Part shown: positions 1 to 64,000 of the stretch, piece by piece | Numbering within the stretch: position 1 is the first letter of the stretch | Layout of the letters: each line of letters begins with the position of its first letter | Origin: Gnetum montanum | Lineage: Eukaryota; Plantae; Gnetophyta | Direction: 5' to 3' | DNA: 64,000 nucleotides | NCBI GenBank assembly: GCA_015680685.1 | Contig: MNCI01001519.1 | Coordinates: forward strand, 635,318 to 699,317 | Made by a program: the position numbers and the translations under genes | Notes under the pieces: model-generated | Seen by the model: the letters and a program-made list of their open reading frames with translations, nothing else | Told to the model about the DNA's origin: nothing | Databases searched by the model: none

Positions 1-149
1 AAAAGGGGAACACAAAAACTAAATAGTATCAAGGTTATTTGGCAGTCTTTTAGTTTTTTTTTTTTTGAATTTTTATTTGACATGCTTTTTTGGTTTTCAA
101 TTTTCATAGGTAAACTTCAGGACTTCAACCTTTCAGTGATTTGTATCAA

Positions 150-1800
150 GTCTATCATGAAGATTAAATATATTCCAGATTATCACCAACGGAAGATTTT
201 CAAAAGATTGACAATTAAAGAAAAGAAGTCTCAAAGTATATGAAAAGACTGTCCACCACTGTGACTTAAAAAGATGGAGTAAATCAGGCAAAAGCCGAGG
301 TATCAAGATTTGTGATGAACTTAAGACTTGCAATTTAGACAAATACCCCAACTTAAAAGATCAACACAAAGGTAAAGGTAAACCCCAACTTAAAGACAAT
401 GATGGAGAACAAAGAATAGAAATAGAACCTGAGACTAAATATCCAAAACATAAGGACTCAAATCAAATGTTTGGAGGTAGAAGAACTAGAAAAGGTGGAT
501 TTGAAGGCAGACACAAAGTCAATATAGACATAAAGTTAGTGAGTGACCTGAAAACAAGAAACAAAGAAAAGAGCAATTGACAAACTAAATATGCAATTCC
601 TAATGAGGCTGCAATCAATCAAGGTAGCAGATCAGTAGTAGACGTGCAATAACCATATTTAGGAACAAATCCGGTAGGAAAGAGAATTTTATCACATGAA
701 AACATGGAACAGCATGCACAAACATAAAAAAGGTGTAGAACCATTGCTCTATCTCAAGGTAAAATGTCAAGTATGACTTTTGACAGCAATGGCAATGATA
801 ACAAATAGAAAAGTTGCAGCTCCTAGTTAGTGATAATCTAAGTTCCTATAATGGCACGGCTGCAAGAGGAGCATGAGATAAAATGCAATACAGTATTGTT
901 ATGGAATTAGATGGATGGTTAAGTATTGTTCTTTGACATTGTCTCTAAATCTTGTATGACATTATCATCTAGCAATATAACATTTTTAGAAGTGTTTGCA
1001 GTGAAGAGGTTACTAATTCAAGTCTAAATATGAAGGTTCATGTTGAAATATTTGAAGTTTACTGTGGTGCTTGTTATGTTTATTACCTAACAGTTAGTTA
1101 TGGGTGGTTGTGTCATATAAATGTTTTGCTAGCACCAGTAGAATCCAAGACTGAATGATTAGAAGTTCTAGAAAATTTGTAGTTATGAGTTCGATCCCTC
1201 TTGACAACTTCAGACTCAAGGTAGCATTTGAAGCAGGACTTTGCTGAGTCAACAATGAAGCTTGATCCCTAGTGGCATCCCACATTGTCTACATGAAACC
1301 CGGGCTCAAGATGTTGCTAACTAAACCACAAGTTCAGTCCCTCTCGCTGACCTTTCATGAAACTAATGCAGTATCCTGACACACTACATTAGCTAGCCTT
1401 TTACTGACCTCCTATGACATGAACATGAACATGACATTCTGACCTATGACATATGTAACTCGGTTACCAGTCCACATTGGTCTTTCTACTTCCATTTTTG
1501 TTTATATGTGATTGGTTCAGCTTTCTTCTCAACAGATAAATAGACTAGTTTCAAAGCATAGTTTTCCAACTTCATTATTAAGACATGCAATAGACAATAA
1601 TCCATACCAAATCCACATTAGCCCTCAGTATTAAATCCCACTATCATCTTCATTGGTGCCTAGTTTGTCTTTAGATTATTGTAACCTCTCCATGGCTGTA
1701 GAAAGGTCATGTGATGACCTTTCAAGGCATCGTAAGACTGCGATAACAAAATATGAACATAAAATGGAAACTCTTGCATTGTTGATGGCCTGAAAGAGAA
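150..1800 (-). mobile_element. Heavily degraded LTR-retrotransposon (copia-like) internal remnant
   Basis: Only faint traces of gag-knuckle, protease and integrase-like text on the minus strand; no intact motif; boundaries approximate. Confidence 0.3.
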
Positions 1801-3984
1801 GGTATTTCACTTAGTTTTATGTCTTGGACTCGCACTCTTTTATATTCTCATTTTGAAATCTCTTCCATTGCACCTTATGACTTGATTTCTAAGAAGAAAA
1901 GTTGCTGAAAATGAAGCACAACTATATATTTATCCCTAATAAATTTAAAAGTGACATGCTTCTAAGGAAAGAAGGAACAGAGGTAGAGATATTATGTCTG
2001 AATATTTTATGCTTATCAAGTTTCTGCTATGTGAGATCAAAAGGAATTGAACCTGAGACTTTGGCATAATTAGGATAACAAAATATTGAAAGTTGCAACT
2101 TAGGGAGTTGAACTTGCAACCTGTTAGAATATAGTTTTATTAATTTTTAAGAGTAATCATGGAAATAATTGAACTCATGACTAGGTGGTGTGGAAAAAGG
2201 TTTTATTTATTAAAAAAGAAAGAGAGAGAAAGAGAACCATTTTCAGTAAAGATTCAGTTACATTAAAGAAATCAAAGTTGAAGCTGAAACCAAAGTGAAT
2301 AAAAAGGGCTAGGACGAAAAAAATAAAAGAAAAAGGGAGAGAGAGTGTGTGTGCATATTAGAGAAAGAAGGAGAACTCAATCACAAGGGAGTTGGCTGGA
2401 AATGAACAACGGCAAAAAGAGACTTTGGCTGGAACAGCAAATTAACAACAAGACAACAGCTGAAAGAGAAGAATAAGAACAAAAGAAGATTGTGGGTGAA
2501 ACAGCAAATGAACACAAACATGAAAAGGTTGTGGCTGAAAAAGAAAAAGCAACAAGGGAAGATTGTGGCTGATGCAAAAGACAATAAATAAAAGGGAAAT
2601 TTGAGCTGAGCAGCAGGCCAATATTGTAATTAATTGTTCTTGGTAAGCAAGAAGGTAAGATGAATCCTTCTCTTGCTGTGTGTAATGGACAACATTGGCT
2701 GATAATCTCAATATCTCAGCTCTCCTCCTTTCTTTGCCTTGAACACCATTTTATCTTAGAATCAACTTTGACAAGATTTGTTGTTTAGATTTTGGATTGT
2801 TTAATCTTTAATTTTATTGATGGATCTCTCCACCTATCCTTTGTACTCTCAAGCCTAAATGACTTAGACGAGAGTTGTTTTTGTAACAATTCAGAAATAC
2901 CCATAACAATTGGAGCATATTGGCATAATGATTTGCCAACAGGGGTCAAGGATCCCTTATATAAGGATTGGTACTACCGGCAGAAAATGAGAGTATCCTT
3001 GGGCCCATGTCTATTTTGTAATTTTCTAAAATTTACAGAATTGTTGAATTCTTGGTCCTTGGCTGGAAAATTGGCTTGATGATCCCCTTGAATGCTTAAT
3101 CCTTCTGTTGAATTTTGATTCTTATTTGTGTTCCTTCTCAAGTCTGAATTTGTTATCTTTCTATGAGTCCAATGGAATTGGGGAAATTTAGGATGTTAAT
3201 TTATGGTTATTAAATGTTAATGATGTTAAATTATGGTTGTTAAATGTAGGTGATTTCTCTCTCTATTATTGGTAAATTAAGTTATTTGCTTAAATGCTAG
3301 TCGTGTGCATAAAATTATTTCAGGTTAGCAAAGTTGATTTGAAATAATTTTTATCATGATGGTTGCTGAAAGAAAACAAAATAGTATTATTGTGCAATTG
3401 AATGAATTTGATATTACTTTATACATTTCTTGTAGCCAACTGTTGAGTTAGACAAGTCCCTTGATGAACAACATCTGATATATTATTACAATATAGTTAT
3501 TGATTTTTCTTGCTTGCTGAACCCTAAATATTGTATCATTGGCAATGATATTATGAATAAATGTAAAGATTGGTGTATTATTTTGTATTTCAATATGCAG
3601 TTTTCCAAGTACATAAATAATATGTTTCTCCTGAGTTTGACTTCCTTATGGCTGATTACATTTTAGCTATGTTTTATACCAAGTGAAAGGATTGAATTAA
3701 TTGACTTTTTGTTAAGCTAGATGGTTGCATATATGATTTTAAGTTTTAGATGTTTTCATTTTTTGTACAATGCCTTGGATACATAGTGTATTAAGAGGTG
3801 TCAATCACTATATTGGCATTCTCTTCTTGCTAGATCCTTGGGCTATTCATTAAATCATATAATTTTCTTTGTTATGCATTATTTTATTGATAGTTGTCTA
3901 TACTGGTCTATATGCAAGTTGAATTTCTGACAATTGATCAACTATTATTCGAAAAAAAAATTTATGCTTGCATTTTCAGCTAGC

Positions 3985-4975
3985 TTGTGGGGGGCTCTGA
4001 AGATTTTGAGGGGCCTCTTCTCTCAACCTAAACTCAGACAAATTGCCTTGACCCTACTGACCTTTTCTTTGATAGAGAAGTGGAGAGACAAGTTGTAGAG
4101 TGGGTCCTCAAGCTTTATCAAGAAGTCAAGGAACGGATTCGTAGTGTTGTTTTTGCTAAGCAAGAGGCACAGGAGTTTATTAAAGCATAAACAATGTGGA
4201 TTGTTGAAGAGATGGAAGTTCGCTTCCAGCGGGATACTAAAGCACACAAGGCCATTACGCTGGAACATTTGTGGAATCAAATCTTCAAGGAATGTTAGAA
4301 GGAGGCCAGGCAGGCCGAAGACTGGCAGTGTGGAGAAGAATGGCTCTGAGTTTTGGAGGAATGATGGAAGAGATAGGAGGAGCTAGAGAACAGGTGGGTA
4401 GAAGAGGCTACCAAAGCTGAGGTTTGTTGGCAACTTCAGAAGGAAATTAGATGCAAGGACCAAGAGGCGTAGGAATAGGTTGAGTGGGAGCACTAACATA
4501 GAGCCTCAATATGCACTTTCATGGAACAATGGTTCAAGGATGGCAAGTGCCCTTTTGTTGAGCTGGGGTGAACTTCTACTTGTTGAGCTGAGGTGGCTGA
4601 GTGTTTGATAGAATTGCAACGCTTACATGTGGCTTATGATTTCCTCAAGTTTGCTGATGACAGGGCAATCGTTAATCAGGTCCATAGGGCCAACAAGCTG
4701 AATTGTGCATGCCTTTCTCTGCCATTTGGCTAATGGGAGCTATTCCTTTTTTGTCTTTTTTTTTTTAATAATCGGTTCTGGTTTGTTTGCTTTGGGTTTA
4801 TGGGATTGTCACGTTTGTTTGCTTCGGGTTTATGGGATTGTCAGGTTACCTTTTAGGCCCGCTCATGGGCAACAGACTTGCTCTAGGTATCCTATTAACT
4901 AGGGGGTCCCTCAACACCACCACACACCACACCACCACCGCCCCCAAACCCCCACCCCCCAAGGCATTGGTTAGC
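3985..4975 (+). mobile_element. 5'-truncated copy of the extended-ORF2 LINE family (coiled coil, terminal domain, GT-rich 3' UTR)
   Basis: E/R/W-rich coding remnant, then ELQRLHVAYDFLKFADDRAIVNQVHRANKLNCACLSLPFG* (about 4610-4732), then a T/G-rich tail. Confidence 0.7.
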
Positions 4976-5771
4976 TGAATGATGAATGATGAATTTGGTT
5001 GGTATCCTTGTGTAAAGCATGTAGCATTTCTAATAAATATTTAGATACCTCATTTGTTGGCAATGTCTAAATGATTCACCCTAACTGAAACATTTATTTT
5101 ATTGGTAAAAAGAAGTGTAAGATGGAAACATTTATAAGCATAATAGATGACGTATCTAAATATTGTATTCGTAATGTCTAGAATTAACTGAAAGATAGAA
5201 AGTCATATATTAATAGAAGAATTTTTAGGCTTGCCTAGAAAAACCTTGTGTTTTTAGAGGTAGTGATGATCAAAGATGGCATTAGGCTGGATAAAAGGTG
5301 CAATCATCATCAACGGACTCGTTCCACGAATAGCAAGGATGGTAAACAGCTTCCCAGGGCTGCAAAACTTCTATACGATGTTTTTCAGAAATATAAAAAA
5401 AAATTGTTCACCGCAAAGTCTAACGGTACATAGGCAAGGTCTAATTGTGACATAGACTGTTGTATACAATTCCAGCACATTCTCATGTTGTTTAGTTCTT
5501 AACTTGCTAGGTTTTGTCCTTTGTTCATCTCTCTAGTCAGGGATAAGTAGGCTTCTCATTCCAGGGGCCATATTTTATTTACCTCAAGCCATTGACTTGA
5601 AGTCTGTTTGCTAAAACATTGCAAGTGTTGTCTTGTGTCTTTTTTGAATTTTCTCCCTTTAAAAATTGTTTCAAGGAAGGAAAGAGATACATGAAATACA
5701 TTTGCACACGTCACTCTTTAAAATTAACTCATAAAAATGATATATGTATGTTCATCAAAAATAAAGAAAAC

Positions 5772-5867
5772 CTGAAACATTGACAGTGGTCCACATCTGA
5801 AAATTTTTCGCAATCGCCCATATATTGATAACTCTTCATATGTCATACCCATGTCAGCTTCATCCAA
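5772..5867 (-). CDS. QNS1: NADS coding exon 11 ([32 protein letters not shown])
   Basis: Acceptor ttttcAG; donor CAG|GTTTTC. Confidence 0.95.
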
Positions 5868-8800
5868 CTGAAAAAATTTACACTAGCAATATGAACACGT
5901 GATTCTCAAGCATAACAAACTGGTGCAATACTGATCAAAAATCACCAATTAAAATGACCACACAAATAGTCTTGGCATCAAGTGATATATCTGCAATTTC
6001 TAATTTGGCCAAGAACTAGAATATGGTCTTTAAAAGAAATAAACGCTTCTGCAGAAGCACAAATATGCATTTATATAATCATGATAGATGCTTCCTTGTG
6101 TAAAATGGAATTTCATATATTCTCAAGCCATCATTCTGATAAATTCTCAGCACATTATCATGATTATTTCAATACTTTTTTTTTTCTTGAAGTCAACTCC
6201 CAGGTTCTCTTACATATTTCTATATATGCAACTGAAAAAGAATGGTTGTGTGAATGATCCTAGAAAGTATCATCCTGAACAAAAATGGTAATATAAGGGG
6301 AAGTGTAATAAATATATTGAAAAAGTAATGCTACCATAATGAAAATTAAATGTAAAATCTTACTTTATTTACTCTTTTTACTATTACAGTGAAAAAATGT
6401 GTGTTTAATAAACACATATTAAGTAGCTTTTTCTTGCATATCAATAAATTATCTGTATTTGATTTTGATATTATATAATAAGCCTCCAGATACTGGTTTG
6501 AGTTAAAAAAATTGAGAGTAGATCATAGGGAGAGAACCATGTACCGTAATGCATACATAAAAATACCTTATTCAGAATAATCAATAAATTAACAAAAACT
6601 AATAAAACAGCACATACATTTATTAAAATAACATTTGATGTTATTATTTTAAGTTCTGAGAAGATTCAAAATTAGTATGGTTTCATATTTACCAAAATGA
6701 AATTTTCATATACCATTTTAAAAATATTTTCTTGAGAGTGTTCCCAGCACTGTGGGAACACATCTTTGGGATGTTCTCAGAAGTGTTCATGTCATTTAAG
6801 ACATTAGAGGCATTTTTATTCCAAGAATGTCTTGGAAGTGCAAATTTTCCTATTAGAGAGATGTATCAGTGTGTATGTGTGGAGAGAGAGACAGGACAGA
6901 AGAGCAGTGTATATTACTAATTCCCAACTGCAGATGTTTGATCCTTTTTTTTTCTTTTTTCCCTTTTTTTTATGTAGAACCTATTACTGTAAAGAAAGAA
7001 CAAAGTAGGTTTCAAGTCTACAACACCTATGACTATTAAACATAATGCACATAATATTGTTAATATGTTTTTTTTTGAGAGAAAATTCGGGATATATTAG
7101 TTTATTGATCATTATAGTGTACTGTGTAGATTTCTGTGTTCCACAACCAAGTATTGGCTTCTCAAAAATCAACTTTTTATCCACTTGAGAAGATCCCAAT
7201 TTTGGAAACTATAAAAAACATTGTCTCAAGTATGATAGAGATTATTTTTTTGAACACCTGGAGGCTCAATGCTCATCCTACAAGGTGGGGTTTTAGTGGA
7301 TGAGTGAAAGCCTAACCTCTGTTTGAGTGGCTATGCCTAGGCCTGAACCCAGGTCTTATAACTTGACAATGATGATTTAAAGAATTCCAATAAACCATGA
7401 AAAGCTAAATTTAGCTTCTGAATTGTTGCCACTAATATAAACTTGTAATCAAAGAGTACCTGGGTGTAATTTTCACGTATTGGTTCAAGTTCAGCAGTTG
7501 GAGGTGCACTTTCAATTTCTTCTAATGTAGAATACAGAAGATTAACTGCAGCCCAACGCAGAAACCTCCGCAGGTCCTGTTTGCTTATGCTTCCAATAGG
7601 ATTTATATCTGCTGAGCTGCAATCATACTGTAAATCAAGGGAATATAGTTAAAATGCATTAAATGTGAAATTTCAGGAACTAATCATCATGAATATTGAT
7701 GAAACTATGCAATGTTAAATACATTAACCCAAGCAGAAGAACCAAAAGCAGTATCAACAGCAACAGCACAAATTAACAAACATTTAAAACTAATGTGGGA
7801 TAAATGAGCAAGAAATTATACCTTTGTTAAATATCCTCGGAGACCTTCATCAACATTTGAACTTCCTAACACAAGGAAAAACCCAGATTTGCCATTAACC
7901 CAAGGCATCAGTGATGCTAACATAAATGCTATCACCATGCGAACTCGAGCTTGAATATTTTGCAAAGCAAGATTTTCTGCATTTGTCCCACCATCAACCT
8001 GAAGAAGAAAATTAAATAAGGGGAATCCATCTTAAATTACTCTGTATGCTAAAATACCGGAAGCAGTGAGTCTTACTTTCAGAGGAAAAGAAAAATAAAT
8101 CGTTAGATATTATTAACCGAGTCCTTGTTGAGAACTTAGATATACAAAATGAAAATCAGAATGTTAGTCAGAAAATCTGGAAATTTTTTAATCACCAAAA
8201 AGTCATATTTCTTTATTATAAAGAAACATACAGATTTAAAATAGGAAATTCAGCAAGGTTACCTTATATTGTGGTGTCCGTCCAGTAAGTAATGTAAACA
8301 AAGAAATAAGAGATGAAACTACAGCATCAATTTTAAGATCAATATGGTAAGAGCCGATTTGATTTGATAATTTCCTTGCTAACTTGCATGTTGCCTCTGA
8401 ACTGTAAATGTACAAATATTCAGTATGTAAAGGATGTAGAGCATGGCTGTAAAAAGCTTAAAGAAACTGCTACACATTCTCTTGTTGAGTTTTCATTACT
8501 TGTTACATTTATCATCTTTTAAAGCTTCCAATAGTAGCATTCCATCAGGAACAAGGAAATCTAACTACTTTCTATCAAAAGCATGGAACCAAAATTATCA
8601 GCATCATATTGGTGATTATTATCAAAAGAAAATGCTTAAATAATTTTGTTATCTATAAATAAACTAATAATACATTACAGAATGCAGTTCTCAGAAGCCG
8701 TCTTTAACAGCCAAGTAAAGATCTACTGCATTTTTCATGTATCTATGCATCTATTTACATTGGTCAATTATTCTGAAGTTTTGCATATAAAAAAGGTGTG

Positions 8801-11800
8801 AGAAGAAAACTGAATTGTCCTTTAAACAGATAACAGTGCACAAACAAGATAATGAACATGGATATTGATGAAATCATAGTTATTTGAAGCAGATCAGAAT
8901 CACAATTCATACAATTCTACAGCACAATTTTGCTGATGCCACCTTGAATTGAACCAGAAATGCTATTTCAGTAGAATCATGAATCCAGAGTCAATCTCAA
9001 AGTGAATAACTGCATTGGACACTTGAGAAAAACTTTGATCATCATTCTTCAAAAAGAAAAATTACATTTAGCAGTTGCTCCAAACTTGACAAACTTAGCA
9101 TTGCACAAAATTATGATGCATCAGATCAGTTCATAATTCACTCTTTTTTGACTCTATGATATGAATATTAAAGATGGCTCAATTCACACTCCACTCCAGA
9201 TTCATGCTTATTCATGGATAAAATATTAAAGAAAAACAAGGTTCACTAGTAGATTAAGTCCCCAAGCAGCAAACAGAAAAGAGATGAACACCCACCAAGG
9301 AGGGTGAAATAGCCCTGGAAGGGGGGCAAGCCCTGAAAACAAAAAACCAGATATCAAATAGGCACATCTCAAAATCCCACAGCAAGGGCAAATACAAAAC
9401 TGCCAAGTCCCTGGGTTATCAAAACACTGCATTCAATCCCAAATCACAAAAAACCCATGGCTGGCATCGGGAAACCCCTCTTAGTTCTTATAAGCTTCAC
9501 CATCAGATGGGTCTGGGAAGTCTGGTGCAAGGGCATTGCAGCCTTTCCTATAAGGGGGCCACATCCAGAACAACCTTGTAATGTTCAAATGCAACGAAAG
9601 CCACAGCTGCCTGAAATTTTGTATTGCTCCTACTGTTGCTTCTTGGCAACTTCCTCCAGGTTTGTGGCCTTATCTCAGTGGGGTCTACTGGATGTTGTCT
9701 GTACAAACCTCCATAGGCCAGCCCACAAGGCATTGTAGTTAATCTCCATGACCATGTATGGGCACCTTCCCATACGTATCCAACACCTGGCATTGGACTT
9801 GTGTGTAGTGTCCTAATTCATCTTCATCTATTGCTCCTCTTGGAAAGCCCTTGTCCATTGCTCCTCCTCCTCATCTTCTCTTCTAAACTACTCCTATTCC
9901 TTTGGCCACAAGTCCTCTCTAATTTGCTCCTGAAGGGAGTCCTCCATCGCACTTCTAAAGACAATGTTCTTTAACTCCCTTAGGTATCATTCCTCGCGGC
10001 CTCCTTGAGCTGTTGTTCTTCTTGTCCTGCTTGGCAATGGCCTCCTATTCACATCGTTGGAGTTCAGCCTCCCACCATGCCTATTCCTCTGCTCTCACCT
10101 TGGCTTCAACCTCAACAATGACCCTATGGAGGTCAAACTCCAATTTACATTGTAGCTCCTAGTGGATTTGATCCTTAACCATCTAATGTTCTTTAAGGTT
10201 TGGTTGTTGGCACGTTGTGAAGCCCTACTAGTTAGAGCTCTCCCCAACCCCCATGGGTCCCTCCTACTCCTCTAGAATAGTCTATGTGGAGGAGGACTCT
10301 CCCTCCTATGTTGGCCTCCACCTTGCATATACCATAGTATAGGAGGAAGGCTTCACCAGAATCAATCCAGAGTGGCACCCCTCTCTCCCTTGATGGAGGA
10401 AGGCCAGGAAAAATATTGGTAAGTTCGCTAGGCACCCTAGTTGCATATAGCAAAGAAAAGTGAAGTGTGTACCCTGTAGCTTGCACATGTTACCAAATTG
10501 AATGTATCATTCAACAAGCTTTGTGGCTTCTTGCCACAACAGAGGCAAAGCCAATTTGGGAACCTGGCCACTCCTAATTTTTGGAACCAACCCAGTGAAG
10601 AAACCTTCAGCATCCTAGAGCCCCCGTCCCATGGGCAACACAATCTACCTTGCAGTCAATAGGTTCAAGTACTCAATGGTGGTTGTTTTAGTAAGATGAA
10701 TGTAGGCATCGCAGAAAGTAGTGATGTCTTGCCTCGATTGTGTCTAAAAGATGCATTTGAGAGGTCAAGGTTGCCCACAAGAAGGGGAAGGAGGTCGGCC
10801 CACCCCATCTGCACCACCATGGTCCATAACAACTGATTACCCTCGAAACACTCACAATTAGGCTTGAAGGTTAGGGTAACCCCCATTGTTGCCATAGCTT
10901 CCTTCCAAAGCTTGTTAGCGTGTGAGGCAATTTGTTTTAGTGGCCTAAGTGGGAAGGCCTGGAAAATTCAGTCATTCCTTGCCCACCAAAGGGCCCAAAG
11001 CGCTACACCAATCGAAAACTCCCACTGTAGCAGTTATGTAGGGGTGATGCTCAAAGCCGTCCAAACTGCTTTAGTAAAGCGGCATAGGAATGCAAAGTGT
11101 TGCATGGTTTCTATGGCATTGTGGCAAAGGGGGCAGTTATCATTGGGAGTCTATGTTCTTGGAGCAAGGCCTAAACTAGGAGGGCTCCTTGGATAACAAG
11201 CCAAAGGAAACACTTAATTTTTTTAGGTAGGCAGCCCTTCCAAACACTCTTCCACTCTTGGGCAGTTAATTTAATTTTCTTTTGAAACTAAGCTTTGAAT
11301 GTCAATGATAATTCTATTCACCCCTCAACTCTAGAGCTCTCAATCAACAGAAAGTGATTCCAAAGAAATGCAATTTATTACTTAAATGTCGAAGTAGGCA
11401 ATAAAACATTGCAGGTTTCAGCATTATAGACATAGTATTTAGTGGAAGCCAACCCCATTTTGTTGATACAAGAGGCTCAGATGAGAGCAAATATCGATTA
11501 GAAATATATATGTTATGTTAAAGCAATATGATAACAATGAGGTGTTAGCTCAGTGGTAAAAGTCTTGGAATAGAAACCCCAGGTGATAGATTTGACTTAA
11601 TAATTTCTTACATGCACCAACTTGGTTGTAGTTGTCTTGGCCAGAAGAAAAATGTTCACCATTTCTCAAAAAATTTCCCAAGTTTTATCATCAATAGCTA
11701 GCAATTAATTCAGAAAAAAAACTTGGTATTTAATTCAATAAAAAAATCAATTTATCACTTGCTTATGCAACTTGAGTAAAACAAAACATATATAAGACTT

Positions 11801-14800
11801 CTAATTTGACAAGAGTATTTCAATTAGTCTATTTTCAAATTAAGTTTGTTTAAACTTCCCAAAACTTGTGAAACATAGGTAAATATTACTGTTGAATAGC
11901 AAACTTTTACAATTGGTATCAGTGACTGAGATTACCGCTGAAAAAATAAGATGGTAAATAAATGATTAAACCTTCAAAGTTACACAGCATAGACAGGAAT
12001 TCAAGTTCTATCCTATTTGAGGATTCACTCCACAGATTCATTAATCCAAATCTTGATCTAAGCACTTTTGGTAACCATGTTTGATCTAATCCACAGATAA
12101 TCAATGCTTACAAAAAATTTTGAGTTTACAATCCCTGAAATTCTATGATTCTAATCTGCAAGATTAGAAACACCATTTTGCTTGCAATTTGATCTTAACA
12201 CATATGGTCCTAGATGATAACCAGTATCTCAGGTTTTAGATTAGTATGCATTACAAGTAAAGCAGAAAAATGTGAATTGCTAAATCAAATCCTTTTCTTC
12301 CATAGTATATGTATTTATGATAGCAAAAATGAATTCATTTCCTTGAAAAGTTTGCTCATAGATACACACTGCACTAGTTTTTGTGTTTCTGATGTTGGAG
12401 TTAAGTCAAAATCGAATATGTAAACAGATTTGATGAAATTATCCACGAGGTGTGCTTACCTATTTACAGATCCCATATAAACAGTGTAAAATATACGCTT
12501 TGCTAATTCCTTCGAATCTATAGGAATTTCTCCAAATTTATAGTTTCCCACACGTATAGCATCTGACAGTACTTGTTCATTTCCCTCAGCTATGGCTGCA
12601 GGCATTATGCACGAACATATTAACACAAATAAAAGTAAAATTTTGAGAATAATTTCTACAACATACTTTGCATGTTGTTCTTGTGCATTTAATATCATCA
12701 TGTCAAAGTTAAACATCAACAAGGTTACCCGCTCCTATTATTAAAATCTATAAAAAAATGGGAGAAAATTACACCTTTAACAACAAGTTGGCACATGCAT
12801 CCAACAATGGCTGCTACACATGAACTATCAGCTCCTCCAGATAGTGGCAACAGATATCCAGATGCTCCACTCCTTCGCAAGTAATCCCAGAGCCAGCATG
12901 CTGGCCCTAAAGCAATCTCCTCTTCTGGAAGATGGTATCTAACCTGAAGGCTTGTGTTAGATTTATATGAATGTGCATAGGTTTGTGCGTGTGTAAAATA
13001 TTACCAGATATTCAATGATATGGTATAAATCTAATGAAAAACAAAACTACATATCCAATACAAATTGCTATTAGCCATCTTGATTATGAATGGAACGGAA
13101 GAAAACACATATCAGTAAGTATTATTCCCTTCCCTATCAATTTTACTAAGATAAGCAATTTTGTTTAACTTTAATTCATATTTTCTCTTAATGGATTTTA
13201 AATTTGTTCATAATCCATGCTCATTTTTTAATTCAATTCAGCTATCGTGTCAATTTCATCAAAATAATAACCAATTTCAACATTTTACCTTTCAAATTTT
13301 GTTTATTGATGAAATCAATTTTGCTTAATTCATGAGACAAATTCATCACTGAAAACAAATTTGAAAAATATTGCAATTATTCCTTAGCTTGTTCCTCTTT
13401 GCTGTGCATGCACAGAAATGGAAGTTTGACAAGGCTCTAGGTCACTTTGGCTATCTTAAAATATGATCGAAAAGCCCTGTTCCGCATCTGCTAATGCACT
13501 GTATCCAGGATGCTTTCTGCAACCTCTATCACAGGCTTCTCATTTCAAGATTTGTATGTAAACTTAAAACTTGCAACAATCTGGATTTGCCTATAATCTT
13601 CACTGAAATATTGGTACCTGTTTCCAAAATGCACTTACAACTGGGTTTCTTGTACCGATTCCAATCTTTTGACAGTTCTTGTATGTTGTCTAATTATCGA
13701 TTTGCAAGAAAGGATTCTTGAAAGAAACGGGCCTATGAAACCCCTAGGTTACAGAATTTTTGAAGGGAATGGTTTTATTGTGCATGCATAAAAAGCTAAA
13801 ATGAAATACAACTTTTTGAAGAGAATGGTTTTAACGAACTTGGGCAAAGGCATTAAAGAAATAGCTTTATTATAAAAGCAAAATTGGTACTAAATATAGC
13901 AAATTTTCCCTTTAAAAGCACAAATTTGATATAATAAAAACTGAATTCAATTGGCCAGAGTAAAATTACAGCATTAATACGTTAGTTACGCATAGTGTAT
14001 GATACAATGTTTAAAACTAGAGGTTCATGTATATGTTCAAAAAATGTTATCCCTTCAAAGTACATCTTTTGTAGGGGGCACCTTGTCTGCTACAATTCCA
14101 TGAGAGGATTTTCATGGCCTACTGGTAGACCTCTTCTTGTACACCCCTTTGATGGTCATTTGAGTTCCTAAGTCAATTTCTTGTTGGATCTTTTTCAACC
14201 TTATCTCATACGTAGTTGGCCTCCTAGCCTTCTTTGGCTCAGTCTTTACTGTGAAACCGTGAGCCTCCCTTGTCATTGACTGTCAATTTCTTGTTGGATC
14301 TTTTTCAACCTTATCTCATACGTAGTTGGCCTCCTAGCCTTCTTTGGCTCAGTCTTTACTGTGAAACCGTGAGCCTCCCTTGTCATTGACTATTCCATAA
14401 CAGCTCCAAGGACAGCAAGGAGGAGCCTCGTTCTGCCAAAATCTAATCCCCCAAGGGCAGGATTTCCAAGATAGGGCATAGTGGCATATGGTCAGACTAT
14501 GTTGCCTCAACACCCTCATCCAGAAGGCTCATGAGTGAGGAGAAGCAGCTCCTTGACTCTTCCTCCCCAAGCCCCTTCCCCCTTGCGACTGGTAGGGGTG
14601 GAGGGAGAGGAGGTGGTGTAGAGGAGGGAGTGATCGACATTGTCTGGCCTTTCCATCCAACAAACACCCACCCATCACCAAGGTCCTCATGACATCAGCA
14701 TGCCCCCTTGGGGTGCATGCAACACTCTTCGTTGGCATGGGTTCCTTTGTTGCAAGTCCCACAAGATGTGGGTCACACAACCTGAGGGGGGATTGGCACC

Positions 14801-17800
14801 ACCACCAAGATGTTCTCATACTTGACGATGGGTGTTTCTTCCCCTGTAGGCAGATCCAGAAGAACCTGTTTGAGGAGGTCTTCTGAGGAGAGGGACTACC
14901 AAACACAAAATCTTATGTATCCCATGCAATGTTTTGTTGTAGTGAACTTGTTAAAGGAGATGAACTCTCCAAAAAAAAACTCATGAGCATTGATAGGAAG
15001 TTTGTGGTCCACAACTCCCACAAAACCCCCGAAACCCTCACCCACACCAACACCCGCAAGAATAGGTTAGTGGCATGGTGTGTGCTTGGCCACCCATGCG
15101 TAAGGGCCAAGCTTTGGCATCGAAGAACTAGGGGCCCCACAAGAGGACCCGATCCCTAGCCTCCAAATTCGAAAAAATAAAGAGCAAGAGCTCCCCTATT
15201 AGATAACAAAGCTCCAGATTTGCAACTCCCTAGGAAGAAATCACCCAATGTTGGACATGCTCTAGCTATAGCCAAGCCTGAACAGAGACAAACTTGTTAA
15301 TGAGGCTGCATTCCAAGGGATGCAAGCCCACCTAAGAAGGGGCATGCAACTTAAGGCACATCAAGCCTTGGGACCTACTAACTTCTTATATGCCTCCCAT
15401 CATATGGTACCAAGTGATCGTGCACCACAAGCCTTGGCCAACAAGCCCCATCACTAATGATGACAATGGCCTGGACCTCCCCCTATTAACTAATCATTTT
15501 AATAATAATATATTCATCTTCATACCTTGAATGGATGGGTTGCATTGTTTATTTATTTTGCATACACCCTACCCTGGATGTGGAGATTAACACCACTATC
15601 CAACCCTACCCATACACATGCTTATTTTGACTTAATATCCTGAGCCATTGAATCCAATCAGATTGAGTTACAAAACACCCAAAGGTTTTCAATGATGCAC
15701 ACACCATTCGTAAGTGTGTACAATCCCCAGTCACTTATCTTAGGAATGTATTGAGGTGTAGTCCAAAAATGATGGTTGAGCCTAGCCTTGGTTGTGTAGT
15801 TTAGAACCCAAAGATAACCTACCTCATGGCTGGATGGTGACCAAATTCTTCAAGTTGGATGGCCCTCAATGTGGGAATGCAAAGCTATATTGCATGGGCA
15901 AAGTTGTGGAAACCTATACATTTTTCATCCCCAACCATTGTTTAATGCCTATCATAGACTAAATGATCTTGTTTGGCAAAAACAGAGTGGACAACTAGGA
16001 TTACATCCAACCACATCCGTTGGTGCTACTTGTAAAATGAAACTTAAAACAAGTGAGTAGCATAAATGTTTGATGTTTTCTAGCTTTGCAAGTGATGCAA
16101 AGTGATAGTAATCAACCTGAACAATGCTAGTTTTTAAGGTATCATAATGTGACTAAAGATAGATGATATGCAATAGATGCATCAATCCTTGGGATTATGA
16201 GAAGTGCCAAAGTCTCATGCGATCAACAACATGTTAAGTCTAATGAAGGAAGGAGGTACATAGGCCCTGTAATCAACCCATCATTATGAGTCACATCCTC
16301 ATTAATTGCTAATGTAAGTATAATACCATGTTTTAAAAGGATTGGAAAAGTTAAAAATTTGTACTGATCTTTAGAGGGTGGTTATCTTAGAGGTCCTACA
16401 TTTTCCAAAGTCCATACTTAGTCAAAAGAATGATTATCCAAGTAACTACTTGTTCTTCTAATATCTTGATGCCTTTATACCATCTATGATGGGCTAACTG
16501 TTAAGGTAGGCAAAGGATTTGATAATGATTTACCATGGTCATTTGGCTACACTTTTTAACCTTGTTATGAGAAGGATAGTTAGGAGTAGCATAAATCAAA
16601 AAAACATTGGACCATGTCTAAATTAGTATTAGGCCAAGGCCCAGGCCCACATCTCATTTTAGACTAACTCTTGCATCAAGTTAGTATATTGATTCATTCC
16701 TAAGCCAATTTCATGTCAATCTTGATCAAGTCCTAGACCTTTTTTCATCTCCATATTGATCACACTCAAGAGAGTTACAAGGCCCCTATTAAATGAGTCC
16801 TTTGTTCCTTTTCCAGCCATTAACATGAAGTGGACATAATTAAAAATAGATGTCATCATAAAGCATGTCATAAGCACACATCACCATCAAACCTTGACTT
16901 TTTCTATGGCCCCACCTTTTTTTGGCTTGCTTGCAAGTCACTTTTACTTTAAAAGCTATGAGAATTTCTAATTTATTTTTTGACTTTTTATCTATTTTCC
17001 ACATTTTCCATAATTTATTTAGTAAAAATCATTGATACTAAGCTTTTTGTATATCCATCATTTTACACATTTCGAGATAGTTGTAACAGGCACAAACATG
17101 CTATAGCTACCATGCTAGAAATTAATATTTTAATTGAATTAAAAAATATATAGTCCCACAAGGTACTTTTTAATCATTTAACATTAAAATCTCAAAATCT
17201 AGAACTCAAATCAAAAAACTAATTATAAAAATATACTTTAGTTATAAAATTGAGTTGCTCCACCAAATTTTAATTAATTAAATATTCAATAAATTCTAAA
17301 TTCTAACTAAATATCAAAATAAACCATGGATCAATATTCCATTAATTTTATAATTATTCTCAAATAATGTTAGACTTTGTCATGCTCATTCGTCAATAAA
17401 ATATATTACATAGAAATAAATAGTAATATTGCTTATGCCACCCAATCAAAAGTCTTCATATTACTTAGAAGCATTAGGCACATCTACAAATATATATATA
17501 ATCCTTAAAACAAGTTAAACTCTAACTATTTAATAGAGCACTAAGGTCATATGTACAAATGTGTAGCACAATAAACTCTCTTGATCATCCCTCTCCTAAA
17601 GAATCTCATATGCTTCCACAACTCTTTGAATTTGGAGTTTGCCACTTCTCATGATGGCCTTGTAGATATGGTTGATTGTATGATCTCCCATCTACACTAA
17701 TTTCAAGTTTCCTCTAGCAACGTCTTGGTCAAATGTTCATTGTCGTAGTCATTCCTTTGTTGCATTATTTATTCTCATTGGTTGGAAGCTTTACTTGTCT

Positions 17801-20800
17801 TCCATTGTCCTTCACGAAATGAGTTCTTTCATTCGTTCTCCTAATGGGTGGTGATTTCCATCATTTGTATAACTAATAGATAGATGTTGCCATCATACTA
17901 TGGTTGCCATGAAGACATTTCACCTAGTGATTTTTCTTCACTATTTTTATGCGCACACTCTCATCTTTGTCTGTCTTTCTTCCCAATTCTTCCTTTCTTA
18001 TACCCGTGTATGTATGTTCTATCTTATGTGCATATCTCTTCTCATGGTTCACTTCCATCTTCATGCTTCCCTGAATTGCTTGCAGTTCCTATGAAAGATA
18101 AAGTCTATTCACAATTGTTGTGTCTCTTCTTAACATATTATTTGCTTTGAGTAGTTTTATGCATAACAACATTTTATGAGATTAGTTAACTCGTTGTGAT
18201 ATCCTCCGCTATCTTCCAACACTTTATATCTCATTTTTACTAATTCAAGAAATGTGATATCAAAACCTTTTTTCTTGGCTAGATCTTGGAGCTTGGACCT
18301 GGTGTTACAGGTAGATGTCCAGCACAAGGACCAAGCCAAACCGAGTATAGCATTAAGGCTGTTCATCATCTTCTTTAAGTTATGATAAACCATGTTCTAG
18401 GTATTCAGATGCAATCATATGATTTGCTGCTGTCATGTGTACTTCTTGTAATATATTTTTTATTAATAAAAGAATAAATACCCTCAATCATTTTATCCAA
18501 TTCTGGTGATCTTTTGTGTGGGCTACAGAGGCTCAAGATTGAAGGTCACTTGACGGTGCCAAATGGCCCCACAATTTCATACAATACTTTTGTCTCTTGT
18601 ATGAGCTACAAGTTGCTTAGCTGTTGGAGGTTGCTTTGTGGTTTACAGCTGGAGAACTGAAGGGTCCATTGAGTACTCATCATGATAAAGAGATATATGT
18701 TTCTTGTAGTTGTCTTTTGTAAAGTCTACAAATTCAAGAAGTGCAACGAATTCTTGATATTTAGTTTTTCTAGAATTTATTGTAAGAGTCTTGGAACCAT
18801 CATGTTCTCTCCATTGTTAAGTGTAATTAGTCTTTAGCTAGCAGACATCATTGTGCAAACATAAAGGGATGGACTTTTTTCCCTTGTTTTAAGTTCGTGA
18901 AGCATTCTTAAGAGCTGAGGTGCCATGTTCTTCCATTTTGGGATCCACGATTGGCTATTTCTTCTTGTTTTATGTTTTATGGTTGGCCTATTAGAAACTA
19001 GAAATCATTCTTTGTTTTGGAATATCGTAGTTGATTTTTCTCAGCTGATTGTGAAATGTTGGATTTGGGATACCTTTCCTTATCTTCTTTTCTGTTAATA
19101 CTAAAAATGTGTGTCACTTTCTAAGACTTTTTAAGTAGTAGTGTTTCCATGTTCATATAAGGAATAATTATTTCTGTTTTTTTCAGTGAGGGCTACTCGT
19201 TAGCGCTTAGATTGGATTCACTTATTTGCATGTTTTGAGTTCTTTTTAGAATTTCTTAGTATGCTCTCTTTCAAAAATATAGATAGCAGTAAGAAGAGGT
19301 TAGCATTGTCTTTCCCTTTGGTTAGCACATGAATTGAAGGTTCTAATTATGTTTATTCCAGAAAATGTTTACCTGATGTAGTAGCTGAGTTTTCAGTTTG
19401 AGCAAATTTAAAATCATATATTTTGTGTTATGGTACCAATCCTTTTTATTATCATAAGCATTCTTCCTTTTGAAAAAACGCTTAAATAATGATCCAACAA
19501 AAATAGTATTTGTCCTTGTATGTTTACTTGCTTTCCTTAAAAATGTACCCACATGAATGATAATTTGATGAACCCTATAGTTTGAAGCAGGAAATTATTA
19601 TCTAATCTCAAATATAGTGTTTGATTTGTACCAGCATTCGTTTAATGTGTCTTTCTTGAACATATACCATTGATTTGCATTGTTTTTCTCATGCCTTCTA
19701 TGCTAAATACAGTTTGATGATGTATGGATACTATTGCCTTTTTAATGACAACTGTTGTTCGTATTCTAAGTAGAGTGAGTTGATTTGTGTTCTTAAGTGT
19801 AGAAAGGGCTTTAAATTAAGTTAAGTCAATTCATGTGTATGTTGGTTGCAAAATAAACTTGGTTCTGAAATGCATTTACTTTGCTATCTTCTCTTTCAAG
19901 GAAGGTTGCTTTGGTTAACATCTTTAGCTATGTATCCTTTTAAGTAAGTATCAGTCAATAGGATAGTGTGCTCTGTGGCATCTTTGATCAACCTATTTGA
20001 CTGTTTAAAACTTTATGGGTTTGCTTGCATACATCTAGCTTTTGTTTAAAATTTAAATCTTAGAAGTCTCTATTAGATAAGAATATGTGCTAATAAATTT
20101 TAAAAGTTTACTTGAAGTCGATATACAATACAATGCTACCAAAGCAGTGCTAGCAACACTAAACCATATATATTATAGTTAGATACATGCCACATCAAGT
20201 AGACAGCTGACTGTAAACTATCATCGACTCCTCCACTGTCCTCAGCCTATCATGTTAACAGAAAGGCAACCATGATGACGAACTATGTGATATGCTTCTT
20301 GTTTTATGTCTCAAATTAAAGGGTATTAGCAATGAAGAAATTCAGAACCCCTCAGAATAAGTATTTTTTATCTCAGGGAAAGCAAAATCTTTCTTTTATT
20401 GAAGAAACAGAAACCACAGAATTATTTATATGATGTTTCAAGTATTTAAAAAGTTACCTCAATAGGCAAGCTAGGAACAAGTCTGAGACAGTCTTTCTGG
20501 CAAAGCATGAAATCCACAGTGATTGATGGTATAGAAGGCTTTAAACTTGCTTGTTCTCGAAAACTACTGATCGCACCTCTGTAACTTACCACCTGAAATG
20601 AACAAACAGCTTCAGAATATTCAAACCTAGATACAGGTTCAAGATTTTACTATTTTGAGGTATAAAATGATGATGAATCTTTAGAAATAAACATATACTG
20701 CATTTACAAAGTAGCCTTGGATCTAACAAAAACATCGTCACAACTAAAAATAGCCCATAATGCAAGTTTGAGTATTTGTCACAGCCACGTAATGTCTGAA

Positions 20801-23800
20801 AGGTTCCAAATCCACCTGATATTTGAGTTCCAGTGCTATATTTACACCGTTTTTTTGTATAATTATTTACAATTCAAAATTTTATTTTATTTTTGAAAAA
20901 GGTCAGGTATTATATTAACATGAACAACTGTACACAGAACCGAAGAGCCCCAAACCATCCAAAATCAACCATCCACCCATACGAACAAAATTGGGTGACA
21001 GCACCCCACTAAACAACAGCCCAAAGACACAGACAATCAGCAAAACAATAGCAGAACAAGACCAACCGAACCCAGACCCAAGAGACACCAAGAGACCCCA
21101 CCACCAAAGAGATTGGTCCTTTAAAGACAAGTGGGGAGCCCCGAACACTTGCAGAACAGCCTCATCTCCTCATGGATCATGTCCAGCGTATGCTGATGAT
21201 GCTCCAAGTCCACAAAATGGGCTGCCTCCTGAAAATTCTTGAATTGCTCCACTTTCGTCCAACGTTCCTCCTCCATGCCTGTGCCATCCAGATGTGAATC
21301 CTTCCCACTGCACCTGATATGGCACCGGAGCTCATGCCAAGAGGTGGTTTGACCAATATTCATGATTACATAGGGACATTGTCCCTAGCTCAGCCAATCC
21401 TTTACTCTTTTCTTGTGCGCCTGATCCAACTGTCACTAGATCTCAGCCGCCTCATGTGCCCAGCATTCCTATTCCTCTTGTTCCTGGAGCTCTTGCTAGC
21501 ATGCCTCCTCCTAGAGTTGTGCTTGCACACTCTCCCATAGCTCCCACTCCAAGGCTTCCTTGGCTACGGCCTCCGCCAAGTCCCTTCTCCGTTGGTCCTC
21601 CAATTCCTGTTCTTTCCGCACGCGCTCGACTTCCTCCCTTTGCTGAAAAAACACAATGTCATGCTCAGCCAACACCACCTACCACTGCTCCCATTCCTCT
21701 GATTTGGCCTGCCTGTCCGTCGCCTCCAGCCCTTCATCGAAAGAGGCCTTCCAGCACACCACCTCCTCCAACTAGCTTCAAAAAACCACTTCATGCTCAT
21801 CCCATCTTCACTGCCAAAAGGCCCTTTCCTCTTGTCGTGCTCTCAACGCCGCCTCCTCAGGCTTAGGACTCAGAGTGACCAAAGACTAACCATCAAGACC
21901 ACCTCCCCCAGTAGGAACCTCCAAATCATCACCCCCAAACACCTCAGGTTTGTGGGAGGGGAGCCTGCTAGCTTGAGTAGCAACCCCCCACCCCCTCAGC
22001 CTCATGATCTTCCGACTTGCTGGAGATCTCCACAACAACCGACACCAAACACTGTGTCCGCCTTCACTCATAGACCCAGCACACCAGAACCCCCCCCCCC
22101 CCCCCCCCAAACAGAAGGAACCCCCGTAGCCGCTGCCCTCCACAACGCCAACATAAGCCTAGAGTACTAGCCCCACCATTGTCTCCGCAAAGTATTCAAG
22201 AAGAAATTTGGCAAATTAACCTACAAACAGCCCCACCAACCCCCCCTCCCCCCTCCCCCCCCCCAAACGGCAGCAAACACTGCATAAAGGTAAAATGGAG
22301 GCCCATCAACTTGGAAACGTTACCTAATTGAACAAAAAATAGTTCAACCAGCTCCGCGGCATCTTGCCACAATGTTAGCAACGTTGACCACAACACTTGC
22401 CCACTCCCAGTTCTAGGAATGGGCCCAACAAAAAAATTTGCAACATCTTGTAGTCCCCATCCACTGGCAGTCCCAATAGCACCACTATGGACTCCATGGT
22501 CAACGTGATGTGCACCCCCCTAAACAAGGTAAAATTTCCAATCCAGTTCACAAAAAAGGCTTCATCTACCAAATCCACCTTCCCTTGCAGCTAAGGGAGA
22601 AGATTTGCCCAACCAGCCCATTGCATTGACTCCTAGAGAACCGGGTTATCTTGAAATGCATCACAACTGGGTTCCATCATCAACGTCACCCCCATGGCCG
22701 CCTATGCTTCCACCCACAATCTAATCCCCTAGGCCGCAATTTGTGCCGATGAAGGCGACACGACACCTCAAAAGTGGAAAATACCGAAGTGGCCAAAAGT
22801 GCCCTCCCTGCCCATGACAGAAAATGGGCCATCCAATGCGACATTCTCTTTTGAATTTTTTGCACTAAACCACTCCACACATTCCTCTTATGCTAGTTGT
22901 ATAGGGGAAGCCCCAAGTATGCATCCTCCGACGATCCGGGAAGCACCCCCAACTGCTGGATCACCAACCCCCTCACCCTCATAGGAGTGTTCAACATGTG
23001 CACTAAAGACTTCCCTTTATTGACCTCTAGCCCCCACCTCCATAGCTAGATGCACCAATGCGTTGTTGATTGCAATGGCCTACAACACAACCACACATGA
23101 GAACATGATGGTATCATCTGCATAATGTTTGACAAGACATTTAACTCCCGCAACCTCCAATGTTGTAACCCCCTCTACCTCACAATATGCCTGCACCGTA
23201 TCCATGACTAGAATAAATAAATAGGGGAACAACGGGTACCCCTGTTGCAACCCTCTCCTCAGGGAGGAGAACCCCCATAACTACCCATTTTTTAAGTCCA
23301 GCAAGAAACCCCCAGATCATTGGATGGATAGGCATAGCTTCACAAACTCAAGATGGAACCCTTTACTTAGCATAATTTCCTCCAGCGCTTCCCATGACAC
23401 AGTATCATACGCCTTCGAAATATCCAACTTAAGGCATAAGCCCAAGTATCGTGTCAATCTAAGCGAGTGTAAGACCTCCTGCACCAAAAGAATCTAATCT
23501 TGGATGCTCCTACCTTGAATAAACCTTGCCTAATTGGTCCCCACCAACCTCTTCATCAACAAACTTAACCACAACACTAGCAACTTAGAAAAGAGATGAA
23601 GCAAGGTGTTGCAAACACCAATCGGACGAAAGTGGATAGGCTCCGAAGCCAAGGTTGACTTTGGGATTAAAATAATTTAAGCACAATTCATCTCGCGACG
23701 AATCTACCACCAATGCATCATAGCATTGAATGCATCTAAAAAGTTGTCCCCAATAAGATCCCAAAAGCTTCAAAAAAATTCCACAGGCCACCCATCAGGT

Positions 23801-26800
23801 GTTGACGCCATACTTGTTTTCATAGACCCCCAAAGCCAACTCCAATTCATACATGGAGAAAGGGGACAACAATCGACAATTATCCTTGTTCTACAGAATA
23901 GACTCAACATAGACAAATAGCGGCTGCACCAGCCACCTCCTCCAAATGTCAAACCAAAATTCCATCAATGTCTGAGCCACCTTCTCCTCCCCAACAATCT
24001 CCTATCCTTGGATAGAGAGATGAGATCTACTTCGAAGCTTTCACTACAGAGGCATCCGCAAAGAAGAACTGAGTATTCTGATCCCCATCCTTTAGCTAAT
24101 GCACCCTAGACCACTATCACCAATAGGCCTCCACCTCACAGTCCATCACCTGCAGCTGGGAAAGAACCTCCCACTCATCCTCCAAATCTTAGCCCTCATC
24201 TTGCCCCTTCTGTATCTCCAAAAGTCTTTGCATGAGACACCCTCTCTCACTTATAAAAGAATACTTATCCTCAAATTTGATCTACTTCAATGCTTATTTC
24301 AATCAAGACAGTCCTTCCTTCAGAAATTCCCTAGGATCCTATGACCTCATGTATGTCCCCTAGATTTCGAACACCAACAACCTCATCTATGGCTTGTGGA
24401 TCCAATACCATTCAAACTTAAAAGGCTTGGGTTTCCCGGATAGGCCGTCATCCATGCAGCAAACAATAGCTCGATGGTCTGAGGCCACCCTTTCCAAGGC
24501 CATCACCATGATCCCTTTTGTCATGAACAAGTGAGAACTGACCCAAACACAGTCAATCTTGGTCATCACCTGGTCCCTTCTTTTCCGATGGTTACTCCAC
24601 TTAAAGTGGCACCCCAGATCTCCAAATCAATCAGCTCATTCTACTCCATGAACTCCATACATTCCTATGCACTTAGAGGGTCTTGGGCCACTCCATTAGA
24701 TTTCTCCCAAGGATCAACCAACATCGCCGGACTCGCACAAGTGCTGCAATCCGTTGCAACTCCCGCAAATGCTCTTCCCAAATTTGGGCCCTGTAGAAAT
24801 TTGTAACCCATATACCAAAAACTAGAAGAAACACCGTAATGCTCCACCTAGAGCAATCCAACACCTCCAAATGCTCCTACAACAATAGGGCCAAACTGCC
24901 CACCTTGCCATAACAAGGGATGACCTGAACATACCATCCCGACCACCAAAGCCAATGAGACTCCTGCTATTGCAGTTTGGTTTCTTGCAAACAAACAACA
25001 TCACACATCTCCCACCACACAATGTCCTTCAAGGTATTATGTTTATAGGAGGTACCCTGCCCCCTACAATTCCATGAAAGGAACCTCATGTTCGGCATCC
25101 GGTGTGTTTGTAGACCTCCTTGAGGGTTGACTGAACCCCCAAATCCACGTCCATCTAAGTTTGCCGAGTCCGGACAAGAGAAGCCAATGGCCTCCCCACT
25201 TTACAAGTATCTAGTGAAACCATAAAGGGTCCCTCATGCCCCACACCTCCTCTCACAATCTCCCCCATAGATGGCATGGGACCTCCCCTGACAACTAAAA
25301 CCCAGTTGGCTAGGGGGGAGCTTCACATCCAAACTGTGAACCTCCTCCCTAGAACCCTTGATGGGCAACCCCAAAGAACGTAAGGACCCAAGAAACCGCT
25401 TTGACTTCTTAGACCTCGATGAGGTTGATGACCCCAAATCATCCCCACCACTAACAAGTTCCACAGGTGGGTCCTCTTGCCCAGCAAGAGACATCTAGTC
25501 TCCTTTACTGACATCCTTGTTAGACTGCTTATTCGGCCCAACACCGCCCACAACCACCACTGGCTTCAACTGCCTAGGCACCAAGACCCCCACCATCTTG
25601 TCCTAACATCGCACAGCCCACCCTTTCCGAGTTACCAAGGTCCAATCTACACCTCCATTTTTCTGGTCCTGTGCCTTACGACCTATCTTACAGACCACAA
25701 CCAGATGACTAGCCTTACCAAAGGTGGCACAAGAGCGCCCGAGGGTCAACTGTCACATTCTCATAGTCTATTTTCACCTTTTCCTCACCATCAAGGAAGT
25801 CAAGGACAACCTCCTGAATCAAGTCCTCTAGCAAAAGTGACCGCCACACACAAAAATTGGCAAACCCCATCCTCTCAGGAATCCTGTGGCACAGTCAAAA
25901 CAAATGAAATCTCCAAGACAACTAGCAAGGGTGTGGAGAAACTCCTCCATCCAGATTTCCCATGGGAGGGATACCAAACACCCAAACCCAAACAAGGGCC
26001 CTAGAAAATAGACTGGGATCCCTATGGGCCCCCGACCTCTAGTAAGTCAACACCAAACCCTGCACCCCAAAGAACCATGGTCCCCCCATCAAAATCCTCT
26101 CCCGGTCCTGCAAGGACCTAAATACAAACAAGAAGAGCCCACCCTCGAGATAGCGAACCTCAACAAGGCAGAAATTCCAATGAATCGCCACCCATTTCTT
26201 TACCTGGTTAAAAGGTAGCGACGCACCCGCAGAGACAAACTTGCCAATTAAGCTCATCTCCACCACCCACAAACCCTCCTTAGAGGAGGCCTTCATCTTA
26301 AACTGCAAGGAGCCTTTGGCCTGCACACACTCCTCCATACCCCCAGCCCCAAGGCACCAAATTGAGCCCTCCTGCCCCTATCGTCCACCAATTCCCTCAC
26401 CCACCGTGCCCCTAGACCTGCCAAATGTGGCCCCATCCGTAGTTGGACTGCCCATCACATCCAAGCCGCCCGTCCTACCCATCGCACTCCTTGCAATCGC
26501 CACGCTTCCCCCCATTCAAAAATTCCCCCAATTCAAAATATTATTCCAACAAAGATCATTAATTCTTTCCATATGGCCATCAAATTTGAGTTTGTACATT
26601 TCTTCAAAATTTTATTCATAAAAAGAAGCAAATTTGTTAACAAAATTTAAAAACAAAAGAAAACCCCAACCTAAAATACTTGGTGAGAAAGCGGTTAACT
26701 CATTCCTATAGGAGTTGACTCATAATAAATAATGATAGGTGGTCTAACTGAGAAAATTGGGAGGCAGAGGTAGCGAGCACTACAGGGATGGTGGTATCAA

Positions 26801-29800
26801 AACTAGTGAGGGTGTTAAGGTAGCAAAGACCAGTGGGAGTGGTGGTTGTGGTAGCTCAAGGGGCAAGTTTGGAGGTGCAGAGGATGTTGTGGATGGTTTT
26901 GAGTGCAATGTGGGGCAGGGAGAGTGTGGGCGTGGAAGGGTATAGCTCTAGCCTTTTCGACAGTGACAAAACTTTGCTAGGCTCAGACGTCTGATGCCCT
27001 GGGATGGGGGAGTATCAACGTAGTGTCATGCTCTTAGAGGACACTTCATTTGCAGTTGCAAGGCCCAAAGCAAGAGGGCATGCAAACAATGAGGCTTAAC
27101 CTCACAGGAAGTTTGTTTCAGCCAACACCCAACCATGGTTGGATCTCATTAAGCATTTTGTTGCCACGTCTTGGGAGATGCCAAAAGTGGAGATTCGCTC
27201 CCTAGCAAGGGACTTGTTGTTCATCTTCCAAAATTTGGAGGATAGGGACCGTATCCTACTAGGAGGCCCATGGTTCTTTGAAGCCAAGAGCCTTGCCCTC
27301 ACCCACTAGAGCTCAAGAGCCCATTGAGATCCTAGGTTATTCACATAGGCTCCTATGTGGGTAAGGGTCTTGGGAATCCTTTGGGAGTTATGGAGCACAA
27401 ATTTCTTGAGGGTGCTTGCAAGCTTTCTTGGCAAGTTCACTGCGTCAAAGATGCACATGGGGTATGCAAGGTTTTGTATCTAGAGATCTCTTTCCTTTGC
27501 AAACCTCTTGTGGGAGGTTCATCTTGCCCTCCCCTTTGGGGAGGAAATGCTGGTCGTTGAATATGAGAATGTTCCTGCAAATGTGCCTGCACCTCCCTAG
27601 GCTAGGCCACCTACAACATGTGAAATCTATGGTAAATGAAACCATGCCACCAAGGACTACAAAGTGTGCCCTAGGATGCCCAAACCAAAAGATAAGGCAT
27701 CTCGGGGTGGGTGGGTATTGGTGGGAAAGAAGAGGAGGGTTTCAACAATCCTTCCCCCTTCTCCTCCCCACTTCCCTCCTTCTCTAAAGAGGAGGAAGGG
27801 TGTTGGTGGCAAGGGACCTATCATTGGAGGACCCATTGCCAATCCAATCTAAAAGATCAAGGAATTTCAACAACTTAAATCACGTAGATTTGCAATGATT
27901 GTAATACACTATTCATGGTGAAGCTTAAATCTATTGTCCTTAGAGCACATGTATTGCCAAGAAATTGGAAGCAAAATCAAAATCCTAGAGCTGGTTAATT
28001 CAAAGTGTTAAAGGTTTGGGGACATACCCTAGTGATGAGTGGCGAGGTACCCCTACACTCAACCATACGAATACGAGTGTTTCACGCACGATTCGGTCAA
28101 ACTCCGCAAACAAGCTAGTTGTGGTATCTAAATAGTTGCTTGTTGATCGCAGTCCGTTGTCTTCCCACCTGGACTAGTATACGCTTTGTCACGTATGGTT
28201 TAGTCTAGAGTGAGGTGTATGATGTGGTTTCTAACCTAGTGCTACTCCTAGAGGCAATGGAAAATAACTTTAATTAAGCTAGGAGGAAAAGGGTGAAGAG
28301 AGTCTAAGCTAATAGGAAGTGGGAGAGAGAATCTAAGATAGCCTAAGTGTGATGAGCATCCGTTCCCTAATCATCTGTACACATCTTGGACCTCGTGCAC
28401 GACTACCACTGGGATCACCAAGCGCATGGCCTAGGTACACTACTGGGATACCAAGTAGTCACACTTGAATGCTCGTGATTAAGTCATACTCATTCCACGT
28501 TTAAGGAGTTTAGGGTGAAGAGATATTAACTACGACAACAATAAATAATAATAACAATTAAATAATTAAACTAAGTGAATGCTACAATGATGAAGTAATC
28601 TCGATCTTTATTTTCGGTCATGTGCATGTCCAAGTACTTCACACTCGAATAAAGGTTCCATACAATTACAATCATCACACTACAAGCATGCACTAGGGGA
28701 AAGGGTTGAGAGGAAAAACTGACAAAAAGATCCTAACACTAACTTCTTGACTCTAAAAACTAACTATTACTTTCCCATGTGCCCCATTGTGTATTTATAG
28801 GCTCACACGGGAACCGCAATATCACATATCCGATATCGCTTGTCAGGCCACGATATTGCGTACCCGATATCACGTAAGCGATATCAGGGGTCTGATATCG
28901 GAACTCATCAGATATCAGGGGTCTGATATCAGCACCTAGTTAACAAGGGTCCGATATCAACACCTGGTTAACAAGGGTCCAATATCAGCACTTGACAAAC
29001 CACGATTCATCACCTAGGAACCTTGGAGTATCTTGGGGAACACATCACTATTGCATACCCACATGAGGATGCTTCCCCATGTAACACTAAGGATTTTTTA
29101 AATTAGCTTAGACAATACTAAGGTCTTCTCTTTGTGTGTGTGTGTGTGTTTGATGCATTGCAAATCTAATTCTAAAGTAGTATCAAGAAAAAGAATGATT
29201 TTTAGAACTTCTCAAAAAGTTGACTATGAGATTTCAATTTGCTACATACTATAAGAGGACCTTTTATTCCAAAGACAATATTAACTTGAGATGCAAGAAT
29301 TTAGTTTAAAAAAACAGTCTGTTTTCAGCAGAATTCACTTTTGTAGTAGCAAATCTAGAAATAGTTCGTTATAAGGTTTCAAACAGTGATCTAGAAATAT
29401 TACAACTTTGCCTCTATTAAACATACATCTAAAGCACAAGAAATAAATATTATTAAGTTCTAATTTCACTTTGTATGTGTTGAACATGTAAATAATGATG
29501 TTATAGGAAGTAGATTTTGTGAAGTCCATCTTTGCTTAAAATTACATTTACTGTAATGGATAGGCAAATTCAGTGTACATTAAACAGAGATTCATTAAAA
29601 CGAGCTGCATTAGATCTCTCTTGGTTAAGTGTAACACTCTGTCATGTTTGTTCTCACATGTTTCATGCAAGATCATAATTGTTTTCTAAGGGTGTTTTGA
29701 TAGGCCCTGATACATTTGGTGGAGAATGTCCATGTGTTATAACAGTTGCGGTTGTGCTCTCTATGTCATGTTCTTGCCTTTGGTTAGTTTAGATATGGAT

Positions 29801-32800
29801 ATTTGTTTTTCTTCCTAATCAAAAATTTAGTGGGGCATGTCAGTGAAGAAAAATGTCATATGATGATGTACAGAGGATGTTGCAGATCAACTCATTGTCC
29901 AATGATTCATCTGGATGGAGACAGTGGTGTCTTCACGAAGCATGTGTTTTGTTCATTGAATAAGCAATATTTGTCTTCAATTGAAAGATTTTTATATATT
30001 TGAAGCCAAATCTTAAAAGAGCTCTTATATTATTAAAATTTTAAAGACGTAAAGATATTGTTAGCTAATTACACATGAAAATAACTAATAAGGATGAATC
30101 CTTGTAGACATTTCAACGGGGACCGGGATTCTCCTAGAAGTAATACCCCTAAATCATTTTATCAAGATTCTTCTAGAAAAAGAAAACCTTCTAGATGTAT
30201 TTAGATGCTTTACTGGGTAATATGTAATTAGAGTTTGAATATATTGGCCCATATAAGGGCTGGATTCCTTGCTCATTGAAAGTGAACACTTCTATTGCTT
30301 GATTAAACAATAAGAACTTAACTTATCCTTGATATTTCCCTCCATGCTTGAAGGTTCTACCATATAAATATTGTCCCTCTCATGTTTTCTGTTTTTGCAT
30401 CAAATGCTACTTTTGGTGTAACATTCATATATTGCTCTTTTAGGTTATCTTGCTGAATGATCACTTGAACATGCCACTTTGTCTATCACTGCACTTTCTG
30501 CATCTTTCTAACACCTGACTCATAATAAATGATGACAAGACTCTGCAAAAACATTAAACATCTGCAGAAAAATATTTCTTGGGAATGCCCATCCTCACAA
30601 AAATGAACTATTTTTTCTAATGAAAATTAGACATTCTATTTAATTTCAAATAGAGTTTGACTTACTTTTGCATCTGTAAAGTACACAAATTTAGGCAATG
30701 CAAAAACTAGCAGCAATCAATTATGTTGTTGCCAACTGAAATGTTGGTTTCTTTATAGTGGACTTCTGCAGAAAATTATTTCTTGGGAATGTCCATCCTC
30801 ACAAAAAAATATCAAACAGCTCCAGAAAAATATTTCTTGGGAATTCCCATCCTCACAAAAAATGAACTAATTTTTGTAATGAAAATTAGACCTTCTAGTT
30901 AATTTCAAATACAGTTTTGACTTACTTTGGAATCTGTAAAGTACAGACAGGTAGGCAATACAAAAACTAGCAGCAATCAAGTATGTTGTTGCCAAATGAA
31001 ATTTGGTTTGTTTATAGTAGACTCATGCAGTATTACAAGGTTAATAAGATAACAAAAAGGTCAATCAATAGCTCTCACCTCAATATAAGATGTACAGTTT
31101 GCAAAGTAAAGGAATACTGATCACCTCAATATGAAATATATAGTTTGCAAAGTAAAGGAATATTAAAAGGGTGGTGATTGATTTCCAAGATTTTCAAATT
31201 TAGTGGCTAGTAATGTTAGATGGTAATTTACACTTTGTGAATGTCAGTTAATCAAGCCATAAAGGTACAGTATTTGTAAGTTGAGTATGTCTTCGGTGTC
31301 AATTTACAATTGGTTAACTTACAAAATCATGTAAATCGAAAAGTCATGAATCGCAACTCTCAAAAAGTATTGTAAGTCTTTTGTTGAAAATGGGTTCTAT
31401 ATATTGTCAGAGTGAAACAAAATCAAGTCCTACACAGGAAGAAGGCAAAATAGACCAAAAGTCCAAAAGAAGGAAAAGAATTTACAAAACTCTTACTGTG
31501 AGAACAGAAAAGCCTGTTACTGCCATTTTAATTTAATTTTCTAATTCTATTACTGTTGCCTTCTTACAATCCTGAAAAACAAGAAACATTAACAAAAAAA
31601 TTAATTGTTCTGCAACCAGTGGGAAGAAGAACAGACTTACAGCATCCAAGTCCACTACTGCTGTCATAACCTCAACATCTTCAAGGGAAAATTGTGATCC
31701 TTGACCAACTAGGTCACCATTTATGATAATAGAAGCACAACCATCTGCAACCAAGTGCATTGAAAAAGATGTCATTCATACATATAATGTAAGATCATTC
31801 CGTCCAACTTAAATTTATTTTTTGTGATTATAGTCATTTACAAATATTTGTAGGTAATTATGGTGTCTCATAATTTGGATGCTTCTCTCTCATTCAGACA
31901 ATCAATGAGGCTTTCAGTAAAACAGTACCACAACTGCTCAATTATTTTTTACATAACATTGTTATTTTTAGCAATGGTGCATATTTTTTGCAATAAACTA
32001 AAAACATTTTTTTTCTCAGTAATTAAGTACTTGAAAAAACAGCCAGATTGCCATAGAATTTAGATCAGAAAGAATCAACAAGCCAGAAAAGTTGCAGGCA
32101 AAAAGTTAAATAAAAAATTTTGGTAATATAAAGGAAATCATCAACATCATGGTGCCTTTATTGTGATCAGAATAAATCAAGTCAACTTAGGTTGGTCAGC
32201 ATAATTTTTGATGTGCAACTAATCATAAGTACTGCACACTTCTAATTGTAGAAGAGATCATAACATCCATCTTGAATCGTTCAGTCATTAACATTGTATA
32301 CAAAAATAAAGTTTGTTAAACAATGTGGAAACCAAAGAATCATGCAACTTCCATAACAAAAACGGGGTGAATTAAGGTTTTTTTTTCACCCCCATTGTTT
32401 GGAATTTCAATTAATAATCTAGAAAGTTAGGTCTGATAAGTGCCTAACTAATATGCTGAAAAACACGTTAAGAACTAGTTCATCTTTTCATTTTTTTCTT
32501 ATGATGTGACATTTATTCTAAATTCTTATAAAAGGATGCAAGAAATGCTATATACATTTTAAAAAATTTGCAAACATTAAAGTATGAACGTGAATGTTGA
32601 AAGGAAACAATTCAGATCAATAGTAGAGGAATATGCAATGCAGCAATCAGTCCTAAGTGTAGGAAAGTGGCAGAGTTCTTATGGGCAAGTGGCAGAGGAA
32701 TACCCTCGATATCCTCCATGAGCTGGAGCGCCCAAACTGCGCCTGTAGGCAGCTCCCGACTCACCCGTAGGGGGTTATCCCTGGTGGGGGGGTCGCTCCC

Positions 32801-35800
32801 CCCCCCCACGGCCGTTGTGTTGTTGGGGGGTCGCCCCCCCTGGGTGTTTTGGCTTCCTTCGGTTTTCTCGGTTCTGGCTGGCTGTTTGTCTGCCTCTTCT
32901 GAGTTGTTTGGGGCCCGGGGGCCCTCCCTGTGGGGTTTCTCCTGATGGCCCGCCGCTTGTTATCGCTTGTAATCTTTGTAACATAATTTTGCTCCTTTAA
33001 TATAATCCCGAACTCTTTCTCAAAAAAAAAAAAAAAAGGGTTGCATCAACAGGCAACTGCATAGACAATTGGACAGTGATTTCCATGTGGATGCAAATAT
33101 TGATTAGCATAGTACAAATGAGATTTCATCTTCTTAGAGTTGAAACTAAAAGATGAGAGAATGAACAACAAAAAGATCAAGGATGTAGATTTTGTCAACT
33201 ACAGGAAATACAAGATAAACACCATATTTTAATGGAATGTTGTGGAACTAGCTTTTATAAATAGAAATGAAATATTGCAAGAAAAATTTTGCATGAACTA
33301 CTATATATTGAAGAATTACTCAAACTATATGATTATTGGACACATTTGATACACTTTAAAAATATTAATATTAATATGTTAGAAAGTCAGAATAAAGCTG
33401 GATCAACTTACCAAAATTAGTTGATTCTTTTTTTCTTTTCTTTTTTGAGGAAATGTTCAGGATTAAATTACTGAAAATAAAATACAAGATATTACAAAAT
33501 GTGGGTCAACAACATTGGCCCAGATGGGAGGTTTTTAAGCCTCAATCCATTGTGCACAATTGTGCACCAGCCACTCACATCAAAAGCGTGAGACTGTAAA
33601 AGATGTTTTGGCAGTGCAAAACGACACTGCGTCACTTCTTGAAAGATCGCACAAAACCTAGGGCCCACGGCCGCCCTAGGGGGGCAGAAAAATGGTCCCA
33701 CTACAGGCTCGTCAGCAGCCTATGACAGGCGTAGTGTGGATGTTCGAGGGCATGGAGAATGTCCAACGTGTTGTGATGAAGCTTTGTGTCCACAAAGCTG
33801 ACAGCCTGTTGGAATCCTTGCATGGCCGATTCACGCCAGTTTCGATCCTCTGTCGATGTCCCCCCATCCGAGTGGAAACGCACCGAGGTCCGATAGATGT
33901 GATGCCAGAGCTCCCCCCACATGCAATCACAGTTGATGCCAAGGCTGATGTATGGACATCGTCCAACCCTAAACCACTAGTGCACACTCTGCTCATGTGC
34001 CCAATCTTGCTGGCGCTGTCTCTATTCCTCCTCCTCTTGCTCTCACCTCTGCTGAGCTTGCTCAACTGCCTCACGCTCTCTTCGGGTGGTTTCCTCCTGG
34101 ATCAGCTCATCTAGCACTTGGGCCCAAATCTTGTCCACCAAACAGGCCCAGGCTGCATCCGCCAACAGGGCTTGCTACCTTATTATCTCCTATTCCCTTT
34201 TGCAGAAACAGGTTTCCATTTTGATCCGTGCTTGTGTGAGGGCTTCTTCCCACTTTGCTTCCCACTCTCGGCATTTAGCTTCGCGTGTCGTGGCCACGGC
34301 CTCCAAAGCCGCTTGCTGTAGCGCATCATCCCTTCTTTCGTTGTGCCTCGACATTTCAAGCGGTGACATCTCCAGCACCGCCATGGGGTTTGGGGTCCTT
34401 TGTCCCCTACGGCTACGTCTTCTCCTAGTATACGTCACCGTGGGTTGGGTCCAACTCTCCAGGCCGGCCAAAAGGGATGGGTCAGACGGGGAGCCCCCCA
34501 AAGGGGGGGCAATCCCTAGCCCCGAAGGATGTTGCCCCCTGGCTGCCCCCTGCCACAAGGCCAGGATGAACCCGTAGTGGCAGCCTCGCCTCTGCTGTTG
34601 TAGAGCCACCAAAAAAAACCTTGGCAAGTTAACCCTAACTCCCAATTTAAGGCATTTGAGGAAAGCAAAGTGGATGCCTTGGAGTTTTGACCTGTTGCCA
34701 GACTGTACAAAAAATCAATCCACAAGATCTGCCGCTCGGGCCCAGATCCGGGGCAAAGAGGATCTCGGCACTTGCCTGCTTTGTGTGTGTGGCACCGGCC
34801 CATTGAAGAAAATTTTGGTGTCTTGTAGCCCGCGTGTGGAGGGCAGAAAGATTTTGCAATCGGCCTAGTCCCCCAGACACCTAGCAATTGAGGACTCAAT
34901 GATGATGACCTTTGTGCCCCTAAAGTAGGTTTGATCCTCGTGCCAGTTGGTGAAAAAAGCATCGTCTGGGAGGGCTGGGCCATTGACTTGCCATTGTAGG
35001 GCATCACTCCAACCGCATTGCTCCACTAGCTACCACAACTCTTCATCTGCTTGGAACGCCGCATAGTCAGGCTCATACATTGGCGTGACACCCATTGCTC
35101 CTTCAATCTCTTTCCACGCAGCTTCTACCTAGGAAACCACCTGGGGGGTGCAGTCTATGTAGTTGGACGATTTTGCAATTTCTCATCTTCCACACTACCC
35201 ATAAAAGTAGCATGGCTCGAGAATTGCCTGTGAAGTTCATCGAGGGGGCCGCACCCGTCGTACGCCACATGGAGTGCATTGGTAAATGAAGTGCTGCACG
35301 ATCTTAGGCACGACGCCACACAAAGGACAGGTGTCATCCAAAACAAGGCCTCATCTGCATAAGAGCACCCGAACAAGCAGCGCGTCGTTCTTAATTAACC
35401 ACAAGGACACTTTAATTTTCTCGAGCAACCGTCCCTACCAAATCTGCCGCCAACTAGGTACCAACAGGTACATGGCCGTCAGCAGGCGACGCAGCTCAAG
35501 AATCAACCACCCTTGCACTTGCATTTTGCGTGTATGGCCGCAAAGCGTTTGCCAGGGCTTCGAGCCTTGTGCTCCCACCTCCCACTGTCTGTATTTTGCA
35601 TTCATTACATGGACCCACTTGGCCAGCTCCCCAAATTGGCTTGTGAAACAGAGTAACAGGCGTTGCTGGCCCATCATCAGCTTAGCCTCAAACTTGGAAA
35701 TGCCCAACCCCCCGCATTACAGGGACGTGCAACCCGGTCCTAGTTCACAACGTGAATTTTGCTCCCCCCCCCCCCTCCCCTCTACCCCCCAACCAAACAA

Positions 35801-36385
35801 ATCGACGAATGCGCATGTTGAGTTTGTCAATAATGGCGCTCGAAGGGGTGGCAACCGTGGCCACAAATCGGGTTATTGCCGTGAGTATCCCCGACACCAC
35901 CACCAACCGCCCCTTCCTGGTTAGGAAGCGATTGGCCCAGTGTTCCACTAGTCTTTCAACCTTTTCCAACAACGTTCCCCAAGACATACACTGCCCCCAC
36001 TAGAAAAGTGAGATACCTAGGTAGGTATCTCAAACTATTCCAAGCGAAATGTTCAGGACTTGTACCACTCGGCTCTTTATCTCTGTGTCCACGTTGACAA
36101 AATGAGTCGTTGACTTAGCCATGTTAATCTCCAACCCCAGCTCGTCTGCTAACCATGAAAGTGCCACATTGATGCACCGTGCTTGTGGGACCCCAGCACG
36201 ACTAAGCAACATTGTGTCATCTATGTAATGTTCAGCCAGACATTCCACCGCCGCAATTTCTAGACCGCCAACCCTCGCCGCCCTGCAGTAATGTTGCATC
36301 AAATCCATAGCAATAATGAAAAGTAGGGGTGATAGGGGGTCTCCCTATTGCAACCCCCTCCCAGGTGAGGAGAGACACCACAACT

Positions 36386-36424
<39 letters not shown>

Positions 36425-39400
36425 ACNATGATTGCATGTAGATGCAAAGTTGGATAAAGCCCAGGTCGAAACCTTTTCGTTGCATGATGGTGGTCAGGGC
36501 TTCCCAGCTGAGTGTATCATATGCCTTGGTGATGTCTAGCTTGAGACATAGCCCTGGGAAATTCGATATTCAGAGAGAATGAAACAACTCCTGCATGAGA
36601 AGCACTTGGTCCTGCAGGGTCCGGCCTTGCACGAAACCTGTTTGGTTTACTCCCACAAGTTTAGGCATTAGCGGAGCTAGCCTACAAACAATCATCTTGG
36701 AGAATAACCGAAGTAAAACGTTGCAAACCCCGATAGGTCGAAAATGTTTTGGGTGGTGCACCTCTGCTTGCTTGGGGATGCACACAATTCGAGAACAATT
36801 AAGCTCCCTTCGAACCTACCTCTTGGCCAACATAAGGTTGAAAGTGTCCAGAATGTTGGGCCCCACTATATCCAGGAATGTCCTAAAAAATTCGAGGCTC
36901 CAACCATCCAGCTAGGCATCTTTCCTCCCAGCATATCGTTGATTGTTGTTATGAGTTCCTGCCAGGAGAACGGAAACAGAAATCTAGTGTTATCCTCCTC
37001 GTTTAGCACCTACGCAATTTGGACTGATATGGACTTCGTGGGTCATTTGGCCCAGATCTTCTCCCAATATTGTGTCAGCTCCCTAGCAACGCTCTGTGGC
37101 TCATCAACTATCCCCCCCTCCATGGTGTGCAAACTATGTGGTTGGCTCCATCCTCGTGTCTTGGCAACAACAAAGAAGAAGTTGGTTTGCCTATCCCCCT
37201 CTTGGAGCCATCTAGTCTATGATCTTTGTTTCCAATATGTCTCCTCCAAGTCAAGGCCAAGAAGTTGCCGTAGGATGTTCTGCTCTTCTTCATGCAGGTC
37301 CTCCCCTACCTCCTACCTGGTCTGGATCTGAGTCAACCTATCCCGAAGCGCTGTGCAACTCGTCCGGAAAGAAAATTTGTCCTCCACTGATAGGGCCCGA
37401 ATAGCCCACTTTAGGCGAAGCAAGCCATCTTTGAGGAAATTCCTGGGGTCTCCCTGGCCCTATCAGTAGTCTACCCAAATGTCCTCAACTAACGGCCTCA
37501 ACCATGGCTTGTACAACCAAGTTGCCTCAAAACGAAACAATCGCAAAGTTCGGCACCTTTTGGGCAAGCAAACAAACCAGGGAGCGATGATCTGATGCCA
37601 CCCATTCCTATCCCGTAACCCATGCAACCAACCAAAGGAGGAGGTCGGAACTGATGTAGATCCCGTCAATTCTAGAAAGGACGCAATCAGGGCCTTTTTG
37701 CCTATTGCTCCAAGTGAACTGGCAATTCTCAATGGGCAGATCCACCAGCGAGTGCACCGCCAGGAAATTTTGAAACTCCTAGGTGCCAGGAGGGGGGGCC
37801 TCAGCACCTGACTTTTCCCATGGGTGTAATCTTTGGTTGAAATCCCCCACAATTAGCCATGCTAGGTGGTCTCGTACTAGCGTCGCCACGCACTCCATCT
37901 CCTGCAACCTTTATTCCCACATCTATGCCCCATAGAAGTTAGTTAGCCATATCCCCCAGGAGGGGATATGGACTGCCATGGTCCACTGTGAGGAGTCAAC
38001 CAGCATCATGTCATAGCGGGCTAGGATAGCCAAACCCCCCGCCCGACCCACACATGGGTGTAGATGAACTTTTCAGCCACCCCAGATGAGATGGTGTCAT
38101 TCTGTTGCCTGTAGCTTGGTCTCTTGAAGGCATACAATATTGCATTCTTCATCATGAACAATTCTTCTCAGGGTATTTCTTTTATAGGGTGCACCCTGTC
38201 CCCTACAGTTCCAACTAAAGACCTTCATGTATGCCCAGACCAACGGTGTTGGTAGACCTCCCGAAGGGTCTTTTGCAATCCCAAATCAATATTTCATTGT
38301 GCTTGTTTAGCTCTAGAGAGACTCTCGCATGGGCGTTCGAGGCAACTCCCCCCCTCTCGCACAACTAGGCTACATCCTGAGTCCTCAGATGATGGCACCT
38401 TCTCCAGGAGCTTACGGGACGTGGCAGTCCCCCTAACCACATTAACCCATTTGCCCAGGAGGGAGCACTATCCCTGGCATCGTTGGATCGGCTAATGATG
38501 GTGAGGCATGGGGGGTGTTGGTTTCAGAGTTGTGGGGAGGAAGGTGAAAGACGAAGTGGAGAAAGTCGTGGGAGGGGGGGTGGGGGGGTNGATCCTGCAC
38601 CCTCGTCGACTCGTCCATCCAAAATCGACAATTAGCTTCTCGATGGCCGAGTTTCCCACAGCACTCGCAGCCGCCACTCCTACGCTCTCGGGCCTTCGAC
38701 CCCTGTTCCTTGCCTAGCTCTGCCTCCAAGTTGTCAAACTCAACCTGAAGGTGTTCCTCCCCACCTGGAAGCTCCAACACCATTTCCCTGATAAGGTCCT
38801 TGGCCGACAGATTCTACCACACGCAAAAACGGGCAAACCCCATCCACGCCATTGTTTGCATGACCCTATCGAAAGCGATAAACTCCCCAAATTACCCCAC
38901 CACCTGTTCAAGGAACCCCAAGTTCCACATCTCCCAAGGAATCCCAGACACCCTTACCCACACCGAGGCATGAGCAAACAGGTCTGTCTCGCAGTGCGTC
39001 CTTGGCTGCCAAGGGGTCAACGCCAACCCCTGAGCATCATAGAACCACGATCCCCCCAGCAACATTGTGTCCCTATCCTGCTGGGGAAAATGAACAAGAG
39101 CAACTCCTCGGATAAAGTTCAGACCTCAACCTGTCCAACCTTCCAATTTTCTTTCACCCACCTACGGATTAACTCCATCCGAGGGCGGGCTCCCGAAGAT
39201 ATGAAACGGCCAATAAGGCTCCGTTGCATAGTCCGGACCCCCTCCGTTGGTGGTCCGCTGATATGGAGGCGCATGGTATCATCAATATGGGAGTGTGCCT
39301 CAATCTTCCCATTTGGTGCTCTAAATTCGTTTCCCCCCCAGGGTCCTACTTGGCCCTGACCGGGTCTGGGCCATTCCCGCTTCTCGCATGTTCTCCTCCG

Positions 39401-42400
39401 CTCCTGCACCCCTCAGTGAGCCCCTCGTTTGTGTCTCCTGCTTCTGCCACTCCATCGTCATCCGTTTTACCTGTGCTCATCCCACCATTCACCTGTTTCT
39501 CCACTCCCTCCCTCGCTTGTGTCTCCACTCCCTCACTCCGTGGTGTCATCCATGTCCTTAACTTCTTCTTCTGCTTTGCAGTATTGTTATATCAATTAAT
39601 TGATTCTTAGAATCAATTTCTATCATCAATATCTATCAATTATTTTCCAGATTTCTTGTTCCTTATTTAGCAGATTTCCTATTGTAATTCTTTTCTATAA
39701 ATTGTTATAATTGTTGATTCAAGATGAATGAGAGTAAGAGAATTATTTTTCCCATCTTTTCTTCTCTCCTTCCTGTTCATGGTATTAGAGCCAGTTCTTT
39801 CACTGACATGAGAACCTAGTCAACAAACCAAAATGGCAAGCACGGCACCTGAATTTTCACAATGGAATCCTCCTTGATTCCGACTATCTCAACTCCACCC
39901 TTATCCCCTTCCTCCTCTCAAATTGAAAATCATTCTCTTCAAATCACCATACACCGACTAAATAGAAATAATTTCTATGAATGGTATCAATCAATCTTGC
40001 TCATGATCAAAGGGAGGGGCAAAATGGGTTACCTGACAAGAGCAACTGCCATGCCTAAAGAAAGTTCTGCCATGTAAAGTAAATGGGAGATGGAAAACTC
40101 AACAGTGATGGCTTGGTTGATCAATTCAATGGAGCCCAAAATCGGAAAGTTGTATCTATTTTATCAAACAACCAAGGAGATCTAGGATACCACAAAAGAG
40201 ATGTATTCAGACCTTGAAAACATCTCACAAAGCTTTGAAGTCCAATCCACCATCTGCAATACTTGGCAAGGTAACTCATCAGTCACTGAATATTTCAATA
40301 CTCTCTCGGAACTATGGCAAGAAATTGATGTATTCCACAATGTGAATTGGAAATATCTTGATGATGCAATCATGTATAACAAAATGATGGAAAGAGAGTG
40401 GATTTTTGATTTTTTGCAGGGCCTTAACAAAGATCTTGATGAAGTTCGGGAACGAGTACTTGGTACTAAACCACTTCCCTCCTTGAAGGAAGTTTTTGCA
40501 AAAGTGAGGAGGAAAGAAAGTAGAAAGAAAGTGATGATGCACTCTCAAAATCCACCCACTAAAGCCATGTCCCATGGTTCGGCTCTAGTTGCAAACCGTG
40601 AAGGAGGCAATACTAGCCTTGTCTCTTCCTTATTGTCCTACAAGGGTTCCTTAAATGGTTGGATCGTAGGTATGAGAGCCTTTGACCACATGACTAGTTC
40701 ATGAGAAGCATTTTGTACGTATGAAGACTATGTGGATAAAATTAGAATCACAGTGATTGATGGTTCGTCGAGCTCAGCTATAGGCCGTGGAGATGTAAAA
40801 CTACCTGGGTTCATTTTAAAATCCATGCTTTATGTTCCGAATTTAAAATGCAATTTGCTCTTAGTTAGCAAGCTAACCAAAGACTTGAATTGTGTTGTGA
40901 CCTTTTTTCCTTCTCATTGTGAGTTTCAAGATCTGTCATCAGGGAGGATGATTGGCAATGCTAAGGAGCGACAAGGCCTCTATTATCTCGTTGGTGCTGG
41001 TTCTCCATCAAAGTTTGAATTCCCTACAACCTCAGTTATCTCTTCTAAGTCTATTCCTGAGTATGAGGTAATGCTTTGGCACAAAAGACTAGGACACCCA
41101 AATTTTTCATATTTGAAACATGTGTGTCCCCGTATGTTTACTAATAAAGATCCTTCATCTTTCAAGTGTGATAATTGTATTCGTGCAAAACAAATTCGAA
41201 CATCTCACCCTCATCCTTATAAACCTTCTATTCCATTTCATCTTGTTCACAGTGATGTGTGGGATCCTTCATGAGTACCAAATTTAATTGGGGGACATTG
41301 GTTTGTAACTTTCATAGACAATCACACTCGTGTATGTTGGGTGTACCTAATGAGAGATAAATCCGAAGTTAGCTCACTTTTCAAAGAATTCCATAAGCTC
41401 ATTACAAATGTTTTTCAACTGTCAATTCATATTCTTTGTTCAAATAATGGTAAAGAATATTTTTCTCAAGAGCTTAAAGCATATTTAAGAGAGCATGGAA
41501 TCTTTCACCAAAGTTCTTGTGCCTATACACCCCAACAAAATGGGGTTGCAGAACAAAAAAACAAACATCTTTTGGAGGTAGCTCAATCAATTATGTTTAC
41601 TAGCTATGTTCCTCAATCCTTCTGGGAGACGTTGTTCTCACCTCTACATATCTCATTAATTGAGTCCCATCTAAAACTCTTCAATACCAAACTCCACTAA
41701 GTCTTCTCTTATCAGCCTTTCCTTCTACACAAATTCTCAACACTCTTCCACCTTGTGTCTTTGCATGTGTCATATATGTACATAATGCTCAATCAAATCA
41801 TGGGAAACTTGATCCAAAAGCCCTCAAGTGTGTATTCTTAGGGTATTCTCCTACACAGAAAGGGTATAAATGCTACTACCCTCCTTTAAAATGTGTTTTT
41901 GTATAATGTGATGTCACATTTCTCAAACTCCAACTCTTTTATCCCAATGTTACTCTTCAAGGGGAGAATCAACCTATAGAAGAGCAACACTAGGATTCAA
42001 TCATATCCCTACCAATTGCTATGCCCAAGTTCTCATCAGAAAATCATGTCACACCTCATGTCGAATCAGTCCAAGAGTCATTCAAATCTAGGGGGAGAAT
42101 CACACCCAAACCAATTCTGAGATACTCTAGACAGCCACAAGATCCTCAACAAAACCAAGAGCCCAAACTAGAGATAGACCCAAGTGATGGAGATATACAG
42201 GAGTAGCTTGAGGTGGTGAATGATAATGAAAAGATTGATGACTTGGATCTTCTGATTGCAGTTCGAAAAGGGGTGAGGTCATGTGTAAAATATCCCATTT
42301 CTAATTATCTGACATACTCCAAGTTATCATGTAATTACAGGGCCTTTCTTTCAAAGGTTGATGAAACACAAGTTCCAAGGGATATCTTTGAGGCTTTGGA

Positions 42401-45400
42401 AAATTCCAAATGGAAGGAAGCTATGATGGAGGAAATGAAGGCTTTGGAAGATAATGAAACATGGGAAATAGTCCACCTACCTGAAGGGAAGAAACTTGAG
42501 GGGAGCAAATGGGTGTTTATTGTCAAGTATGGTCCTGATGGCAGCATTGAAAAATACAAGGCCAAACTTGTGGCACAAGGGTTCACCCAGACATATGGGA
42601 TACACTATGCAGAAACATTTTCTCTTGTGGTGAAACTCAATTCTATTAGGGTTTTTGTTGTTTTTAGTTGCAAATCTAGATTGGGGGCTACATCAACTCG
42701 ACATAAAAAATGCCTTCTTACATGGTACATTGGAAGAAGAAGTTTACATGAGGATACCACTTGGTTTTGAATCTCAAGAAGGTATGGGTAAAGTATGTAG
42801 ATTAAAAAAGTCACTCTACAGACTCAAACAATCTCCCCGAGCCTAGTTTACCTGATTTAGTGATGTGATGAAGCAACTTGAATATGAGCAAGGATAAGCC
42901 AATCATACTTTATTTGTTAAAAAAGGAAGCACGGTAAAAGATTAATCCTTATTGTTTATGTCGATGATATAGTGATTATAGGAGATGATGATCATGAGAT
43001 TGAAGATCTCAAAAGGAAGCTCCAAGTAGAGTTCAAAGTCAAAGATCTTGGTCCATTGAAGTATTTTTTGGGAATGGAAATTGCTAGAAGCAAGAAAGGG
43101 ATTTTCATCTCTCAAAGGAAATATATCATAAATTTACTCAAAGAGACTGACAAGATGGGGTGTAGACCAACAAGGACTTCATTGGAACGAAACTGGAAAC
43201 AAAAGACTCCTAAAGAAGATCCTCCTGTAAATCGAGAAAGCTATCAACGTTTGGTTGGTAAACTCATCTATTTGTCTCTCACTAGGCTAGATATTGCTTT
43301 CAGCGTAAGTATTGTTAGCTAGTTCATGCATGCTCCTACAAAGAGGCACCAAGATGCTGTAAATCAGATTCTAAGGTATCTAAAGGGATGCCCAAGGAAG
43401 GTACTATTGTTCAAAAAGTGCAGTGAAAGGGACATTGTTGGTTTTGTTGATGCAAATTGGGCCAGAGCTATTGAAGATAGCAAGTCTACTACGGGGTATT
43501 GTACTAAGGTCTAGGGAAACTTAGTAATGTGGAGAAGCAAAAAACAATCTGTTGTAGCACGTAGTAGTGCAAAAGCTGAATATAGAGTTATAGCACAAGG
43601 AATATGTGAACGCATTTGGCTACAAAGGTTGATGGAAGATCTCAAGATACCTCAAAGTGATCTGATGAACTTGTTTAGCGATAGTAAGTTTGCCATCGGT
43701 ATCATCCAAAATCCAATATAGCATGATCATATGAAGCATGTAAAAATTGATAGGAATTTCATAAAAAATGAAGTTGACAATGGAACAATTACTCTATCCT
43801 ACATTTCTACCAAGATGTAAGAAGCTAATATTCTTACGAAGGCCTTATGTAGATCAAGCTTTGATTCTTTTGTTAGCAAGCTAGAAATGATAGATATCTA
43901 TTCACCAGCTTGAGGGGGAGTGTTAGAAAGTCAGAATAAAACTAGATCAACTTATCAAAATTAGTTAATTCTCTAAATCAATTAGGGCCTAATTTTGTGG
44001 ATCAACTTACCAAAATTAGTTGATTTTCAAAATCAATTTTTGTCATCAATATCTGTCAATTATTTTCCAGATTTCTTGTTCCTTATTTAGCAAATTTCCT
44101 ATTATAATTCTTTTCTATAAATTGGTGTAATTGTTGATTCAAGATGAATGAGAGTGAGAGAAATATTTTTCCAATTTTTCCTTCTCTCCTTCCTGTTCAT
44201 AATATATTTTTTATGAATTGATTAATTTAATAGATCCTTTTGGCTTGAAATAGAGGCATAAAATCTCAATTCCAATTTCCAGCGTTTGAAGTTATCCTTT
44301 AGAATAGTTTGACTTCATGACAATAATATGTATTTCAACTATAGAACTTAATGTGGCGTTTATTTTTAAATCTAACTGCAATATATAGTTAAGTCAAAAA
44401 GTAACTAAGAAGAATATTTTGGGGTTTCAATCAAATACAGTGGAGTCGGCAGGAAAACCATGAGGTTTGTGGTTACTAGATACAGAAGAATGGCAATAGA
44501 TAATAGCATTAAAGAACGTAATAGCATTGTTGTGAAAATTTTGAAAAGAAAGCATATCATTCTTTTTAATTTAAATCTGTGTTTAATCATCTTTACCATC
44601 AAAAAAGGAATTGATATGCAATATAAATCTTGCTAGTTCACAGGTCCACTCTTAATTGGAGGGGTTCTTAATAAATACTAAAACTGTTTCCAAGGTAAGC
44701 AGAACTACCATACCAAAATTGTGGAATACCTAGGTATTTAACAAATGATTATGGTAGCATAATGTAGTGCCCCCACGTTTTACATTAACCTTAACATTTT
44801 GCATAATGTGCATTGTGCACAATATTAAGATGTGGTTTATAATTATAAGTTTGATGTAAATGTTAAAAAATAAAATAAACTAAACTTGGCCATATCATCA
44901 CAATACTTTTTAGTAACCATTTTTCCTAATTATTCTTATTATTTAATTTTCTTCCACAATAGTTGACTTATTAAATAAAGAATTATCAAGCCTATTAATG
45001 TTTTGAATTCTAAAAATACTAATACTCAACATAAATAGCAAATGTTAGAATGTAAACCGTTTCATAAGTTTTTCACAAGTATTGTATAAAAACTTGCTCC
45101 AATTAAAGGCTGCCTCAATCAAGAAAATAAACTGAAGAAACAAGAAATAAGGACTATTCATCTTTATTTAGTATCACAGTATACTAATTTAAATGACAAA
45201 ACACTTTACGTCTGGTATTAAGATAGTTAACTCTGGAGTTGATCATACATTTTCAAATAGGTTCCTACAATATAAGCCAAAGTGCATGATAAAGTTCATT
45301 TATAAAGATAAAAACAAAGGAATAAAAATATTACCATAATAAAGACGGCCGCCATCACAGCCTTGCTGGTTACTATAAATATATACTCCACCACATTTAA

Positions 45401-48400
45401 AAGTAGCATTTCGGATAACTTCAAGACGTGTGTTAAGCTTTCGCAGCTGGTGATGACTCCCACTTCCATTTGTAAATACCTCAACTCCACTCAATGAAAG
45501 ATTAATATGAGGTGCATCTGGTGTAAAAAGCTCTTCACAAGTTTCAGCAGCAACATTTCTGTCATTGAGAACCCCAAGTTCATATCCAATGCATAATTGA
45601 AAATTCATTTGCATATTCCAAAAAGGATAACAAAGCAATTTACAATACACTCTAACCATGAACAAGATCTGAAAATAGATACTATGATGGAGCGTCAAGG
45701 AGAATTATAGGCACTAGATCTTTTTAGAGGATCCCCCATTTTTACAATGACAATGACAATCCCTTCAAAAATAAGCTAGAAACAACACATCAGGACTACA
45801 CTATGAAAAGAAGAGATTGCATAATGAGCACGGAAAATCCTTATCATTTAGTATTTTCCTTATTCTTGCAACCTCTCGCCATATTAGAACAAGACATGAA
45901 ACCAAGCTTATAATATAACATCCTCAGAATCAGACAAAAACATGTCATTTTTTATTTTTTTTGAAAAATTCAGGATGTATTAATCTGAATGCAAATTTAC
46001 AGAAGATTACAAAAATGAGACATTTTCCCCAAAAATTGAGGGGAGGCCTCTCCCCTCAACCCCTGAGCATACCATACCCCCAACGACTCAAACCGTAACA
46101 GAATATAACAAACATATCCAAAACAGGGGGTCCACATTGCCCCCTCAGTCCTCACCAAAAATAAAATCAGGCAGCCTTTCACCCTCCTGGTTCTTCAGGC
46201 CCCTGTCAGCGCTATTAGATGCTGAGATAGACAAAAGTACAAAAAACACAAAGGCAAAGGGCATTGCCCTGTGGACCCCTACAGTCCCAACCTGCTTATA
46301 AATGATAGAAAAGCCTAGTGCAGGGGAAGATGTTCCATTCCTAGCCATGGATTGCATCCAAAACAGCCCTGTGTTGTTTTGTATCCACGAACGCCGCAGC
46401 CTGTTAGAAGTTCTTGAATGCTTTCGCCCTCCTTGCATACTCCGTTGCCTCCCCTTTTGCATCAAGGTGCAGCTCCTTCCCCTACTGCCAGATATGCCTT
46501 CACAACACCATCCACGGTGTTGCAGCCGATGCCCATGATAACATAGGGGCATCACCCCTGATGCAGCCAAGCCCTTGCCCCATCCACATGTCTAATCCAA
46601 CTATTGCTGGATCTAGGCTGCCTCATATTCCTCCTAAGCCTGTCACACCTTAGCCTCCCACTCTTGGGCCTCTTGGAGTTGTGCCTCCTCCATCAGCTCC
46701 TCCCTGATGCGTTGCCGAAGGTTCGCCTCCAACGCTTGTAGCACTGCCGCCTCCGCCAGATCCCAGCAGATCCTCTCCTCCTTGGTAGCCTCAACTTGCC
46801 ACTATTCCAATTGCTCTAGTTCCCACTAGAACTCCTCCTCCCTACAGTGCCACTTTGCCTACCATAGCACCCGTTTCTCTTCCCTCACCTATGCCACAAC
46901 CTTAGAAACCAAAATCACTAGAGGCAGGACCCAACCCCCACCCCCCAACTCAACCCCCAATACCCCTTCCGACTACCCTCCCCCTCCTGCTCGCATGAAT
47001 CCTTCAACCCTGAGGATAGGCCCTCCACAAAGCAAGAATCAACCCCGAATGAGTACCTCGCCTCCACCTATGCAACACGACGAGGAAGAACTGGGGTAGA
47101 TTCACGATACACCCCCTATGCAAGCAACACATGAGGGTGAAATGTACCCCAAACAACTTCCAAGCATTCCTTGAATGCACAAAAAACCAATCCTCCATGA
47201 CCACCACATCTTGTCACAGTGGCTTGAGTGCTAACTTCGGTACTTGGCCACTCCTCGTTTTTGGGATAGGCCCTGGAAAAAAATCCTACGCATCCTGCAA
47301 CCCCCTTCTCTTATGGAGACTTCCTCCCCCAAGGCCAGCACTCGAAGATACCACACAATGGCCTCCTTCGTGAGGTTGATGTGCACCCCCTGGAACACAA
47401 TATGATCTCCCACCCAATTGGTGTAGAATGCACCATCTTCCAAGCTAGGGTCTTTCCGCAGCAAGGGTAGCACCTCCACCCACCCCACCCTTGTTACTAG
47501 GCACCACACCACTGGATTCTCCTAATACTCGTCACATGGCAATTCAAAAGTGAGCGTGACCCCCATGGCCAATTGAGCCTCCCTCCATAGCCAAATCCCC
47601 ACAACAGCAATCTGTGTAGGCGGCGGCAACAACACTCCCCGAAAAACTAGAAAATTACATGCTCGCCACAAAGCCCACAAAATTGCCAATGCCCGAGAAT
47701 CCCCATCAAGGCAAGTCACCATAGGTAAATTGGCTGCCCACCATACCTATCGAAAAAAGGGCAATCTTGAGCAAAGTGCACCACTATCTCCACCCTCGCC
47801 ATTCAGAGTGGACACGTGGCAGCCACATCAACCCTGCACCACTATAACTCACTTTGCATAGGTAAGGCAGAATGATGAGTCAACCACACAAACACCTTAA
47901 TTTTCTCAGGCAGCCACCCCCTCCACACTTGCCACCACCCCCGTATCACAAGGTATTTATTTCATATTAGGTGAGTTAGTGGCACATTTAAAAGGCCCTC
48001 AAGCTCAATCACCCACACGTGCGAGCATAAAGCCCACCAAATTTTTGAAACATGCCCAACATCCTCCCAAGGTTGATATTTCCATCGCATGAGGGCAACC
48101 CATTGGACAAGGGGAGACTCATGATGTAACAGGTGATTTAGGAGCACCTGATGTCCCATAGTAAGCATATCTTGGAACTACAATATTCCAAGCCCCCCAA
48201 CATTCTTCAATTGGGCAATTGTATCCCAACCAACTAGGTGCATCCACCAACCCCCTTTACCCCCACACCATGTAAAGTCCCAGATGAGCCAGTCAACCTA
48301 CTCAATAATATCTACTGGAGGAAAGGCCACTGAAATGGTGTAATACGCAATTGTAGACAACACCAATTTAGACCAAAGCAACCTCCCAGTCTAAGATAAA

Positions 48401-51400
48401 AATCGAGTCATCCAGTGCCCCACCTGCTCTTGAATACATCAAATCAAACCTCCCCACACTTTTCTTCTATGCCAATCTTACAAGGGCAGCCCAAGGCAAG
48501 ATCCCCAACGTCTAAATAATCTAACCCCAAACACCAACATCTATGTTCAACAAGTGAACCGTAAACTTACCCCGATTGATTTCCAATCCTAGCTCCTCTT
48601 CCATTCGTTGAAGAGCCTTGTTGATTGCATGTACCTGAGACACAGCCGCCTAAGAAAACAAAATGGTGTCATCCGCATCATGTTCCACAAGACAATGCAC
48701 ACCCCCAATATCAAGACCTCTAACCCCCTCAACTATACAGTAAGCCTACATGGCATCCATCACCAGGATGAAGAGATACGATGAAAGAGGATCCCCTTGA
48801 CATAACCCCCTTCTGATGGAAGCAAACCCCCACAACCTCCCCTCCAAGTCTAGAGAGAAGGCCCCAGACACTTGAATATGGAGGCAAAGATCCACAAAAT
48901 GGGAGTGAAACCCCTTACGCAACATAACTTCCTAAAGGGCGTGCCAAGAAACAATGTCATAAGCCTTTGTAATATCCAGTTTCAAGTACATACCAGGATA
49001 CCTAGTCACCTGCAATCAATGGAGCACCTCCTGCACTAGAATAATCTGGTCCTAAATGTGCCTCCCCTTAATGAAACTTGTTTGTTGTTCCCCCACCAGT
49101 CATGGCATCAAGGGCCCCATGCAAGCCACCAACATTTTAGTGAATAGGTGAAGGAGGGTGTTGCACACCTCAATTAGGTGAAAATCCACTAGAGTTGAAG
49201 GATTAGTCATTTTTGTGATGAGGACCAACCGAGAACAATTGAGTTTTTGCTAAACCTCCCCACAAAACAGCATAGTGTTAAAGGCATCCAACAAGTTATC
49301 CCCCAAGACATCAATGAAGGCCTAAAAAATTCCATAGGCCACCCATCGAGATCAGGCACCTGCCCCCCTTTCATCAAAGCAAGAGCTACCCCAAGCTCCC
49401 CCCTCATGAAGGGCACCATCAACCACCTATTTTCAACCTCATTCAGAATTTAGCCAATATTAATAGTGAGAGGCAAGGTGAGCTTTTACTGCCAAATTCC
49501 CAACCAATAATCTATCAGTGCCTAAGCAACCTCTTCCCTCCCTTCCACCTTATTGCCAGCCACTGTGATGCAATGAATCTCCTTGGAGCTCCATGGAGAT
49601 CTGGTAGCTGCAAAAAAGAAGTTAGTATTCCAGTCCCCCTCTTGAAGCCAAGACACCCTACTCCACTACTGCCAATAGGTTTCCTCCTCCCTATCTAGAT
49701 TCTTGAGCACCACCAACACCTCCCCCTCAACGTCCTCTAGATCTTGACTTCATTCCTGCCTCTCCTGAATCACCACTAATCATCTCAAAAGCTCCCCTCG
49801 GCACGACCTAAATGAATACTTGTCCTCATACTATAGTTGCCTAATATTTTGTTTGAGCATGGTCAGTCCCTACTTCAAGAAATCTCAAGGGTCAGAAGCT
49901 GAAGGATAATCTTTCCAAATATCTTCCACTAACGACTTCAACCATAGTTTGGTCAACCAAATTGGCTCGAATCTAAAATGGGTCGGTCCCCCCTTCTCCG
50001 AGGACCCAACCTAGCATAACAATGGCCAATGGTCAAAAGGCACACACTCCTATGCCATAACAACCACCCCCCGATCTAGAAGTAAACTTGGCCCCACCCA
50101 AACTCTATCAATCTTGGTCAACACCTGGTCTTTGCCCTTCCTGCAATTGCTCCACCTGAACTAGCATCCCCTAACCTCCATATCCACCAACCCATCAGTT
50201 TCAAGAAAACGTAAGACAAACTGAGCCCTAGGGAGATCTTGCATACCGCCATCAAACTTCTCCCAAGTGTATAGCCTCTAGTTGAAATCCCCGACCAAGA
50301 TCCACTTTCGTCTATCAGAGATCAAGGGAGCAATCCTCTGCAGCTCCCAAAGTCACTCCTCCCACTGTTGAGGCACAGAGAAATTCGTGACCCAGATTCC
50401 CATATAGTGCAGGTAGATAGAGATGCTCCAGTCAGAAGCATCCACCATATCGAAAGGCCAATGAGACAGAGATGCCAATCCCCCAACTCTCCATCGACAA
50501 CCCACACAGTAAGTGTGCCAACCCGACCAACACAACCAATGACCTTTGCGATGTTGCAACTTCGTCTCTTATAAACAAACAATATCATAGCGTTCTCGGT
50601 GAACTATTTCTTTGAGCGTATTGCATTTGAAGGGGGGTACCCTAACCCCTGCAGTTCCATGAGAGGATTCTCATGGTCTACCTAAAGAACATTCTTTGTA
50701 GACCTCTTGGATGGTCCTTTGGACCCCTAGGTCAACCTCCTTTTGTGTCTTCTTTAACCAAGACACTAGGCTCGACGATCTTCTAACCTTGGCTAAATCA
50801 AGGGAGACCAAAAAGCCCCCTTCTGATATTGTGCTAACCCTCACAATTTCTGAAATGGACAACATGGGACTCCCTTGAAGAATGAACACCCTGTTCCCTA
50901 GAGGAGGAAGCGCCTCCCCCCCCCCCCCCCCCCCCAGCAACCAACGACCCCTAGGGCAACAAAGAACCCACAAAACCAGGCAACCCAAGATTTGCCACCT
51001 CCTATTCCCCTATCCCAAAACCTCTCCCAACTTGCATAGCTAGCAGAGTTGGCCCCACCTGCTCCTCCATTCTAGCAATTGACTCCCCTAATCCCCCAAG
51101 CACACAACCCTTGTCCTTGTCCTAGGCAGTACCCCCCTTCGGAGAAGCCACCTTAGGGCCCATTTCCCGAGGAACTACCACCACACCCTTCCCAAGCGGC
51201 CGCAAGGATGTCCCTTGTACAGGATTCTAAGGTTGTCCCCCCTTGCAGGAAAGCATCATCCAACCATCCCCTAAGCACTTTTGTCCCCTAGAATCTAAGG
51301 TCACCCACCAATCCGTAGTCATGTGACCTCCCTTTCCGCAAACCCCACAAGGTCCCTGCGCAGTTCTTGGGCCCGTTGGCACATCAACCACGACATTCTT

Positions 51401-54400
51401 ATACTCCACTTGAACCCCCTCCTCTCGTATTGAGAGGTCCAACACAACCTCCTTAACCAAGTCCTTAAGTGCAAGGGATCACCAAACACAAAAACACGCC
51501 TAACCCATCCTCTCCAGGGCCACCGTGGGTTTGTCAAATGAGATAAATTCCCCAAAGAATCCTGCAAATGACCTCAGGAAGGTTGGAGTCCACATTTCCC
51601 AAGGTATCCCCGATACCCAAATCTAGACCAAGGCTTGAGAGCATATATCGAGGTTGTAGTGAGCCCCAAGCTGCCACTACATCAATGCCAACCCCTATCC
51701 CCCCCCCCAACAAAACCCTATCCCTATCAGTGGTTGTCTGAAAAATGAATAACAACAAGTTCCCAAGGAGGCTACACACCACCACCAGGTAGAAAGACCA
51801 CTGTGCCGCCGCCCACTTGCAAACCACTTCCAACTTAGGGTAGGTGCCTACCGAGACGAACTTCCCAATGAGATTGCACTCCAGAGTCCTAAGCCCCTCA
51901 CTGGGCACAACCGCAATCCTCAATCTCATTGAGCCCTCTGCCCGAACACATCCCTCAATACCCTCGACCTCAGGCCCCGATAGAAGATGTGCCTCTAGCA
52001 CCCCCCACCACCGACCTTGACGCTACACCAACACCTCCTATTCCCCTTGGAACAGTAGACCCCTCCAACCCCAGCATACTGCCTATCATATCACCACCCC
52101 CAACACCCCCCCCCCCCCCCTGAAAGCCCCCACCAGTGCCCCTCTAACCACCCAAGTGCACATTATCCTCGCTCTGCGCACCAACCCCTCCCTATGCACC
52201 TGCCTCACCCTCGCTATCACTCTCGTCCCCACTCATCTTGTCCGTGAGGCAAGAGAGTAATTAACATGTTACTTTTTTAAAAAAAATTAAACAATAATCC
52301 TCAAATCTCATCCAATAAGCATTACATACAAAGTACCCAAAATCAAGAATATAGTCTTAATATTAAAATATGTTGTTAATCCAATATTCAAACTAAATAT
52401 GATATCTCTGAGAAATCTGAATCTAAAGGGCCCTAGATCTACTATCTATGCTAAACAGAAATTAAAGAACTTTGTTAGAACAAAAAACACACTTACAATA
52501 TGTTAATCCAGAATCTATATGTTTATGAATATGTGCTGCTACAATTATATAGACTTGGATCCTTCCAAGAATGGATTTGAAGAGATAAGCATGAGTCTCT
52601 AAAATCATGGGAATGATCCTTATCATCTTATTTATGGATAAGATAATCATGGGTATGGATAAGCATGAATATGGATAAGCATGGACAACTAGGATCTCAT
52701 CTTATTTAGAATAAATAAAAGGATGAGATCAATCTCCTAATAATGTGGAACGTCTACACATCATCTTCCACAATCTCAATACTCAAGGATACCAAGAGCA
52801 AATGGTAGCTTCCTCTAGAGTAGTAAGAAGTTCAGTAGGGTCTACATATCATCAACAATGGGGAGGATCTAAACACTGCAGCCCCATAGACACTCATGGG
52901 GGCTCATGGTCTATCTCAATTGGGCAAGGAAGGAGCTCAAACCCTAGATCTTTTGTGGATCAAGATCCACCAAAGCAAGGGAGCACACACAAGCACAACC
53001 CAAATCAAAAGAAAGTAACAACAACAAGGTTTAAGATCAGTGGTTTGTAGATAGCAAACATGTTGTGTTGGTCCATTGCTGATATTGTTTCAAGGATAAC
53101 AAATGTGGATAAGAAGTTGGCAAAGGAGATTTCAAAGAAAAAAGCTATTATGAAGGTATAATCAAACTTTGCAATCACATAAAAAAAATGAGAAGACCTT
53201 GAATAGATTACACAACACCAAGCCCGCAAGTCATCGTTCACCCTTATTGGATTGTTTTCTAGTCACATGCCCTCATCGAAGAAGACCTCCCAATTAGCAC
53301 ACAATAAACAGCCAATATTTGCTCTTAAGATCACAATCATGAAAGACAATAGCATCATGTTCTCCATGCATTAGGTCCTCTCTCAAGGGTGTGGCCATTC
53401 AAAGAACTATTTTTCCTACAAAAATGGACCTCAAGGACCTCTCTCAATCAACAAGGAAGGCAAGACTATGTGAGATCCTTTCTAGTCTAGGTATGCCTAC
53501 CCAGTTTCCCAATGGAGCTCCAAGGCAAGGAGGTTTTCCTCTTGATCAACTAACCATTTGGAGAAAAAATTGCAATGGACAATGCAACTGCATCAAAATC
53601 TTAGTAGATCAATGCCTACATTTATGCTTAGATGCCCCTAGATGTCAAGCTCAGACAAAAGATCAAGCTCTATGGAGCACACAACAACATTAGGCAAGAG
53701 GTTGTCTTTGAGAACTTACTTGGCAAATGAGATCTTAAGCACTACAAAGAAGAGGCCAACACACCCTGCCTATGGCCTAGGAGCAAACAAATGAGACCTA
53801 GAAGCCAAAGGACTCAGCTCAAGCCCAAAATAGCACCCTAATGTCCAACATGGGGGTATCAACAAATGGCACACAAGCCACCCTTGACAACCCAAGCGAG
53901 GTCTCAATAGCAACTCACAAGTTCCATTCCCTCGTATGATCCTTGGTTCATGGAATTTGAAAGGGCTGATCTTTGTGATGCAAGAGTTAGGCTTCTCCTC
54001 ATGGTGGACTCACCACATCAGTTACATTCTCCACACCACCAGTTATGTTATGCAAATTGAGAATAGACAATCCAATTGGTTTCAACTATTCCAAGGCCAC
54101 AAATAGGGCCAACCTCTCTCCCTGTACCTCTTCAGCGTCCCCTCAAAATGCCTTGATTGTTGTTTGGCCAAGGTTGGATTACTCAACCCCCTTCTATGGG
54201 AGGACCACATTCAAAAATGTGAAAATGTTACCATTATCTTAATCAAGGCTAGTGTCCTTGAAAGCATCAAATTAATGGAAGGCATCATCTTGTTTTCCCA
54301 AATCTATGGTTTGAAGGTCAACTAGTCTAAATCAATGATCTATGGTGAGGTGGTCTACCATTCAACTTGTCTACAACAAAGTGCAACTTTGCTTGGAGGG

Positions 54401-57400
54401 ATCCTCAAATACCTTTCAAACTCCTATCTGGGCATTTTGTTGTTCTCATTACGACCAAGCCCAAGGTTGTGCAACCCAATTATGGAGAAAATTAAAAACA
54501 AATTTGCTACTTGAAAAAATGTAGTTCTATCCTCAACGAAGAAAATTCTTCTTGCTAAATAGGTACTTCAGGTGATTCCTTTGTTTGCATCATCACCATT
54601 TCCCCTCCTAGATCAGTTATTGACAACATTGATGCTATTGTGCATTGATTTGTTTGGCACAAAGTTGAGAAGAAAAATACTTCCATCTAGTTCATTGGGA
54701 GCTCACATCATGTCCTAAGGAATTTGGGGGATCAGGCTCCTCAACTTACACAACATCATCTTGAGATGCCTTGGTTAGTTAGCACTCAATCTTGAAATCC
54801 CTCAAAGAAATGGCCCCATCAAGCATGTAATCTTTAGGACCAAATATGGGAATGTCAAGCTTGTCTCTCATGACCGAGCTTCATGGTTAGCCAAGCACAC
54901 CAACTAGGCCTATCTCACTATCCAGAAACTCATTATTTGGGAAAAACCACATGCTTACTTCCCTTCCATCACCATCCATTGATAACAGCCAATGAACAAT
55001 ATTCCCGAAATCCTATGGTTAGACATGGTGTAGATTGAGCATCAATGAAGGTCAACTATGACAAACCTACAAATGGCATGGCAAGTGTTACCTGCCAAGG
55101 GATCCATCTCACCCACCCCTTTGCAACAACCACCCACACACCTCCCCCCCTAGGCCCCTTCCTCTTTAAAACCTAGATATTCTACTGAACTACTAGTCCT
55201 CAGTTCAAGTAGCCTTGCATGCCCCAAATCAAGAAGAAAATCGAGACCCTTACATTTGCCCTACATTGCAAAATAGGAAAATCAATAGAAGGCATTGCTT
55301 TGAGTTTTGATCAAATCATTTTTAATAACTCCCCTTCATCCAATTTAAGTGGCTCATAAAGCAATGGTGTCAGCATTTGAATTTGCTTATATCACTTTGA
55401 GCAAACTTTTAAACATGATGAGCTACTACATTGTGCCTCATAAGCTTACAAACTACACAAAGCTCAAATAATCCCTAGCATGGGCAATTTTCTGCAAAAC
55501 GGAATGGAACCATTTCTTCAAGTCATTCTCAACCCTGGCCTTTGGCATTGGCCCCATAGCAATCAAAACATTGACCAACAATAGCTTCACTATTGGGAAC
55601 AAGATTTTCATGGTCACTAATTGGACAATTGCTAACCTCACCTACCTCCTAATGAAGGGTGCTCTTTTCCTAGTTGCAAGCAAGAAATTGCAATGGGCTT
55701 TTTTGGGACAAGCCCATGGCCTCAAGAGAACAAGGGCACCTGCAAATGTAGTGATTTTGCAAAGCCATAAAAAACAATGGTAAAAGTGATATGTAAGTAC
55801 ATTTTCTCCTAGCACTTAGACTAGCTGACAAGTGGACAATTCTACATCCTTTAATCCCTTAAGGATATGCCCAACATTAACATCCCTCTCTTTATAGAGG
55901 GAGTGGTGCAAAACATAGTCAAAAAGGCCAAGGCAACAAGTTTTCTTTCCTAGAGCATGAGGGCCTAATTAAAGTGCTTGCTAAGAGCCAAGGTGTTAGT
56001 GAAGTGGACATCCTAGAGAAGAACAAACAACTCACATTGCAGAATACCAAATGCCTCCCATAGGAAGTGGCACAAGGGCTAGCTAGAGCCTAGGGTTCAT
56101 TCTCAAAGAATAGGAGGACTTCAACCTCAGCATGCAAACACATGAGATAGACCTCAAAGGGAGGCACAAGAGCAACCAAGACCAAAAAGATGTAGATTGA
56201 GAAAGAACCTAGTGCAAACACCCCACCAAAGACTCCAAAGACAGAGGACAACTCCACATCCCAAGAGACGTTGGACACCCCTAACTTGAATCATAGGTGT
56301 GACCCTAGCTTTGGAACGGCCTCCCTTGAAGCCGGTAGCGCTACCAATGCTAGAAGACCTCAATTGTTCAACCAAAAGAGAAGCCACATACAATCTATGG
56401 AAGATGGCCCTTTTGGTGTGCCCTCCTGAAGTCCTATTACTTTTACAAATCCCATAAACATGGACCTGATCACCGAGCAGCCAAACCCCAAAACGATGCA
56501 AACAAACCTACTGCACCCCACAACCATGCCAAAGGACTCCCCATCCACTTTCAATTCTCATGCCCCTAAGCACTCCCTGATAGGAATTTTATCCTCAGCC
56601 CAAGAATATGGCACTTCAACCATATCGCCACCTATAAAAGTAGATAAAGCACCCAAACATGGCATAGAAGAATGGCCAACCTCTAAAGGCAAATTTGTCA
56701 AGCAACAACACTTCAATGGTGCCTCACACCCCCAATGGGTGTTTGATAATGATTTAGGCATGATCGGTGGTTACTACCCCACACACCCAACAAACCACGT
56801 CATGCACTTTGGCATGGTTGATGATTAGGAAGGTGTGGTGGTGCAAATTGAGCAGGCCACTCACTATGCCAACTTCTACAAGTTAATTCTGGCACCCTTG
56901 TGGCAAGATAACAACAATTGTTTTAGCAACTAGATTGGGTGAATCAACACAATGCCCTACTGGCTGACTCCAAGAACCCTATAAACCACAAGATGGTTTA
57001 GCGCATGCCTACTACATTAACAATTCAATGTTTTATGTATCTGCTTTGTTTGGTTTCCATGTTAGAAGATAGTCACATGCAGCTTCGTGTTTTGCTTGTT
57101 TTTATCTGCATATATCGGGGGACTGTTTTGTCCCTCACTTGCTAATCTCAGCTGGTTGTTGTTTCCTTTGTGGTAATGTTGTAGGTGCCCTTGTGTTTCC
57201 CTGGGCATTTTTGTCAACTTCAGGCCCTTGGCTGGCCCTATTGGCAGCGTAGCTCCTGTCTATTGTACATTCTTAATATGGTTTTTTAAATACATGCTTT
57301 AATATTTGAACTAATGATACAACAACATAGCTCTTGTCTATTGTACATTCTTGATATGGTTTTTTTAATACATGCTTTAATATTTGAATTAATGATACAA

Positions 57401-60400
57401 TAACATCGCTCCTATCTATTGTACATTCTTGATATGGTTTTTTTAATACATGCTTTAATATTTGAACTAATGATACAATTTACAAGAAAATTACCAGGAA
57501 AATAACATAAATAGATAGCTTTCTACTACAAAAATCATCAGAACGTCACAAGTTCAAATTTTTATAAACTTTAAAAATAAAAAAAGTTTTTATCACTAAG
57601 CAAATTAAAAATATAAGATCATTTAAAATGTATGTAGATTTAGTAACTGCTAGAATAGTATACAATTTTGTAAGCCCCACTGTTTCCAACATCCTTGCAA
57701 TCTCCACTGGAATTTCAAAATTGGAATTTTGAGTCTTTCTAGAGAACAAATGAGTTTGGCCATAATCTGATAGGGGTCATAATCTATCACGTGATGGATG
57801 TGAACAATGTGTGGAAGAGCTAAAAATAGTCAATGAAGCATACATGCATATTAAAGATGAAGGAGACTACATGATCCTAGATATTCTGGATTCTCAGTTG
57901 ATGGATACTTGTGTGTGTAATTTACTGCCCTTTCCCCAATGTCTTGTAGTAGGTTTTGTCAGTTTTTTAATGGAAATTGTTTATGGTTCTTTGGTTTTAA
58001 GGGTGTTTCAGGTTTTTATGTTGGGGTCAAATGGGGACAAATGGGATGGGTAGGCCCAGCAGGTTACATCATTTTGTTCTATACAATTGTTATTTCCTTT
58101 TTCAATTATCATGTTGATGATGTTTTTTGTTAGCAGTCTGCTACCCTCTGCAAGGGAGGCTTCTGCCCTAGTTGTTCTTCTGAGCTTCTTGCTCAATTTT
58201 GTACTATATTCTCTTAATATAGCCTGACCTTTTGGCACAAAAAAAAAAAAACTAGATAATATGAGCTGGAGATAAGCTCCTATGATGGGTTTATATCAGG
58301 TCTACATTATAACATTTAGTAATAAACCTAGTTTGTTTGATGCATTCTTTCAAAAACGAAAAGTTTGATCTAATTTCCAGTAAGTTTGCAAAGTCATAAG
58401 CCTGACAAGCTAAGTAACAGGCTTCATTCAAAAGTTTGAATCTCAAAAGGTCAAGAAAATAACTTTTGTTTAGTCAACAACCTAAATTTTTCTGCTGCGT
58501 GTAAACAAATGCTGAGCATCCCTTTTTGCATTACTTGATGTAGAGCCCTTCAAAGGAATGCAAACGAAAAGCATTTGCCTTCTTAAGATGTATAACCACG
58601 ACCTTCTGGGTGCTTGAAGACCATTGCCGGTGTAAATCAAAGCTTGCCAAAATGACAAGAAAGCAATGGTTAATTGATCGCAATATTTAGGCTAGCCTTC
58701 TATCAAATAACAATCATGGGCAAATCTAGAATTCTACATTTAATCAAATCACGTCAAACATATCCCGGAACCAATAACCAACCAATTAAAACACTAGTCA
58801 GAAGTCTGGAGTGCAGTTCAGCTACAGAAAATAACTAATTTGGAGTTTAAACCATTGTGATGTCATTATCATATGAGCATACCAGATAAATAATTCAGGT
58901 AATTGTCAGATATTTGACAAGCATATCAAGCCACCAGAACAGTAGACATGGTACCAGCATTTATATATAGTTAGATCAGTAACAGAGAATGATTTTAAAT
59001 GCTTACGTGTCAATAAATGAAAGATATCCATCCCCAAATGGCACCGACTTTTGTGAGACTGCACCAGTTATCATTTCTGGGAGTTGAAAATCTACTAGTT
59101 GATAACGATGCTTCCAAGAAGAAAACCATCTCAATTCCCTATAATTGCCATCATTTGCAAGACACAATTTTGGGCGAATCATGAGTATCTTTTGGTTAAG
59201 ACAAAACACCTGGCAATTATATCGAACCCCCTCATGCTCAACAGGCATGCCAATGCTGCAAAGTATTCCTTCAGTCAAATCTCCTGATAAAATTTCTTTA
59301 AGGCACTCCCACCTGTCAATCAAATATACAATCACATCAGATGCAGCAATGAAAGTATTTATCTTATGAAATTCAGTTTCCAAATTTCCATGCATGTCTA
59401 AGCCCTGTGGTGACTATCCTCTGTGTAAATATCATTTGTTGATGGTACACCACATAGGTAAGAATGCAGACATCTAAGTTTAATCAAATCTAACCAAGGA
59501 AATGTGTAAATGCATTAATTATAAACATGGAAATACTAAATTAGCATCATTCAGATTGTTTAAGCCTAACCACACAGAGATATAAAACAAGGAGGCAATA
59601 TCCTGTCCACAACAAACATAACCCTCACAATAATGTAAAAATATCATTAACAAACTTAAAACATGGAAAGATCTAAACGTATACAATCCATGTTCACATC
59701 AATGTACAGATCTAAGCACATACATGAATGCTCTTGTTTCAACTGTGCATCTAGAGAAGGCGGTAGGGTTCATTAATTATTGGTGTCAAGTTAAAATAGC
59801 CAATAAATGGTCCCAAAAAGAGATACTACAGCAAAATTGCAATAACCATGTGCAAATAGCCCAAAACAAATAATTCCCTTGTGGACAAAAGTAATCACCA
59901 ATGATCTGATGAAAACACAAAGGTAAACAAACAAGATATTCATTGTGAAATAAACATGGGTCATCATTTATATATAGTCACAGCTCACCTAGCCATTTCA
60001 TGATTAACCATTCTGGGTGACTAAATAATGATCAAGTAAATGTGCAAATACATGCAGGGATTTTCCTTATCAGTTGAACCCAAAATTATACTAAGATAAC
60101 AGTCAGCCTAGTGAGGCTACAAGCAAAAAGTGTTTTAATAAAATCAAAACTTCACTATATTGTTTCTGTCCTTGAACAACTGGAAATATGAAAGTGTTTT
60201 AATAAAATCAAAACTTCACTATAAAAATTCTAAGGTGGATGTTAACTGGAAATATGAAAACTTACTTTCATATTTCCATCCAACATCCACCTTAGAATTT
60301 TTTCTTTTCTTAGGGACCTCAAAAAAAAAGCAATAATAATAGATGGAAAAAAAGCAGAGTACATCAACTCCCATTAATGACAAACAACAACAGCCAAAAG

Positions 60401-60830
60401 GAAAAACCCCAAGGTTTTGGCATAGCCTTATGACTCTTCATCTTTGCAACGAATCCTAAGTACCTCCCCTCTAGATACAAAAAGGATGAAGTTGCAGCCT
60501 CATTTAAAAATATCCACTTTAGAATTTACATTGAAGGAGTAAAGCATTTTATAATATTTCCTGGACTCCAACAAATAGTAAAGTTGCTTAATGAAGGTAT
60601 TCTTCCATCCCTTTTCATGAGAAAAAAATGACTTACGTGTGCATCATTGTGTCACGCTCTAAGAAGTGATCTTCACAACCATAACCTGTGATTTCAAGCT
60701 CAGGGCCCACTCTAATCTTTGCACCTGCTTCTTTGGCTTTCAATATAGATATCTTTATATGTTGCAAGTTACAATCAAAATCCATAGCCCATTGATTCAA
60801 ATTGCAGGTTGCAACCTTCAAGATTCTCAT
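5772..60830 (-). CDS. QNS1: Glutamine-dependent NAD+ synthetase, 11 coding exons in window (3' end outside window)
   Basis: Spliced exons 60637-60830, 59007-59312, 45335-45558, 31641-31744, 20458-20592, 12775-12943, 12460-12595, 8263-8401, 7822-7998, 7460-7627, 5772-5867 all have GT-AG ends and consistent phase (1848 nt, 616 codons, no stop). Motifs: nitrilase-type triad GPELE / IRPK / ETCEE, P-loop LSGGADS, NIQAR, TKYDCSSAD. Confidence 0.97.
7245..7410 (-). mobile_element. Degenerate tRNA-derived SINE-like element
   Basis: B-box-like GGGTTCAGGCC and a poly(A) tail (T run near 7245-7251 on +); A box weak. Confidence 0.35.
7460..7627 (-). CDS. QNS1: NADS coding exon 10 ([19 protein letters not shown]...[15 protein letters not shown])
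   Basis: Acceptor ttacAG; donor CAG|GTACTC. Confidence 0.96.
7822..7998 (-). CDS. QNS1: NADS coding exon 9 ([22 protein letters not shown]...GLRGYLTK)
   Basis: Acceptor ttcAG; donor AAG|GTATAA. Confidence 0.96.
8263..8401 (-). CDS. QNS1: NADS coding exon 8 ([19 protein letters not shown]...GRTPQYK)
   Basis: Acceptor ttacAG; donor AAG|GTAACC. Confidence 0.94.
9210..11265 (-). mobile_element. L1-clade LINE copy A, 5'-truncated (zf-RVT plus complete ORF2 extension)
   Basis: zf-RVT CPLC...ETMQH, then [15 protein letters not shown]...[14 protein letters not shown] in one frame; extension 9503-10886 ends [11 protein letters not shown]; GT-rich 3' UTR. No clear TSD. Confidence 0.85.
11540..11673 (+). 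mobile_element. tRNA-derived SINE-like remnant
   Basis: A box TAGCTCAGTGG at 11546-11556; decayed B box GATTTGACT near 11589; ends ttctcAAAAAA. Confidence 0.5.
12460..12595 (-). CDS. QNS1: NADS coding exon 7 ([17 protein letters not shown]...[10 protein letters not shown])
   Basis: Acceptor ctgcAG; donor AG|GTAAGC. Confidence 0.95.
12775..12943 (-). CDS. QNS1: NADS coding exon 6 ([41 protein letters not shown]...VVK)
   Basis: Acceptor cttcAG; donor G|GTGTAA fixed by the phase of the next exon; P-loop. Confidence 0.95.
14045..15490 (-). mobile_element. L1-clade LINE fragment: ORF1 and first codons of ORF2
   Basis: DUF4283-like [16 protein letters not shown]; ORF1 end [22 protein letters not shown] overlaps the ORF2 start MKILSWNC (ATG 14115). 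Confidence 0.8.
14172..14391. repeat. Perfect 110-bp tandem duplication
   Basis: 14172-14281 is identical to 14282-14391. Confidence 0.95.
20458..20592 (-). CDS. QNS1: NADS coding exon 5 ([16 protein letters not shown]...SLPIE)
   Basis: Acceptor ttcAG; donor GAG|GTAACT; phase 0/0; read by hand, not in ORF track. Confidence 0.92.
20887..26528 (-). mobile_element. L1-clade LINE copy B, both ends present, internal deletion, extended ORF2
   Basis: TSD caattcaaaat(t/a)ttatt at 20870-20886 and 26529-26545. ORF1 DUF4283-like (26039-26338); ORF2 ATG 25089 with APE and RT remnants; extension 21121-22695; A-rich tail. Confidence 0.92.
26750..27850 (+). mobile_element. L1-clade LINE ORF1 fragment (3'-truncated), head-to-head with copy B
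   Basis: [22 protein letters not shown] and [15 protein letters not shown] motifs, plus a knuckle remnant. Confidence 0.8.
28006..29086 (-). mobile_element. Solo LTR (about 1.08 kb)
   Basis: TGTTA...TAACA termini; 5-bp flanks caaag/ctaag (1 mismatch); TATA CTATAAATAC on the minus strand at 28791-28800; GATATC array; no internal domain. Confidence 0.8.
30560..31030. repeat. Imperfect tandem duplication, period about 260 bp
   Basis: cagaaaaatatttcttgggaat...cttac...ctagcagcaatcaa block occurs twice, with a third short partial copy near 30770. Confidence 0.9.
31074..31166. repeat. Two-copy ~46-bp tandem repeat
   Basis: tcacctcaatat...agtttgcaaagtaaaggaata occurs twice. Confidence 0.85.
31641..31744 (-). 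CDS. QNS1: NADS coding exon 4 ([35 protein letters not shown])
   Basis: Acceptor ttgcAG; donor GCT|GTAAGT. Confidence 0.95.
32655..33037 (+). mobile_element. Short 5'-truncated copy of the extended-ORF2 LINE family with poly(A)
   Basis: [24 protein letters not shown] matches the copy C terminus; CpG-rich 3' UTR; ttaatataatcccgaactctttctc followed by a poly(A) run. Confidence 0.85.
33430..39593 (-). mobile_element. L1-clade LINE copy C, full length, extended ORF2, nested in the copia 5' LTR
   Basis: Poly(A) near 33430-33446; flanking repeat aatta(g/a)ttgattctt at 33415-33429 and 39594-39608. ORF1 DUF4283-like plus knuckle [14 protein letters not shown]; ORF2 ATG 38228 with [21 protein letters not shown]; extension 33701-35095. 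Confidence 0.94.
39833..43913 (+). pseudogene. Copia gag-pol pseudogene (gag, protease, integrase, RT, RNase H)
   Basis: [81 protein letters not shown] in copia order; many stops and frameshifts. Confidence 0.95.
45335..45558 (-). CDS. QNS1: NADS coding exon 3 ([13 protein letters not shown]...SHHQLRKL...GCDGGRLYY)
   Basis: Acceptor aatgacAG; donor G|GTAATA; catalytic Cys motif. Confidence 0.96.
45951..52262 (-). mobile_element. L1-clade LINE copy D, full length, extended ORF2
   Basis: Poly(A) near 45948-45962; TSD-like aacatgt(c/t)a(t/c)tt at 45939-45950 and 52263-52274. ORF1 (51534-52001, knuckle CGVCGKGGH); ORF2 ATG 50674; [15 protein letters not shown] in frame with AMGVTLTF; extension 46296-47566. 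Confidence 0.93.
52735..57285 (+). mobile_element. Old, highly decayed L1-clade LINE of a different type, with RNase H-like end
   Basis: LIMWNV (APE start); [10 protein letters not shown] near 54100; GLKVN*SKS near 54308; [20 protein letters not shown]...[12 protein letters not shown] resembles the RNase H N-terminus; GT-rich tail. 56085-56555 may be a nested minus-strand fragment. Confidence 0.7.
57250..57478. repeat. About 2.9 copies of a 78-bp tandem repeat at the LINE 3' junction
   Basis: Units start at 57250, 57328 and 57406 (gctcctgtctattgtacattctt...tgatacaa). Confidence 0.92.
57790..58251 (+). mobile_element. Short 5'-truncated copy of the extended-ORF2 LINE family with poly(A)
   Basis: [42 protein letters not shown]; GT-rich UTR; ttaatatagcctgaccttttggcac followed by a poly(A) run. 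Confidence 0.7.
59007..59312 (-). CDS. QNS1: NADS coding exon 2 (WECLKEIL...[19 protein letters not shown]...FIDT)
   Basis: Acceptor ttgacAG; donor AC|GTAAGC; catalytic Lys motif. Confidence 0.96.
60223..60302. repeat. Near-perfect 80-bp inverted repeat (hairpin)
   Basis: aaaaattctaaggtggatgtt..tggaaatatgaaa / tttcatatttcca..aacatccaccttagaattttt. Confidence 0.9.
60637..60830 (-). CDS. QNS1: NADS coding exon 1 ([18 protein letters not shown]...[13 protein letters not shown])
   Basis: ATG at 60830; donor AC|GTAAGT at 60636. Confidence 0.96.
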
Positions 60831-61056
60831 TCTGGTTTCTTTATGTGAAGGACCTCCACACTCCCCAAGAAGTGAAACTTCCCTGCTTCTAATAAAACCC
60901 TGTGCATTTAAAGTAAAGTTTATTATCTTGCAAAACATCTTAATTGATTTGCTAAAATTCAATTTGTAATCAAAAATAAACATTTTAACACTAGCAAGCA
61001 GCAAAGAACAATTCATCAACAAAAACCAAAGTTAATTTAGAGATATTAGAGTCTGC

Positions 61057-61430
61057 TGGGCCGGTCACATTAGGTAAAATATGAGCTGTAATGACCATCA
61101 CAGCTTGTACAGAGAGCTGTGATGGTTACTGTTCATAGCCAATTCAAGAGCTGGGATAAAACCACAGCTCATCTTGAGCTGCAGCTGTTACGGGTGGTTT
61201 TTTCAGTATCTGTGCATTCTTTAATGCAGTCAATGCTTTGATTCCATAAAATCATGGAAACAAAGGAAATTTTAAAATGTTATTTTTGAAAATACTTACT
61301 GTTCAACACTACAACCATGGTTTTGTAAACTATCATGTGGCTATAAACCACAGCTCAGCTTGTATGTTGTCACTAACAAGCTGTGAAAATGAGCTAAGTT
61401 GCGAAAACAGCTCTCCATGTGACTGGCCCA
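61057..61430. mobile_element. MITE-like element (374 bp) in the probable leader intron
   Basis: 14-bp TIR tgggccggtcacat / atgtgactggccca (1 mismatch); flanked by tgc/tgc; subterminal ACAGCT/AGCTGT motifs. Confidence 0.65.
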
Positions 61431-62652
61431 TGCATCATGACAGTATGACACTCCCAAAAGAATTTTGTAAAGTTTATTGCAACAAAAATACAAAATAAAC
61501 AATAAAATTGCCAAAAGTACATGGTCTATTGTCATACCTGCCTCAAAAGAATGAGAAAAGGCTTTCAAATAAAATCTTGGAGCTCAAACGACAAACAAAA
61601 ATAGTAGAACCGTGGAGAATAAAGTCTTTAAAATTTTTTCTGAAATACTGGAAACAATTCCCTTTTGAATCCATGTAAAATTCCATGTCTGCAAATTCTT
61701 ATATATCACTTATGTGGGTGTTACATTTTCACTTGGGTTGAATGAAAGTGTTAAAGTTGTACACAACACGAGCAAGGGAGAAGTGAAATAAGCGTAGCAT
61801 AGAAAAAAAACAGTGACATACACCGCAAAATTATGAGTCTAGAATGTACAAAATCACCATCAGGTGATAAAATACAAATAGGAAAAGCTGGAAAATAAAG
61901 TAACTAAAATTTACTTTTATAATTTTATTATAGCCTCCAAAAATTCTGTACATACATTTGTATAATAATTTATACAAATCATTGTATTCGTAACATCAAG
62001 CCTGAACTTATTCTGCGCATACATGTGCTCATTTTGACAAAATCTAAACACCTTTGGTAACCATGCAGATGGCAATAAAGACATAGATGTGTAGACTGGA
62101 AATAATGACTTAGTTATTCTACCAAGAAAGAAAAGCAACTTGGATATGCCAAATTGCACTGATGTTCTGAATTTATTCTCGTTTGCAATAAGATTATCAG
62201 CAAAATGAAAATAATATTTCAATAGTCTTAATTTGCATTGCTTATAAGATTCATTACAGGTTTTGATACATTGTCTTGCTTGAAGGAACTAACATTTTCT
62301 GCAACAAAGCTGGAGCTGCTACATCATATATCAAAACATCTCCCGGTAAAGGCTAAAAATTGCAGAGGAAATGTATAAGTAAGCAGAAGCATAAAAGATT
62401 CATAACTAGTAATCCAAAGACAGAAATTACACCTATCAACAAACCTAAAACAAAATAAACATCCCATCAAGCAGTGTCTTGTAGACATATTTGAATAACC
62501 ATATTCAAGTTGGATCTCATAAGAAAGCAGAATTCACCCAGAAAATAAACCACTGAAATTCAATGCATGAGAAATTCTACCCCATTCTAAGATATGACAA
62601 AATCCCACAAAAATTTCAAATTCTGGAAATATCAGAGACAGAATCAGCTGAC

Positions 62653-62935
62653 CTCGTTGATGATGATTCTGAGAGAGATGGATGGGATCGGAGGTCAAAA
62701 AGAAGGGTCTGCCACCAATTTCTTTGATCTTCAATTTTGCTCGCAATTAAAATGTAAGAATGGTGGCAGCGTAGCCTTCATGTGATCAAAAAACCTTCAA
62801 AAAGCAGCGCAACGCAGCACAGCAGCCATGGCGACCGAGGAAATCAGAAAAAAAAAATGCAGAGGCTGAAACCAAGTCAAAGATGGAAAAACGGAATGCA
62901 GTGCTTTCTGTGTGGTTGGTTGTTTATTTATGGTA
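62653..62935 (-). promoter_or_regulatory. Probable core promoter and non-coding first exon of NADS
   Basis: TATA-like CATAAATA near 62925 on the minus strand; CpG-retaining, CT-rich leader; candidate donor GAG|GTCAGC near 62652; candidate acceptor cacAG at 60900 just upstream of the ATG. Inference only. Confidence 0.4.
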
Positions 62936-63484
62936 AGGGATAGGCTGCCAGACCAAGTACGCTCAGCAGGACTCCAATGGCCACAACGTGGAATTCTTGA
63001 ATTTCCAACGCAGGTCAGCTGCTACAACCGCTGAACAGAACTGCTAAGACGTTGCAGCAACAGTAACAAGAGCAACCCATGTAGCAGGGCAGATATATTA
63101 CCTCTATCAATGGATAAAAGATACCGAATTCATGTATTTAATGTTGGATATTAAAAATATTCAAATTGATTCAAATATAAAACTTGGGAATTAAGTATTA
63201 TTACAGGGCAATTTTTCATTAAACTTTAGTTCCTCTTAAACTGGTATTAAAATATCTACCAAGAATGGTTACTTGTGTTAGGCTAGATTACACTATAGTT
63301 TACTTAGCAATTAATCGCTCTTTTAATCACTCTTACTTTATTCTATAAAAACATAAAATAATAAAAACCTTATGCCTCAGTCACACTTAACCATACAATT
63401 GCACTCCACAAGTCGGACTAGGAAAACAACAAACACACGACATGCACACACTATTTAGCTCTAGCATACTTAGTAATTATAGTC

Positions 63485-64000
63485 TGCGGAATTCAACCGA
63501 ATTGCACATGAACACTTGTGATTCGTATGGTTGAGCGTAGGAGTACCTTGCTGCTCATCATTGGTGCCGTTGTCGAGACTGTAGCTCTTCGTGTGCTATC
63601 TAAACCTAGTTGATGGGACGCGATATCGTGGCACATGCGATATCGTGTCCTTCGCGATATCGCATCCCCCGTGATATCGCGGTCCGCCGCCATTTCTATA
63701 AATAAGAGGCAGCTCTCCCTTATTTCCAAGTTTAGGCCTAGACCATAGCAAAACTCTGGCAATTTTTTCTTTCCAAAGATAGAATAATTTCCATGTGCCC
63801 GTAGTAGGATCTCCGAAGTGAACAGATCTTTATTCGAGCAAATATTGTACTTGAACACAAGTTTGTGTACGAAAATAAAGACGAACTTTTTGGATAAACC
63901 TTGCAATGCATGGAATAAGCTAAATAGGATTTTAATTATTGTTATTTATTGTTTATCGTTTAAATGCTTTATTAGTTCATTAAATCTTTCTCAACCCTTC
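63485..64000 (+). mobile_element. LTR (partial, runs off the window) related to the solo LTR at 28006-29086
   Basis: GATATCG array at about 63620-63680 followed by CTATAAATA; the AT-rich taattattgttatttattg...ctcaaccct block resembles the reverse complement of 28510-28565. 5' boundary uncertain. Confidence 0.6.

Follow-up and report, generated by a model that had tools for sequence, protein, structure and literature searches.

A plant L1 LINE lineage in Gnetum montanum whose ORF2 probably runs on into a composite tail with a J-domain-like end

The 64-kb window analysed here (the whole stretch of Gnetum montanum DNA under study) contains four dead LINE copies, A–D, which probably belong to a plant L1-clade lineage whose ORF2 protein extends beyond zf-RVT into a composite tail ending in a J-domain and a short Cys/His tail. 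Four parts would follow one another in this tail: a constrained domain of ~180–250 aa that is nearly absent from protein databases, hereafter N+core; a Gly/Pro-rich linker, whose basic patch may serve as a nuclear localisation signal; a highly charged and probably helical region, which could act as a spacer or as an oligomerisation element; and, at the C-terminus, the J-domain with its Cys/His tail.

Results

The four decayed L1 LINEs, all on the minus strand, were found where the first-pass annotation had placed four diverged copies with a shared extension, and about 450 codons 3' of zf-RVT are common to all of them. When stop-free pieces of the copies were compared with the window using tblastn, the extension of one copy matched that of another with E values of 1e-6 to 1e-19 and 32–59% amino acid identity, whereas blastn gave no nucleotide-level similarity between the extensions of A–D. 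Strong tblastn matches with none by blastn place this similarity far beyond chance, and an E value as low as 1e-19 rules out a chance resemblance between the copies. The motifs listed for the extension were also located, namely MGVT, GW..LL, AFFxNW..FxGxxIxLT, GxHFxF, NLPxFFL, HSGLIL, TYTRRRR, the E/R/W-rich region and the CxC end. Stop-free pieces of the copies were used throughout the searches. A profile of the terminal module (A3) revealed two further fragments on the opposite strand. The extensions and fragments in the window are as follows, the spans of all four extensions being approximate.

9506–10886, minus strand: extension of copy A, with an open junction (10668–10967) and TGA as the middle codon of the H-x-D triplet
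21124–22715, minus strand: extension of copy B, the terminal module being an 87-aa stop-free piece (21124–21384) with HLD
33701–35116, minus strand: extension of copy C
46299–47566, minus strand: extension of copy D from MGVT to the end, with an open ORF2 junction and frameshifts further on
about 3990–4730, plus strand: fragment E, 5'-truncated, comprising the charged region and a terminal module (GKCPFVELG...) that has lost its HPD part by deletion (A3-profile hmmsearch, translation)
32663–32767, plus strand: fragment F, corresponding to ~25 codons at the end of the terminal module (A3-profile hmmsearch E 2e-6, translation)

Fragment F is inverted relative to copy C and lies about 1 kb from the 3' end of the latter. 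As a separate observation, copies A–D all reside in a giant NAD synthetase gene, inside its introns.

Assignment to the L1 LINE family, made at first reading, was borne out by Pfam matches to DUF4283 (ORF1), Exo_endo_phos and RVT_1. Copy C matched DUF4283 with an E value of 1.6e-12, a CCHC knuckle being visible in the translation, and two of its pieces matched RVT_1 (4.7e-8 and 6.1e-9). The Exo_endo_phos match of copy B was weak (E 0.0051, below the cut-off); a region homologous to the copy B endonuclease is present in C and D according to tblastn, and the domain is clear (E 7.2e-5) in a distant relative, L001, described below. The zf-RVT motif is readable as CPLCG...H..C in the translation of copy C, and in L001 zf-RVT was matched by Pfam at 1.9e-10. 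Copy C allows the 3' part of the element to be followed in order, as listed below.

35276–35329, minus strand: zf-RVT motif (CPLCG...H...C), in the frame of the extension (translation)
35166–35210, minus strand: ORF2 C-terminal W..W..RN..IV motif, in another frame owing to two compensating shifts
35084–35116, minus strand: conserved ORF2-extension junction (tblastn), the homologous junctions being open in A (10668–10967) and D (47525–47746)
34553–35095, minus strand: N+core domain of about 180 aa (GW, AFFTNW..FRG..I..), with three in-frame stops (tblastn)
34385–34552, minus strand: Gly/Pro-rich linker with a basic patch at 34403–34435 (translation)
33980–34384, minus strand: charged E/A/R/Q-rich region, 37% D/E/K/R (composition)
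33740–33964, minus strand: J-domain-like module (HSD ... FQQAVSFVD ... TLD; H-x-D codons at 33866–33874), from a PDB profile match, the reads of relatives, third-position excess and its position in L001
33701–33739, minus strand: short Cys/His tail and terminal TAG stop (translation)
33425–33700, minus strand: 3' UTR with an A-rich tail at about 33425–33446 (sequence)

The transition from ORF2 to the extension is open in copies A and D, where stop-free pieces of 100 aa (10668–10967) and 74 aa (47525–47746), respectively, run from the W..W..RN region of ORF2 through MGVT; a stop between these two motifs was looked for and is absent in both copies. The stop directly upstream of the piece from A is a TGA, the codon that had been claimed to interrupt the frame of this copy. 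In copy C, the extension stays in one frame between 35131 and 33701, interrupted nine times by a stop (7 TAG, 2 TGA). It had been thought to be separated from ORF2 by a single frameshift; since W..W..RN is out of frame and the CPLCG of zf-RVT is in the frame of the extension, there must have been two compensating shifts instead. In copy B, from which the upstream motif was said to be deleted, a junction remnant, GWKHRRPWG, survives at 22689–22715.

In-frame fusion of the extension to ORF2, as originally proposed, agrees with the open junctions of A and D, with the zf-RVT frame of copy C and with the same arrangement in L001. The agreement of the two frames in C makes a fused ORF2 likely. Because none of the copies in the window is intact, the single ORF is deduced from the frames of decayed copies, and we consider it likely on these grounds. 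The methionine of MGVT, present in A, C and D, could alternatively mark the start of a separate ORF3, whose translation would depend on reinitiation or on an additional RNA (subgenomic or spliced), with no fusion to the ORF2 protein. This arrangement appears distinctly unlikely: A and D have no stop ahead of that methionine, the residues preceding it (W.E...A) are conserved as well, and zf-RVT shares its frame with the extension in A, C, D and L001.

The extension evolved as coding sequence. In the tblastn alignments, its pN of 0.32–0.42 against a pS of 0.60–0.84 is close to the values for ORF1 and ORF2 of the same copies, and nucleotide-only global alignment gave a third-position excess in the frame of copy C, with p values of 2e-5 to 2e-4 per pair. 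The codon-position signal is 0.33/0.33/0.55 (p = 3e-16) in the N+core domain and 0.38/0.33/0.51 (p = 1.6e-4) in the terminal module, whereas the nucleotide-only alignment gave no such signal in the linker and no significant one in the charged region. Both the homology between the copies and the coding constraint on the extension are thus evident. The claim of the first-pass annotation that selection maintains an accessory domain holds with regard to coding evolution, as seen from the third-position excess and from pN being lower than pS, but what is maintained is not one domain: two constrained modules are separated by the linker and the charged region.

LINEs are able to transduce their 3' flanks, and the shared 3' region might therefore be a neutral passenger, a transduced fragment of a host J-protein gene copied along with one master element. 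The lack of a codon-position signal in the linker and the charged region would suit such an origin, yet the signal in the two modules argues against it: synonymous sites are saturated, while protein identity is retained at 35–55% and third positions are in excess. The frame is, moreover, continuous with ORF2, and an AT-rich L1 that is only very distantly related has its modules in the same order. We therefore regard a passenger as highly improbable and keep to an extension that is constrained as protein. Of the parts between the two modules, the charged region is presumably helical or a coiled coil, judging from its composition.

The N+core domain found only two real matches among 1.84 billion proteins. 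By hhalign, the copy C domain gave 96–97% with the proteins P0001 and P0003, which are singletons in protein clusters, and 97.4% (E 9e-12) with the core of L001. Neither Pfam nor PDB provided a match: ten pieces of the extension yielded chance-level matches only against Pfam, and hmmsearch against PDB with the A2 and A4 profiles was blank. Searches for homologous proteins with the core piece of copy C and with the A3 (terminal) and A4 (N-part) alignments returned none; these searches covered proteins of 0.55–1.75 times the query length only, and such blanks consequently say little. In the ESM Atlas, neither the N part of copy D nor the terminal piece of copy B had a match beyond Wnt noise that stayed under the recognition threshold, and the AlphaFold model of the N part was unusable (pLDDT 47.6). 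As the domain is clearly constrained and common to very distant L1s, and yet lacks a Pfam or PDB relative, we propose N+core as a candidate new domain family.

The N+core pattern, F..N..(V/F)RG..(I/V).(L/F)(T/S)...I...LG(L)P followed later by NLP....L ... (Y/H)G(L/M)(I/L)L, presumably resembles that of PMD (PF10536) and Transposase_32 (PF20167), which occur in plant LTR retrotransposons and MULEs. These are likewise accessory domains carried by plant transposable elements, of similar size and with loosely similar motifs. N+core could then be a strongly diverged member that the element took over from a host gene or an LTR retrotransposon, a reading compatible with the main explanation. Besides this likeness of motifs, it has in its favour one faint Pfam match in copy B, to PMD (E 0.083, 20 residues on ITLEDV..LGLP..G). 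An E value of 0.08 is, however, expected by chance with ten queries; no PMD or Transposase_32 match was obtained in C, D, A or P0003, nor in the better-preserved L001 and P0001; word-based and PDB searches were blank, and the fold model of the N part could not help. No profile match to either family is significant, so that membership of N+core is not established, and we take kinship with PMD or Transposase_32 to be rather unlikely.

One of the two protein matches of N+core led to a 13.5-kb AT-rich contig with a distant L1, L001, in which the modules follow in the same order. A single frame runs from zf-RVT through W..W..RN and the homologous core of L001 and, after one frameshift, a single frame covers the 1.5 kb of the charged region and reaches a module situated directly before the 3' UTR. 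Judged by sequence, this distant genome has the same architecture, and the last module of L001 is a J-domain: it matched Pfam DnaJ with an E value of 1.6e-4 and 22.1 bits over half a domain, which is under the gathering cut-off of 27.8, and J-domains account for 10 of its 11 PDB matches, the best at 0.0017. The equivalent of HPD reads YLD in L001.

For the window copies, the end of the extension had been described as a terminal CxC domain. We prefer to interpret it as a J-domain in decay with the short Cys/His tail behind it, in view of the J-domain spacing, the HPD of relatives and the comparison with L001. Searched against PDB, the A3 profile gave four weak matches, the second of which was the J-domain of DNAJC8 (E 0.22), in register and with H-x-D placed on HPD. 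The stretch from the helix-I aromatic residue to the histidine is 26 residues long in B and C, which agrees with DnaJ, DNAJC8 and L001; the distance from this histidine to the alanine is +23 in B, C and L001; and the start RC[PW]Y..LG[IV] is common to the terminal module of the window copies and to L001. The H-x-D triplet itself reads H*D in A, HLD in B, HSD in C and HLD in D, with TGA, CTG, TCG and CTT, respectively, as middle codons, and the proline of HPD is thus missing in 4 of 4 copies. Where copy C has TCG, related copies have CCG for proline at position 33871 in all six DNA contigs and in six of nine RNA reads. Likewise, 52 related contigs encode isoleucine (ATC) at position 33945, giving CPYIILGI.

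The missing proline would also suit a coincidental J-like pattern, the terminal module being in that case a small His/Cys module of other origin, helical or metal-binding. Several results are in line with such a module. Pfam DnaJ matched none of the window copies even at E<=10, phmmer against PDB with single terminal pieces found nothing, and similarity to the J-domain of L001 was not significant by hhalign or by a BLOSUM62 shuffle test. The AlphaFold2 model (pLDDT 63) was all helical (H15–28, H37–81) without being compact, matched generic helical hairpins only (Foldseek PDB, VIA) and is therefore uninformative as to the fold, and the Cys/His tail of copy C recurs, conserved, in the other three copies and in fragment F. 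We nevertheless find a non-J module unlikely, because the related reads restore both HPD and the Y.ILG start, a J-domain ranks second among only four weak PDB matches and in the correct register, the spacings are identical to those of canonical J-domains and L001, and the same position in the homologous L001 is held by a J-domain according to both Pfam and PDB. A decayed J-domain with a short Cys/His tail is most likely what the terminal sequence of the window copies represents.

Oligo-dT RNA reads from related copies span the whole element, including the extension; they are unstranded, mostly less than 90% identical, and could derive from read-through or intronic transcripts.

Discussion

From these results a mechanism may be proposed in which the J-domain, through its HPD loop, would recruit host Hsp70 and switch on the ATPase activity of this chaperone, either directly on the element's own very large ORF2 protein or RNP or in their vicinity, thereby helping folding, assembly or remodelling of the RNP, or nuclear import. 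Hsp70 binding, and any effect on retrotransposition, are predictions. Anti-silencing, targeting or RNP assembly had been suggested as functions of the extension; RNP assembly stays among the proposed outcomes of Hsp70 recruitment, whereas the reading of the terminal module as a J-domain favours such recruitment over anti-silencing or targeting. In its strongest form, our hypothesis states that an old and widespread plant L1 lineage, with members in this genome as well as in a distant, AT-rich genome of plant type, supplies an Hsp70 co-chaperone of its own in the form of a functional J-domain, which is tethered to the ORF2 reverse transcriptase via a conserved domain not described before and a long charged helix. 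We consider the chances for and against this hypothesis evenly balanced.

Each domain gained by ORF2 shows which host function limits retrotransposition. If this hypothesis is true, the lineage would supply the first J-protein encoded by a retrotransposon, and the LINE itself would encode chaperone recruitment as one step of RNP assembly or of target-primed reverse transcription; for a protein of ~1,450 aa or larger and its RNP, Hsp70 recruitment would then be valuable enough to be specified in cis. Human L1 RNPs associate with Hsp70-family chaperones, and a LINE-encoded J-domain would fit this association. The tails are abundant in this genome and could be mis-annotated as host DnaJ-like genes. 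The first-pass annotation knew of no described plant L1 with this architecture, and in keeping with this, we found no report of it in the open-access literature, nor any of a LINE with a J-domain.

To our knowledge, ORF2 proteins of LINEs have seldom gained a domain, and the cases described so far concern RNase H (plants) and helicases (insects). J-domain proteins (PF00226) have in common with the putative J-domain of the window a short and, by prediction, helical module, the J-domain spacing and an HPD loop, the last in relatives of the window copies; the window module differs from them by its C-terminal position and probable fusion with a reverse transcriptase, by high divergence and by falling short of the Pfam threshold in the decayed copies, with Hsp70 binding as a prediction. 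A mobile-element precedent is the polyomavirus large T antigen, which has an N-terminal J-domain. By analogy, the logic is likely the same, a parasite-encoded J-domain recruiting host Hsp70 to the parasite's own replication protein.

Among plant L1s, some are described as having an added RNase H domain in the ORF2 protein (Smyshlyaev et al. 2013, as cited in PMC5203782). They too are plant L1s with an extra module downstream of RT/zf-RVT in the ORF2 frame. The extension studied here was initially supposed to replace RNase H, but no RNase H or RVT_3 signal was detected by Pfam in any extension piece of the window, in L001 or in the protein relatives, which rejects an RNase H identity, and nothing points to an ancestor that had one; A–D have instead acquired a domain of unknown family, a charged spacer and the presumed J-domain. 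Orchid Ty3/gypsy elements with an acquired m6A demethylase domain (PMC9289625) provide another rare fixation of an extra host-like domain in a plant retrotransposon, although these are LTR elements rather than LINEs and the domain is a different one. In insect R1/TRAS LINEs, a viral-type SF1 helicase domain is found at the C-terminus of ORF2 (PMC4686597, PMC5563155), where, as presumably in the lineage described here, a foreign functional domain was gained at the end of the ORF2 protein and kept across lineages; the two systems differ in LINE clade, in host kingdom and in activity, a helicase in the former and a predicted Hsp70 co-chaperone module in the latter.

LINE copies in a plant host gene

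The window DNA is that of a plant, and the NAD synthetase gene found in it extends over more than 47 kb. Four decayed L1-type LINEs (copies A to D) lie in its introns, in the same orientation as the gene. The features are as follows:

about 59003-59395, 45300-45698 and 12459-13000, minus strand: exons of glutamine-dependent NAD synthetase
about 9300-11400 and beyond, minus strand: LINE copy A
about 20900-28500, minus strand: LINE copy B
about 33400-39590, minus strand: LINE copy C
about 46000-52000, minus strand: LINE copy D
39594-44200, plus strand: Ty1/copia element, adjoining or inserted at the 5' end of copy C
39594-39780 and 44014-44200: its terminal direct repeats, 187 bp, 91% identical (blastn)
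40201-42770, plus strand: its internal gag-integrase-RT ORFs
about 3990-4730, plus strand: fragment E, the 3' part of a LINE
32663-32767, plus strand: fragment F, only ~25 codons from the very end of the LINE terminal module, inverted

Stop-free pieces of the window LINEs matched the Pfam families DUF4283 (E 1.6e-12) and RVT_1 (4.7e-8 and 6.1e-9), and weakly Exo_endo_phos. At least three of the intronic insertions (B, C and D) are large and in sense orientation; such insertions are usually selected against. Fragment F and the 3' end of copy C are ~1 kb apart; the fragment is nearest to the subfamily of C and may be an extremely 5'-truncated insertion. Short local tandem duplications were seen at 30547-30771/30805-31030 (88.5% identical) and 57250-57401/57328-57479 (94%). 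The RT region of copy C may be a weak spot of the assembly: at about 36370-36430 and about 38560 it has two N bases as well as a long G/C homopolymer, and reads appear cut at 36374-36426.

A probable, partly constrained extension of ORF2

The 3' regions of A to D showed no mutual nucleotide similarity when the window was compared with itself by blastn. With tblastn, using stop-free pieces rather than frames read through stops, the extensions (~450 codons 3' of zf-RVT) were all matched, with 32-59% identity and E-values of 1e-6 to 1e-19. The motifs quoted in the first-pass annotation are present in the copies, and an extension common to all four is confirmed. In copy C it can be read in a single frame between 35131 and 33701, interrupted by nine stops (only TAG and TGA).

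In tblastn-derived codon alignments, pN of the extension was 0.32-0.42 and pS 0.60-0.84, next to 0.30-0.38 and 0.69-0.79 for ORF1 and ORF2 of the same copy pairs, the synonymous sites being saturated. Because protein-guided alignments are biased, we added a nucleotide-only alignment of the extensions and counted differences per codon position in the frame of copy C. Each of the three comparisons showed an excess at third positions (p 2e-5 to 2e-4). By region, the N+core domain gave a strong signal (0.33/0.33/0.55, p=3e-16), the terminal module a clear one (0.38/0.33/0.51, p=1.6e-4), and the linker and charged region none in the same comparisons. This pattern points to a tail of two constrained modules linked by loosely constrained or poorly alignable sequence.

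As to whether the extension is fused to ORF2 or forms a separate ORF, stop-free pieces of 74 aa in copy D and 100 aa in copy A run from the W..W..RN region of ORF2 through the junction motif MGVT; the single stop earlier reported in A is indeed a TGA, just upstream of the 100-aa piece. The frameshift proposed for copy C holds for the W..W..RN stretch, which is out of frame, but not for the zf-RVT motif CPLCG, which shares its frame with the whole extension. W.E...A is conserved before the Met of MGVT. The open junctions, the shared frame in C and this conservation favour a single ORF2 product of ~1,450 aa or more, although no intact copy was seen among those of the window.

Relatives of the N+core domain

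Ten Pfam queries with extension pieces gave no match beyond chance level, which includes a 20-residue PMD match in copy B (E 0.083). When 1.84 billion representative proteins were searched with a core profile, three matches came up at E about 1e-4. One was an LRR false positive; the other two, P0001 and P0003, are unnamed singletons and real relatives (hhalign 96-97%). The N+core domain has what we take to be a motif resemblance to PMD and Transposase_32. Kinship to either is a lead only, and no profile test with pieces of the window, L001 (the P0003 contig described below), P0001 or P0003 lent it support. For the N part, AlphaFold gave an unusable model (pLDDT 47.6).

Two metagenome contigs from two data sets, 99.99% identical, eukaryotic and AT-rich, carry P0003:

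L001, 1-13513, and L002, 1-13874: contigs with P0003, 13.5 kb, 34% GC
L001, 4447-5580: single frame from zf-RVT through W..W..RN and the N part to the core, four stops
L001, 5529-7502: second frame, after one frameshift, with 1.5 kb of charged sequence followed by the terminal module

The L1 on L001 is of plant type and close to full length, with a zinc knuckle in ORF1 and Pfam matches to Exo_endo_phos (7.2e-5), RVT_1 (5.6e-9) and zf-RVT (1.9e-10). Its core is homologous to that of the window (hhalign 97.4%, E 9e-12), its charged sequence is 38% D/E/K/R, and its terminal module directly precedes the 3' UTR and A-run; the flanks beyond 8001 hold no ORF >80 aa. The second half of this module matched Pfam DnaJ (E 1.6e-4, profile positions 36-63 of 63), and J-domains made up 10 of its 11 PDB matches (DNAJC5 at 0.0017, Ydj1, DnaJ, DNAJB6/8). 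The first half starts with RCWYDVLGV and has YLD in place of the J-domain tripeptide HPD. These frames and domain matches show that ORF2, N+core domain, charged region and J-domain occur in this order in a very different genome.

The terminal module of the window copies

The terminal CxC domain of the first-pass annotation stands as a module at the tail end, but we now read it as probably a J-domain on the grounds of a PDB match, residue spacing and reads. Among four weak PDB matches of its profile, the second was the J-domain of DNAJC8, with PY.I..I aligned on PFEVLQI and H-x-D on HPD. In B and C, 26 residues separate the helix-I aromatic from His, just as in DNAJC8 and L001; an Ala of helix III follows this His at +23 in both copies and in L001. 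The start RC[PW]Y..LG[IV] is common to the window module and L001. On the other side, the window module had no Pfam DnaJ match, its pairwise similarity to the L001 J-domain was not significant, and its poor AlphaFold model (pLDDT 63) matched only generic helices.

In A to D the codon between His and Asp of H-x-D is TGA, CTG, TCG and CTT, respectively; three of these differ from a Pro codon by a single C-to-T change. Among reads placed on copy C at >=85% likeness, the first base of its TCG (33871) gives CCG, Pro, in 6/6 related DNA contigs (depth 42.4/42.4) and in 6/9 RNA reads. At 33945, 52 contigs encode Ile, yielding CPYIILGI.

Decay and expression of the family

The LINE family is very abundant in the DNA contigs. 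Compared with copy C (33400-39399), related genomic copies differ by A>G 247, C>T 185, T>C 180 and G>A 120, and by 10-26 of each transversion type. This dominance of transitions in both directions is what methylated repeats in decay should show, and it is consistent with deamination driven by methylation in all copies. Copy C is covered along its full length, extension included, by oligo-dT RNA-seq reads from the same species. Only 3 of 2,179 and 3 of 1,486 were >=99% identical to C and most were below 90%, so other members of the family are their source. The libraries show no strandedness; what the reads demonstrate is that family members are present in RNA, not that they are transcribed autonomously.

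Comparison with known LINEs

Within the open-access literature that could be searched, no description of a J-domain encoded by a LINE turned up. PMC5203782, in a passage citing Smyshlyaev 2013, gives RNase H as the known add-on of plant L1 ORF2, whereas the extension pieces of the window copies showed no RNase H signal (Pfam). Among insect LINEs, R1/TRAS elements have gained helicases (PMC4686597, PMC5563155).
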